Shown here: positions 1-64,000 of the stretch, piece by piece
Layout of the letters: each line of letters starts with the position of its first letter
How positions within the stretch are numbered: position 1 is the stretch's first letter
DNA from: Octopus vulgaris
Taxonomy: Eukaryota
Direction of reading: 5' to 3'
NCBI GenBank assembly: GCA_951406725.2
Contig: OX597830.1
Coordinates: 24,490,001-24,554,000, forward strand
DNA: 64,000 nucleotides
Made by a program: the position numbers and the translations under genes
Notes under the pieces: generated by a model
Databases searched by the model: none
What the model was told of the DNA's origin: nothing
Seen by the model: the letters and a program-made list of their open reading frames with translations, nothing else

Positions 1-149
1 ATTCGCTTTGAGACGTGGTTGCAAAGTATGTTCATGTAATGTTACAAGCCGTTTCTTACAAATCACTCTTATGTTAACGTATTACATCCAGTAATAAACG
101 CTATGACTTATGAACGTCTGACAAGTTCTTATTTTTCTTGTTTTACGAA

Positions 150-426
150 CAAGATGGCGACCCCTCTTTCTCGCATGCAAGTGTAAAATTGTAGGTCGTC
201 ACATACTGACATCGCTACAGTCTCATGAAGGAAGACAAAATTTACAAATTAAAGTACTTGCAGCATACTTCATAACATTTCTAATACATTACAATATACT
301 ATAAATACTGAAAGTAAATCTCTAAATCCATTTCATGTTATGGTATCTTTGACACCAGGTCAGTCGTCGGTTATTTTGCAGGAACTGTGACGTCATTATG
401 GTAGTGTTTATACCAGTCAGGTACGT
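150..426 (+). promoter_or_regulatory. Promoter-like CpG-richer segment with YY1-like and CRE motifs and a candidate splice donor
   Basis: CAAGATGGCG at 150-159, palindromic TGACGTCA at 388-395, CAG|GTACGT donor at 421. CpG is much more frequent here than in 5.5-16 kb. Confidence 0.45.
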
Positions 427-3400
427 TTGATGTATATTATAGTAGGTAATTTACAATATTTGGCCTTTTTGTTAAATTCTTTTAAAGAACTGGAGAAATT
501 TTAAACAAACAATGCAGAATTGTTGCATGCAAAGTTTACTGATTGAAGCATAGGTAAAATGCTATTGAAACACAAATGTGGAGGCTTCAGGGGTCGATGG
601 GGAAGCTACAGGTTACCCAAGCCTTTTAGCTAGGAAACCCCGTGTTATACATTCATATCTATGTGTATACGTAGGTATACGTGTGTAGAATACATCCCCA
701 CTTTTGGCACTATTTTGTTAGTAAACAGTACGAACTGTCTAAAGTATATATGTAATACTACGCTGAATGTTGATAGTTCGTGTAACATGTAAAGCAAATC
801 AACACGTAAAACAATAACAATGCCTTCATTTGAGTTGTCTATCATCCATCGAGAACGAAACTACACATAACACCCCGTGTCTTCGGAGCTCGAGCTATTT
901 TCCACGAAAATTTGGGGTTGTCTTATACAAATATAGCTCAAAACCCACTTTTTAAATGGAAATCTTGGTGGCCGTCTTGTACACACAGTCGTATATTATG
1001 CACCAGCATATAGGGTATTTAAGAATCTTATTTCGAATCCGACACTCTGAGCATTACCTCAAACAGTCGTAAGGACGCCGGAGTACCCCTCATGCGTCTT
1101 TGCATTTCTGATTTGACATTTCGCTCAGGGGAAACGCCGAAGAAATTAAAATCACGGTAAGGGGATCAACCCTTACGAACGTCTCAAATTCCGTGACTTG
1201 AAAAATGCTGTCAATTGGCGATATTTCTGTCACGGATGCTGTAGCCAGCTTCACCGCAGCATTTAGAATGTGAAGAATCACTTGCTGTAGCCCTCTAAAC
1301 GATACCTATTTCTATCCCAGAAGCAAAGTATTCATATCGGGCTTTTTTAAGGAATCCTACAGGTTCCAGGAATAAAGGAATTCTTTGGTTTAGGCTTGCT
1401 TCAAAATTAAGTTTCTGTCGAGTAAAGAGCCTTGCATATTATCATGGCAGTCTCTGAAGTTTTGCTTGATTAAGTCCGCTACGTATCAGTCTCTCACATA
1501 TGCCGGTACAGATTCTATGAACGATAGATGCTAAGCTCATTTGGGCCAGCGACACAGACCCTTAAAGTAATGAACCACTTCATTTCCGATATATCTAACA
1601 AGTTCGATTTTAGTGCTCAGGTGACCGAAACTTATCAACATTGTAGGCTCGGTGGATAGTGTCTAGCTGACGCATAACATGTTTACTGATATTGATTAGT
1701 TGTCATGGTTTCTTATCAACAAACACCTGAACAGACCGGGAGTTAAATAATACAAACGTGATCGCTTAAAACTTTTACATTCTTATTTGCTCCTTCCTCG
1801 TAAGGGAAGGGAACACTTACCGGGTAGTTGCAAACCGGGGATAGGGAAATATTAAAGCAATAGTTCGTTGCTATTTTCATTGAAATGTTTATTCAATTTC
1901 TTTTTTTTTTTAAGTGAACAATGAAAATCCCGTCACAACATACGTCTGTCGTCTGCATTCCTTTTAACACAGCAGACAATGACAAATGTCGTCCGTTTCT
2001 ACGGAAACCTATGCCTACCGAACTCATTTCGTCCTTTCTTTTTCACACTTTCTTAGTATTTTCACATTTGTTTTCATTATTTAAAAATATTTCAGTACTT
2101 TTAGATCTTCAACTCACGACTTTGTCATAGTTTCCTTATCTAACTAGACTACTTTATACCTTCCATCACTCATCTTCGTCTTCACCTGTTTTCGTTAACT
2201 GGTTTAAATCTGTGACAATTTCTATCGTGAATGACTCAAGTAAAAACAATATAAGCCAACACAGCTGACCGCCCTCGCCACCACTGTCAGCGCTATCACC
2301 ACTCTGAATTATCTCCTGCATTTCAAACGGCCACCACCCGGCCAACCACCAAGGTCACACAACACTTCAGAAGCACCTATACTAACGGGACTTGTTCATT
2401 AACAGCAGTGAAACTTGTGGAGGTAAGCCGAGTCGTCGTTAAGAAGCGGCTGCAAGACTGCCGTTAATATATAACTATCATTGTTGTCTGGTCTCCCTCG
2501 AGACTATGGCTGTATTTTGCTGACTGACAAACACGTGTGAATAGCAGCTTGCCTATTAAACCACTACAGCTACATATGCAGGTGAGACATTATACATACA
2601 TACATGCATGTCTGTGTATATATTTTATTTAACTTGTCTTACAAACGAGTGTTTTTTCTTATAACTTTTTGTGAAGTTAGTCATTCGCTTGACACTGTTT
2701 AACCCTAGGTCAGTTGTCTGAGTAAAGGTATTCTTTTTCGAAGGTATATTTAAAACACCGAATTTTTTTTCATTTCGCGTGAAAGGAATTGGAAATTTAA
2801 CTCCAGTTTCTAGCGACTGTTCGAGGTTCCTTTGTCTCGGCAGCTATGATATATTGTGTATTCATTTTCTAATTACATATTAATACTAATGGACAGCACT
2901 TTCCTTGCAGTCTAAGACATCGTGCCTAAGACAACCATTTTCTGTTATAGGAACATAAACAACCACCGTAATAACGTTCTCACCCACCTTCCTACATATT
3001 GAATTTCCTAACTCCGACAAATTACAACTTTAATTATCTGAATTGTGTGTATTTGTATGCGTTTGTTCTGTGAACCGCTAAATAAATACCATTAAATTAT
3101 GCGTCCCAAATTTTAAACCACCACCAACCACCTGTGGCTTGTGGGTGAAGCCTTTTTTTAGTCGACTTCATTCGTGAACATTTAGCCCCAAATTCTGAAA
3201 TCTTAGAGTATAAACGAAATATCTGCGACACTAAGCTATTTACAAAATTAAAATTAAGCTATTGAACTTTTCTTTGGCGATTAATGTTCCACATCTTCCA
3301 TCTCGGTGTTTGTTTTTTACCCACGAGGAGAAGAGTTAATCTCTTAATTTATAAATAATGCTAAAGTTTTAGTCCCACCACTACCACTGTTTTTAAACGT

Positions 3401-3639
3401 CATTCAGTTAATGCAAGTCCTAGGTATTGTTATATTTCCCATTTATCGATAGTGTCCTGTTATCACCATTAGTGACAGATGTCTGCTGTTGTCTAACGGA
3501 ATATTTTTCTTTCATAAGTTAGGAATTTCCTGTAACTCTTAATGTCCATCGAAGCAGTTGCAAGTTAAAATATACATGGATATAAGGTGTATGTATGCAT
3601 GTATACATAAATACATGCATGTAAACATATATATACATT

Positions 3640-3670
3640 CCTACATATTTATATATAGGGATAGATAAAC

Positions 3671-3713
<43 letters not shown>

Positions 3714-3786
3714 ATAGATATAGGTGTGTATATATATATATATATATATAGGTATATATATATATATATATATAAGGTATGTATAG

Positions 3787-3827
<41 letters not shown>

Positions 3828-4068
3828 ATGTATATATATATATATAGGGCGGTGTGTGTATATACATACACACACACAGATAAGGTATATATACACATAC
3901 ACACACAGAAGGTATATATAGGGATAGATAAGGTGTATATATATATATACACATACACACACATAAGGTATATATAGGGATAGATAAGGTGTGTGTGTGT
4001 GTGTGTGTATATAGATAAGGGGATATGAATATGGGAATGGACAAGGTATGTGTATTCACACAAAGATA

Positions 4069-4124
<56 letters not shown>

Positions 4125-4150
4125 GTCCGTCCGTCCGTCCGTCCGTCCGT
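3640..4150. repeat. Compound microsatellite (TA)n/(TG)n/(GTCC)n with GGGATAGATAAGG spacers
   Basis: Directly visible; explains the low-complexity YI/HT/CV ORFs. Confidence 0.95.
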
Positions 4151-4365
4151 CCTCGTTTAACGCCCGTTTTCCATAACTTGGGTGGGACAGTTCGACTGGG
4201 GTTTTGGAAGCAAGGCGGCTGCACCAGGCTCCAGTTTGATCTGGCAGTGCTTCTACAGCCGGATGCCCTTCCTCACACCAACCTCTCCGTGAGTGTAGTG
4301 GGTGTTTTTTGCATTCCACTGGCACAGGGACCAGAGGGGGCTGGCATCGACCACATTCGGATGGT
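4151..4365 (-). mobile_element. RTE-type LINE/SINE 3' tail
   Basis: Reverse complement reads GGTTGGTGTGAGGAAGGGCATCCGGCTGTAGAA...GGAAAACGGGCGTTAAACGA, homologous to the + strand tail at 61390-61525 that follows an RTE RT remnant. Confidence 0.7.
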
Positions 4366-5599
4366 GAGATATATATATATATCGGAGGTATAAGGGTGTG
4401 TGTGTGTGTATACACATATATATAATGTAAATAAAAGAAAATGGGAAATTTTCTATACAGAGCAAAACTTTTGTTAGTGCTCATTAGAGCTAAAAGAATA
4501 TAAAGTAATCTGTTTCAATGAAAAGGCACCTTTCGAGATATTAATCAAAACACATTTTCCTCAATATATTTCTCGAAAAACACAACCTGCACACGAAATA
4601 TACAATATAATATATAGATATTAAAATTTATAAAAATATGTAACAATATACAAAATATTCATACGAGATCGTCTGAATCCGTTCTGAAAAACAATTCAGA
4701 TATTAAATCAGTTAATGCATTACAAAATCGTAAATATTAAAATATGAATGGGTAGCTAGGAAAGGTAATATCTAAGTCCATAGATTGAATTCGAATATAT
4801 CCTATGGCCGTTTCAGGAAAGCTATTTCAGAATCGGTGAAGAATTTGTACCCATCTCGAGTATATACATTTCCTTTATCAGGGAAAAGTTTAAAATTATT
4901 TGATATATAGAAAAACTTCATACTTGGACCATATATTCCATGTTGTGACATTTTTTCATATTTTAAAATGAAGTTTAATAAACTCCAAATCTTACACAAT
5001 GATTCATTTACAGCTATTCCAAAATACATTGGGGATAAAAGGTCAGAATTTAGGTTTTGGTTGCACTCACCGTCGCCAGAACGTGGGTTCGCTTCCCGAA
5101 CGCGAAATCTCTTTGGCGGTGCTCCAGCATGGCCGCAGTCAAATGACTGAAACCAGTAAAAGAGTATAGGTTGGCTATATTTTGAGAAAAAAGGAGGAAA
5201 ATAACTGTTTACAAAATTTTAGAGCATCCGAAATCTTAATCTTCTACTCGTATGAAGTATATTTATCGATTCTTCAGCGCATAATCTACTTATTCTAGTG
5301 TTATATGGAATGGTTTGAGTAATTATTAACCATTATAGTTTTAATTATTTTGCACTTTTATCTCTCTGGCTAGTGCTGTCGAATTTTTTGTGCTTGGGTT
5401 TGTAAAAGAACTTTTATGCCCACTCCCTATTGAGATTTTCTTGGTTTTTTGAGGTATTTCACATTTCTAAACTGCTTTTCTCAGACCTGACCCTTTTAAC
5501 AGGCAAGGTTCTTTAATTAAAGCATGTTTTTTTTTCTTTTTTTTATATATTCAATTTACTATCAGTTTCTCTATATTTAGAGCTGATCTCTTTCGGGTC

Positions 5600-5965
5600 T
5601 AAGTTCTAGGAGTCCATTAGTAGTAAGTTTCCCCATTTTATCCAATAATGCATGAAGGTTGGGAGTTTTAGAAATAATGTCCGATAATTCTTTTTTGAAT
5701 AGTTTGGTTTTTAAAAATTAAATTTCAGTTTCTTTGTGTTGATTTGATCCTTTTCAAAGTTTAATGCAGGATTATGGGGAGGGTTTCAGTACAATTTCAA
5801 ATTGTAATTATCCAGTCCATCATTCTTCTCTACATTCTTCCTTTTCAGGTCATAATAGAATGCTCTTCATCTCATCCTTTTAATAAACTCACTGATCCTT
5901 TGCAATAATACCATGTAGCCATTCTTAGATGGAATTGGGATGTTTTTTATTGACAAGCCAAGGAT
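5600..5965 (-). mobile_element. Penelope-like element N-terminal ORF remnant
   Basis: Minus-strand translation GLSIKNIPIPSKNGYMVLLQRISEFIKRMR*RAFYY resembles the S.KNIP.PS...F.KRMRW.A N-terminus of invertebrate PLE ORFs; in-frame stops. Confidence 0.6.
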
Positions 5966-7844
5966 TTGCCTTTCCATTTGTTCTGTATGAAGTGCTCAAT
6001 CTGAGCAAGTTATAAAAGAAAATAGGAAATGAATTTCCTATACAGAATAAGTTATCAGTCATTAAAATAGAGCTTAATGATTAAGTTTAGCTCAGCATGA
6101 CTAGCATTTAGGTTGCAAGATTAAGGGTCCTGTTACAGCAACATCTGTCCCCTACAGACATCAGCTCCCATTCAGTGCAATGGAGATGCGGAATTCATCA
6201 AGACTGAGTGGACCTCCAATGTTGGCCTTAGGCAGGGCTTCAGTCCAATCCCCTTTAAATTTTGCACTAGCAGAAAGGTAACACTTTGAAAAATGATTGG
6301 ATTGATCAAGGAGAGTTGAAAGTGGCACCTGAATGCAGATTGTCCCATAATCTCTGCCCCTGTATCTTGAACCGGAACTGACAAATTTAGCTCTCTCGAC
6401 TGTAGCAGAGCTTCATCCATCTCCCTGTTGGAATTCGTCCATGTTGGAGAAGATGTTGTCTACTAAAGGGGAGCAAGCATGGATGGAGGGAAGAGATAGA
6501 GGAACACTTGTGCAAACTTAGGCCTGCAAACTGTTTGGGCAAAGCTGCCTGATCATGGGTCTTTGGGGAGTCTGACATTAACCAGTCGTTAGTTTTTAGA
6601 AGATTAGGTTATCAAAGCATTGGAGAGATAACAATCTGTAAAAGGGACTCTGAAAAATTGCAATAACTTAAGAATCAACAAATAATTCCAAATATAAAAA
6701 AAAAACCTTGGTGGGCTTCAGTTATCACAATATTTTAAGTTATTCAAGGTTAGCCATTCTGGATTGAAAGATGGACTTGAAAGCTCAGTAATTGGGGCTC
6801 CAACCGGTTGGTCTTCAGTAACTTATGATCTAATCTTCACTACCCTATTTATCTTTGCCTTTATCTAAGACTACATTGTCCAATGGGATTTTCCTTTTAA
6901 AAGCTGTAAGGTGTAATTTGAGAGACATTTAAGTTATTTCTAGCAAGTCATGTGACTACATAGGAGCTGGGCAATTCGTTCATGAAAAGTAAATGTCATT
7001 ATGTTGTAGCATACAAAGCCAAGGTGAACCATTTTTAGTAACTAAAGTATCATCACTTTATTTTTAATTTCTCAAATGTTTAGTTTTCAAAATTATCATG
7101 AAAATCTTCATCAGTGCACAAATCTTCAAAAAAAATTCCATTCTGGTTTCTAAAATCCAAAGATAACTTGAAGGTTTGTTCCACTCCAGAAAGTATTTAA
7201 CCTTCGAGAGTAAAAGGCATACATGTCGCACACAACCAGTCTTGTCACACCCTTTAAAATGAATGACTTCTTTCTGACCGTCTTATTTCATAGTTATTTT
7301 GTCAAATATTTTATCACATCACTCAGATGAGTTTAAGCTTTGCTACATTGAGATTAAAACCATATTCATCACAGAAATCAATGATACCCATTTTTCTCCC
7401 CCTTTTTTTTTCTTGGGATTTTTTGTGTGAATGTTGTGTATCATTAATTTACATGATATAGCTTCTCCCCTCTGGATTAATGTGTGAAGATTTTCTATTG
7501 TCTACAATAATTCAATTTGGCCCCCTAATATTTGGGGACAGTTTCAGTCTTAACTGAAAAGACACCAAATTTGCATCTTGCATTTATACCTCTTTCAAAA
7601 ATAAATTGCACAAACTAGAACTACATGCCTCCCTAAGTGGAGATAGTTGATTAAATGAAACTTTAAGGTGAATGTCATGGCTTGATTGTCACTTAAGAAA
7701 TTTTGCAATGTTGGCATTTGAGGAGATTCACTCCATGCAGTTGTTCTTTTGCTCTGTGACTTAACCATGCTTTATTTAAGCCTTCAAGGCTTTATTCAGT
7801 AAGCTGTCTGCACCCAGAGAGGTTTTATTTTAAATAGTATAATC

Positions 7845-8065
7845 CTTTTCACTTTAGGCACAAGGTCTGAAATTTGGAGGCAGCAGGGGGTAGTCGATTA
7901 CATCGATCCCAGTGCATAACTGGTACTTATTTAATCGACCCCTTCCCCCCAAAGGATGAAAGCCAAAGTGGACCCCAGTGGAATTTGAACTCTGAACATA
8001 GCGGCAGATGAAATACCGCTAAGCATTTCGCCTGGCATTCTAACAGCACAGCCAACTCACCACCT
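7845..8065 (-). mobile_element. tRNA-derived SINE, type A
   Basis: Reverse complement matches the GAGTTCAAATTCC..GGTCGACTTTGCCTTTCATCC..GGGGTCGAT.AATTAAGTACCAG core seen at 44765-44982. Confidence 0.85.
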
Positions 8066-8117
8066 TTGTTTAAAATAGTGTACTGAAACAATACATATGA
8101 TCAATATCAAACAAGAG

Positions 8118-8320
8118 GGTGGCAAGCTAGCAGAACTGTTAGCATGCTGAGCAAAATGCTCAGCAGCATTTTCTGTTCTAAGTTCAAATTCTGCTGAGGT
8201 TGACTTCGCCTTCCATTATTTTGGGCTCAATGAAATAAGTACCCGTTGATCTCTGGGGATGATGTAACCAATGTAACTTCTCTGAAATTGCTGGCCTTGT
8301 GCCAAAATTTGAAACCAATA
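8118..8320 (+). mobile_element. tRNA-derived SINE, type A (diverged)
   Basis: GGTGGCAAGCTAGCAGAA...GTTCAAATTCTGCTGAGGTTGACTTCGCCTTCC...GGCCTTGTGCCAAAA. Confidence 0.8.
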
Positions 8321-8342
8321 TTAAAGTAAATGCTGTTCAAAT

Positions 8343-8640
8343 AGGTACATGCATGGTTCTGTGGTAAGAGGTTTCCTTCCTAATTGCATGGTTTCTGGTT
8401 CAGTCCCTACTGTGGTACATAACCCTGGACTGCCTGAAACCTTATGGTTGGGTTTGGTAGGCAAACTGAAAGTGTATGTGTTTGTCCCCAAACTCTTGAG
8501 GACTGTTTTGTTTACATCTCTGATTTTGGCAAGACATCGATAGCACCAGGTTTAAAATTAGTGAGGTTGATTTTTGTTCAGTTCCCTTCAAGGTGGTGCC
8601 CCAGCATGGCCACAGTCCAATGAGCAAAATGAGATAAGAT
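8343..8640 (+). mobile_element. tRNA-derived SINE, type B
   Basis: TGTGGTAAG..GGTTCAGTCCC head, TTTGGTAGGCAAACTGAAAG body, GGTGGTGCCCCAGCATGGCCACAGTC tail. Confidence 0.75.
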
Positions 8641-8819
8641 GCTAAGTTGGTCTTCCTGAACCATTGTTACCCACCTTCTTTCTTCCCTTTTTCAAGGAGG
8701 CTTTCTCCTCTGTCTCCATCTCTCTCTTGAATGAGGTGGGGACGCTCCTTTGACCAACTGCTCCAAGACCCTACTCTGATCCTGGGGACAGTTTTTATAT
8801 GCCCTAGAAATAGTGTGAG

Positions 8820-9030
8820 ACAGGGTATCGTTGCTGAGTCTGATGTCTCTGTTCTGCGAACCAGTCAGCCAAGCGGTGTCCCGTTTTGATCAATATATAG
8901 AGGACAGAGCAGGAGATGCAGTAGATGACATTGCTAGAAGTGCAGGTGAAGGAGTCTGTGATATGATAGGGTCGATGATGGGTGCCTGTGAGGAGGGTGG
9001 TGTTGGAGAGGTAAGGGCAAGTGCAACATA
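8820..9030 (-). mobile_element. Penelope-like GIY-YIG endonuclease fragment
   Basis: Closely similar to 56870-57085; minus strand encodes a ...YIDQNG.RLADWFAE.. region. Confidence 0.75.
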
Positions 9031-10239
9031 CTGGTATACTTCAAATGAATGAAATGGTGATGTAATCAAATGGGCGAGAAAAATCTAAGAATTAGGTACT
9101 CCAACAGGATTGGGCTTGTCCATGTAAGCATGCAGTAAATAGTCAATTCAAATAATTAAAAAACAAAAAAAAAACAAATGTAAGGACATGTGCAAGAAAT
9201 ATATTTGACGCTTGGTGAAGGAAAGGTTAACATTTTGAGCAGAGCTCTTTATCAGAAACAGGAAAGTCTAAAGAGAAAGAAGGGACAATAGAAAATTGCC
9301 AACAGTATACAATAGCTTTTGCAAGGGCATTTTTCATGATCTTTATCATAGCAAGAGTTGTAAATGAAAATGTTGTGGCTTTTTTAACTAACGGTCATGA
9401 AATAATGTTACCATTTTCATCCTTTGTTGCAAGGACTCATGCCAGAAGCTAACACAAAATTGGCAACTTTGTATGTAGGTTGATTTCTTCACGATAGCAT
9501 CATGATCATTGCTCACAGAGTTTACAAGTATTTTCTGCAGTTTCAGACAGGAAATTGAGAGGGTGCCAAGATCACTTGAATTTTTGCAGGTTTCTAACTT
9601 CCAGATAACTTCAATTTCCTGTTACAAATTCAATGAAGAGTTCACAAGGAATCTGGTCAGAATATCTTAACTAGTTGAATCTCTAATGAAGGTACACTGC
9701 TGTGTAATTAGGTTGTTATTCGATGAATGATCTTTAGCATCATGGATTCAGTTCCCAGACCAGGAAGTACATTGTGCTCTTGAACAAGGCACTTCATGTT
9801 CCTCTAGTCTTCTCAGCTAAAAATGAGTATCAACTGACTGCTGGTGCAGTTGTTTCTCCTTTCACTCGGCACATTCTCAATGTGCCACTGGGTCAAATAA
9901 GGAAAGCCCAACATACACTGCTTACTATATAGGCACCTAAATCAAGCTGCTTACAACTACGTAGGCCCCTAAAACAGTTAGTGAAAGCCTTATACATTCA
10001 TACTTGTTTGTTGATGACGATTCTGTGTTCCTCTCCATTGCTTACAGGTTGTTACAGCCTGAACAATATAATGGCTGGTAATGCTATGTAAGACTGTAAC
10101 ATAAGATATCACCTGATTTTTTTTTTTTCTTTTATGACTATAACTGGAAGCTGCAAAAGATTGTTCTGCTGTTTAATGAAGATTCACTCAAGGGTAACTT
10201 CATTTGTGTCACCTGCTCTCAGCAGCTTGACTACCAAGG

Positions 10240-10560
10240 ATTGCCATTTGGGTCTTTTCTCTGCCATTCTTACATTCACTGCATGGTAGTTTAGACCAGT
10301 CCTTGGTGTTATCAAACCAGTTTGTTCTAGGTCTTCCCCTTGGGAATTTTCCATTTATCTTTCCTATTAGTCTTTGTATGTGACTAAAATATTTTAGCTT
10401 TTTGTTTTGAAAAAGTTGACTAATCTTGCTAGGTGTAGTATTTAGTTTAGCTTTGACTAAGATATTAACATTCTTCTATATGTCCATATTTCAAAAGCAT
10501 TTTTTGTCAGTTTCCATCAATGTTCCTGTATCTGCATCATATAATCGGTAACTGTTACAG
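10240..10560 (-). mobile_element. RTE-like LINE C-terminal remnant
   Basis: Minus strand encodes a GKINGKFPRGRPR-type motif typical of RTE C-termini. Confidence 0.5.
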
Positions 10561-11724
10561 TATGAAGGGTAACTATTACAATATTAACCTGTTAACTGCC
10601 ACATATACCACTGGTGATTCATCACGAGCTTCACACAGCTGCCATGTGCATAACTGGTACAGTTTCAGAGAAAATATTTTACTTTGTATCTTTGTCATGG
10701 TTTTGGAGATATTTATATAACATAAGTGCTAAATATTTATATGAAAACTAAAAAGGCAAAAAATTTCTTTGTAATTAAACTGTATGAAATGACCAGAAAT
10801 ACAGTACCATCAGCAGGGTTGGTGTTAGGAAGTGCAGGGGCCCTATTAGAGAATTGCCAGCAAAGAGGTGGTTGCTGAAGTTATTTTATACTTCATGCAA
10901 TACACCAATCTCAGCCAAAAAGCTGATTTATTATTATCCACAAGGGGCTATACACAGAATGGGACAAACAAGACAATCATAAACTTGGGAACTTAAAATA
11001 CAAAAAGATGAATAAGACGAAAAAATTAAAGAAAACTAATGAAAATATGAAAAGATATAAATGAGGCGCAATGCCTACTCTACCCCTGAAGTTGAGTGGT
11101 TACATTTCGACAATTTTTCCTTATTCATAAATGAATTTCACAAAAATTACAATTGAATTTTTCTTTTTAGTCTCTTTTAGTCTCTCATAGTCCATTATGG
11201 TAGGTGGGCTTTCATGTAGTCTCAGCCAAAAAGCATCGAGGACTTGAGGCTCCACCATTAGCCACAATGACACTACAAATTCATCATAGCATCCTCTGCT
11301 GAAACATGTACATGGGCCTTTTCTTGACATGGCCAAATTTGAACAAATCTGTATAATTGGCTTAAAACCAGTCCTAGTTACCATGTTAATGTGTTAAAGT
11401 TGATAAATCTGCATTTGTCTTAGGATTGTTAGCAAGATGAATTTAAGCAGTGAGTCTTTGTTGATATGAGCATAGTGTGAATTCAATAGTAATCTAAAGT
11501 GCCATCACCTCATAGTCATAAAGCTGAAGAAATTTCTTAATTCTATTTTTTTTATTTATAGCTTTTGCTGAATAGAAGGTTGTAATAAGAAACTGAAAAG
11601 CAATTTGTGAATAGTCAATAGCAAGGTGTTGTTTGTTGCTGTTTGTCACGAAATTTATTTACATATTGAGGTTAGCTAAACGAACTACGCATATCTTGTT
11701 TTCTCTTGTTTGAGAAATATGACT

Positions 11725-12220
11725 GTACCTAAGAAGCTTGCCTTGTAACTATTTGCTTTCAGGTTTGATCCCACCGTGTAGTACTTTGGCCAAGTGTCCT
11801 CTGTAGCCTCTGGCCTTCCACTACCTTATAGATTGAATTTAGTTGACAGAAACTGTGGAAGCCTGTCTGTGTCTTTGTGGGTCTCCCCCAACCACTACTG
11901 TCACTTGCTGAAACATTAGCATGCCAGGCGAAATGTGTAGCTGTATTTCGTCTGCTGTTACATTCTGATTTCAAATTCTGAGGTCGACTTTGGCTTTCAT
12001 CCTTTCAGGGTCAATAAATTAAGTACCAGTCACGCACTAGGGTCGATGTTATCGATTTAATCAGTTTGTCTGTCCTTGTTTGTCTCCTGTGTTTAGCCCC
12101 TTGTGGGTAGTAAAGAAATAGGTAGTGCTGGTTTGTTTGTGTTCCTGTAACTTAGCAGTTTGGCAGCACTTAAATTGACCCTGGTTCTAATTTTCTTTAT
12201 ACTAAACTTTTCAAAGTCAC
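11725..12220 (+). mobile_element. Nested SINEs: type A (about 11900-12122) inserted in type B
   Basis: Type B head and body are interrupted by GAGGTCGACTTTGGCTTTCATCC...GCCCCTTGTGGGTAGTAAAGAAATA; type B resumes with GCTGGTTTGTTTG..GTAACTTAGCAGTTTGGCA. Confidence 0.75.
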
Positions 12221-12439
12221 TGTCCAATGATAGAAATGATATAAAAGATAAACAACCAAGTTAACAAACTTGAATTGTTATAATGGGCAACAAATGTCTT
12301 CAGAAACCATTTTCTTTTCTCTTTGAATGATACTATTGTACAAAATGCACTCAAAATATCTGACATTTGGGTGTAAAGAAAAAAAACAATTTTGTAGATT
12401 TCGTAAATTTTAATTACCTTCAAAATACTCCCTTTGGAG

Positions 12440-12690
12440 TTTACACTTCTCCCACTAGTAGTGCTACTGCTGGTAATGTGTCTGGAATGACATGGAGTGC
12501 TGCTGTTGCTTTTCTGAGTTTCCTCTCATGACCCATCGTTTCCCCATTCAGTATGGCTTTCAGCTTGGGGAAGAGGCAAGTCGCACAATTGTCAAGCTGG
12601 GAGAGAAGGGACCCTGTCAAACAAGTGGGGTGTTCTTGACCAAGAAAACGTGTTGTGGTTGGTTTGAGCAGACTGAAGTTGTCAATTTTT
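12440..12690 (-). mobile_element. mariner transposase C-terminal remnant
   Basis: ORF 12441..12782 contains ...SQLDNCATCLFPKLKAILNG, a decayed YSPDLAP.DF.LFPKLK motif. Confidence 0.6.
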
Positions 12691-13029
12691 TGCTGCCTGC
12701 ATGCCTGGCTGCTTTCAACGCACAGCATCCTGTTGCCTGCATGCCTGGCTGCTTTCAACACACAGCATCGTCTTGCCCGCATGCCTGGCTGCTTTCAGCA
12801 CACTGCATCATTTGCCACTTGGAATGACCTGGTCGAGTATCAAGGACATATACTGGATCTTCCCACCTGTACCTTGGTATACTTAATTAATTTCAAATGT
12901 TTAACATTTCTGGGTTTCATATCTAAAATACTATGAACTTTTCTCTGAAACAGTTCTGCTGGTGATTTGCCCCAGGTGCAGCAGCATTTAATGTTCTGTA
13001 ATTCATTAGTTGCAAATTTTCTTATAGCT

Positions 13030-14190
13030 TATCACTCCCTTCAATTTTGAGTAATGAACACTTAAAGGTAATTCACAAATCTGGCTTATTATATAGAGGA
13101 CGATATGGAACTCTGATGATTGATACCATTTTTCTTAAATTTTGTGAATTCTAGAGTGAATTGTGGACCATTATCAAATACTAAAAATTGGAAAAACTTG
13201 ATGTAGCTTTTGTAAAGTGGCTAAAGTTGTAGTTTAACTCATCATGAAGACCTTCAGCCATTTAGATAATGCTTCAACCATAATGAAGTAGTTACCATAT
13301 GAGGTCCTGCATAATCTACTTGAGACCAATATTTCTCAAACTGTGGCATATAAGCAGGGGTTTTTTTTTTCTTTCCAATGTGCCAGGGACTGGTAATATT
13401 AATTTATACTGGAAACAGTATAAGTTGACAAATTTTTTTTATCTTGTAAACAAATACAATATTACATAAGCATCTTCTAAGTATTGTTTTTTTCCTGGCA
13501 ACTCACTGAATACTGGCAGCTGATGGCTCGTGGACTGGCACTGGTCCACAGACCACCACTTTGAGTGGCACTGCTCTAGACCATGGTGCTTATATGAATA
13601 GGTAATTCTGAGTTCTTTGTCAAGTCTTGGCCAATAAATGTAGCATCTTGTTAAAACCTTCGTTCTTGAAGTTCTTGGATGATTTGCATAAAATTGGTCA
13701 AATACCAACTTTTTGAGACAGTTGCTGATGACTTTAATGATGGCTAATTGTACTGTTATTCCAGAGATAATCATGCTTCAAATAGAATTGTTGCATATAT
13801 TCATTGCAGAGAATTTTTCTGGCCAACCATACCTATATTTAATAACTTGTAGAACAGGTTCATTTAATGTTTCTGGTTTTACCAGCTCTAAAGTAAGAGG
13901 TAAAAATTTGATTGAATCCGTTAGCACTTGATGGATCTCAAGTTCAATATCTGTATTAGCAATTATGTTTTACTTAGTGGAATGTTCCATAACTCAAGTT
14001 TCTTGATCCTGTCTATTCCAAGGATACCTTTGTGAGGATTTTCAGTAATGTAGCAGAATGCCAAAACAATCGAAGTCAAGTCTCTCATTGAATAAAACCC
14101 TTTTTTTTTTTTTTTTGATAACTAAGCATTCTTGGCTTTTTGTTCAGTTAATAAAATGGGTGGTTTACTAGTTTTTGTGCCATGTTTCTG
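13030..14190 (-). mobile_element. Gypsy/Ty3 LTR-retrotransposon pol (integrase) remnant
   Basis: Minus-strand motifs in the expected order: HPRTSRTKVLTRCYIYWPRLDKE, VDYAGP, FIMVEALSKW, VFDNGPQFT. Interrupted near 13385-13575 by a short insert with a hAT-like end (CAGTGCCACTCAAAGTGG). Confidence 0.8.
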
Positions 14191-14399
14191 AAATCTTAAT
14201 AGCAGAAAAGTGGTATAAATTTTTGCTGCAAACTTGAACCATATAGCTCAGACTTTTCTATTCGTCCAACTTCTGGGTTAGTTGCCTTTTCCAGGACTCG
14301 GAGGTGAACATACTCTATTAGACTAAATGTTCTTCTGGGCTCCAAAGCCATAATTCCTAAATCCTTACACATTGATACATATATCATGTAATTGGATGA

Positions 14400-14620
14400 C
14401 TGTTGACTCTTGTGAGTTCATCTTCCCTTTGACAGGTCTTGTTTTTCATTCTGCAGAGTGTCCAAAAATCCCCCTACTCACCAAGCCAGTTTGATGTTGC
14501 TGCCAGTTTAGTTGGCACCAGTCTGAATGTGCAACAGGTTATACTGTACATGTTACATATAGCACTTGTGAGTGACCTCACACTATAATCACATGGTAGT
14601 AACTTTGATATAGATACCTA
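14400..14620 (-). mobile_element. RTE-like LINE 5' UTR remnant
   Basis: Homologous to 63860-64000 (CTCACCAAGC..GTTTAG..TGCAACAGGTT.TACTG). Confidence 0.45.
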
Positions 14621-15429
14621 ATGATTGGGTTCACTTTGCCCACTCTGCATACATGCTTGTGACTCCATGATTGGGAGATCCTCTTACAGTGACTGCAGGA
14701 AGATGTTTGTGTTGTGCTTGGCACCACCCTGATACAGCCTTTTTACCTGGGTTTTCTTTGGACCAACATGACAGCTTGCCCCAGATGCATTGGTGGCCTG
14801 CTGGATGGCGCAGCACCAAGCATTGCAGCCTATATGACATACGGGTTGCAGGGCAGGTCAGCATTACAAACCTTCAAGGTCTTTTTAGCATGTCTTTACA
14901 CTGCTTCTTGTGCAGACCGCTGTTATGACAACTAATCTCTGTAGAGTACAAACTTTGGTAGGTGATGGTCATTCTTTTCTTGAGGACCCTTTATTGGTGA
15001 TACATTGGATATTTAATGTGAAAATTGAATAAGTTACAAATGGTGGGCAAAAATTCAAAAGGTTACCCAAATTGTTACTCTTTTTCAGAGTACAACCTGT
15101 TTAAACTATTTCAATGAAAACAGGTACCCACAGAAATGGGGAAAGTAAACTAGCAATCTGGATTAACAATTTCTGAACATAGACTAAGAAAGGAATAAGC
15201 AGGTGAAAAGACAATAGCCCAAAACATGTGTGGACCTTTTGAACTACAGTGTTTATATACATTTATATATTTTACATCTAAATTTTACTTTTGACCTGTG
15301 GAAAGGTTCATTAGTTTGGCATTATGGATGACCTGGATAGGTCCACTGTAGTAAAACTATCAGATGATGCTGATTTTTGGTGGAATACCATAATTCTGTA
15401 TCAGCCTCCAGATAACTTCACTTTCAAAT

Positions 15430-16070
15430 CCTTTTTCTTGGAATCAACAAAATCAATGATGTGCAGGATTTATTGTGGCAGAATCCTACTTACTCAAGCC
15501 TCGATTCATCCACTGCTCTCTTCAACTACTCCACTATAAAGCTGGCCAACACCTTACTGGGGCTGACAGTAGTATGATTCCCTGCCAGTTGTTGTAGATG
15601 GTTTCTCAGGTTAAGCAGGCATCCCTTCTTCCATTCTGAGGGATTTGTTTTTGATGCCAAGCTTTTTGTTGTAGTGGATACAGCATATAGGCAGCTGTGC
15701 CTCTATTGGGATAATTCCTAGACCTGGAGCTTTACAATTCCTGAAAGATGCAATAGCCTTGCTGATCTCAGCTTTTGTAAGTGGATTCGCGTTCCCTGGT
15801 AACAACTCTTCAGTTGGAGGGATATCCAACGTATCCTCCTCAGGTATTCCATTCAAGATAGATGTGCTCCATCCAATACTTGCTCTGTTCTGTTTCACTT
15901 CTGGTTGTTCTGCCTTCCTGATCTTTCACAGATTTGCACATAGTGCCATTCTTTCCTGAAGGAACTTTGGTAATAGTGTAGTCTTCATGTCTTGTTTACT
16001 ATCTACGATCTCTGCTTCCGCTGGTAAGTTTTGCATGAGCTCTTGTTTCCACTCTTCACCTTCTTCAGAA
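15430..16070 (-). mobile_element. RTE-like LINE RT N-terminal remnant
   Basis: ORF 15611..15898 has EISKAIASFRNCKAPG; downstream GIILLSAPSKV and DFVDSKK match RT domains 0-2. Confidence 0.7.
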
Positions 16071-18619
16071 ACTAACTTGAAGTGAGGTAATTGTGAGCCT
16101 TTTTAATGGCAACATAATGCTTATTAGTGAGTGAGTGAAGGTACTTGTTAATATAATTGCATTTTACATCTTTCTTTGCTGGTATGGGTTGGACAAATTG
16201 CCCCAATCAGTGACTTGTATTTGGTTGGTCAGAGAGACCTCCTCTTACTTTCTATTTTGGCTTGGTTTCTATGGCTTGATATCCTTTCTAGCACCATTCA
16301 CTTTGGTGTACTCGGTGCAATTTTCTTGTCTCGCTACAAAGTCAAATCCATATAACAGCAAAAGTACGAAACCGAAATCATAAGCAAAAATAATTCTCAT
16401 TATGATCCACATATTAATGGAATTTATGCGAATTAAATTATTTTCTAAATTATTTTTTTAAAATTATTCATAGATCTAATTATTGCGTAAAGATGACATT
16501 AGAATTTGTACATAATTTTGTTAAAATTGAGTATACGATAATTTAATTTTTAATGTTACTTTCGATGAACTAAAATTTCTTTTGATAAAAGGATGCCACA
16601 GAATGTACAGCATAGTGATTTCAATATTTTTGTGCAACAATGCTAGTCTCATACTTTAAGGTTTGACATTTTCTAACCATTTTGAGCAAGCACATTTTTT
16701 AAATTCTAGTTACGTACATTTTAAGGCAACGGTTATAATATTTTATATACGTACTGTATTTCTCCTAATGGTGTGGCAGCCTCTAATAAACTGACATCCA
16801 AACGCTGACCAATTGAAATAGTGACTGTCACAATATCAAAAAAAGTACGATAAAATCGATAATTTTTTTTTTTTTTTTTTATCATACGGAGTGATACTGA
16901 GCAGCAGCTAGTTTACCTAAGTGACAAAATGGTCACAAGAACCTGGTCGAGCGACATGACTTTCCAATATAACAAATCACCATAGAAGCTGCAAACTTAA
17001 CCCACAACCTCCCAAAAGTAAAAGATTGCAATCATTCACCACTGAGATATATCTCAATGGCAAGATCAGATTCATATTATCCTAATAAATTCTGAAATGT
17101 GCTTAAGCTATATAGAGATACTTATCTCTCCACCTTTGTCACATTTTCCATCTGACCATCAAGCAAATGATTCAAATAATGCTTCTTGCTTTATATTGGT
17201 CGTGAAAATTCATTTCAATTTTATTCAATTTTTCCAAGAACAACAGGTAGTTAAGCAGTTTAGATGAGAAAGCTATATACTGCTTGGAAAAAGACGGCAA
17301 TGTCAATGATGTCCCATTTGCCAAATTGCGAACGATGGTGTAATGGCTTGTCTGCAATAGCCAACATGGGCAACACTGATCCTATCAATCAGAATTTCAG
17401 GCCGTAAATGTTCTGCTTATTCGGAGAATTCAACTCCGAATTAATCCTGATTGTCTATATATTCAAATCTGTTCAAATAAACAACCGGGTAATGCATAGT
17501 GTTAGTGAACACATGGTTCACTATACCAGTGTCAATGCCACACACTGCACCTCCTGATAAACGAAGCCTCCTTTTTGAGCAAGCTCTTAAACTGTTGCCG
17601 ACCACTAATAGGATGCAACGTCAGATCAGCCGTTGGTCGATACACAATCACATTTATTGTGTAACTTGGTGGCAATTGGCCTCATGTTTTCTAATGCACC
17701 TGAGCAATGTATTCTTTTCAAACACGAACATTTTCAGTCAGCAAATAAGTGCGCTTCCTAAAATCATGCACGCACTGCTGAGTACCAGCGTTAAACCTGC
17801 TGCCGATAGTTCTCAAGTTGACTACCTATTTAGTTCCTGATGATGTAATATCGTCAATTTCACGAATGACAATATCATTACTGGCCTGCATTCTTTGGCA
17901 CAACCTGTATTGTGCTGTTCCCAAAACAAGCATTTCTCTCGTTGATCAGGGAAATGTATTGCTTTGCAAGTGTTGTCAAATCTGGCCTTTTCTGATTTCG
18001 GCAAGTTGATTTCACTGACTATATTAATGGCAGCTTTACTCTTGATTTTAGCTAGTTTAATAACTTTTGACTTCACGTTACACAATGAAAGCGGCTCCAT
18101 ATTAATGCGCTCTGTCAAATAGTTGTATTCTTTCCAAGTGCTGGGATCGCACATGATCTGTGAGCTCTGGACAAGGCCACATAAGCCATAGTGTCGGAGA
18201 AAACGCCGGTGCCCAAATCAACGACACCATCGACGCTTATTCGTTGTAATTTGTGAATAGAAATTGCATATGCAACACAAATTGATCTCAAGTGATGAAC
18301 ACACCAGGTGAGGTGACAACTAATCAGCTTTGACAGTTTCGACGGAAAATACTCTTTAAACTATCAAATAGAATGTCAATGGAAGCAACCATACCAAATT
18401 TGTAGTTGAGTCTCTTGAGAGTTACCATCACTCCGTTAAAAAAACTGCTTCCCACGTATGTTGAGCTTATGCATTACTGAAGTACTAACGCCAACTTTAA
18501 GGATGGTTTCAAGGTCAAAAGTCATGGAAGTTTTTTCGCTTTGGTGGTCAACTACTTACTTTTTCTTTTTTTGACCTTTGGTTTGCCGCATATTGGAATC
18601 AAGAGCCGCAATCTCGACA

Positions 18620-21600
18620 GAACTAATTCCAAGTTTATCAAACTTGAAAGGAAAGTGTGTACTGTGATCGTTGTATTGACTATGGTTTGGGAAAATATAT
18701 TTGAATAAAATAACTAATTCCAAGCTTATCAAGCTTGAAAGGAAGGAGTGTAGTGTGATCGTTGTAATGCCCTCGATGTCTGAAAATATATTATTATAAA
18801 TGTTGTCCTTTTTTAAAAGACAACAAAGCTAAAGCATGCAGTGAAAAGCTGCTTGGCACAGATTCCACATAAAATCAGTTTTAACATTCTAGCTCACTTC
18901 TGTTTGCAACAGTGCTTGAAACCAAGGAGTGTAGTATGATCGTTGTAATGTCCTCGATGTCTGAAAATATATTATAATAAATGTTATCCTTTTTAAAAGA
19001 CAACAAAGCTAAAGCATGCAGAGTAAAGCTCCTTGGCAGAGATTCCCCATAAACTCAGTTTTAACATTCTAGCTCACTTCTGTTTGCAACAGTGCTTGAT
19101 AGCTAGGAGTGTAGTATGATCGTTCTAATGCACTCGATGTCTGAAAATATATTAGAATAAATGTTGTCCTTTTTAAAAGACAACACAAAGCATGCAGAGT
19201 AAAGCTGCTTTGTGCAGATTCCCTATAAACTTTGTCCTCACATTCTAGCTCACTTCTGTTTACAACATTGCTTGGAAGGAAGGAGTGGTGTGTGATCATT
19301 ATAATGCCCTCGATGTCTGAAAATATATTAGAATAAATGTTGTCCTTTTTAAAAGATAACAAAACTAAAGCATGCAGAGTAAAGCTGCTTTGTGCAGATT
19401 CCCTTTAAACTCTGTTCTAATATTCTAGCTCACTTCTGTTTACAACAGTGCTTGGAAGGAAGGAGTGTGTGTGATCATTATAATGTCCTCGATGTCTGAA
19501 AATATATTAGAATAAATGTTGTCCTTTTTAAAAGACAACAAAACTAAAGCATGCAGAGTAAAGCTGCTTGGTACAGATTCCCTATAAACTCTGTTCTAAC
19601 ATTCTAGCTCACTTCTATTTACAACAGTGCTTGGAAGGAAGGAGTGTTGTGTGATCATTATAATGCCCTCGATGTCTGAAAATATATTAGAATAAATGTT
19701 GTCCTTTTTAAAAGACAACAAAACTAAAGCATGCAGAGTAAGCGCTTGGTGATTCCCTTTAAACTCTGTTCTAGCTCACTTCTGTTTACAAAGTGTTGGA
19801 AGCTGCTTGTTGTCCTTTTAAAAGACAACAAAACTAAAGCACAGATTCCCTATAAACTCACTTCTGTTCAACAGTGCTTGGAAGAAGGAGTGTAGTATGA
19901 TCTATTCTTTTAGCAACAAAACTAAAGCATGCACTGCTTGGTACAGATTCCCTATAAACTCTGTTTACAACAGTGCTTGGAAGGAAGGAGTGTAGTATGA
20001 TCGTTGTAATGTCCTCGATGTCTGAAAATATATTAGAATAAATGTTGTCCTTTTTAAAAGACAACAAAACTAAAGCATGCAGAGTAAAGCTGCTTGGCAC
20101 AGATTCCCTATAAACTCTGTTCTCACATTCTAGCTCACTTCTGTTTACAACAGTGCTTGGAAGGAAGGAGTGTAGTATGATCGTTGTAATGTCCTCGATG
20201 TCTGAAAATATATTAGAATAAATGTTGTCCTTTTTAAAAGACAACAAAACTAAAGGATGCAGAGTAAAGCTGCTTGGCACAGATTCCCTATAAACTCTGT
20301 TCCCACATTCTAGCTCACTTCTGTTTACAACAGTGCTTGGAAGGAAGGAGTGTTGTGTGATCATTATAATGCCCTCGATGTCTGAAAATATATTAGAATA
20401 AATGTTGTCCTTTTTAAAAGACAACAAAACTAAAGCATGCAGAGTAAAGCTGCTTGGCACAGATTCCCTATAAACTCTGTTCTAACATTCTAGCTCACTT
20501 CTATTTACAACAGTGCTTGGAAGGAAGGAGTGGTGTGTGATCATTATAATGCCCTCGATGTCTGAAAATATATTAGAATAAATGTTGTCCTTTTTAAAAG
20601 ACAACAAAACTAAAGGATGCAGAGTAAATCTCCTTGGCACAGATTCCTTATAAACTCTGTTCTCACATTCTAGCTCACTTCTGTTTACAACAGTGCTTGG
20701 AAGGAAGGAGTGTTGTGTGATCATTATAATGCCCTCGATGTCTGAAAATATATTATTATAAATGTTGTCCTTTTTAAACAACAAAACTAAAGGATGCAAA
20801 GTAAAGCTGCTTGGTACAGATTCCCTATAAACTCTGTACTAACATTCTAGATCACTTCTATTTACAACAGTGCTTGGAAGGAAGGAGTGTTGTGTGATCA
20901 TTATAATGCCCTCGATGTCTGAAAATATATTAGAATAAATGTTGTCCTTTTTAAATGACAACAAAACTAAAGGATGCAGAGTAAAGCTGCTTGGCACAGA
21001 TTCCCTATAAACTCTGTTCCCACATTCTAGCTCACTTCTGTTTACAACAGTGCTTGGAAGGAAGGAGTGTTGTGTGATCATTATAATGCCCTCGATGTCT
21101 GAAAATATATTAGAATAAATGTTGTCCTTTTTAAAAGACAACAAAACTAAAGGATGCAGAGTAAATCTCCTTGGCACAGATTCCTTATAAACTCTGTTCT
21201 CACATTCTAGCTCACTTCTGTTTACAACAGTGCTTGGAAGGAAGGAGTGTTGTGTGATCTGATTATAATGCCCTCGATGTCTGAAAATATATTATTATAA
21301 ATGTTGTCCTTTTTAAACAACAACAAAACTAAAGGATGCAAAGTAAAGCTGCTTGGTACAGATTCCCTATAAACTCTGTTCTAACATTCTAGCTCACTTC
21401 TATTTACAACAGTGCTTGGAAGGAAGGAGTGTTGTGTGATCATTATAATGCCCTCGATGTCTGAAAAAATATTAGAATAAATGTTGTCCTTTTTAAATGA
21501 CAAGAAAACTAAAGGATGCAGAGTAAAGCTGCTTGGCACAGATTCCCTATAAACTCTGTTCCCACATTCTAGCTCACTTCTGTTTACAACAGTGCTTGGA

Positions 21601-22920
21601 AGGAAGGAGTGTTGTGTGATCATTATAATGCCCTCGATGTCTGAAAATATATTAGAATAAATGTTGTCCTTTTTAAAAGACAACAAAACTAAAGCATGCA
21701 GAGTAAAGCTGCTTGGTACAGATTCCCTTTAAACTCTGTTCTAATATTCTAGCTCACTTCTGTTTACAACAGTGCTTGGAAGGAAGGAGTGTAGTATGAT
21801 CGTTGTAATGTCCTCGTTGTCTGAAAATATATTAGAATAAATGTTGTCCTTTTTAAAAGACAACAAAACTAAAGCATGCAGAGTAAAGCTGCTTGGTACA
21901 GATTCCCTATAAACTCTGTTCTAACATTCTAGCGCACTTCTATTTACAACAGTGCTTGGAAGGAAGGAGTGTTGTGTGATCATTATAATGCCCTCGATGT
22001 CTGAAAATATATTAGAATAAATGTTGTCCTTTTTAAAAAACAAAACTAAAGGATGCAGAGTAAAGCTGCTTGGCACAGATTCCCTATAAACTCTGTTCTC
22101 ACATTCTAGCTCACTTCTATTTACAACAGTGCTTGGAAGGAAGGAGTGGTGTGTGATCATTATAATGCCCTCGATGTCTGAAAATATATTAGAATAAATG
22201 TTGTCCTTATTAAAAGACAACAAAACTAAAGCATGCATAGTAAATCTCCTTGGTACAGATTCCCTTTAAACTCTGTTCTCACATTCTAGCTCACTTCTGT
22301 TTACAACAGTGCTTGGAAGGAAGGAGTGTACTATGATCGTTGTAATGCCCTCGATGTCTGAAAATATATTAGAATAAATGTTGTCCTTATTAAAAGACAA
22401 CAAAGCTAAAGGATGCAGAGTAAATCTCCTTGGCACAGATTCCCTATAAACTCTGTTCTCACATTCTAGCTCACTTCTGTTTACAACAGTGCTTGGAAGG
22501 AAGGAGTGTTGTGTGATCATTATAATGCCCTCGATGTCTGAAAATATATTAGAATAAATGTTGTCCTTTTTAAAAGACAACAAAACTAAAGCATGCAGAG
22601 TAAAGCTGCTTGGTACAGATTCCCTATAAACTCTGTTCCCACATTCTAGCTCACTTCTGTTTACAACAGTGCTTGGAAGGAAGGAGTGTTGTGTGATCAT
22701 TATAATGCCCTCGATGTCTGAAAATATATTAGAATAAACGTTGTCCTTTTTAAAAGACAACAAAACTAAAGCATGCAGAGTAAATCTCCTTGGTACAGAT
22801 TCCCTTTCAACTCTGTTCTAATATTCTAGCTCACTTCTGTTTACAACAATGCTTGAAAGGAAGGAGTGTAGTATGATCGTTATAATGTCCTCGGTGTCTG
22901 AAAATATATTAGAATAAATT
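18620..22920. repeat. 180-bp tandem satellite, about 23 units, mariner-derived
   Basis: Unit AAAACTAAAGCATGCAGAGTAAAGCTGCTTGGCACAGATTCCCTATAAACTCTG...GTCTGAAAATATATTAGAATAAATGTTGTCC recurs every ~180 bp, with a scrambled patch at about 19740-19980. Confidence 0.97.
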
Positions 22921-22989
22921 ACCTTTAGAATAAATGGTAAATTCTTTTCCTGAGACTCTTTAATGGCCATGTATCCCTTTAGTATGTAA

Positions 22990-24370
22990 TCCATGATTAC
23001 TCACAAGGAGTGAATATAGGAGACCAATACAAAAACTGGTGTCACAAACGGATCAATGAAATGAAGCTGATAGTCCCTACATCCGGGAGACTCCATTTAC
23101 CTTGTTTCACTTGTAACTTTTAAAAATTCTCTATATCATAATCATTCATAAGGTCTTTGACTCACCATCGTTTGCAGACACCTGGTGTCAATTCTTTTCT
23201 GCCAGTGCAACACATTGCTTCCATATTCTTTCGGTCCCACTGTGTATTTTGTCCACTATAACACATAGTGTGGGGGCGCCTTTTTACAGCCTGCTGTGAC
23301 TACTTTTATTCGTTTCGTCCAGCTGTTCACCTTTTTAAACAATTTGCCATTTCGTGCATTGTAAAGCACTATGCTCTTTTTTTCTTCAGTTTGGTAGCCG
23401 GGGAATTTGAGGCTCCACTATGATTGTGTTCATTTTGTTAATGTCAGGTGATGCAGGGTGAAATTTTGTGCCTGCAAGGGAAGAGTGGGACGAAATGGGT
23501 TCGGGCATTTGGGTGGGTGTGGGATGGGGGTCCTCGTTCAGTTTGTATCTTCCTCCTTTCTGCTCTTCCTTCCAATTTCCCATCCATTCTTGGTTAGGTT
23601 TCCTTTTGTACTTCCGTTGGTGGAGGTGCAGTTTTTTTTTTTTTACGGACACTGGCGCTAATGTGACATTTTTGGTCACATTTGTAACGAGGGTCCTGCC
23701 CTCCACTCTAGACCCTGAGCGTTATATCGTCGACCATTATGGTTTTTACCATCTCTTTGCCTGAATCACCATATTCAGGGTCGGTCTGCCCCTGCCAATT
23801 CTTGTAAGCAGTGCTAGTGGTTTGGAGGATGGCTATCTTATCCTCCATGCCCAGCAATATCGCTGTCACCAGCCAGGCCACATTTATCTTAGGGTTCTTC
23901 TACCCTCACTCTAGAAGCATGCCTTCCAAAGTATATGGGTAGAAGAATTACCTTATCAGTTTTCAGGAGGGTCGCCACGTGTCACCTGGCTGTGGTTCCA
24001 TCCCAGAACCGCACCTCTACCTTTCCGAATTTTCTCTTTCTGGCCAGGTGGGAAATTTCCTGATAGGTTTTATTGCCTTTTCATTTTGCCCGTTCGTCAT
24101 TAATTCTCTGGGCCTTAACAGAATAAGTTTTGTAGGTTATCATTCTGCTCTTGGCCCCCTGGGAGGAGATACTTTTACGTCGTGCTCCTCCCTATGAGTT
24201 GTCCAGCTCTTCTGTGCTCACTTCCTTGTTGTGGCCTTTGGCCACCGCCACAAATTTCATTCTTTCCTCCTTGTCCATCTCAACAATTGCTTCGGGTAAT
24301 TCGTACCAAGGGGTAACGCACCATCAAAACTGTCGTGAGGCAGCAAAAACAGATGTGAAACCACGCGACA
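22990..24370 (-). mobile_element. ORF1 (gag-like, CCHC knuckle)-only retroposon, copy 1, decayed
   Basis: Frameshift-corrected minus-strand translation ..FGKVEVRF..VILLPIYFGRHASRV..VAWLVTAILL..VEGR.P.YKCDQKCHISAQCP; ends in a SINE/LINE-like tail; no RT recognisable. Confidence 0.65.
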
Positions 24371-24956
24371 ATTAACCTTAATGACCTTCGTCATAACACG
24401 CAAAAACGTTCAGTACTCTCAGTATGTAATTCATAAGTGTAAAGCTTTCTTTATTACCCACAACATAGAGGGGACAATACAAGGTGAGGACAAAAAACGA
24501 ATGTAAGGGATGAATAAAATAATGGATGAAAAATGAAATGAAGCCGTTCGCCACCCCCACTTCCGAGCGACTTCATTTAACTTGTTAGTACTACTTTAAA
24601 ACAAGGTTAATCTTCATCTTCCTGAAGAATGTCTATATTATAATCATCGCGAAGATCACAGTGCTCTTTCCACTTTGGTAATTGGTTGGGGGTCAATTTT
24701 CTTGACCCAGTATTCAGTCCTTATCGTAGTTTTTTCTCGACAGTTGTTCCAAGTATGCTGCCACATAATGGTATCGCCATGGTAAATCGGAAAATGTTAC
24801 CGTATTTACTTGTCTCGTGTGTCTATTTAAGGGTAAAGTTCGATTCCAGGCAGTGACCCATGTGTCTAATGGTAAAGTTCGATTCCAGGCAGTGACCTGA
24901 ATAATAATAACGAAAAATACCTTAGGAATGAGAAGCCAGGTTTGAAATTTCCCCAC

Positions 24957-25003
24957 AACACCTGATGAAGGCTGGAAGTGTATATCAGCCGAAACGTTGT
25001 GTT
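24957..25003 (+). ncRNA. Minimal type I hammerhead ribozyme (Penelope-type)
   Basis: Stem I AACAC (24957-61)/GTGTT (24999-25003); CTGATGA core 24962-68; extra A; stem II GGCTG/CAGCC; GAAA 24991-94; palindromic ACGT stem III; predicted cleavage after GUU (24998). Confidence 0.8.
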
Positions 25004-25059
25004 AACAACAAACAAGATGACAAATATCCTCAAATGTAAATAAAGTCCTTTGTTCTGTC

Positions 25060-26380
25060 ATAAATAACAATGCAGTTTTTCTTAGTGTGGGAGAGAGGCA
25101 GTTTTTGGGCTCCTGTGTGCTTGTTTGTCATTGTGTCGGTGGGGTGTGGAGAGGGTTGGTGTCTGTAGGGTAGGGTGGGGTGTGGTTGGGAGTCGGGTAG
25201 GTGTGGGATGGGAGTCAACATTCACAGGGTTTCTTTTTTTTTCTCTTTTTCTACCAGCCTTTTCCCATTCATTTCCTTCATTCACCTTCTTTCTCGGCAC
25301 TTATATTGTCTTTCGGCGGCACTGATGGTGCGGCTTCTTCCCTGCTTAACGGGCATTTCTTTGGTCTTTATGGGCGGTGGACAGTCCGCTCTATGCGTTA
25401 GCCATTTTAGTAACAGTAAACTTATGACGTTGAACCTTCTACATTTGTCTTCTAAAGGATATGATTTTTTTTATTTTTACGTGTGCAGTATGTAGTAGCA
25501 CTTGTAGCATCGCGGTATTCTGCCCTCCACTCTGATCCTGAGTGTCACATCTATGGTGATGGTCTCCACTATGCTTTCGAGGTCTTCCGGGGCCACCTGG
25601 ATTATCATGTCCAAGCTCTGCTCTTACCAGTTCTTGTGCGCCATTCTTGTAGTTTGGACGGACACTTTTCTTCGTTGTCCAGCAGTATGGCAGCTACTAG
25701 CCAGGCTACAACAGTCTCAGTGGGTGTATCTCCTAATCTAAACCTGGAAGCACGTCTCCCAAGGTATATGGGTAGAAGTACCACTTCCATCTTTTAAGGG
25801 CATTCCCGAGTGTAGCCTGGCAGTAGCTACCTCAGGGAACTGCACTTCCACTGTACTAAAGTTTATTCCTCTGGCAAGGTAAGAAATCCCTTGCCAGATT
25901 TTTAAAGCTTTTTCAACTTACACAGTCGTTGTGGTGTATTTTCTTTTTGACAGATTATGTCCTGTATCTGACAGTTCTCTCTTAGGTTGCTTTTAAAACT
26001 TCTTTGGGAGCGGACACCTTTACACCGCACCTTTACATCGCACTCCTCCCTACGAAGCATGTTCTAATATTTGCTTAGTCCTGATAATTCAATTTCGTTG
26101 CTGTGGCTCTTGGTCACTGCTGCAACATTTCTTTCCTCTATTTGTTCCTCCATTGCATTCACTGCCCTCAGTAGCTCCTCCGTGGAAGGCGTAAGTTCTG
26201 AGGAGCTGAGGTTTTCATGTATCATCCTTGACACCAGTGCTACCTCCTTTGAAGAAGGGGAAACAGTGCTACCCCCTTCGAAGAAGGAGAAAGCATCAAC
26301 AAACTGCTGTAAGACAGTAAAACAAAATGTAAAACAGTGTTTAAAAACCACGAAACCAACATTCAACAAATTTTGACTTG
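25060..26380 (-). mobile_element. ORF1-only retroposon, copy 2 (diverged paralogue of copy 1)
   Basis: ORF 25605..25790 MEVVLLPIYLGRRASRFR...VVAWLVAAILL and downstream RVEGRIPRCYKC match copy 1. Confidence 0.65.
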
Positions 26381-26514
26381 CATGACTTCAACTGTAGTAC
26401 ATAAGAGTAAGTAATCCATAAATGTAAAGAATAGTAGTGATTGATTGTTGCTTTATTTGGTGCAAACCTTGCAGAAATGCAAGGTAAAAGAAAAATTATA
26501 TTGGACATAACCAT

Positions 26515-26870
26515 AGGTGTAGGAGTGGCCGTGTGGTAAGTAGCTTGCTTACCAACCACATGGTTCTGGGTTCAGTCACACTGCATGGCACCTTGGGCAA
26601 GTGGCTTCTCTAGCCTTGGATCGACCAAAGCTTTGAGTAGATTTGGTAGACGGAAGCTGAAACAAGCCCGTCGTGTGTGTGTGTTTTTGTTTGTTTCTCC
26701 CCACTATCATTGCTTGACAACCAATGCTGGTGTTTGTCTCCGTAACTTAGCAGTTTGGCAAAAGAGGCCAATAAAATAAGTACTAGGCTTTCAAAGAATG
26801 TCCTGGGTGTTGATTTGTTCGAGTAAAGGTGATGCTCCATTGTAGCCAGTCAAATGACTGAAACAAAATA
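26515..26870 (+). mobile_element. tRNA-derived SINE, type B, near full length
   Basis: GGTGTAGGAGTGGCCGTGTGGTAAGTAGCTTGC..GGGTTCAGTC..CACCTTGGGCAAGTG..tail AATGACTGAAACAAAA. Confidence 0.9.
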
Positions 26871-29800
26871 AACTCCACTTGGGTAATGCAGGCTCAGCTA
26901 GTTAGGGCGAGAGGCCTGCTCAAGATAGGAGTGTCTATGTTGGCATCTTGTTCTTCGACGATATGTCCATGATGCAATGGATACACCTCAAATGGTAGTT
27001 CAGTTTCTTCTATTTTGCAAAGATTGCTCTCATCTCTTACCTACAGCTATTGTATAACTTCATAAACGCCATAAGAGTTCTATACACAATGTATATGGAA
27101 TTTCATCAATTGTTGTATGCAGTACTGAAGAATTTTTGCTGAATTCCATGTGGTGATGGTTTTGTTAGGTCAGCCTTGATTGTGCAAACCTATAATCAGA
27201 AAGTCCACCTGAGCATTTTCTTTCCACTTATTGTCCAATGTGCATTTCCTTTTAAATAGCAATGTGAACCGGGGGGGGGGGGATTTTAGGCGGTATTCTT
27301 AAGAAGGCAAGTGACTCCAGAAGCTCACTCTTCAGTTATTCTGACCAGCACTTGTCTGCAAAGCCAGAAAAATGGTGGGTAGCATGTTTCTGATTTATAA
27401 GCCGCTTCAGTTTTATAACTTTTATTTCAATAATGTCAGTGTTTTGTGTTTTTCATGTACTTGTACCTCTCCTCATGTGTAACCACCAACTCTTTAAGTC
27501 TGGTGACTATCTGATTCTTCTATCTTCTACTGCTCATATTAATTGTTGCATCAATCCTATGATTCTATCAATGCCTCTGAGTCTTGGCACTATAGAGATG
27601 GTAGATTTTGGTACAAGTTTTTAACTTGAATGTTTTCAGCTAAAATTTGTTCTTGAACTGTTTGCTAAAGTAGTTTCAATGACAATATCCAAGATGTAAT
27701 AAAAATGTTACCATGCAGACATGGTTGTGTAGTTAAGAAGTTTGATTTGCAAGTATGTGGTTCTGGGTTTGATGCCACTGCACAACACTTTGGCAACTGT
27801 TCTACAATTGCCTTAAATATGATTGAAGGAAACTATACAGAAGCACTTGGTATTTTTTCTTTATTACTTGCCACCATTATTTCATGTGGCCTATTTATAT
27901 ATAGGCACGGGTGTGGTTCTATGGTGACAAGTTTGCTTCCCAACTATATGGTCTTGGGTTCAATACCACTGCATACCACCTTGCTTTTGATTGGCAGTGA
28001 ATTCCTGCAGATTGATGGAAACAGTGTGCAGTGCATTTACATGGACAGTGTATCAATAGCAGGATCAGCAGAACATTTAAGAGGTGAATATCCATTGTCT
28101 ATTAGGATATGAAGCTAAGTTACCAAACTTTCCTGGGATTGGTTGATAGATTAGGAATTCAAAGCATATGTGTAAGGTTTATGATGTGAATAAATGGAGA
28201 AAAATAGAACCTTCTAACATGTACAAGAAATGGTCAACACTGCTATGCTGCAAAAACAATTCATTTCAGCTTGTGATAGATTCTTAGAAAAGAGAAGTTG
28301 CCACATCAGCACATTGCTGAAGGATGCCACCAAACTCTGCATCAGATGCATCAATTAACAAGCTTTTTACCACTTAGACAGCAATGTACTCATACATGTT
28401 CAAACACTCCAACATGTGAATGTACGCAGGTTTCTATGTGTATTTGTTTCAGCACTGCTACTTGGTGTACGTGTATTTTGTGCATTTGAAGTTTTGGTGT
28501 GTTATATAAGGATTCTTCTTGTCAGTTTCATGAGGGTCCAGTCTTTTTTATCTATTTCATGAGGGTTCAGCAGCCTGTATTATAAATGTTAGACTACCCA
28601 CACAGATGGCTTGTTTTCAGTGGTAAAGGGGATGGTATTGTGGTTTATGTGGGAGATTTGAAGTAAAGACGCCTACCTTCTCTTTGTCGACACAGACCTC
28701 TCTGGCAGTAATGCACCCTTCTATGTGGCCCGACCTGAACGCTAAAAATAGCTGCTGCTTTCCCTTACCTTGACAAAGCGCTCACACGACCAGCTCTGTT
28801 GGCTACCCTGATCAAAAAGGACCAATGCTCCCCTGCCTGCATGTATCATTCCTTCCTCTACAAGTCAGCCCCAAGTTCTGGTCAGCTCCCCAGCTGCTGA
28901 CGTCATCCCACGGGTATAGGACTGGCCACACTTTTCTGAAATGTTAATAGCAGAAAGGTGGTACAAATGTTTGAACAAAATACTCATGGTTCAGCATCAG
29001 AATTGGTATGAAGCAACACAGTCAGTTAAGACAATTTCTTTTAAGGCAGCACACTCTACACCATTGAGAGTAATAAGATGATTCTTATATGTATGTATGT
29101 ATGAATGATGCATAAGATATTCATGAGGTAGTTGGAGTTCCACATATTGGGGAATAAATCAATGACAGGAAATCACAAATTTTCCTCTTCTTGACATTGA
29201 AGAAACTAAGATAGATTTGGCTTTATTGATAGGATGAATACTTTATCATATGTCCTAGGAAATATGAAGAAATCCCCAAAAAGGCATTTACTTGGGTTTA
29301 TAATAATACCATTACGCAAAAGATGATCAGTATACCATCAATTGCCTTAATATTGCACTTAATTTTTCTAGATATAAACCATTTTAATTATTAGCAACAG
29401 TTCTGTATGGTGAGGGTAGCATATTCTTAAAAGCATTTTTGTACATTTTAACTGCAATAATTGACAAAATTAATGCCTCTGTCTTGTTTACTATATTATT
29501 TCCTTTGATCACCTGCTTCTTCTTAGTTCACTGCCATTGTTTTGTTTTTTTGTTGTTTTTTTTGTATTTACAAAATGGAAATCTAAATCCTTTTTTTTTT
29601 TTTTTGTATTTACTAAATGGAAATCTAAATCCTTGCTTTGCTTTTTTTCCCCCTGGGCCATTTTCTTAACACCATCTGTATGGATGCTAATGTACATTAC
29701 TTAATACTGAGGAAATAACTCTTTCTAATAACTAGTCATGAGGCTCATCTCTTCCCTGACCTTGTGTTTACTTTCTTTTCCTCTCTTAACCCACACTCTC

Positions 29801-30072
29801 AAGATTTAGTTGCATCATCTTGCGAATTTTTGTTGCACCATATTTTCCAACATTTTAACATGAGGTGATCTAGTTATACTAATTATATCACCAACTATGA
29901 TAATGTAAGATGATATTGCTAAATATCTTATATACAATCGGTTTTGTTTTTTTATATAAACTAATACTAAAACTCAGATTAAAGTACATGAACAGAAATG
30001 TACATGGAGTTCTCAGTATTGGTTATTTCTCACACAATTTAAGGTTTAGATTGTGATGTACAAATTTGTATG

Positions 30073-30115
<43 letters not shown>

Positions 30116-30117
30116 GC

Positions 30118-30410
30118 AACAGACTGGGTTTCAAGGGCCCACAACTTTTTAACATTCTCCCAAAGAGCCTGAGGAACTTGCACAAAGTAGATGTAGTGGT
30201 TTTCAAATCAAAGCTGGACATCTTCCTGTCGAGAGTCCCAGATGAACCTACCTCACGGCAAGAGGTGCAAATGAGAGTAGCTATATCAAACTCCATTCTT
30301 CACCAAGTGCCACATATTAGACGAGGTTCTTCGCAATGACAGTGTAGCACAAAACGGCGGTGCATCAGCATGGCCACAGCTCTGAGCTGAAACTAGAGAA
30401 AAAAAAATAT
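30118..30410 (+). mobile_element. CR1-like LINE 3' end (5'-truncated)
   Basis: Encodes LGFKGPQLFNILPKSLR..FKSKLDIFLS.VPDEP; same family and tail as 35640-35960. Confidence 0.85.
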
Positions 30411-30722
30411 ATATATATATTAAACTATGGTTGCAGAACAAACAAATATAAGGTCATCCATGTAACATTTCATATCTCGAACATTTAATCACATAATGCT
30501 TTTTTTCTTTCACATAAAATAGACCTGCATAAAATCACGGAAGATGAAACACAACTCATCAATACAAGCATATAAGATGTGTGAATACAGTCCACCATGG
30601 TTAAAAGTTAATGATTAAAACTTTAGCGACTAAAAAAAATATTTTAACATTATAACATCTAGAATAATAAATACATAAAAATATAAAGAAATATATAAAT
30701 ATATAAAGATATAAAAATACAT

Positions 30723-30764
<42 letters not shown>

Positions 30765-31463
30765 TAAACAATTTAGGAATGGCCTCAACAGGCCATTCGT
30801 CCACCATAAAGAGCAGCCAGAACTCAAACCGCCAAGTAGTGCAATTCGGAAACAAGGTGAAAATTTAAAAACGTTTACCCTAATTCATCTTTTAGACGAT
30901 GCATCGTTTCTGTGTTTTTAATGATAGACCAGCTTAATTAAATTAAATTAAGCTAGTCTACCATAGGTCACACTTCATCAGTAAAAGAAACCTGGGAGAG
31001 ACGAATATACACAAGGCGACTGTATCAATGCCTCAGGAATATCTGTCTTAAAATTTTCAAGACCAACGCATTCGCGCCAACTTAGCAGCAAATATAAACT
31101 GCCGATTCAATCTCAGAATTAGTCAGAAAATTATCAATTAATCAATTTAGGGTAGCAAAAAATTCAGTAGAAATCTATCGCTACCAGCGGCCTAGTGGAA
31201 AAGAGAAAATATATATATATATATATATATAGGAAACATAAATAAATATATAAGGTAAGATAAAAGTTCGTTTAGAAATTTTTTTCGATTAAAAATTACT
31301 TTTCAAGATAAGGGAAAACCTATTGTTAAAAGCCAGTGTCCAAGCAAAAAAAGAACCATAGTTTAATATGTCTCATTTGAGTACTACTATAGCAGTCTTA
31401 TTAAACATTTTGTTCCTGATAAACAATCACTTTATTATTGATATATATTCATATATTCATTTA

Positions 31464-32249
31464 GAGATAGTAGGTCCCTTCATCCCACCATATAAAAGGA
31501 ATTTTAGTTTAAATACTTACTACTTTATAACTTGGCTACACGTGTTTCTTGAGGCACATTTCTCGGTTCCTTAACCACGCTGTGTTTTACTGGAACCATT
31601 CTTAAAATATGCCCCAATCATCAAGCCTCTATATCACTTTCTCATAGTTTGATACTATGAATTATATTTTAATTTTTTAAACAAATAAGTATGTTTAAAA
31701 TAGGTTCGCCGGACCCTACTGTACAAGCCATAATTTAATTCAAATGAAAAATTATAAAAATAAAATAAAGATGAAAATTAAAAAATATAAATGAAAATAA
31801 AAATTTACAAAAAACTATGTTCTTACATAACTTATGTCTACAAGTATAAAATTAATAATATATAGGGATAAAAATATGTACTTGTGATGATATAAAATGA
31901 AAGGAATGGCAAAAAAAAATGTATTCAAATAAAAATGGAAGCAATGACATATTTTCAAATAGAAACCATAGTACGAATGATGAAATGCAAAATTTACAAA
32001 TGACACAAATGATAACAATTAAAAATTTACAAAGTGAAAATAACTTAAGGGTAACGTAAAGGAATATATACAAATCACCATTCACTCCATTGTCCTCCTA
32101 CGTCTTAATTACAGCTTGGCATCGCAAGGTCCAGCGAACTACCTCAACTACCGGGAAATGTACCTCAAGAAACATGTGTAGCCATGTTATAAAGTAGTAT
32201 TTAAATTAAAATTCCTTTTATATGGTGGGATGAAGGGACCTACTATCTC
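31464..32249. mobile_element. MITE with ~100-bp terminal inverted repeats and TA flanks
   Basis: 31464-31566 (GAGATAGTAGGTCCCTTCATCCCACCATATAAAAGG...) is the reverse complement of 32151-32249; TA at 31462-63 and 32250-51; AT-rich non-coding interior. Confidence 0.85.
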
Positions 32250-34466
32250 TAACTGAAAATATATATTTCCTCATTGAGAATAATTTGAACCCCTGTTATG
32301 CCGGAATTTTTATTCCCTAACAAATAAAATTATATATATTACGGAAATGTACTTGCATAGCAAGTGACCTGATCTGTGATCGTGTGCTGGAACGAAAACA
32401 ATTGCAGCATGGAAGGTGTTTATATGCCATTTAAGAAACCTGCAAAAACCGTTAGATTCACTTCAACATTTAAATTTAATTTGTCAAAATATTTTTGGCG
32501 CTTTGAGACTGCAACCTGTTCATTGACAAAATTCTGTAGTGACACCTTGGGCAATTGATTTCTACAATAGTCTTAGGTCAACTAGTCTTGAGTACATTTG
32601 GTAGATGGAAACTGAAAGAAGCCCATTATGTGTAGACCCTTGAAATGTGAAGCTTAAAAATGAGCCTCACTGTCAATGTTCATTTCTAGCCTTCTGTGGA
32701 AAAATATCTGGCTATGGGGAAATATTGACTTTATTTAAACACAGTGGAGGGTTGGTGACTGGAAAGGCACCTGGCTGTAGAAAATCTACCTCAATAAAAT
32801 CCAAACCCATGCAAGCATGGAAAAGTGGTTTCCTGCTTCTTCTGGGTTGGCTTTTGCAGTTTCCTAATGGAAATACAAATCTGTGTTTCATTTTTTCCTC
32901 CATTTTATAAATTGATATTTTGTCACTAATTGATGGCAAAAGCTGACTCGGTCAATCAGTTGCACTGATTAACCATTCTAGTTTATTGAACACTCTCCTT
33001 TTAGGACTTGCTATGATCTGTTATCAAGCAAGTTTGTGAATGACAATTTTTCCAAAGATAGCACCATACCACTTTATTAGATGACCTGACGGAACCTAAA
33101 ATGAAACCTTATTGGCTACAAGCTTATCAAAATGTAAAATGCTACTTCATATTGATATTTAAAATTGGTGAAATCAGCATACAGGAATGCTATTTATTTG
33201 GGTTATGTTTTAACATCAAATGTTACCAAGGTTGACTTAGGTCTTTCATCCCTTTGGGATTGACCCCAGTAGACAACTGGTACATATTTTATCAATGTAA
33301 TCTACTTCCCATTTCTTCATTTGTCTTTGCTATATCACTTGTGGATGTTCAACTCTGGAGCAAATTTCCCTCCAGGCTCTGCAAGATGACCTTATGCATG
33401 TCAACTCTGAGACTGCAGTCCTGTCCTGCAGTCCTGTCCTGCAGAAGTTGATATACATGATATGCATCTGACCACTCAACTTAAATGTCTCTATTGGGTA
33501 CACAATGACAGGATGATATTTGCGAAAAGTGACCTGCGAATTTTAGCCATCTGGCTGACCGGTGGTCAAGATCCACGTAGTAACTTGACATGTAGGCAGC
33601 ATAAAAAGTAAAGGCTTTGTGCAGAAGTCAAATGTATGTGTTGTCTAGTAATTTTCTACTCTAGGCACAAGGCTCAAAATTTCGGGGGAGGGGCCCAGTT
33701 GATTAGTAATTATTGTTGGGCCACTGAGAGCCCAGTATTCAGGACTGTTGAGCAGAAAAGATTCTACTGTAGCAGGAAGCAGACAGTTTTACATTAAGTT
33801 TTGATACTTTCCAAATTTTTCATAGCTAGTTGGATGCTTCACAAATGTGAAGTGACTCCTGGTTTGTCAGGAATTTGAGCATCTGTGAGTGTGATGCCAC
33901 CTGCAAAATCAAAATTAGTGAAACTTTGTGGGGACAGTTATGCCTACTTCAGATACCCTAGCATACTGCAGTACGTAGTCTGTGACTATAAGGGAAAGGA
34001 AAGAAGCTTAGGTGTCCTCATTGGTGCATAAGAAATAAATTTTGCAGTTTGCATGGATAGAGCAGATACCATTTGCTCTCTGTCCAGTGGACAGTCAATA
34101 GCTTTGATATTCAGATATCTTTACTGAGATGGTTTCAGCGAGTAACTTATCTGTCGAGCTCCATCAGATGTCAAGCTGACCAGAATCATTCCTGTTCTGA
34201 AAAAGGAAAACCTAAGAGAACACTCCTCATATTGTGGCATTAGCCAGGTGTCCTGCTCAACCAACCTTTTCAATCTTACTTGTTCACTTTGATCTGAGTA
34301 ATATTTCAGTAGGGCCTCAGAAACGATTAAGGTTTTTGCAAAGGCTGCCTCTTTTTTTTTTTTTTTTTTTTTTTTTAATTGCTGGCATTGAGCCCATTTT
34401 AGAATCCTTTATTAGAGGCTGAAGAGCCCTAATCTTTTTGAATGGAACATTGATCTAAAGAAATGT

Positions 34467-35960
34467 CTGCTTTTGAAAGTATGTAAGAGTCCTAGCAAGA
34501 CCACTGCAATTCCTCTTTCAGAGCTTCCTTGCAACTGGCAAACTTCCAAGAAAACTGAAGGAAGGTAAAATATGCCCTATTCATAAAGGAGGTAGCAGAG
34601 TGGAGGCCAAGAACTACAGACCTATCTCTCTGACCTCGCACATCAGCAAGGTCATGGAAGGAATAGTCAGAAGGAAACTAATCACCTTCCTGGAAGAAAA
34701 TGACTTACTGCCTGACACCCAACATGGTTTCCGACCAGGAAGAAGCTGCTTAACTCAGCTCCTACAACACTATGACCGGGTGCTGAAACGACTGCTCAAC
34801 CACTCAAATGTGGAAGTCATATATCTTGACTTTGCAAAGGCCTTTGATAAAGTCGATCATGGAATGATATGTCACAAACTGCGTGATCTTGGCATAGTTG
34901 GAAAATTGGGAGAATGGCTTCATGACTTTCTGAAGGATAGAAGTCAGGTGGTAGTAGCCAATGGGGCCACTTCCAGTAACATGCAAATAGTGAGCGGTGT
35001 TCTGCAAGGAACTGTCTTGGGACCACTACTGTTCATAATGGCCCTCTCAGACATGCCCTCAGCCACACAGCCACGATCACAAGTTATGCAGATGATGCAA
35101 AAGTTTCACAGGCAATACAGAACCCTGAAGACACTAAGCAGGAGGGATTGCAATCCCAGAGGCACAATCAGTGCGAGACCTGGGTATTTACATGAGTGAT
35201 GATGCAATCTTTCATGTGCATGTTGCTAAATTGGCAATGAAATGTAGGTGGCTGACCGGATGGATTCTTAGAACCTTTAGAACAAGAGACCAGGAAACCA
35301 TGATGGTCCTCTGGAGGACACTTGTCCTAAGCCACTTTGACTATTGCTCTCAGCTACGGTCACCATCCAGTGTCAAGTTAATCACAGAACTTGAGGCAAT
35401 CCAACGAAGCTACACGAAGAAGATAGCCTCTGTGCAGCATATAAGCTATTGGGAAAGACTCAAGAGATTGAGACTCTATTCCTTAGAGCGTAAGCGAGAA
35501 AGATATGCCATAATATACATCTGGAAGATCCTAGAAGGACTTCTCCCAAACTTTGGCATCAAGAGTTACACAAATGCCAGAACTGGGCACCACTGCATAG
35601 TGCCAAGGACTCCAAATTTGCCATCAAGATGTAGGACGAGATACTGTGATAGCCTGGGCTTCCGAGGCCCACAGCTCTTCAATATCCTCCCGAAGAACCT
35701 AAGAGACCTGCATGGGGTGGATGCAGATGTCTTTAAAATAAAACTGGATCTCTTCTTATCAGGTGACCCAGATGAACCAACTTCATGGCAGGGGGTGCAG
35801 ATGAGGGCAGCTGCATCGAACTCTTTCATGCACCAAATGGCAATTGCTAAAAAGCATTTCGTGAAGTAAAATCATGTAGCAACACCAAATGGCGGTGCCC
35901 CAGCATGGCCACAGCTTGTGAGCTGAAACTAGATAAAAATTTAAAAAATAAAAAAATAAA
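34467..35960 (+). mobile_element. CR1-like LINE ORF2 RT and 3' end, frameshifted with an internal deletion
   Basis: ORFs 34600..35199 (NYRPISLTS, QHGFRPGRSC, YLDFAKAFDKVDH, QGTVLGPLLF) and 35171..35869; YADD in a shifted frame near 35085; A-rich tail. Confidence 0.95.
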
Positions 35961-37109
35961 TATGTAAAGCAATATCTTGTTACTGTTTAATAAATTTATC
36001 TAAATTAGTCATGCCTGTATCTCTATTGATCAAATATAGCTTTGCTTAAGTTTGATTCCTCCTTGGTTGTGCTCAAACATGTCATCTGGATAGTGGATTT
36101 ATTTTATATACTGTCTTCTTGCTTACTTTTTATTGAACATTGTAAAACAGCAGTTGTTGTACCACAAGACATTAAGGCCTATTTTAACAAACCAACGTTT
36201 GTTAATGGTACTGGCTTCACTTCATCAGTTTAAACTCGAATGTATCTCTGAAATATAATTGAAAAATTCCATGCTGGTTAACAAGTGATAAGTGAATTCA
36301 ATATTAGGGGTTGGTTATGCATGAACTAATCTGGTTTGGTTTTATATTTCTACAAAGAAGTGAAGCCCACTTGCTACTTGGTGGAATATTATCTAATATC
36401 CCAGTTACTTGATTCTTGTAATTTCAAAATGAGTGGGGGAAAATAGGAATGGGCAGTTTGAGGTGTAAAATATGAAAATTGTATTATTTTATCTTTGATA
36501 TTTGCTTTATAATTTTTAAGCCTATTGGTACCTTTTAACAATTGACACTACTTGATTAACAATGTAATCAATATTAATATGCTAGTTCTGACACCACTAG
36601 CATATTAAATCGGGTGTCTGGTTCAAGGGTGCATACAAAGAAATCTGAGCTCTTGTTTGATCTGTCAAACTGGTGAAGTCGAAGATTACTTTTGAGGAAT
36701 TTTGATTAACCAATGAATAGCCAGAAGTCACCTTTTGGAATTAAGGTGACTTTGGCTATGAATATTCACATGCAGATTGAAACTCTTAAATTTATTGTGA
36801 AGTACTGTGGTACTTTCATTGTATTATGGGGTAAATGCATTTATTAGTGTGGGACCACTCATCAGTCTGTTGTGCACATTTGGCATTTTTTTTAAAGTTA
36901 CAAACTGACTGAAAGTAATTATTTTTGCTATACTTTGCTTTCGTGGTCAGTAAATAATAGTTGACCACTAGGGTTGATGAAATTAGCTTCCCCTCCCCTT
37001 CAACTTCAGTTTGATGGATCAAACTAGATCTGAGGTCTCTTTACAGTTTCCCTTGAAACAGACGGCTGACTTAAAACAAGCTTTGCTGGAACCGGATAAT
37101 GAATTTTAT

Positions 37110-38185
37110 TTTATGTGGTCTGATCAATAAATATCCAGACTATTGCCATAGTAATGAAGTTAAAGCATGCAGTGAACCTTGAACTCTGCCATGTATGTGC
37201 ACTGTTTTAATGTTCTAGCACACTTCTGCTGTTTACAGCAGTGCTTGGAAGAAACTTGTGTAGTGTATGATCATTGCATTGAGCAGAGAATATGCATCAA
37301 ATTTTGCTAAAAGCTTGGTGATACCTCAAAAGTGCTGGCCTTGTGAGAAAATCAAAATTTATCAGAGGCTGGAGAAAGCTAATATTTTCTGGATTGGACA
37401 TCCATGCAAAGAAACTCTTGCTTTTGAAAAGGAATATACATAAACCAAGGCCCTTTCAGTTTGTCCTTTCACTAAATTAGTTATATATCTCTGTAGATCT
37501 GATATACCCTTATTTAGTTTCCTTAGTTGTGCATAAATGAGTCATCTAGATAATGAATTTTATTTTACATGTTCTGATCAATAAGTATCTAGACTATTGC
37601 CATAGTAACAAAGTTAAAGCACACAGTGAACCTTGAACTCTGCTGTGCATATGCACTGCTTTAACGTTCTAGCTCCCTTCTGCTATTTACAGCAGTGCTT
37701 GAGAGGAACATGTGTAGTGTATGATCATTGCATTAACCATGACAGAAAATTGAGCAGAGAATATGCATCAAATTTTGTCAAAAGCTTGGTGATACCTGCT
37801 CAGAGGCCTACGCAAAGCTTTCAAAGTTTTCATCAATCTCAACACAAGATCTTGTGCAACTGAAACTGGAGTCTTCTTGTTCAGCTGAAAGTTTTGGTAC
37901 AAACTTGGCGTGCATCTCATACCCAAATCTTCAGTGATAATGAACTGAACTGTAGCTAATCTGCACATCCTCTGATAACTCATGGATTACCCCTGAGCAG
38001 GTATTGCCATGACAACTTTCTGTCATGGTTAATACGATGATCTCTTGCTACACACCTTCCTTCCAAGCACTGCTGTAAACAGTGGAAGTAAGCTAGAATG
38101 TTAGAACTTAGCGTGCATGCACAGCAGAATTCAAGGTCAATCTGTGCTAAATGGCTTCATTTTGTGTGCTTCAGCTTCATTACAA
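37110..38185. mobile_element. mariner-derived element with long inverted termini and a duplicated left arm
   Basis: Left arms TGATCAATAA.TATC.AGACTATTGCCATAG at about 37120 and 37575, leading into a decayed transposase start (..SREYASNF..); 38010-38183 is the reverse complement of the arm. Confidence 0.8.
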
Positions 38186-39674
38186 AATGTTTGTTTTGGC
38201 TTTATAACTTTTAAGTTTACTGGTACTTTCAATTTATATGCTAATTGATTAGTAATGCAATCAATATTTGATACCGGTTCCAGCAAAGCCTGTCTTAAGC
38301 CAACTGTCTGTTTCAAGGGTACCTGTAAAGAGACCTAGTTTGATCCATCAAACTGATAAAGTTGAAGATTGCTTTTGAGAAATTTAGATTAAGAAATGAA
38401 TATCCTAAAATCACCTTTTAGGAATTAATGTCAACACCAAATGTTTAAGTGTAGCTAACAATCTGTGTTTTTGAATGGCTAATATATACATCTTCCACAC
38501 AGTATTTTCTGGTTGATAACATAGGCAGATATATTTTCACTCAGTGAAGGAAGCCTTGCTGTTTAACATATTTTTGTTAAAATAGACATTAATTCCCTGT
38601 GATTCATGGGTACCTGGAAAGAAACCTGATCTCTTGTTTCATCCATTGAATTGAAGTTGAAGATACCTTTGGAGAAGTTTGAGTAACCTATGAATATTCT
38701 AAAAATCACCCCTTTTGAAATTAATGTTGACACCAATGAAAAATGTTTCAGTGAAGTTATTTTATGTTTTTCAATGGCTAATATGCATCTTCAACATTGT
38801 AATTTCAATTTGATAATGTAGAAAGTAACTTGCTTTCATATTTAAAGTGTCAAGCTGTCATTACAGTACCAGACAATAATTAGACCATTCAGAGCTGGGG
38901 GGAAAAAGTCAACTGAATTCTAATTCCATTTAGATTAGCTCTACTCTTCATCCTTTGGGGTTCATAAAGTACCGGTGACATGAATTATCAATATGCTCTC
39001 TCAAACTGCTGGCTTTGTGCCTAGATTAGAATAGCATTAGGAAAATGGCTATTGTAATTCAGCTTCTGAATTAGCCAGGAGTATGTCTGTCCTTGTAGGT
39101 ATTCAGTTATGGGGGAATCCAGTATAAGGGTTTAATTTCAAATTTTTCAGATTGGGCATATAGTCTCCCCTTTCAGTGATTCATCATTCGCTGTATATGG
39201 TATTTTTATATCAAGAGAATGACTACAACTGAACAGATATTCCCTGTGATATTCGTACCTCAATTTTCTTTATGGCAATGTCCACTTTACATTTCGTATC
39301 TTATGAGAATGATGAAATAAGTACCAGACAGCACTGGGGTCTATATCTCCATAAAAAAAATTACTTGGAGATGCTCCAGCAGGGCTGCAAGTGTCATGGC
39401 TAAAACTAGTGAAAGGATTGATGTTTTATGCCATGTTTTGTTTTGAGTTTGTCAATTTCCAGTACATTTTGGATTCTTTGAAATATCAAATAGCAACTCC
39501 TATTTACTATCTTGCCTGAGCGATATTTTTTTGATATCTTCTGTATTATCCTTGTGGAAGGATTCCGACTACCCCCAAGTGATAAGTGGACAGCATTTCA
39601 ATAAAATAAAGAACTGTTGAGTTGACAGGAGCAACTGATTGTAAGTAATTGATTGAACAATTAAGAATATTGAG

Positions 39675-42390
39675 TCTGATCTTAGTTGGACTGTCTGTGA
39701 GGGAGCCATCCTTTTGGAGGAGGGGGTCCTATCTTGTAGTGCACTGAGACTGTTTCTTTCGCATAATGAAAGAAGGCCTTTGGGTTTGATTTAATGTTTT
39801 TTATAACACAGGCTTCTTTGTCTGCTTTTTCCTTCACATAGGATTGTTGCAGCCTTTTTTCGATCTCCATCAGTGTTGTTTTTAGGCGGGACGTTTCACT
39901 ACTTTTGGGATGTTGGTTGAGACGATTTGCAACTTTCGTCCGTTGTCTCATGAAGATCTTCCTGTCTCTTGGAATCTTGCTCCTATTTGTTTTGGCCTTG
40001 TGCTCTGGAACATATTTCTGGCATACGGCTTGCACAGAAGACATGAAACATTCTAGTTTCATGTCAATGTCTGGTGTGGAGAGACATTCCAGCCAGTCCT
40101 CTCTGAGCATCTCTTTTTGGATCAATTTCCAGTCTTTGTGGAAGTTCAGATTGGAGAGATTTCGGGTGCTTCCTTTAGGCTGTATGTCTCTGGTTACTTT
40201 TGGCCCAAACATAGACAGCTCTATAATGTTATGATCCGAAACTGATGTCGGTGTCACTTTCACATCATGAATGAGGTCCATATTGTTCATGAAGCAGAGA
40301 TCCAGAATGTTATTCGCCCTAGTTGGTTTGAGTACAACTTGCTCCATGAATAAGGCATTGGTGAGGTTGAGCAGGGACTCCACGTGTACTTGCTTGCAAT
40401 GATTCATTCCTGAGAGTATGTGACCTTCGGGCCATTTGACGTTGGGGAAGCTGAAATCACCCATAAGAAATATGGTCACGTGGTGTTCCAGATTCATGAG
40501 GATTTTTAATTCTTGTGAGGCAAGTTTGAAGATTGCCTATGTGATTTGGGGCATCCGGTGGGCAATATGTATTGCATATGACTATATTATGTCTTATGTA
40601 TACAATTAGTGTCACATACCGAATTTGAGTATGTCATTAAGACCTGGGGTGTGAGGTCATCTCGGATGTATACAGCAACTCCACCATGGCCCCTTTCCCT
40701 TCTGTCTGTTTGCAGTATGGCATAGTTCGATATGTGTACTTCTGCGTCCTCTATATCAGGGTTGAGGTGAGTTTCCACAAGTGCTATGCATAGGGCTTGA
40801 TTGCATGCAGTAAGATCTCTCAGGAAAGAAATTTTGTTTCTATTTTGATGCAATGGGCCCCCAATATTTAGTAAAAGTATTGGGGTGACGGCTGTGCAGA
40901 CGTTAGGGGAGGCAATCCTGTGTCTGTTGACTGTGGTGGTCTTGCATAGTGGTGAGCTGGGTTCCTTCTCTGTGCTTGGTGTAGCCAGGTTAGTTGCTGG
41001 ACAATTCTTTGCGCCATGCATAAAAAAGACTCTTGCTCAGCTGCTGCGTTGTGCAGAACATCTGAGGAGCGCACTTCCTGGGAGACATTTCTTGTGTTCC
41101 CTCGATAAAGTTTTTCTCTTTGAGTCCCCTGAAGTTCTGGCGGGGTGTCGGGTGGGCGAACCGGCAGTTTTTGCCATCCTCACCATGCCAATATTTGCCC
41201 TGCAGGTAGAACTTACAGGTTCTTCGGTACCTTCCAGATTTCTTCTTTCCTGAAGTGTACTCGGTGGCATTGGATCCTCCATGGGGTTCTCTGCTATTTG
41301 TGTGGTGGGTTGGGGTTTCAGCTTTGGTTGTTTTGCCTTTTTCCTCCTTATTTTTGTTTTCGGTCCTTTTTTCTTCTGTTTTTCTAATTTTTCAATTCTT
41401 CCTAGGACCACTGGTACAGGGGTCTTCCGGTTTCTGCTCCCTTGGCTCCCCTATCCTTCACTACCTGGTCGTTCACTGGGGTAGGTGATCCATTTTCCTG
41501 AGGAACCCCTGGATCACATAGACTTCCAGCTTCCTTCTCTTTTTCGTCCTCTTCATCCTCATCAGCTTTGCCACAATAATTTTCAATTATGTTATCCAGT
41601 GTTTTGATGTGTGGTCTTATAAGCATGTAAGACCGGATAAACTCACTTTTCTTCCGCTCTATCTGGTCAATGGTTCTATGAAATCCATTGTTTTTTAGTG
41701 CAGCCGTGATGATGTTGTTCGGTGGATTGCCACTAGCAATCATCCATGCTCTCAGCAGAAGATTTAACTCTTTCTTTTCCCACTTTGGTGCCATCTTCGT
41801 TTTGAGGTCCAGAGGGGGAGTAGAGGCTAGAGAGGTAATGATGGATAGAGAGGTAGAGACGAAGAAACACAGAGGGGGGGAAATAGGGAAAGAGAGAGGG
41901 AGATAGGAAGGAAAGAGAGGTGCTATGAAATAAATCACGAGGGTGATAGGAGGAAAGCAAGGGGGCGTGGTGTGTTAAGATAGAGGAAGGTAGGGGAGGG
42001 GGAGAGGAGGGAAATAGGAGAGACAGTGAAGGAGAAGAGGGAAGAGAAAGAGGCAGAATGAAGGAGAGGAGGGAAAGAGAAACAGGGAGAGGATAGCAAG
42101 AGACAGTGAAAGAGACAGGATGAAGGATTTGAGGGAGAGACGGAGTGAGAAGAATGGGCGAATGAGAAGTATATGAGAGGGTGAGGTGACGAGAGGAGAG
42201 GTAGATGTGAGATGGAAAGGAAAGAGAAATGAGAGAGGAGGGGAGATGAGAAAAAGAGTAAGATATGTAAGAGAGAGGGAAAGGGTAAGCGTAAAGAGAG
42301 ATAAAGGAAGGGAGAAAGGAGCTGGAAGTGGGGGAATATATGTAAGGGAGGAGAGAGGAGGTAGAAGAAAGTGAGGAAATGAAGGAATTA
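39675..42390 (-). mobile_element. CR1-like LINE 5' half: 5' UTR, ORF1 and APE endonuclease
   Basis: APE motifs LLNIGG, ALVETHL, DR..RGHGGVAVY, GDFSFP, PTRANNILDL, SDHNII (ORFs 40587..41021 and 39682..40497). ORF1 ATG at 41794. The CT-rich 5' UTR appears as a GA tract on the + strand. Confidence 0.9.
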
Positions 42391-42429
42391 TTTAATTCTA
42401 AACTAATTACAGGAAAATAAACATATGAA

Positions 42430-42925
42430 AGCGAAACGGAAACTGAAAGAAAGTTCTTCTAAGAATGTAAACAAAGATGGTGTCGTAAATCGTAACTGAG
42501 ATGTTAGCTTATATTAAAGGAAAATAAAAATTAATAAACAAACAATTGCAACCGATACTTATCTTGAAAGGTACAGTCCAAACCTTTGTGCTTGTACGAA
42601 GAAGTTTTCTTTCACAACAGAAAAGAAAATTCTTTTTCCTTCTAACATTTGGCTGGAGATAAATTAAAGACTTGCCACCACATGCTTTTTCGGCGAAGAC
42701 TCTAGCATGCGTAACTAACTTTACTGTATTATATTTGGCTTCAAGCGAAATATATTACGTTTTTATTTAATATATTTTTAATGTATTTTAGTAGACTTTA
42801 TGAGTTAACAAGTTCTACGTTTTGTTACTTTTAGTAGATTATTTCGTCGATTTATGCAAACCTTTTTGTTTTTTTACAGAGCAAAAGCAAACACGTCTTT
42901 CCTCTACGAAAACCGGAAGTAATAT
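42430..42925. promoter_or_regulatory. Second promoter-like CpG-richer island
   Basis: AAGATGGTGTCG (YY1-like) at 42474 and ETS site CCGGAAGT at 42913-42920; CpG drops sharply after about 43 kb. Confidence 0.4.
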
Positions 42926-44764
42926 ATATCATTTCTAGATGCATAGAATTTAATTTGTAGAAAACTTGAACAAAATACAGAATAAGCTGGGTCATTGTTT
43001 TTGTCTGAATTTTCTACATGCACGTACAAAACAGATTTACTGAGTCTAAGTGGAAGTTTTGATTTCCCAGGCATTATCAAACATGAAATGTGTCTTTAAT
43101 CTGTTAGATTATTTTATATAAAAATTTTAATTTTCTTGGATGTAACTGCACTAGATTTTTTTTTTTGACAATCTCAAACTTTTTACCTCCAGAGCCTTGA
43201 GAGAAATGCCATAGCTCTACCAATGTTGCAGCAATAATTTAATCAGTAACATAGATTTTCAGTAGTAAAAAGCAATATTCAATATCTATTAAGAGAACTG
43301 GAATGATACTGTTTAAATTTTGAAGGCACTTGTCCTTTGTGTATATTGAGGTATATAATCTTGACTGGATTAATGTAATTCTCTAGAAGCCCAGCATTTT
43401 ACACTTTTACAATTAACAGCAGTTTTAGCTAGACATGTGGCATGAGTAGGTCTTCATGTTACACTAGAAAAAGCATATTCTCCAAGTTTTAGGTTTTAGT
43501 GTGACAGCATAGAATTTTACCACAAATTTTCTTTAGAAGTAATAGGCATTTGAGAGAATCCAACATTGGACCATGCTTATTTTTATTGAATTGTACTATT
43601 CAGTATTAAAGTTTTATTCTCTTGTCCAGTCTTGATAATGTTTTAATGCATCCCATTCAAAAAATAAACTTATACAATTTTTCGTCAGCTGGTATAGCTT
43701 TAAAATTGAAATCCTGAATTGATATAACTGTCAAAATCTGAGCTTTTAAAATCAGTTATTTGACATATATGGAGTGGTTTTATTTAAGCATCTGCTGCCT
43801 ATTCTAAAACAGTTTTTTTTTTTATATTGGGCCTATGTTAGGCCCAGTACGTTGGAATAAAATTCTTAGGATTAAGGTCATGATTCATGCTTGAACCATT
43901 CATACATAAACATTTCAACAAACTATTGTAAAATTTTTAATTTGTGGGGTTTAACTTCCTTGTCTGTTTGATTTGGGAATTGATAACCTCATTTAAAGTT
44001 ATCAGTCACTGACAACTTTAAAGTATTATATCCGGGACTTAGATAATATCAAATATTGCTTAGATAATATCAAATATTGCACCAACTCTTTTTGATAACA
44101 TATTTATCTACAAAAATACTCTTTGCCTATTTTTGCTTACTTCACTGACTGCCAGACCTAATTTTCTCTCATTTGATCATAATTCATCCTTACCGTTGTT
44201 TCACATCAGTATTCTTGGATGTCAATTATATAGACTCTTTACAATCAAAACTGTTGATGGGTCTTTGAGCGTTCAAAGAATCACTTACTACACATCTACT
44301 CTAACAACTCAAAAGTTTGTTAATGATCCCCAGCTTTCTTGTGTTTGGAGATTCGACTTCTTTTGCTTAAGATTGTTTTCCATTTGCAATTCTGGCTATT
44401 AATCAGGTGATTAGTCCTAACCATCTGCAGTTTCAGACGTTGTAGAATAGTTTTGGACTTTGGGTTTGCCAAACCTATAAACTAAATGGGCCTGATCTGC
44501 AAGGCTGCAGATAAATGGAAGGTAATGCTAGAGTATAACCAAGCGCTAGTATGTTGTGTGCATTGTATCTTTGGGTGCCTGAATCTACTCTGAAACCATT
44601 TCAGTTTGTTGCAATGTATCTCAGTAAGCATGGTTTCTCAGGTGACACAATCTCGACATATAAGCATTTGTTCCTTCAATTCACTCCTAAGAGTTAAACA
44701 ATAGCTGCACTAAAAGCCAGACAAAACTGCACTACATTATGCTGCAATTTAGTCGATGGGTCTA

Positions 44765-44982
44765 AGGCAGCAAGCTGGCAGAAATGTTAGCACAACGGGT
44801 GAAATGCTTAGTGATATTTCGTCTATCTTTACAATCTGAGTTCAAATTCCGCCAAGTTCAACTTTGCCTTTCATCCTTTCAGGGTTGACAAATTAAGTAC
44901 CAGCTGTTGTGTACTGAGGTCGATCTAATCAACTGGCCCCCTTTCCCAAAATTTTGGGCCTTGTGCCTTGAGTAGAAAAGAA
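44765..44982 (+). mobile_element. tRNA-derived SINE, type A
   Basis: GGCAGCAAGCTGGCAGAAATGTTAGC..GAGTTCAAATTCCGCC..CTTTGCCTTTCATCCTTTC..GGGCCTTGTGCC. Confidence 0.9.
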
Positions 44983-45899
44983 TGTAGTCTATGGGTTAAA
45001 ATGCTTTTATGTTAATAAAACACCTCCTCATAAACATATGCTGGTGAATGAGCATGTGAATAAATATTTGTACTTAAAGCTTATTAGATGAGTTATGTTC
45101 TGTTGTAGGATATGTTGACAGCTGGTAGGCTGGGAACTACGAGAACATTCTGGTTCCTGCTCTCATACTGCTGACTGTATGGAATGTTATTAGCAGTGAC
45201 CATGTTGGCTAGCAGTAATTAGATATGCTTGATAATATTGCAACATACTAATAATTGGTTGAAGAGAATGAGGTATTGGGTGACTGGCCAATGTATTTTG
45301 TTCAAACTTTGTAGATTGTGTTTTTAGATGAGGTACATACATTAAGCTTACATTACTAAAAATAGCTTCCAATTCTTTTCCACTGAGAAGTTAATACAAA
45401 ATATTTCCAATTGTAAACAGCATTTGTCCAATTGATAGGCCATGTCCAGATAAGTTAGAATACTGATTAGCCACCTAAATTATATAACAGTATCAAATTA
45501 GTTTCAAACAAAAAATGAGTTCTTAATCTAGATACGTAATGTTTGAAAAGATACAAGCATGGTTTAACAAGTTTTGGGGACAACCAATCTTCATGGTGCC
45601 TTGCTTTGACAAAATTAGATTCCAATTCCTCTTTGAAATTAGGGTTACCATAGCTTAGCCAAAATCTTGATTTAAATATCTAGACAGAAACTGTGTAGAA
45701 GCCTTCCAAAGTACTGCCCTGGTCTTGGATGCAAAACTTCATGTCACTCAGTTTAATGTCATCATTTGGTCTTTGATTACCTTTTACTGAATATCAAATT
45801 GAAGGGATTCAGATCAGGTTTCCGGCTTCAGAACTTTCACATTTATGAAGACTCTGAAGAAATCCAGGAGTATTGTTCTTCCTCTTCAAAACTATTGAA

Positions 45900-46640
45900 A
45901 TATATAATTCCATTTTAGTGTGTTTTGTATATACTTCATTAGTTGTGTATTTTTTTTGTTTATTGCATTAGGGTTCATTATACTTTTTGATTTTGGTTTT
46001 TTGTGTGGTGTTGGTAATGTGGGTGTTGTGGTTATGGAGAAGGTGCTGTGATTGTCTATTTTTTTCTTTTGTGGAACTTTTTTCACTCTTTATTGGGTTT
46101 TTTTTTTTTTTTTTTACACATGTCCAAGTCACACTTGGGAAGGGGTAACTCCTTTCAAGGCTTCTTGAGTTTTTTACTGTTTTTCTTTTGCTGCTGTTTT
46201 CTGTAGCCAGACTATTGCTGTGTTTGGTATTCCCTCCACTGGTTATGGCGGTTGTGTTGTTGCTACTATCGTTATTTTCTCTGCTGTTATTTTTGCTTTG
46301 GGTGGAGGTAGTGTTGTTTCTTTTGTAGCTTGCCTCTTCTGCTGTTGGTGTTGCTGTGATAATGCTTTTGGTAGAAGGGGAAGTTTCTCTTCTGTTCTCT
46401 ATGGGCAAAAGCCTGAGTTGGTCCTATCTGCAGAGATAATACCTTCATTTATGCCCCTCCACCAATACATGCAGCTTTGCCTTTTGGTAAGTGGAAATCT
46501 GGTATTGTTTGGAGCATTTGCTAGTCTACTTGAATTAACAGTTCTAGTCCTTGACCCCACCAATTTTGTTGTAACTTGTGTCTTTGAAGAATCTCTACCT
46601 CATCTCCAATGTCAAGATGGCTGTTACTAACCTTGCTGAC
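45900..46640 (-). mobile_element. ORF1-only retroposon, copy 3 (more decayed)
   Basis: Minus strand LVEGHK*RYYLCR..AFCP knuckle remnant, followed by low-complexity ORF 45968..46408 and A-rich tracts. Confidence 0.45.
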
Positions 46641-48329
46641 CAAGGTAAATCAGTAACAAACTAGTGTTATGTTTATTTCTACATATACAAGTATAAAAGT
46701 CTTATTGTTGATTAAAAGTACCTCAATGAAATCAAACTACCCAAGTTAAAATTCCTACAACCAGCTCCAGTAGATTATATGTCTGCAATTTTCAAACAGT
46801 ACCTTATTGTTGGATAAGGTAGGGTTTTGTAATAATACCCTATTATGGGGATGATAATGTTCTCAGTTGTCAAAGGATAATTATCAGCAGTTGATAGAAT
46901 TTTCTATCCTGGCATTCACTTCCAGAATAGATTTTTATTGCTTAGTTGACCACACAATCTCCATCTGTATTTAAATACAAGTTTTGTATAACTAGGTTAC
47001 ATGATTAGCATTTTGTTGGTGCCTTTTTAAAAATAAAAAAAATGAAGTGGAATCAACCAGGCAGTAAATATTTTTAGCTTATATAATGTATATAAATATA
47101 TTCGCATGCATGCACCTCTCTTGCAGCTAAGTTCTGCATGTAACTTTTCTCTAAGAAAATGTTAAGTGGTTAAATAATTTAAATCCTGTGAAATTTTCGA
47201 CACGGCACCAAAACTCTCAAATAGATTTGGATAAATTTTTTCATCTTGAAGAAATTTTTGTAATTTGAACTCTTTTGCAAAAATAGGTTTCATTCCATTT
47301 TTGTAACTAAAAGGTTACCAAGCTACATATATATCAATGTAGGCATTTCACGCCACATGTATTACATGTGCTACTAATAGTTCATGTACATGACGAGTAT
47401 GTTCATCAGACACTATTATTCTATGAAACCAAGAAGTTTAAATAGAGAACTGGGTAAGAGGTGATGCTAAGTCAAACCATATGTAACGGAAGATTCCACT
47501 ACAGGTGAGCTACCAAACTAAAGTAAAAACCAAGTATAAAAACTTCAGTTATACTTATTTAAATTCATCTGAATGTTCTGCATTGGTTAAAGTTTATCAA
47601 ATTCAACAATGTGTTATGATCACATGTTGGCTTTTGTATTACTGATTTCAAAATGTGGTGGTGGAGAGAGGAGAGAGATTATCTTCAAATATTACTTCTT
47701 GAAAATTTCTATTTTATAGATGATTTTAGATTTTTTTGTATCATACTTTATCATGTTCAGAAGTATTGCTCTCTATTGTAAACCTTTCAACTCATATTAA
47801 ATTTTGTGTTTTTGTGCTATGGTTTCATTTTGACTTTTTAGCAATGAAAATATTTGAACTTTTAAATTTCGTTGACCAATCATTTCCAGATTTCACTGTA
47901 TGTCTGTGTGAAAGCATATGGCCTCACAGATGTGTTATCACAATTAGACATTCATTTGATTATTGCTCCAAGTGACACAGTTTATGATTAAGGCCCTTCA
48001 TTTCACATTGTTCCTGTCTACTCACTTGAAAATAAACTCCAGTGGTATTTGCTAGGGTTAATCCTGCAATAGACTGGCATGCCATTCAAGTGAGTTTTGT
48101 TCATGCAGCATAAACACTTTGAAAATCTGGATGTTTTGGCCTTGAGTCTGTAGGTTTAAGGCAAAGTTTATGGCTCTAATTTTTAAGAGTACACAAAACG
48201 AAGTGCTGGACACTTGACCTGTGTATTCTGTTCAAACCTTGCTGATATATGGTATATTCAAAGTACATTCACTATACATTTAAAATGATTTTCACTCCTT
48301 TGCAATTTAGTTTCGCAAAAATGTCCAGT

Positions 48330-48660
48330 TAGGTGTGGGCTTGCTTCCCAACCACATGGCGTGACACAGCTGGATTCACTCCCACTGTGTCACACCTTGA
48401 GCAAGTGTCTTCTATAACCTCAAGCCAACCAAATCCTTGAGTGGATTTGGTAATTAGAAACTGAAAGAAGCCCATCGTGTGTCTATACGTGTGATCTTTG
48501 TATCTGCCTGTCCCCCACCACCACTTGATATCAGTGGAGTGTTTACATTCTCATAACTTAGTGGTTTGGCAAAAGATTGCCAAAACAAAAGTACTAGGGG
48601 TCAACTCATTCGATTGTTCAAGGTGGTGACCCAGCATGGCTACTGTCTAATGACGAGTAA
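48330..48660 (+). mobile_element. tRNA-derived SINE, type B
   Basis: CTTGCTTCCCAACCACATGG..CACCTTGAGCAAGTGTC..GGTGGTGACCCAGCATGGC tail. Confidence 0.8.
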
Positions 48661-49829
48661 GATTAATTGTAAATACCAATTTCTACAAATGATAAATGAA
48701 CGCCTTAGATTTTACAAGAGCCTTTGTTGATTAATTGTAGCAGACTTTTGGTTTAGAGTAATGGTTTGGATACTTATCTAATACTAATACATCTATATAT
48801 GTTTTAAATGGGTGCAGGCATGGAGGTGAGGTTAATAAGCAGAGGGATTTGAATCCAATGTAACTTTACGGAACCTTCCTTTCCTGAAAATAGGTTCTAC
48901 TTGCCCTTTACAATTAGTTATCATAGCTTTGGGTCAATCAAAATCCTAATTGAAATTTTTAGTGTGTAAGTCGTGAACGGAACCCTTCCTGTTTAGTGAT
49001 AAATAATGTTGCCCAGTTTAATTCCATCACTTAGTTCTTGGTTACCTTTAACATTTTTTTTTTTTTTTTTTTTTTTTTATTATAAGTATTCAGGCTAGGT
49101 TTCATTCTGGAGGGGTTTCCCTATCTTCGTCTTTGATGCTCTGAAAAGTTCACAAGTGCCATTCCTCCCCTAAACCATTAAACAAAATTCCACATTGGAT
49201 GATTTGATCATCTGGCATTTATTCATGAAAATCTGATGTAAAGATATTGCTGAAATATTTACATCAATTGAACAAATCTTAAGCTCACTCCTTTATACAC
49301 ACTTTTTACCTTTTCCCTTTGTTTCTTCAGCTTCCTTCAGTCACATGTCTAACATGTCTCTTTATCTCACACCTTTACCTTAATTTTTCCCTTTTATCTT
49401 TTCACAAGTCAATATCTCTCCCTCTCTGTTAAAGAGCAATAACCCTGAAGCAATAACTCTCTTCAAATCTGAACTATGAATTAGTCCTCAAAAGAAATCA
49501 GTTTTCTCAATTTTAGATTTTACCCTAACAGCTAAAAACACTGGATAATTTATATAAACCTAATAGCAGAAATTTGAACATGTTCATAAGTTTTTTGTTG
49601 ACTGCAACCATTGGACTGTATGCTTACGCAATTGTTTGTAGTTGCACACAGTGAATGATGACACTCCTAGATAAGTACTGATGTAATAATGTTTGTGGAT
49701 TGGGTGATCTTAGCATATTAGAACTTAACACCAAAACATTGTCGGGTCTACCTTTACCTGGGGACATTCTAATTCAAGTATTTAGACTAGGATTCATGTG
49801 AGGATAGCTTTTCATTTCAGATACTTTTA

Positions 49830-50160
49830 TACTTTTGTTTCATTCAATTAACTGTGGTCATGCTGGAGCACTCTTTAGTCAAACAAATTGACCCCAGAAC
49901 TTATTTTTTTGTAAGCCTAGTACTTATTCTATCAGTTTCTTTGAACTCTTAAGTTACGAGGATGTAAACACACCAGCATCGGTTGTCAAGCAATGTTAGA
50001 GGACACACACACGACAGGCTTCTTTCAGTTTCCATCTCCCAAATCCACCCACAAGACTATGGTTGCCCCGAGGCTATAGCAGAAGACACTTGCCCAAGGT
50101 GCCATGCAGTGGGACCGAACCCAGAATTATGTGGTTGGTAAGTAAGCTACTTACCACCTT
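49830..50160 (-). mobile_element. tRNA-derived SINE, type B
   Basis: Reverse complement of 26515-26870-type sequence (ACACTTGCCCAAGGTGCCATGCAGTGGGACCGAACCC). Confidence 0.85.
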
Positions 50161-50811
50161 GTTTATATCCTGGACACAGACACACAAAAAAAAACTATGC
50201 ATTTTTCTAACTGTATAATTGAGGAAATATGTCCATGGCATGTATATGCTCAAGTACTTGTCATCTCTCACATAACTGAATTATCTAAATCTAATAATTC
50301 ATTAGCCAGTGGGGAAAAAAAAAAGTTGTCATTAAACCTCAAAACTATAATTGAAGTAAAGTGCACATTGCATGTTGAAGCACCTGTTGTCTCTCATGGA
50401 ACTGATTTGTTAGCATTGATTTATGTTAGATACTTATTGTATACCTTACATTTAAGGAAATGCCACTGTTCTGTGTGTGTGTGTGTGTGTGACTAAGGTC
50501 TTCCTGAAGTGCCACATTCAATGACATTGCTACCAAAAGCAGATTCTCTGAAGAAATGTCAAGATTGTTTTAGTAGTTTTATGGGCATGCACCGTAATAG
50601 TGCATCACTGCATCCACCATTTATTGGTGATTCCCCACTCGTAGAAGATGACACCTTTTGTACCACATAGGCAACAACCTACTAAACCATGGGTGGTTCT
50701 TGCTAGTACAGATTTTACAAGGTCGGTGTGCAAATCCTACCTCCACTCTTAAGTGTCATTTGCAATATACAGAGGAAGCATTGGGTCTATTTTCAGATGT
50801 GCTGGTCCTCA

Positions 50812-50897
50812 CTGTGGTTTCGCTAGACAGATAGGGGACAGTGGAAATCTCGTTGATCCATTCATGCACGTCACTAATTAGATGAGGCATTTGGCTA
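50812..50897 (-). pseudogene. 28S rRNA fragment starting at the R2 target site
   Basis: Minus strand TAGCCAAATGCCTC--ATCTAATTAGTGACGTGCATGAATGGATCAACGAGATTTCCACTGTCCCCTATCT..CTAGCGAAACCACAG matches the conserved 28S sequence downstream of AAGG|TAGC. Confidence 0.92.
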
Positions 50898-51760
50898 CTG
50901 TGACTATTGACTTGGTCAATACTTCCCTTTGATTATAGTGGGTGGTCCCACTAATGCCCTCATTAGCAACATGCATGAACTGCAGGCACTAAAGTCTAAT
51001 CCTGGAGTGACTCCCACTGCCTCACCAAGGGAACATGTATACCACCTATTGTCAAATCTGGTGCTTTTGTCTATATTTATTATTAATAGCCCTAATCATT
51101 ATACAGGGATCCTGTGGGCAGGATCTCCATGCTGAGAGCTAATCTTTCAGCATATTGTATGTAACATAGCCGTCCTGCTGAATAGTCATCAGAATGACTT
51201 GTCCTTAATGCTCACGGCATCTAGCACTGCACTCACAGGCCAGCACCAGGCACCACAGGCACCAATTGGGAGTCCATGCACTTCTACCAGCTGATCAAAC
51301 TCTTGCAACAGTAATGGTATGAGCAGCTGATACTTGCGCACTTTCTTGAGATGCCTCTTTTAAGGCATCTCCTTGCTCCAACGTTGACTACTACCTTCTA
51401 TTAGGTCACGTTGACTACTACTCAGGACGACTAAATACTATCAACCTAGAGCCTCATTAATGTAAGAAGACTCCACACTGATTATAATCAGCAGCCTCTT
51501 TCACTATCAGGCTACAGATGCTATGTCTAATAAGTCATGGCCCTTAAGAACGCCACAAACTCCACTGATGTGAGAGATCATCTCTGCCCCTACTCTATGC
51601 CTTGGACACATGGAGTGCCCTTAGCCACCACGTGTCAAGGTCTCTCAGGTGGGAAATACATTGGAGCGCATCTTGAGAAGACTCAAGAAGCACTTCTCTG
51701 TAATCCCATCTGGTCTTCTGATCCAATTATTGCCAATTGTATCCCCATGAAACACTGCCT
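50898..51760 (-). mobile_element. R2 non-LTR retrotransposon, 5'-truncated (zinc knuckle, RLE endonuclease, 3' UTR)
   Basis: Frameshift-corrected minus-strand translation FHGDTIGNNWIRRP..LKMRSNVFPT*ETLTRG..CPR..AEMISHISGVC..IRH..VVVNVT..KKVRKYQ..VHGLPIGACGAW; the 3' end abuts the 28S target. Confidence 0.88.
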
Positions 51761-54700
51761 CATGATAGATTTAAAATCAAGTAAAAGGCAGCCGTAAGCC
51801 CTTCAGAGTTGGACTTAATCCACCTTTTATTCCCTGAAGAATAACTTACATAGACTTAGGTGTTTCCATGTTGGATAATATTTACTACAATCAAAATACA
51901 CCAAAAGGATCCAGTCAGCAGTCACCTTCAGTGCATTGTTCCATTGCAAGTTTGTCAGATGAAGGGTTCAGTTGATAGTCTGCTGTCAGTTATTCTGTCA
52001 CCAGAGTCCTTCTACTTAAAAGCTTGCCTGACAAGTCTATTTATCAGTGGTCTTATGACATGCTGCACCTAACTTCATTGGTGCCTGTAATTGGTGGACA
52101 ATAAGCTATGATCTTCTCTTTCACCTCCACTCGATGTGTAGTTCTTGGAGGCATTTGCTGCCAATCAACAATGTGCAGTTTTTCTTGACCAGTTTTCAGG
52201 TGCAGTATTTCTCAGCTACAGAGTGGAAAGAACCTTGTTATAGAAATGTGTTTGGAGTATTTTTCAAGCAAGTTTCTTGTTCTATATTTTAACTAAGCTC
52301 ACTGAATGCACCTGATGCTATTCTCATTCTGCAATTGACTTGTTTTCCAGGTTTTCTTTGCAGCTAATAAAGCTCCCATGATTGGTTTAAGATGTCTACC
52401 ACTTTTGTTTCCTACTGGTTGATGCTTCTGTGAGAGTGGAATGTTTCTTAGTCATGTTTCAGGTCTTTGTGCCTTTGTTGAAAACCTCAAAAAGTTTTAT
52501 TTCCTACTGGTTGAATTTGTGACAGTGGAGTATTTTTCCCTGTCAACATGTTTCTGATCTTCTTGGTGCCTGTGTTGAAGCCAATGCTTGCTGAAGTGCT
52601 GAAATCACTGAGCACTATCTGGAGGCCTAGTGTGTGTTCTGCTAATGCAGTCGTGTCATTTGCAAAATCCAGGTCCACCATTTTTTTTTTTTTTTTTTTT
52701 TTTGCCAGCCACCAAATCCATTAACCTAGAATTGCTTTCCTCTGGATGCAATACAAAGGTGATCAGCAATAAGTCCCCCCCCCATCAGATACTATGAACA
52801 TTTTCAAGCCAGTCCCACTGTCCATCTTCTGTTCTTATACAGCAATTTTAATCGACATAGGTTTGCTGTTCTTAGTCTCTACCACATCACTTGTGAATGT
52901 TGTCTCCAGCTCAAAAGCAAAAATCTCCATCCACACTTTGCCAGAAGTCTTTGTACATGCCAACTCTGACACAGTACCCAGTTGAGTGTCCCTGCATAAG
53001 TTCACGGACATATGTCATGCATAATGTCCCCATGGGATTATATGAATAAAAGCACAGACGGGGTGATCTACTCAACAAAACAGGGCCAGTGAATTTTAGC
53101 TGATTTTGTCTGGCTGATGGGTAAGACTTATCCCTTTAGTAACTTATTTGACATATGGTAGGTTTAAAAAGTATTAATAGTTATGCACTGAAGTTGAGTG
53201 GATGTGCTGTTAGGTAACTGAATGTTAGTCCCTTATGATGGGCCAACAGCAGAGCCATAGAGCAGACCAGATTCTACTCATAACAGTGTTTAATTTTAGG
53301 TCATGATTAATTTTGTGTGTGCCATGTCATCTTCACTCCTCAAATTTGATGGCTCAATAAGCAGGACTTCTATAGAGAACCCGTCACATTCATCTCTATT
53401 ACATCCATCTTTTTACTACTCAAACACTATGTATAATCGCATTTTCCCTTCCACTAAGATCACTACAGTTAAAACATTCAGTTGAATCCACTCCAGTCAG
53501 TTGTTGGTACTTTTACATCCTTTCATGCATGCTTTTTACTGGAGACACTACTTCATGTATTCAGACTAGGATTCATCTGAGGGTTGCCCTTCATAGTATC
53601 ATGTTTAAAAACATCATGACAATGGCCCTTCTTCATGCCTTAACATGTGAAAAATGAAAAAAAAGGGAAAACTGCATAATTTAAGTAAAGTGCATATTGC
53701 ACTGATATATTAGCATTATTATTGTTATGCATTAATTGTATATGTTGCAGTTTTGCAGAAAATCCCCTTGCTCTGTTTCTCTAATATCTCCCAGAAGTCT
53801 CACATCAAATGTTTCCAAAAGCATACTTCTCTACGAAGTATTATCAAAATTGGTTTCACAAGAACTCCAGCATAATTTGCTGGAAGACCACAAACCACTA
53901 TCTCTATATAATACTTCACGATAGTTTTAAAAACAAGAAAAAGGCAATTGCAAGCACTTCAGCACTAGGCTTAATCTACATTTAATTTCCTGAAGAACAA
54001 CTTACGTAGACTTGGGTGCTTTCAGCCTGGGTAATGCCTACTACAGTCAAAATACTCGAAGGTCCAGTCAGGAGCCACTTTCAATGCATTGGTCCATTGC
54101 ATGTTTATTAGATGAAGGTTTTGGATGATTGCCAGTTTGAAATAATCTTGGATTGTCACCAAAGGTTTCTACTTAAAATCTTTCCTGACAAGTCTGTTCA
54201 TCAGTGGTCTTATGATACGGCCCAGCCAACTTCATCAGTGCCTGTAATTGGTGGACAGTAGGCTATGGTCTACTCTTAAACCTCCACTTGATGTCTAGTA
54301 TTTTCTGGAAGTATTTGCTGTCAACAATGTCCAATTTCTTTTCTTGGCTGGTTTTCAGGTGCTGTACTTTTCAGCTATAGTGGAAAGAACATTGTTATAG
54401 AAGTGTTTGGCGTATTTTTCAAGCAAGTTTCTTACTCCAGAGTCTTACTCTAAAGTCACTAAATGGATCTGATACCATTCCCACTCTGCAATTGGTTTTT
54501 TCCAGGTCTTCATTGCAGCTAATAAGCTCTCATGATTGGTTTAAGATGTCTTCTACTTTTATTTCCTTCTGGTTGATGTTTCTTTGTTAGTGTAGTGTTC
54601 CCAGTCAACATGTTTTTGGTCTTCTCAGTGTCTGTGTTGAGGCCTATAGGTGAAGTGCTGACATCACTGAGCAGTATCTGGAGGACCAGTTTGTATTCTA

Positions 54701-56492
54701 TTAATGCAGCGAGGTCATCTGCAAAATCAGTCTTAAATTTTTTTTCCCTGTTAACCGCTGAATCCCTTAACCTACAGTTGCTTTTTTTCTGGATGCAATA
54801 CAAAGGGGATCAGCTATAAGTACCCCCCTCCCGCCGTCAGATGCAGCATAGGTTTGTTGTTCTTAGTGTATACCACATCACTTGTGAATGTTGTCTCCAG
54901 CTCAATAGCAAAAATCTCCCAGACTTTGAAAGATTTTGCCAACTCTGATACAATACACAGTTGCACTGACAAGGTGATCTGTTCAACAAAATGGGGTTGG
55001 TGTATTTTACCTGTCTTTGTCTACTTTTTATACTTACTATATGGTTAAGTATCTCCCAAATAAGTCACTATATGGTTAAGTATCTTTTTATACTTACTAT
55101 ATGGTTAAGTATATCCCAAAGGCTATGCACAGAAGTTGTGTAGTGACTGAATGTTGGTCTTTTATGGTGGGCCAACAACAGAGCCATAGAGCAGAATGGA
55201 ATCGTTTCAGGTCATGTGACTATTGTGATCCTTTTGAAATTTTGTTTTTGTATGTGTGCCAAGCCATCCTCGCTCATCGAACCTGATGGTTGAATAAGCC
55301 AGACTTCCATAGAGACCCTTTCAGATTTGTCTTTTACATAAGCACTATAATTGCATATTCCCTTCCATTAAGATCACCACTGTTGAAACCTTCAGTTGAA
55401 TCAACTCCAGTCAGTTGTTGGTATTTTTATGTCCATGCATGCTTTTTTCTGTGAATACTGTTCATGTATTCAGACTAGGATCCATCTGAGGGTAACTCTT
55501 CCTTGTAAGAATAGCTTACATAGATATAGGTGCTATCATGTTGGGTAATGCATACTACAGTCAGTACTCCAAGATCCAGTTGTCAGCCACTTTCAGTACA
55601 TTGTTTCATTGCAAGAATATCAGATGAGGTCCTGGTTGATTGTCTGTTCATCTTGAACTGTCACCAGAGGGTTCTACTTAAAGGCTTACTTGACAAGTCT
55701 GCTCATCAGTGGTCTTACGACATGCCCCAGCCATCTTCATCAGTGCCTGCAACTGGGGGAGAGCAAATTTTGATCTGCTCTTTGACCCCCACTTGACAGC
55801 TAGTATTTCCTGGAAGCATTCGTTGTCAATCAACAATGTTCAGTTTTCAGGTGCTGTTTTTCTCAGCTTATCTCACCATTATGATGTTCTTCATGTCAGA
55901 TTTTCAAGGTAGAGAACCTGTTACTTAGCAGTTCTCAAATTTTGTTTGAGGCTCACTCCTTGAATCTACTGATGTGAAATAACTTTACTGTGAATGCTTT
56001 TATGAGTGACTCTTGATGCTTGGACCAGTCTTCAGCATTAAAACTCATAGCAGTATAGTTGAAGTAAAGTGCACATCTCCTGTATATATTCTCTCTTTAT
56101 TTACATGAAAATGACTTATATTGAGAGGTAATTGATTTGCATTCATGCAACCAATAACAGCAGTGAGTTTGTATGTACACATCAGGTTGTCTTCACTCGT
56201 TAAACCTGATGGTTCAATAAGCTGGACTTCTGTAGTAAACTCTTAACGTTAGCTGTCTATATTGCATCCATTTCTATACTAAACATATTGTATAATCACA
56301 TTCCATTCCACTAAGATCACCACTACAGACATTCAGTTGAATCAACTCCAGTCAGTTGTTGGTACATATACGTCCATGCATGCCTTTTGCTGTGGACACA
56401 ATGCTCCGTTTATTCAGGTAAGGATTCATCTGAGGGTAACTCTTTCTTGTATTACATGTTTAAAAACATCATGGCAATGGCCCTTCTTCATG

Positions 56493-57185
56493 GTGTGGGT
56501 TAGGCTGAGGGTTGGGGTATGTGGGTAGGCAGAGGGTGGGGTATGTGGGAGAGGGTGTGAGAGATGGGATGGGGTGGGCTTATGGGAGAGGGTTGATGAA
56601 GGGGCAAGGGGAAGGTGGTATGTAGGAAGAATAGGGGTGAAGAGAAGTAGGAGCAAGAGAGGGGAGGTGGGTGGGAGGAAGTAGGAGGGAGGGGAAGAGG
56701 TTAGATGAAGAGAGGAGTTGAGCCCAGATAGCATAAAGGAGCGAAGTGAGAAGATTAATCCCTGTTCACGGCACAAATGGGAGTCAGGATGGCCTCTATG
56801 CAAGGACAATCCGAACACGGACAGGTGTTGCAAAGAGTGACTGGTACAGCAGAAATGGTGTGTGACCGGGGTGCCATTGCCGAGGCGGATGTCTTGGAGG
56901 TGTTCCACGAACCGGTCAGCCAAGCGGCGTCCCATTTGTCCGATGTACAGAGAATGGCAGAGAGCAGGAGATGCAATAGATGATATTGGTAGAGGTGCAG
57001 GTGAAGGAGTCGGTGATGCGATAGGGTCGATGATGGGTGCCGGTGAGGAGGGTGGTGTTGGAGAGGTAAGGGCAAGTGCGGCAGCATGGGCAGGAGCAGG
57101 GGAACTATCCAGGTTGGGAGGTAGGGTTGGGGAAGAAGCTGTGGACCAAGAGGTCTCGTAGGTTGTGGGCTCGTTTGAAGGGCAA
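56493..57185 (-). mobile_element. Penelope-like GIY-YIG C-terminal fragment with pyrimidine-rich 3' region
   Basis: ORF 56426..56935 MGRRLADRFVEHLQDIR..THHF..EQGLIFSL..GLN; inserted into one array unit. Confidence 0.85.
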
Positions 57186-60100
57186 TCACAAGCTCTCCAA
57201 AGTGAGGCTTAGACCCACATTTATTCCCTGAAAAATAACTTGTGTTGGGAAATGCATATTGCAGTCAACGAACTCTGAAGATCCAGTCAGTGGCAAATCT
57301 ACAGTGCATTGTTCCATTGTAAGTTTATCAGATGGTCTTGGTTGATTATCTGACATCAGATCCTCTTTGGCTGTCCCAAGAGGGTTCTCCTTGACAAGTC
57401 TGTTCATCAGTGGTCTTATGACATGGCCCAGCTAACACTGTGCTTGTAGTTATAGTAGATCCTGCTCTTTGATCTTCGTATTGCTGATAGACATTCCACT
57501 TGATGTCTGATATTTCCTGGAGGTATTTGCTGTCAATCAACGAAGTCCAATTACTTTTCTTGGCTGATTTTCAGTTGCTGTATTTCTCAGTTATCGAGTG
57601 GAAAGCACATGGCTGTAGAACTAAATTTGGTTTATATTTTTAGAAGTTTGCTTTCGATTTTAACTAAGCTCTCTGAATGCACCTGATGCTATTCTCACTC
57701 TGCAATTGACTTGTTTTCCAGGTTTTCTTTGCAGCTAATAAAGCTCCCATGATTGGTTTAAGATGTCTACCACTTTTGTTTCCTACTGGTTGATGCTTCT
57801 GTGAGAGTGGAATGTTTCTTAGTCATGTTTCAGGTCTTTGTGCCTGTGTTGAAAACCTCAAAAAGTTAAAACAAAACTGTATAAATGAAGTGCTCATTAC
57901 ATGTAAACGCTTCTTGTCTCTTAAAGAAATGATTTATTAGCATTGTTATGCATTCATTGTATATGTTGAATTTATGCAGAAAATGCCACTCTCCTGCTTG
58001 TCTATGATCTCCCAGAAGTCCCATAGCAAATGACATTGCTGCCAAAAGCATCCTTCTCTATGAAAGAATATCAAAATTGGTTTCACAAGAACTCCAACAT
58101 AATTTGCAGGGGTGCCCACATAACACTCACTGAATTTTTCACAATAGCTTTAAAAGCATAAAAGCAAACACAAGCTCTTCAGAGTCAGGCTTAATTCACA
58201 TTTATTTTCCTGAAGAATAATTTATGTAGACTGAGGTGCTCTCATGCTGGGTAATGCTTCCTACAAAGTACTCCCAGTCAGCAACCACATACAGTGCATT
58301 GTTCCATTGCGTGTTTATCAGATGAAGGTCATGGTTGATTGTCTGGTTTGAGATAATCTTGGGCTGTCACCACAGGGTTCTGGTTAAAGGCTTACTTGAC
58401 AAGTCTCTTCATCAATGCTCTTACGACATGACCCAACCATCTTCATCGGTGCCTGCAATTGGGGGACAGTAGGCTATGGTCTGCTCTTTGACCTCCACTT
58501 GATGTAAAAATTTCCTGAAGGAATTTGCTCTCAATCAACAATGTGCAGTTTCTTTTCTTGGCTGGTTTTAAGGTACTGTACTTCTCAGCTACAGAGTGAA
58601 AAGAACCTTGTTATAGAAATAAGTTTGGAGTATTTTTCAAGCAAGTTTCTTGTTTTAGATCTTAACTAAACCTACTGAATGCATCTGATGCAATCCCACT
58701 CTGCAATTGGCTGTTTTCCAAGTTGGTCTTCATTGCAACCGATAAAGCTCCCATGATTGGTTTAAGATGTCTACCCCTTTTAGTTCCTTCTGGTTGATGT
58801 TTCTGTGTTACTGTGTTTTCTAACCAACGTTTTTGGTCTTCAGGGCTTCCTTGGCAAGTCTTTTAATCAATGGTCTTATTACATGGCCCAACCAACACAA
58901 TCAGTGCTTGTAGTTGGTGGACCGTAGTCTCTCTGCTCTTTGACCTCATTGCTGATAGATATTCCACTTGATGTCTAGTATTTCCTGAAGATATTTTCTG
59001 TCAATCAACAATGTCCGGTTTCTTTTCTTGGCTGGCTTTCTGGTGTCCTACTTATCAGCTATCGAGTGTAAAGCACATGGCTATAGAACTACGGTACATT
59101 TGGAGTATATTTTAGTTCCTTGTTCTAGATCTTAACTAAGCCCACTGAATGCATCTGATGCCATTCCCACTTTGCAGTTGGCTTTTTTTCCGGGTCTTCA
59201 TTGCATTTAATGAAATTCCAATGATTAGATTAAGATGTCTACCTCTTTTAGTTCCTTCTGGTTGTTTCTGTGAGACTGTAATCTGTTTCCCAGTCAACAT
59301 GTTTTTGGTCTTGGTGCTCGTACTGAGGCCCATACATGCTGGTACTGACATCACTGAGCAGTATCTGGAGGCACCGTGTGTATTCTGCTAATGCAGTGAT
59401 GTCATCTGCAAAATCAGTTTACCAATTTTTTTTTTCCTGTCAACTACTGAATCCCTTAACCTAGAGTTGATTTCCTCTGGATGCAATACAAAGGGATCAG
59501 CAATAAGAACCCCTGTCAGATGCAACATCATCCCAGTCGCAGTCCATCTTCTGTTCTTGTACAGCAATTTGAATCGACATAGGTTTGTTGTTCTTGGTCT
59601 ATGCCACATCAATTGTGAATGTTCTCTAGGTTAAGAGCAAAAATCTCCCTCCAGACTTTGCAAGAAGACTTTGTACATGCCAACTCTGATACAATACACA
59701 GTTGCATATCCCTGCATAAGTTCAGACATATTATGCAGAATGTCCCCATGGGGTTATAGAAAGTACAGACAGGGTGATCTGTTCAACAAAATGGGACCTG
59801 TGAGTTTTATCTATGGCTGATGCTAATCCATATAGTGACTTATTTGACGTATGGTAGGTATAAAACGTATTAAAGGCTATGCACAGAAGTCGAGTATGTG
59901 CTGTTTAGTGATTGAATGTTGGTATCTTATGGTTCAATAAGCAGGACTTCCATAGAGAACCCTTCACATTTGTCTTTTACATCCATCTCTTTACTACACA
60001 TACACTATGTATAATTATATATTCCCTTCCACTAAGATCACCTAAGTCTATGTAAGTTGACTAATGCATACTACGGTCAAAGTACTGCAAGATCCAATCA

Positions 60101-60669
60101 GTAGCCATCTTCTGTGCATTGCTCCACTGTAAGTTTATCAGCTGAAGGTCTTGGTCAGTTAGGGTTGGATCATCTTGGGCTGTCACCAGAGGGTTCTTCT
60201 TAGACTTGGTTGGCAAGCCTGTTCATCAGTGGCCTTATAACCTGCCCTAGACAACAGTCAGTGCCTGTAGTTCGTGGACAATAGATTGTTTTGCTCTTTG
60301 GACTCCTTGTTGGTGATGGACATTCCACTTGATGTCTAATATTTCCTGGATGCATCTGCTATCATCAATGTCCAGTTATTTTTCTTGACTGATTTTCAGG
60401 TACTGTATTTCTCAGCTACAGTGGAAAGCACTTTATAGAGCTGCATTTGGAGTACATTTTAGTTTCTTGTTCTAGATTTTAACCATTCACTGAATGCATC
60501 TGATGCCATTCCCACTGTGCAATCGAGTTTTTTCTTCCGGATCTTCTTGGCAGCTAATAATGCTCCCATAATTGGTTTAAGATGTCCACCTCTTTTATTT
60601 CCTTCTGGTTGATGTTTCTGTGGTAGTGGAGTCTTTCCCCCAGTTAATGTTTTAGGTCTTCTGGCATAG

Positions 60670-61530
60670 CTATGAGAATAAGATTAGGTTGGGTAAAGTT
60701 CAGAGCTCCTACCTCTGCTGACAACAAAGGCCCTCTCTCAGAGTGAAAAGCAGATTCTTTGATGCCTGTGTGTGAACAGCTATGCTGCATGGCAGTGAAA
60801 CATGGGCTACAACAACCAAGGACATGTATAGGTTTGATAGGAATGAAGCTAGTATGCTAGAGAAAAGATATGCATAAGTGGAAACAGATGTGTGCAAGAG
60901 AGGTTGTGTTGGCATGATCACATGCATATGGACAAGAACAGCTGTGTCAAGAGGTGTTGATCTCTAGAAGGAACTTGTGGTAGAGATAGACCCTGGTAGG
61001 TATTGGATTAGGTGGTAAAGCATGATCTTCAAACTTTGAGCCTCACAGAGATAATGACTAGTGACCAAGACCTTTGGTGATACGCTGTGCTTGAGAAGAC
61101 CCATTGAGCCAAGTGCACCCATACTGGTGACAGGTAAAGAATCAACTTTTGAGTATTAGGCCTCACAAAGGCGAGGTGGCCGAGTACCATTTGAGCATTG
61201 AGCTGAATGGAGGTAGTGGTAGTTTCTTTCGAGTGTTGGGCTTCAGGGGCAATGACCAAGACTATTAAGCCAAGCAAAACCAGTCATGGCAGATATGAGT
61301 GTGCCACAAATTGTCACCCATGCTGGTGGCATATAAATGCACCTCGGTGTCATGCAAATGGTATGCAAAAGCACCCATTACACTCTTGGAGTGGTTGATG
61401 TTAGGAAGGGCATCTAGCTGTAGAAATCCATGGCAAATCAGACTGGAGTCTGGTGCAGCCTTCCTTCATGCCAGCCCAGTCAAACCGTCCAACTCATATC
61501 AGCATGGACAATAGACGTTAAATGATGGTG
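60670..61530 (+). mobile_element. RTE LINE 3' portion with tail
   Basis: Decayed W.KF.ELLPLLTTK.LSLRVK..DACV.TAMLHGSETW; ends GGACAATAGACGTTAAATGATG. Confidence 0.8.
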
Positions 61531-63009
61531 CTTATGCTGAGACCTATACCTGCTGAAGTGTTAACATCACTGAGCAGTATCTGGGATGGGGTGGGGGCGT
61601 TGTGTCTATTCGGATAATACAGTGATGTCATCTGCAAAATCCAGGTCTACCAATTTTTTTTTTTCCTGTCAACTACTGAATCCCTTAACCTACAGTTGCT
61701 TTCTTCTGGATGCAATACAAAGGGGATCAGCAATAAGTACCCCTATCAGATACTTGGAATAACTTCAAACCAGTCCCATTGTCTCGCTTCTGCTCTAATA
61801 CAACAATTCGAATTGGCATAAGTTTGCTCTTTTTCGCCTGTCACACCACTTGTGAATGTTGTCTCCAGCTCACGAGATAAATCTCTCTCCAGACTATTTT
61901 ACATCAATTTCTATACTACATATGCGCGCGCGCACACACACACACGGTGTAAAATCTTTGATGATCTTTTCCAACTCAACCAATTTTGTTGCTGTGGTTG
62001 CTTATAATTGGTACTTGTATACCTATGGATTTTTTTTTTGTTGAGAACACTCTGCTTTAAGTGGTCAGACCTGGATTCATCTGAACATAACTTTTCCTTG
62101 ATTCAGATGTTAGAAACATAGCAATGGTCCTTCTTTATGGCTTAACCTCTCCGCCCCACCCCCAGCACACACAAAAAAAAAAATTAGATATATACAGTTT
62201 GTGTAACGAGTCTCTTTTGGTGCTTAAACCATTGCACACAATGTTAAAACTCAAAGCAATGTAATTGTAGTAAAGTATACACATGAATATATTATAGTCT
62301 GTGCTGTCCCTTGAAATTGATTTTAAATATTTTAAACTTTGAAGTGATTGGCTTAGGAAGCAGAGAAGAATGCAAATAGTTATATTTTTTTCTCATTAAA
62401 ATTCTCAGTGCTAGATTTAGAGGAAGTTTTTGCATTTTGTAAACTCCTTTATATGAGCAACTCTAGCAGAAAATAATCAGTTTATCAATTTAATTTCTTC
62501 AAATGGGTTTTTCAAGATTTTATTCTTGCTATAATTTGTAAACTTTTCTATGCAAACTTCATGGTAGGTATCAAATCAACATTGTTGCATATCTTTTGAC
62601 TACGTTATTTTGTAGCTTCTTAGTATTTTTGTTTTTATATTTCATTAGGACTTTCCCTAAATAATCCCAGATCACTTAAAACAAGAAATCCATTCACGCT
62701 GCAGAATACAGTGCAGCTGTATCCTTGGCAGGCTCTCTACAGCAAAGCCATCAGCTAGAGTGGTATGTTTGAACAATGCTGACTTACCTATTAAAACAAA
62801 TGACCTCATAAAAGTGAGTGGGGTTATTGATACCAGTTATATTAACAAGGATTTGATCCTGGATCTTGCCAACTATGAAGTATTAGTCTTCCAAAATAAC
62901 TCTTAGCATGGGAAGTGGGGAAGCCTTTTGATCTGGCTGATCCCTGTTTACAACTAACCAGTGCTGGATAAGGTCATTTTGAACTTGATATATTTTTGCA
63001 TATTTTGTA

Positions 63010-63500
63010 TTCTTCATCTATCATTTTGAATCCAGGTTTTGTCCTCATTAATGGGATAGCCGAATCTACTTCAATGCCATAGCAACTGCTCACACCATCT
63101 CGCCATCTTTCCCAGTTTGGGGCCAACCCTCCCAATCTCCTCTTCCACCTGTCCCCTCCACATTTTCCTTGGTCTACCTCTTTTTCACTGTCCATTTACC
63201 TCAAACTCTAGCACCCTCTTCAGAACATGCTCCTCATACCCCCTCAACACATGCCCATAACACTGCACTCCATTTGCCCTTGCCAGCTGTTCCACTGATT
63301 CCTCTAACCCCAACATCCCTAGCAAGTTCTCAGTCCTCCTTTTATCAAACAGCCTCATACCACACATTTTCAGTTCTTCTCAAAATTGCCATCTCTCTCT
63401 CTCTCTCTCCCTCAAACACCAGGTCTCACTCCCATACAGCATAGCAGGTCTCACACTACTCCTATAGTCTTTCCTTTCATCGCCAATGAGAACTTTTTTC
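63010..63500 (-). mobile_element. RTE LINE C-terminal remnant
   Basis: Minus strand AMLYGSETW, ORF 63185..63367 (..ANGVQCYGHVLR..VLKRVLEFEVNG), then KRGRPR. Confidence 0.8.
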
Positions 63501-63559
63501 CCATATAACAATTGTTGCTAATATTATGTCACTTCTATAATCGTTATAATACTGCTGGG

Positions 63560-64000
63560 TTCAAAGGAACAGCAGGGCTGTTACAGTTTAACAGCACTAT
63601 CAGAGGAGTTGCCAGAATGAAGGTATAATCAACGATGAACTGCCTTAAGGGCTCCAACTCCAGAGTTTTCTTTGATGCTTACTCCTGAATCCTCATAACT
63701 GGGTATCAGTAGAAGATAGTTGTGGAGTCAGTTTTTCTTCTAGATGGACTGCCTGCCAAGGCTGATGACTACCATTTGTCCTCATTAGGTAGGTAGTACT
63801 GGAGTTACATGGTAGCCAGTAGAAAAAAAGAAACCTAACTTGACTAACATAGATATGTACATGCTATTCCTCTTCCCTTCGATGGATTTTGTTTTTTTAT
63901 CCTGCAGGATTTCTAGTAATTATCCTCCTCACTAAGCAAACTTGGTGGGGTTGCCTGTTTAGCCACTGACCCAACTATGCAACAGGTTGTACTGGTTACT
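63560..64000 (-). mobile_element. RTE-like LINE 5' UTR
   Basis: Minus strand ..CAGCCTTGGCAGGCAGTCCATCTAGAAGAAAAACT.. is typical of RTE 5' UTRs; homologous to 14400-14620. Confidence 0.5.

What the first reader, a model, noticed from the sequence alone, without database searches (positions are those of the whole stretch)
24815..25045. Pol III box motifs fused to an intact hammerhead: SINE-like retrozyme candidate
Seen: a 39-bp-period duplication GGTAAAGTTCGATTCCAGGCAGTGACC (24832-58, 24871-97) containing a tRNA B-box-like GTTCGATTCC. The second copy is preceded by an A-box-like TGTCTAATGG. About 60 nt downstream lies a complete minimal type I hammerhead (24957-25003) with palindromic stem III. 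Established: minimal hammerheads with palindromic stem III occur in Penelope-like LTRs and can cleave as dimers; Pol III plus hammerhead repeats are known from schistosomes (Sm-alpha). Inference: a non-autonomous tRNA-headed, ribozyme-processed element, possibly mobilised by the PLEs also present here.
Basis: partly seen in the sequence, partly recalled or inferred. Interest (0 to 1): 0.72.

Follow-up and report, generated by a model that had tools for sequence, protein, structure and literature searches.

The report
Octopus tRNA-headed repeat with Penelope hammerhead
This is a single, likely front-truncated copy of a very abundant short repeat, likely from an octopus, that joins a tRNA-like promoter box to a minimal hammerhead-ribozyme motif of the kind carried by Penelope jumping genes; it likely spreads as a SINE-like passenger of Penelope enzymes rather than as a self-cutting circular RNA.

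Summary
The motifs are real. The hammerhead (24957-25003) is the only descriptor hit in the window; 0 of 100 shuffles give one. It has the loopless Penelope-type minimal form, and the same core lies just behind GIY-YIG ORFs in 7 of 17 metagenome loci. 24876-25045 belongs to a repeat with summed contig depth about 2-5x10^4 times single-copy in four runs. An antisense copy in an Octopus bimaculoides gene model links B box, AAT tract and hammerhead 5' arm at a second locus. It continues past the B box with a tail that fits tRNA landmarks (43 of 2000 random pieces fit as well). The window copy breaks off at the B box, so the reported A box (4 nt from the B box) and the duplication look local. Nothing shows ribozyme processing, tandem units or circles, and the copy keeps both sides of the cut site. 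Best reading: a tRNA-headed SINE-like element whose tail is a Penelope terminal-repeat piece, likely mobilised by a Penelope protein. The partner element, full head and expression were not obtained.

The parts
24876..25045 (+). One copy of a very high-copy short interspersed repeat, 5'-truncated at the B box; 3' end approximate
   Evidence: Bins 24818-25091 have summed contig depth 2.5e5-1.3e6 against 26-266 and 71-953 in the adjacent bins; low-copy contigs end at 24903/24904 and restart at 25000/25006. The window diverges from the second copy P0002 just 5' of the B box.
24876..24899 (+). 3' end of a tRNA-like head with B box (24877-86), duplicate copy 2
   Evidence: Sequence; the same segment read antisense in P0002; bin arithmetic puts much of the high depth at or before 24904.
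24818..24859 (+). Duplicate copy 1 (flank plus B-box segment): likely a local tandem duplication of the insertion's 5' junction
   Evidence: nhmmer matches element positions 1-24 at 24837-60; upstream letters fit 3 of 6 tRNA landmarks; both copies are crossed by one low-copy contig in X1 and one in X3.
24863..24872 (+).
   Evidence: 2 mismatches to consensus, 4 nt from the B box, equally good matches nearby, and 0 of 6 tRNA landmarks upstream of B box 2.
24900..24910 (+). (AAT)n tract joining head and body; longer in the second copy
   Evidence: run of 9 Ile in P0002 against 3 in the window frame.
24911..24956 (+). Body between the AAT tract and the hammerhead; highest sampled depth of the element (24935)
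   Evidence: table 3; matched in P0002.
24957..25003 (+). Minimal type I hammerhead motif of Penelope terminal-repeat type; predicted cut 24998/24999 after GUU
   Evidence: Most laid contigs read G at 24957, which still pairs with 25003 (table 3).
24999..25045 (+). AC-rich then AT-rich 3' segment downstream of the predicted cut site; no poly(A) or simple-repeat tail; first run of 4 or more T at 25076-80
   Evidence: loose-end consensus behind 25020 follows it (table 7); T-run scan.

Best explanation
The stretch is one copy, likely 5'-truncated, of a very abundant short repeat, likely of an octopus, built of a tRNA-like B-box segment, an AAT tract and a Penelope-type minimal hammerhead motif; it is likely a Pol III-transcribed SINE-like element that a Penelope-like reverse transcriptase/GIY-YIG protein would copy from uncleaved RNA. 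Shown: the motif, the high depth, and B box-to-hammerhead linkage at two loci. Inferred: (1) full-length copies carry a complete tRNA-derived A+B promoter; (2) the 3' half comes from a Penelope terminal repeat, possibly one that landed in the AAT tail of a tRNA retrocopy, since a Penelope endonuclease prefers ATT sites (PMC11167929); (3) this piece would be the protein's recognition and initiation site, with the loopless hammerhead largely silent in monomers and able to cut only as a dimer or with protein help; (4) this copy was cut short at the B box and its 5' junction was later duplicated locally, so it is probably a dead copy.
For: Unique, non-chance hammerhead. Same core and stem II in 17 metagenome loci; a GIY-YIG-region profile hits upstream of it in 7 of 17, 4 of them profile seeds (Pfam GIY-YIG and RVT_1 hits below cut-off for L007/L010). 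Stem I, which the search pattern did not fix, covaries: 20 cells changed on both sides against 8.1 in shuffles, 0 of 500 shuffles as high, slid controls lower (13 of the 17 loci plus the window, related sequences). Depth ratio 2-5x10^4 in four runs from three coded organisms. P0002, named by its source as an Octopus bimaculoides protein, carries an antisense copy from the hammerhead 5' arm through the B box (E 1.9e-6, 28 of 39 identical). Its 10 further residues plus a presumed stop allow 6 of 6 tRNA landmark letters and 4 of 5 anticodon-stem pairs at canonical spacing; 43 of 2000 random window pieces do as well. No run of 4 or more T inside the element. A purified Poseidon protein inserts uncleaved RNA and starts reverse transcription downstream of the hammerhead, which cuts only with protein (PMC11167929); the copy here keeps both sides of the cut site. 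O. vulgaris has 30 recently active Penelope families (PMC13282606).
Against: No autonomous partner sharing this terminal sequence was found: the metagenome loci match only over the hammerhead itself and the window's own Penelope relic differs. The head rests on one back-translated peptide of one gene model, scored best-case with a test designed after seeing it and with a recalled expectation; it stops short of the A box. Summed depth at 24910 is about a third of that at 24935, so many laid pieces do not reach the head side. Depth is not a copy number. The candidate 6-bp target duplication is not significant (18% in the null). Rfam finds neither hammerhead nor tRNA.
Confidence: 0.55

Rival explanations
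1. Recurrent composite: ordinary solo Penelope terminal-repeat fragments insert preferentially into (AAT)n tracts, including the tails of an abundant short tRNA-derived repeat, so head and hammerhead are often neighbours but do not move as one unit.
For: Penelope endonuclease prefers ATT/AT-rich DNA (PMC11167929); most minimal hammerheads in animal genomes are solo pieces of truncated PLEs (PMC4209133); depth differs threefold along the element; only two linked loci were seen.
Against: Both loci show the same order and orientation with only the AAT tract between the parts; the high depth extends to the B-box side; the window copy begins inside the head, as expected if head and tail were copied together from the 3' end.
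Confidence: 0.2
2. Sm-alpha-like retrozyme: tandem master copies are transcribed by Pol III, cut by dimeric hammerheads into units or circles, and reverse-transcribed.
For: Same promoter-then-hammerhead order as the schistosome SINE-like elements (review PMC6765202); the ACGU palindrome allows a double-hammerhead fold (-19.7 kcal/mol).
Against: Solo copy with no tandem unit or second copy in 64 kb; a unit cut at 24998/24999 would be permuted, but this copy runs head to 3' end across the site; the dimer fold is less stable than two monomers (-21.4) or the best co-fold (-30.2); minimal hammerheads cleave poorly in vitro.
Confidence: 0.13
3. Ordinary LINE-mobilised tRNA SINE that captured a Penelope terminal-repeat piece as an inert middle body; the true LINE-type tail lies further 3' or was lost here.
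For: SINE bodies often derive from other retroelements (PMC5786205, passages on LINE-derived bodies); RT and endonuclease LINE relics are present in the window.
Against: High depth ends within about 50-90 nt of the cut site and no poly(A) or simple-repeat tail follows; the motif is intact in a copy that differs from the family majority at several other places.
Confidence: 0.1

Closest known systems
Minimal hammerheads (min-HHR) in Penelope-like element terminal repeats (Cervera and De la Pena 2014, PMC4209133; parts 1-2 of 4 read)
   Same: Type I, 5-bp stem I, long stem II with G-C first pair, extra base after A9, palindromic positions 15.2/16.2, no stem III loop, mostly solo in genomes.
   Different: Here the motif lies about 70 nt behind a tRNA-type B box, with no RT/endonuclease ORF upstream.
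Sm-alpha / Sj-alpha SINE-like elements of schistosomes (seen only through passages of PMC6765202 and PMC8490949; Ferbeyre 1998 and Laha 2000 not seen)
   Same: Pol III-type promoter followed by a type I hammerhead in a non-coding repeat.
   Different: Those carry canonical, active hammerheads, often in tandem; this has the loopless Penelope type, is solo at this locus and shows no sequence link to them (not aligned here).
Animal non-LTR retrozymes (PMC7229834, passages; Li et al. 2026 preprint 10.64898/2026.07.22.740005, part 1 of 5 and passages)
   Same: Short non-coding, type I hammerhead, proposed to use Penelope machinery.
   Different: Defined as tandem repeats giving circular RNA; no tRNA head is mentioned in the text searched ('trna' 0 hits in the preprint; none of the 8 passages shown from PMC7229834 describes one).
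Non-autonomous Penelope-like elements such as MRC1 of Chlamydomonas (PMC8557442, passages) and the Poseidon PAc mechanism (PMC11167929, parts 1-2 of 4)
   Same: Non-coding passengers that share 3' sequence with a PLE; insertion from uncleaved RNA.
   Different: No tRNA promoter described in the passages seen; here the partner is unidentified.
tRNA-derived SINEs of octopus (OK, OR1, OR2 of Ohshima and Okada 1994: paper not seen, names partly recalled; tRNA-Core and tRNA-Deu in PMC8967140 and PMC13282606, passages)
   Same: Abundant tRNA-headed short repeats in the same genus.
   Different: No ribozyme is mentioned ('ribozyme' 0 hits in PMC8967140 main text and in the PMC13282606 supplement). 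The family may already sit, unremarked, among the many unclassified SINE consensus sequences.

Membership tests
PLE-type minimal type I hammerhead | Core CUGANGA...GAAA with NUH triplet, stems I and II | tested here: met
   GUU triplet; 0 of 100 shuffles
PLE-type minimal type I hammerhead | Extra base after position 9, G10.1-C11.1 pair, palindromic 15.2/16.2, no stem III loop | tested here: met
   against the description
PLE-type minimal type I hammerhead | Covariation within the family | tested here: inconclusive
   Stem I covaries among metagenome relatives; within the octopus family only one pair-preserving change is visible, with 706 variant rows not shown
PLE-type minimal type I hammerhead | Self-cleavage as dimer or with protein | not testable with these tools
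   Energy model only
tRNA-derived SINE | B box | tested here: met
tRNA-derived SINE | A box at tRNA spacing in this copy | tested here: not met
   4-nt gap, 0 of 6 and 3 of 6 landmarks; no tRNA by ARAGORN or Rfam
tRNA-derived SINE | Complete tRNA-derived head in the family | tested here: inconclusive
   One back-translated copy fits T-arm-to-anticodon-arm landmarks, 43 of 2000 in the null; the A box is not reached
tRNA-derived SINE | Short, non-coding, high-copy, interspersed | tested here: met
   (depth is a rough proxy)
tRNA-derived SINE | LINE-derived or poly(A)/simple-repeat 3' tail | tested here: not met
   3' segment is AC/AT-rich with no such tail; no match to LINE relics in the window; LINE libraries not searched
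tRNA-derived SINE | Target-site duplication | tested here: inconclusive
   6-bp candidate at 24834 and 25041, null 18%
tRNA-derived SINE | Pol III transcription | not testable with these tools
   Only the absence of internal T4 runs was checked
Non-LTR retrozyme | Tandem units each with a hammerhead | tested here: not met
   Solo in the window; other loci of the genome not available
Non-LTR retrozyme | Unit-length linear and circular RNA | not testable with these tools
   Only DNA-type contigs were laid
Non-autonomous Penelope-like element | 3' sequence shared with an autonomous PLE of the same genome | tested here: inconclusive
   No match to the window's PLE relic; metagenome PLEs match the hammerhead only; host assembly not available
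Non-autonomous Penelope-like element | PLE insertion signature (partial tandems, inverted 5' piece, 30-40-bp tail) | tested here: inconclusive
   Single copy with a short local 5' duplication; no inverted piece seen

The most novel reading that the evidence does not exclude
A true SINE-Penelope partnership: a Pol III, tRNA-promoter SINE whose mobilisation tail is a Penelope terminal repeat with its hammerhead, amplified to tens of thousands of copies in octopuses, extending the SINE/LINE rule to telomerase-related Penelope retroelements and making it one of the largest hammerhead families in an animal genome.
Probability: 0.45. Interest if true: 0.75.

Novelty: new variant of a known kind. Interest (0 to 1): 0.55.

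Why it matters
SINEs are known as parasites of LINEs, and non-autonomous Penelope passengers are known mainly as tandem retrozymes or ORF-less derivatives. A dispersed tRNA-headed element ending in a Penelope terminal repeat would show that Penelope proteins act in trans on Pol III RNA. Its many copy ends would map the minimal cis signal and the reverse-transcription start site, and would test whether the hammerhead is kept for cleavage or as a protein-binding fold, an open question after the PAc in vitro work. It would also reclassify a sizeable octopus repeat. This particular copy is likely dead.

Tried and rejected
Rfam scans: no hammerhead or tRNA match; NBR2, IsrR and IRE_I hits are below gathering scores and taken as chance. 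ARAGORN: 0 genes. Exact-motif scans for other family copies: 0 hits in metagenome, genome and viral contigs. One other antisense frame found nothing in two word-indexed protein searches, and its one HMMER hit P0001 is an unrelated repetitive ORF. No RNA holder was listed among 24 runs; this says nothing on expression. A custom covariance model found no second copy in the window (next best E 0.059; the window copy is in the model). The 6-bp target duplication was rejected as not significant. The A box was rejected. A GIY-YIG profile from metagenome PLEs and Pfam missed the window's PLE relic; only the feature search named it (0.93, GIY-YIG in 15% and 41% of members of two clusters). One low-depth contig of organism C ends at 24858, a weak hint that the duplication is polymorphic; not used. 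Ten paper searches listed no description of an octopus hammerhead SINE or a Penelope-mobilised tRNA SINE. The library lacks most subscription papers, and Repbase/Dfam could not be searched. Five look-ups in earlier scan findings gave no look-alike of this sequence.

Full report
OBSERVATION. The duplication, both B-box-like strings, the A-box-like string and the hammerhead are at the stated coordinates. The hammerhead has stem I 24957-61/24999-25003, core CUGAUGA 24962-68, an extra A at 24969, a 6-bp stem II with a 9-nt loop, GAAA 24991-94, a loopless ACGU palindrome and a GUU triplet, with the cut predicted at 24998/24999. A descriptor found it as the only hit on both strands of the 64 kb, and none in 100 dinucleotide shuffles. 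Rfam does not detect it. The isolated 71-mer folds no better than shuffles (z -0.61), and in wider context only stem II is stable, as expected for a minimal motif that cannot close stem III alone.

TYPE OF HAMMERHEAD. A pattern fixing only the core and five pairs of stem II returned 17 metagenome loci and none in genome or viral contigs. With one unpaired cleavage-site base, 12 of 17 form at least 3 stem I pairs (null 5.5%); 3 more pair without that base and 2 fail. By eye these are about seven families, so the counts are not independent. On 13 of the 17 plus the window (four near-duplicates left out), stem I shows 20 cells changed on both sides against 8.1 in shuffles, and all six slid controls score lower. 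A profile of four upstream ORF ends hits 7 of 17 loci on the same strand upstream of the motif; four are seeds. Two of those ORFs give GIY-YIG matches just under the Pfam cut-off. The anatomy matches the min-HHR description in PMC4209133. So the motif is of Penelope terminal-repeat type. None of the 17 loci matches the window element outside the hammerhead.

COPY NUMBER AND HOST. Contigs of four public runs from three coded organisms pile up on 24818-25091 with summed depth 2.5e5-1.3e6, against tens to hundreds in the neighbouring bins. The ratio to single-copy contig depth is 2-5x10^4. The tool warns that this is no copy number, so I read it as an order of magnitude. Low-copy contigs end at 24903/24904 and resume at 25000/25006. 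In all four runs the total of the 24818-24954 bin exceeds what 24905-24954 could hold even at the highest sampled depth, so the B-box side is itself high-copy unless unsampled positions are deeper still. Searching an antisense frame of the element (43 aa) found one protein, P0002, named by UniRef as Octopus bimaculoides (E 1.9e-6; 28 of 39 identical). The window is therefore likely from an octopus; the species was not determined.

HEAD AND LINKAGE. P0002's C-terminus is a second copy read backwards: hammerhead 5' arm, body, a longer AAT tract, the B box, then ten more residues. The window departs from P0002 right at the B-box 5' edge in both duplicates. Placing the B-box G at tRNA position 53, the extra residues allow all six landmark letters tested (Y32, U33, R37, A/C38, R46, Y48) and four of five anticodon-stem pairs; 43 of 2000 random stop-free window pieces do as well. 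This is best-case scoring of a degenerate back-translation, designed after seeing the peptide. I also recall, from no call, that this octopus repeat begins with a full tRNA-like head; that is a lead only. The window's own upstream letters fit 3 of 6 and 0 of 6 landmarks. The named A box has two mismatches, lies 4 nt from the B box and is mostly duplicated flank, since the duplicated unit starts near 24818 and 24861. The copy is thus likely 5'-truncated, with a later local duplication of its junction. A 6-bp candidate target duplication is not significant (18%).

MECHANISM. Shown: motif, abundance, linkage at two loci, solo state, and no internal T4 run, with the first at 25076. Inferred: full-length copies are Pol III transcripts; the 3' half is a Penelope terminal-repeat piece; a Penelope protein copies the uncleaved RNA. 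The copy retains about 47 nt beyond the cut site, so its template was not cut there. In PMC11167929 the purified Poseidon protein nicks ATT/AT-rich DNA, starts reverse transcription in an AC-rich site downstream of the hammerhead and uses unprocessed RNA, and the hammerhead cuts only with protein. The element has an AAT tract at its internal junction and an AC-rich stretch after the cut site; that parallel is suggestive, not tested. The double-hammerhead fold is possible but not favoured (-19.7 against -21.4 and -30.2 kcal/mol). The partner is unknown: the window's Penelope relic has a different, decayed motif. O. vulgaris has 190 Penelope-like families covering 6.83% of the genome, and 30 recently active Penelope families (PMC13282606).

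RIVALS. Recurrent insertion of solo Penelope ends into the AAT tails of a separate tRNA repeat (0.2) fits the uneven depth and the target preference. A tandem, circle-forming retrozyme (0.13) lacks any support at this locus. A LINE-driven SINE with an inert Penelope body (0.1) lacks a tail. Two unchecked earlier scan notes from other genomes bear on this: one reports a tRNA-bearing repeat with Penelope-type insertion patterns (e1-7810660), the other solo Penelope end fragments at very high copy (e1-7858679). They are leads, not evidence.

COMPARISON AND NOVELTY. It works like a SINE and carries a member of the PLE min-HHR class. It fails the tandem test for retrozymes here and the LINE-tail test for standard SINEs. 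Sm-alpha has the same promoter-hammerhead order but a canonical, active ribozyme (seen via PMC6765202 and PMC8490949 passages). Ten literature searches listed no octopus hammerhead SINE and no Penelope-mobilised tRNA SINE. Ohshima and Okada 1994, Albertin 2015, Lunse 2017, Ferbeyre 1998, Repbase and Dfam were not seen, and the supplements of the 2026 retrozyme preprint were not seen either; the family may already be catalogued as an unclassified SINE. Other papers consulted as passages only: PMC10886601, PMC6962438, PMC4758252, PMC8557442, PMC5786205, PMC8967140.

VERDICT. Observation partly confirmed; interpretation partly supported; new variant of a known kind; interest 0.55. The boldest reading, a genuine SINE-Penelope partnership, has probability about 0.45 and would merit 0.75.

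Noticed in passing
window 26510-26870; related pieces at 32540-32633, 48339-48598, 49833-50157: A second, even deeper repeat (summed depth up to 3e7) with a tRNA-like start; resembles a known octopus SINE by recall only.
   Followed up: no
window 23400-24445 and 25060-26430, minus strand: Two diverged tandem units (66% over 306 nt) with decayed reading frames ending in a CCHC-like zinc-knuckle motif; no Pfam match. The hammerhead element sits between them.
   Followed up: partly
window 56466-57160 (-) and 8806-9024: Decayed GIY-YIG-like Penelope 3' fragments. The first is followed by a worn hammerhead-like motif at about 56492-56466 with a different stem II; similar short stretches lie near 53630 and 62135.
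   Followed up: partly
window 18733-22919: 180-bp satellite, 23.4 copies; many units give a sub-threshold IRE_I match (18.8-20.2 bits against 34), and a 60-bp piece recurs inverted at 38048-38107.
   Followed up: no
window 51700-62000: Cluster of at least eight overlapping, 70-80% identical decayed fragments that look like LINE reverse-transcriptase 3' ends by eye.
   Followed up: no
window 34477-35869 (+) and 39682-41036 (-): LINE relics: RVT_1 (E 3.7e-21) and Exo_endo_phos_2 (E 8.4e-07).
   Followed up: partly
window 7898-8267, 11904-12055, 44775-45002: Imperfect inverted-repeat element with dispersed copies, MITE-like.
   Followed up: no
L010 and L011: L010 is a tandem Penelope ORF-terminal repeat-ORF junction; L011 has two near-identical hammerheads on opposite strands. 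L003, L004 and L008 pair stem I directly after the ACGU palindrome with no unpaired cleavage-site base.
   Followed up: partly
P0002, residues 146-194: The C-terminus of an Octopus bimaculoides gene model named Nucleoporin NUP42 is an antisense translation of this repeat: exonisation or a gene-prediction error.
   Followed up: partly

Follow-up and report, generated by a model that had tools for sequence, protein, structure and literature searches.

The 64 000-nucleotide window (the whole stretch of Octopus vulgaris DNA that was analysed) contains a real and ordinary R2 fossil, a by-product of a known kind and not a new element, in which a 5'-truncated R2 3' end is joined at the R2 target site to a short piece of 28S rRNA outside the rDNA. 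On balance, we lean towards an origin as an ectopic copy of an R2–28S read-through RNA, reverse-transcribed at a nicked or broken site away from the rDNA. An R2 of a second octopus lineage would have resided in a 28S gene and been co-transcribed with the rRNA; the RNA would have continued past the end of the element into 28S, and copying would have started 91 nt into 28S and ended after 860 nt of R2, at the edge of a SINE piece that was already there, perhaps leaving a 5–6 bp duplication. Since the conserved 3' UTR module was part of the RNA, an R2 protein is the probable enzyme, although that of another LINE may have acted instead. On the minus strand the order is host unit, R2 3' end (860 nt), 28S from +1 to +91, SINE-like piece and host again, with the R2–28S piece occupying 946 bases from 51757 down to 50812. 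The features are as follows.

51763–53237, minus strand: LINE-like host unit, decayed and locally amplified, upstream part (sister units)
51758–51762, minus strand: candidate 5–6 bp target-site duplication, upstream copy (word match)
51147–51757, minus strand: R2 ORF remnant, 5'-truncated and frameshifted, with the zinc-knuckle and restriction-like endonuclease region (PDB matches; alignment to intact R2)
50898–51146, minus strand: R2 3' UTR without poly(A) (alignment to the 3' UTRs of other copies)
50923–50951, minus strand: 3' UTR hairpin and GGGAA motif (motif matches; pair conservation)
50905–50921, minus strand: terminal hairpin TATTGAC-CAA-GTCAATA, with letters that differ among lineages, 7 nt before 28S (sequence)
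50812–50897, minus strand: 28S rRNA, +1 to +91 from the R2 nick site (alignment to the genome's own 28S)
50807–50811, minus strand: candidate duplication, downstream copy, coinciding with the start of the SINE piece (word match)
50571–50811, minus strand: SINE-like high-copy repeat, 3' part, with a short ACT-type tail (genome matches)
50305–50570, minus strand: host unit, downstream part (sister units)

The translation of 51758–51150, with X at stops, matched R2 proteins alone in the PDB (three sequences; best E value 1.1e-11), which rules out a non-R2 endonuclease clade for the remnant; a Pfam search of the same remnant gave no match. The R2 coding sequence is spread across three frames and shows 42% identity across 214 columns with residues 1065–1271 of the R2 ORF in the rDNA array (1276 aa; L064), so that the preliminary description was right to see an R2-type C-terminal remnant followed by its 3' UTR. 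The C-terminal zinc knuckle and restriction-like endonuclease are homologous to those of R2 proteins, in degenerate and frameshifted form. The RT domain is absent from the window copy through 5' truncation; relatives in its lineage align across RT, and L064 and L075 match RVT_1. By eye, L064 and L075 show three zinc fingers and a Myb-like motif, and their best PDB matches are vertebrate clade A proteins; this reading concerns those two copies and is not counted for the lineage of the window copy. An Rfam scan of six loci returned no ribozyme family, and the window copy has no 5' end.

The segment 50897–50812 aligns with the genome's own 28S, taken from the array and recognised as Rfam LSU_rRNA_eukarya, from +1 to +91 of the R2 site with three substitutions in about 85 letters and three small indels. 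All three substitutions are C to T, two of them at CpG. This alignment rules out a chance similarity to 28S and places the window 3' end exactly at the canonical R2 site, between AAGG and TAGC, as had been proposed. The 86 nt of 28S counted earlier are 86 window letters that stand for 91 nt of 28S, and Rfam gave no rRNA match to these 86 nt inside the window. The terminal hairpin is likewise present but does not end the R2, since seven more R2 bases precede TAGCC. The conserved feature of the 3' UTR is instead the hairpin at 50951–50923, which in 17 rows has five invariant pairs and two pairs changed on both sides. The motif formed by this hairpin and GGGAA has 33 exact genome matches, against none for a reversed control, and is common to all sampled R2 and short non-coding R2-like lineages; judged from its sequence, it is likely to be a protein-binding module. 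The clade A R2 3' UTR is described as a pseudoknot–hinge–stem (PMC12180492); for this fold, the first hairpin is supported in the octopus copies and pairing in the single 2-bp pseudoknot helix tried reached 59%. Folding of the window 3' end was no better than that of shuffles (z = -0.62).

Contigs of four independent runs carrying four organism labels (X2, X4, X8 and X11; 4/4 runs) bridge the R2/28S and 28S/SINE junctions with 3–13 differences, and contigs of X2 and X4 bridge the 5' junction. The insertion is therefore real and shared, and an assembly artefact is ruled out. The position outside rDNA described earlier also stands: the window lies on C17 and the rDNA array on C20, and no further rDNA was found in the 10 kb around the insertion. 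The copy has been dead since insertion and has no apparent function.

The host unit belongs to a local array (window 49750–62000) of a decayed LINE-like unit, the copies of which are 72–83% alike and almost confined to this locus. No RT family matched the host unit, which may carry an RTE-like RT motif. Elsewhere in the window, the ORF list indicates a tandem array of short repeat units at 19000–22800, and remnants of LINE reverse transcriptase, endonuclease and ORF1-like sequence were read by eye at 34477–35869 (plus strand) and 39682–42458 (minus strand). The preliminary description had placed the insert antisense within its locus; in fact it lies on the same strand as both the LINE-like host unit and the SINE. 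Comparison with the sister units, which that description had suggested, showed both host flanks to be collinear with the sisters at 53.7–62 kb of the window and also brought out what it had missed, namely that two sisters hold 55 and 59 bases that are missing here at the insertion. It had also missed the SINE-like piece, which lies between the 28S tail and the downstream host sequence. This piece has at least 41 genome matches (40 of 400 candidates scored) and departs from the majority base of 14 other copies at 42 of 229 columns; a tRNA-like head was seen by eye in other copies, and ARAGORN found none in 5/5.

Divergence is much greater in the SINE piece than in the 28S tail (42/229 versus 3/84; Fisher p = 0.0005), and the R2–28S piece was thus probably added later at the edge of an earlier SINE. 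The same comparison bears on a one-step chimera in which a LINE enzyme started on SINE RNA and switched template to R2–28S RNA. The three pieces do lie on one strand with the SINE tail as the 3' end, and human 28S/LINE-1 chimeras exist (10.1101/2025.02.02.635956). We nevertheless consider such a chimera improbable, given the divergence of the SINE piece, the candidate duplication that encloses R2–28S alone and the finding, by eye, that no other mapped copy has the same SINE piece after its tail.

The tail and the R2 part can also be compared. Changes outside CpG number 1/74 in the 28S tail against 45/446 in the R2 part (p = 0.013), the latter count including lineage divergence, and CpG decay does not differ (p = 0.29). 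The 28S tail looks younger than the R2 part, and the source of the window copy may have been an already ageing R2 moved in trans. The 5' junction lacks upstream 28S, and at the 28S/SINE junction one base is common to tail and target. A five-base word occurs at both ends of the R2–28S piece, a match that 3.5% of randomly paired window positions also give. The window copy has this 5–6 bp candidate only and not the 8–35 bp duplication of tailless retropseudogenes. The other mapped copies have no convincing duplication, save for L205, where the match is a microsatellite, and L199, with a possible four-base repeat.

R2 is already known from cephalopods: one R2 for Octopus vulgaris (R2-1_OVu) is among the six cephalopod R2s in Table S2 of PMC13188248, so the fossil is not the news of a cephalopod R2 lineage for which it was first taken. 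In the assembly, the rDNA array on C20 has seven units about 18.5 kb apart, six of them empty and one with an intact R2 (L064; 1276 aa, 4750 nt) that matches R2-1_OVu over the part displayed there and in its lengths. The full-length element that the preliminary description had recommended seeking in rDNA is therefore present and intact, but it is of another lineage. In a tree of 27 C-terminal regions, nine copies form the R2-1_OVu lineage and 18 a second lineage (bootstrap 100), with 55–58% nucleotide identity between the two in the C-terminal region. The window copy falls in the second lineage, the more decayed of the two, on one of its longest branches (0.13); it shares its target site and the 3' UTR motif with R2-1_OVu and the other listed cephalopod R2s, from which it differs in being a dead second-lineage copy outside rDNA. 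No intact ORF was seen in the second lineage, the longest open stretch being 665 codons. The second lineage was 28S-specific, because its copies in the C29 cluster and at L241 and L255 (C29, C9 and C3) follow upstream 28S that ends at -3 to -8; another of its copies (L070) has long downstream rDNA. The C29 cluster (L231–L238; 25.63–25.71 Mb) is a tandem cluster of about 12 units, each with 28S from -204 to -5 and the 5' half of a second-lineage R2, in which no R2 3' ends were found. Elements of about 1.8 kb that are non-coding, sit in the R2 site and carry the R2 3' motif occur in at least two subfamilies (L062, L063, L067, L068, L198, L202 and L203). On C18 (L069, L070, L093 and L094; 79.80–79.84 Mb), R2 and the short element are stacked head to tail, with some of the stacked elements in spacer-type copies of the target.

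The preliminary description presented the window copy as a singular fossil; dozens of similar strays exist. With the window locus as query, at least 47 genome matches were obtained (40 of 477 candidates scored). The 3' UTR profile gave 51 matches in the scanned loci, from which 48 ectopic 3' ends remained after one incomplete match, one at a locus edge and the array copy had been left out; this sample is not exhaustive, with at most 40 candidates scored per search, and its ends are not all independent, three sharing a duplicated flank and several lying in one tandem cluster on C18. Alignable 28S of 12–231 nt follows 18 of these R2-type ends and 978 nt follows one; ten run for at least 1.7 kb into rDNA or spacer, and 19 have no alignable 28S, some of these adjoining another element or a degenerate spacer copy of the target. 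Thus, 37 of the 48 have 231 nt of 28S or less. With tails from 12 to over 1700 nt, an element with a fixed 28S-derived 3' segment is ruled out. The R2 side is 164–4778 nt long in the 22 chainable copies among 24 mapped short-tail or tailless ones, some of these lengths stopping at internal breaks. This asymmetry, a long R2 side against a short 28S side, counts for the RNA origin.

The same census bears on whether a random rDNA segment with its R2 was moved and later trimmed by deletions. Dispersed rDNA is common (at least 33 non-array matches to a control 28S segment), and long rDNA pieces make up many of the young strays. Later deletions, however, would not be expected to shorten the 28S side preferentially, and the collinear flanks and rDNA-free surroundings of the window copy also speak against this origin, which is the least probable of those weighed here.

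A second DNA-level route, which we regard as unlikely, is that R2 cut its proper target, the cDNA joined the downstream rDNA while the 5' end stayed unjoined, and the piece was released and then taken up at a break elsewhere. Once the second nick is made, only protein is reported to bridge the ends, and host repair is needed (PMC12180492). L075 starts at an R2 5' end and runs through a whole rDNA unit to five bases before the next site, and L062 has a whole unit behind a short non-coding element, likewise ending just before the next R2 site. The long runs into spacer and these two whole units opened at the R2 site show that a DNA route operates in this genome. Whole units opened in this way are seen at L075, L146 and L239 (C5, 100.91–100.94 Mb) and at L062 and L240 (C29, 28.86–28.88 Mb), and the unit on C5 begins with an R2 whose frame of 1311 codons is intact. 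Fragments of 28S alone are also in keeping with such capture: at 12 loci they start at -8 to +33, and upstream fragments stop at the site. These starts need not be R2 cuts, because human 28S/LINE-1 chimeras have a preferred 28S start position without R2 (10.1101/2025.02.02.635956). The octopus H88 rRNA break was set aside as a cause of the fragment starts, as it is described in another helix (PMC13321053). For the window copy, the DNA route requires the rDNA to have broken again 91 nt downstream, and it would not predict the marked excess of very short tails.

Outside the array, the R2 site is a breakpoint and the intact target is scarce. Allowing two mismatches, the 23-mer upstream of the site has 41 copies (seven in the array, 34 outside) and that downstream has 42 (seven and 35), against nine for the 23-mer across the site (six in the array and three outside, all three with two mismatches). 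These three cover only -11 to +30, -21 to +17 and -15 to +7. By contrast, for a control 28S segment (101-nt query; 40 of 53 candidates scored), 30 of 33 non-array matches cover the central part, the comparison resting on this one control position. A degenerate spacer-type target copy extends from -90 to +107 at 72%. Target remnants (+60 to +107 and -42 to -7) also lie in the rDNA spacer about 2.1–2.2 kb downstream of the R2 site (L082), with a longer degenerate form in L151.

The scarcity of intact targets (three, against 34 and 35) would also be expected if R2 had entered a short 28S fragment already present at the locus, with deletion of the upstream 28S at the 5' junction. L198 (-139 to +35) and L204 (-50 to +19), which with L092 keep upstream 28S, resemble such events, and a deletion of this sort would account for the 55–59 lost host bases. 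It is nonetheless highly improbable for the window copy: most copies would have to have lost all their upstream 28S, whereas 5' junctions embedded in rDNA mostly lose 0–9 bases.

One stray could be compared with its empty site. L197 (4353–6060) is a young copy in a high-copy repeat and is 98% like L061; its empty site is represented by a paralog in L159 (4856–4869) and by loose contig ends from X2, X8 and X11. The first five bases of 28S occupy, in register, the place of five target bases, and nothing else was lost; the next seven bases of the empty site match 28S at six or seven places. Judged from these sequences, the pattern is as expected if the 28S tail of an RNA pairs with an off-target primer, and the in-register replacement fits RNA priming better than capture of a DNA by-product. 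Such a site was recovered for one of the 15 copies tested; a genome search around L199 found none, and no orthologous empty site was seen for the window copy.

Eight dispersed loci (L222, L245, L246, L247, L250, L251, L252 and L253, on C1, C3, C4, C5, C7 and C11) consist of 28S from between -11 and 0 up to +35 followed by 45–130 nt of a shared R2-like 5' end with varying cut points. They look like copied RNA and may be retrocopies of a 5' end released by a ribozyme, from a third R2 lineage that duplicates 35 nt of its target; a parent element was not found.

L197 and these eight loci, together with the absence of upstream 28S at the window copy, count for the RNA origin, which has precedents in Drosophila R1 (PMC2718515) and in avian R2 off-target sites (PMC11371274). 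R2 co-transcription and ribozyme release have been described (PMC3774820), and longer 28S read-through raises the activity of R2Ol (PMC6795142). We hold our confidence in the RNA origin only a little above even, because the DNA route, the one-base 3' junction overlap, the younger-looking tail and the strays with upstream 28S (L198, L204 and L092) count against it, as do the short duplication and the single empty site.

Earlier publications already describe R2 located outside rDNA and next to 28S fragments (PMC2718515; PMC5035012). In Drosophila, non-28S insertions of R1 and extra-rDNA R2 have precise 3' junctions and some downstream 28S outside rDNA, and a duplicate of the target lies inside the spacer, as in octopus; the element there is R1 and not R2, and its copies outside 28S have up to 14 nt of downstream 28S, compared with 12–231 nt in octopus (PMC2718515). 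Avian remnants are similar in that dead R2 lies beside fragmented 28S or non-rRNA sequence; unlike the octopus set, the relevant parts of that account give neither mechanism nor tail lengths (PMC5035012). In the avian R2NS families specificity was lost (PMC5035012), whereas the octopus second lineage kept its 28S specificity, and at 29 of the 48 ectopic ends R2 gives way to alignable 28S starting at the R2 site, not to sequence unrelated to 28S. In PRINT, an avian clade A R2 primes at off-target sites that match the 3' tail of the RNA, as at L197; PRINT is engineered and uses short tails, whereas the octopus copies are natural and germline-fixed (PMC11371274). Tailless rRNA retropseudogenes and 28S/LINE-1 chimeras are also ectopic rRNA fragments without poly(A), but are L1-driven, have 8–35 bp duplications and lack an R2 part (PMC5322556; 10.1101/2025.02.02.635956). 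We found no published work on ectopic R2 tail lengths or ectopic target loss in a search of mainly open literature.

With regard to the preliminary proposal that a read-through RNA or an rDNA fragment was copied, the read-through RNA is the likeliest source, with the DNA-level routes and a SINE chimera as its rivals. The interesting part is the genome-wide pattern of strays, which is worth a census. A second octopus R2 lineage exists beside the listed R2-1_OVu, and very few intact R2 targets persist away from the rDNA array. The ectopic set bears on where native R2 transcripts end on their 3' side and on the germline misfiring of clade A R2 proteins, which are now used for gene insertion. Tentatively, octopus R2 might be both the main scatterer and the police of rDNA, with a break or an insertion at the R2 site of nearly every non-array 28S; the strays, from five-base overwrites to whole 18-kb units, could then serve as a natural, dated record of off-target priming and of read-through transcript ends.
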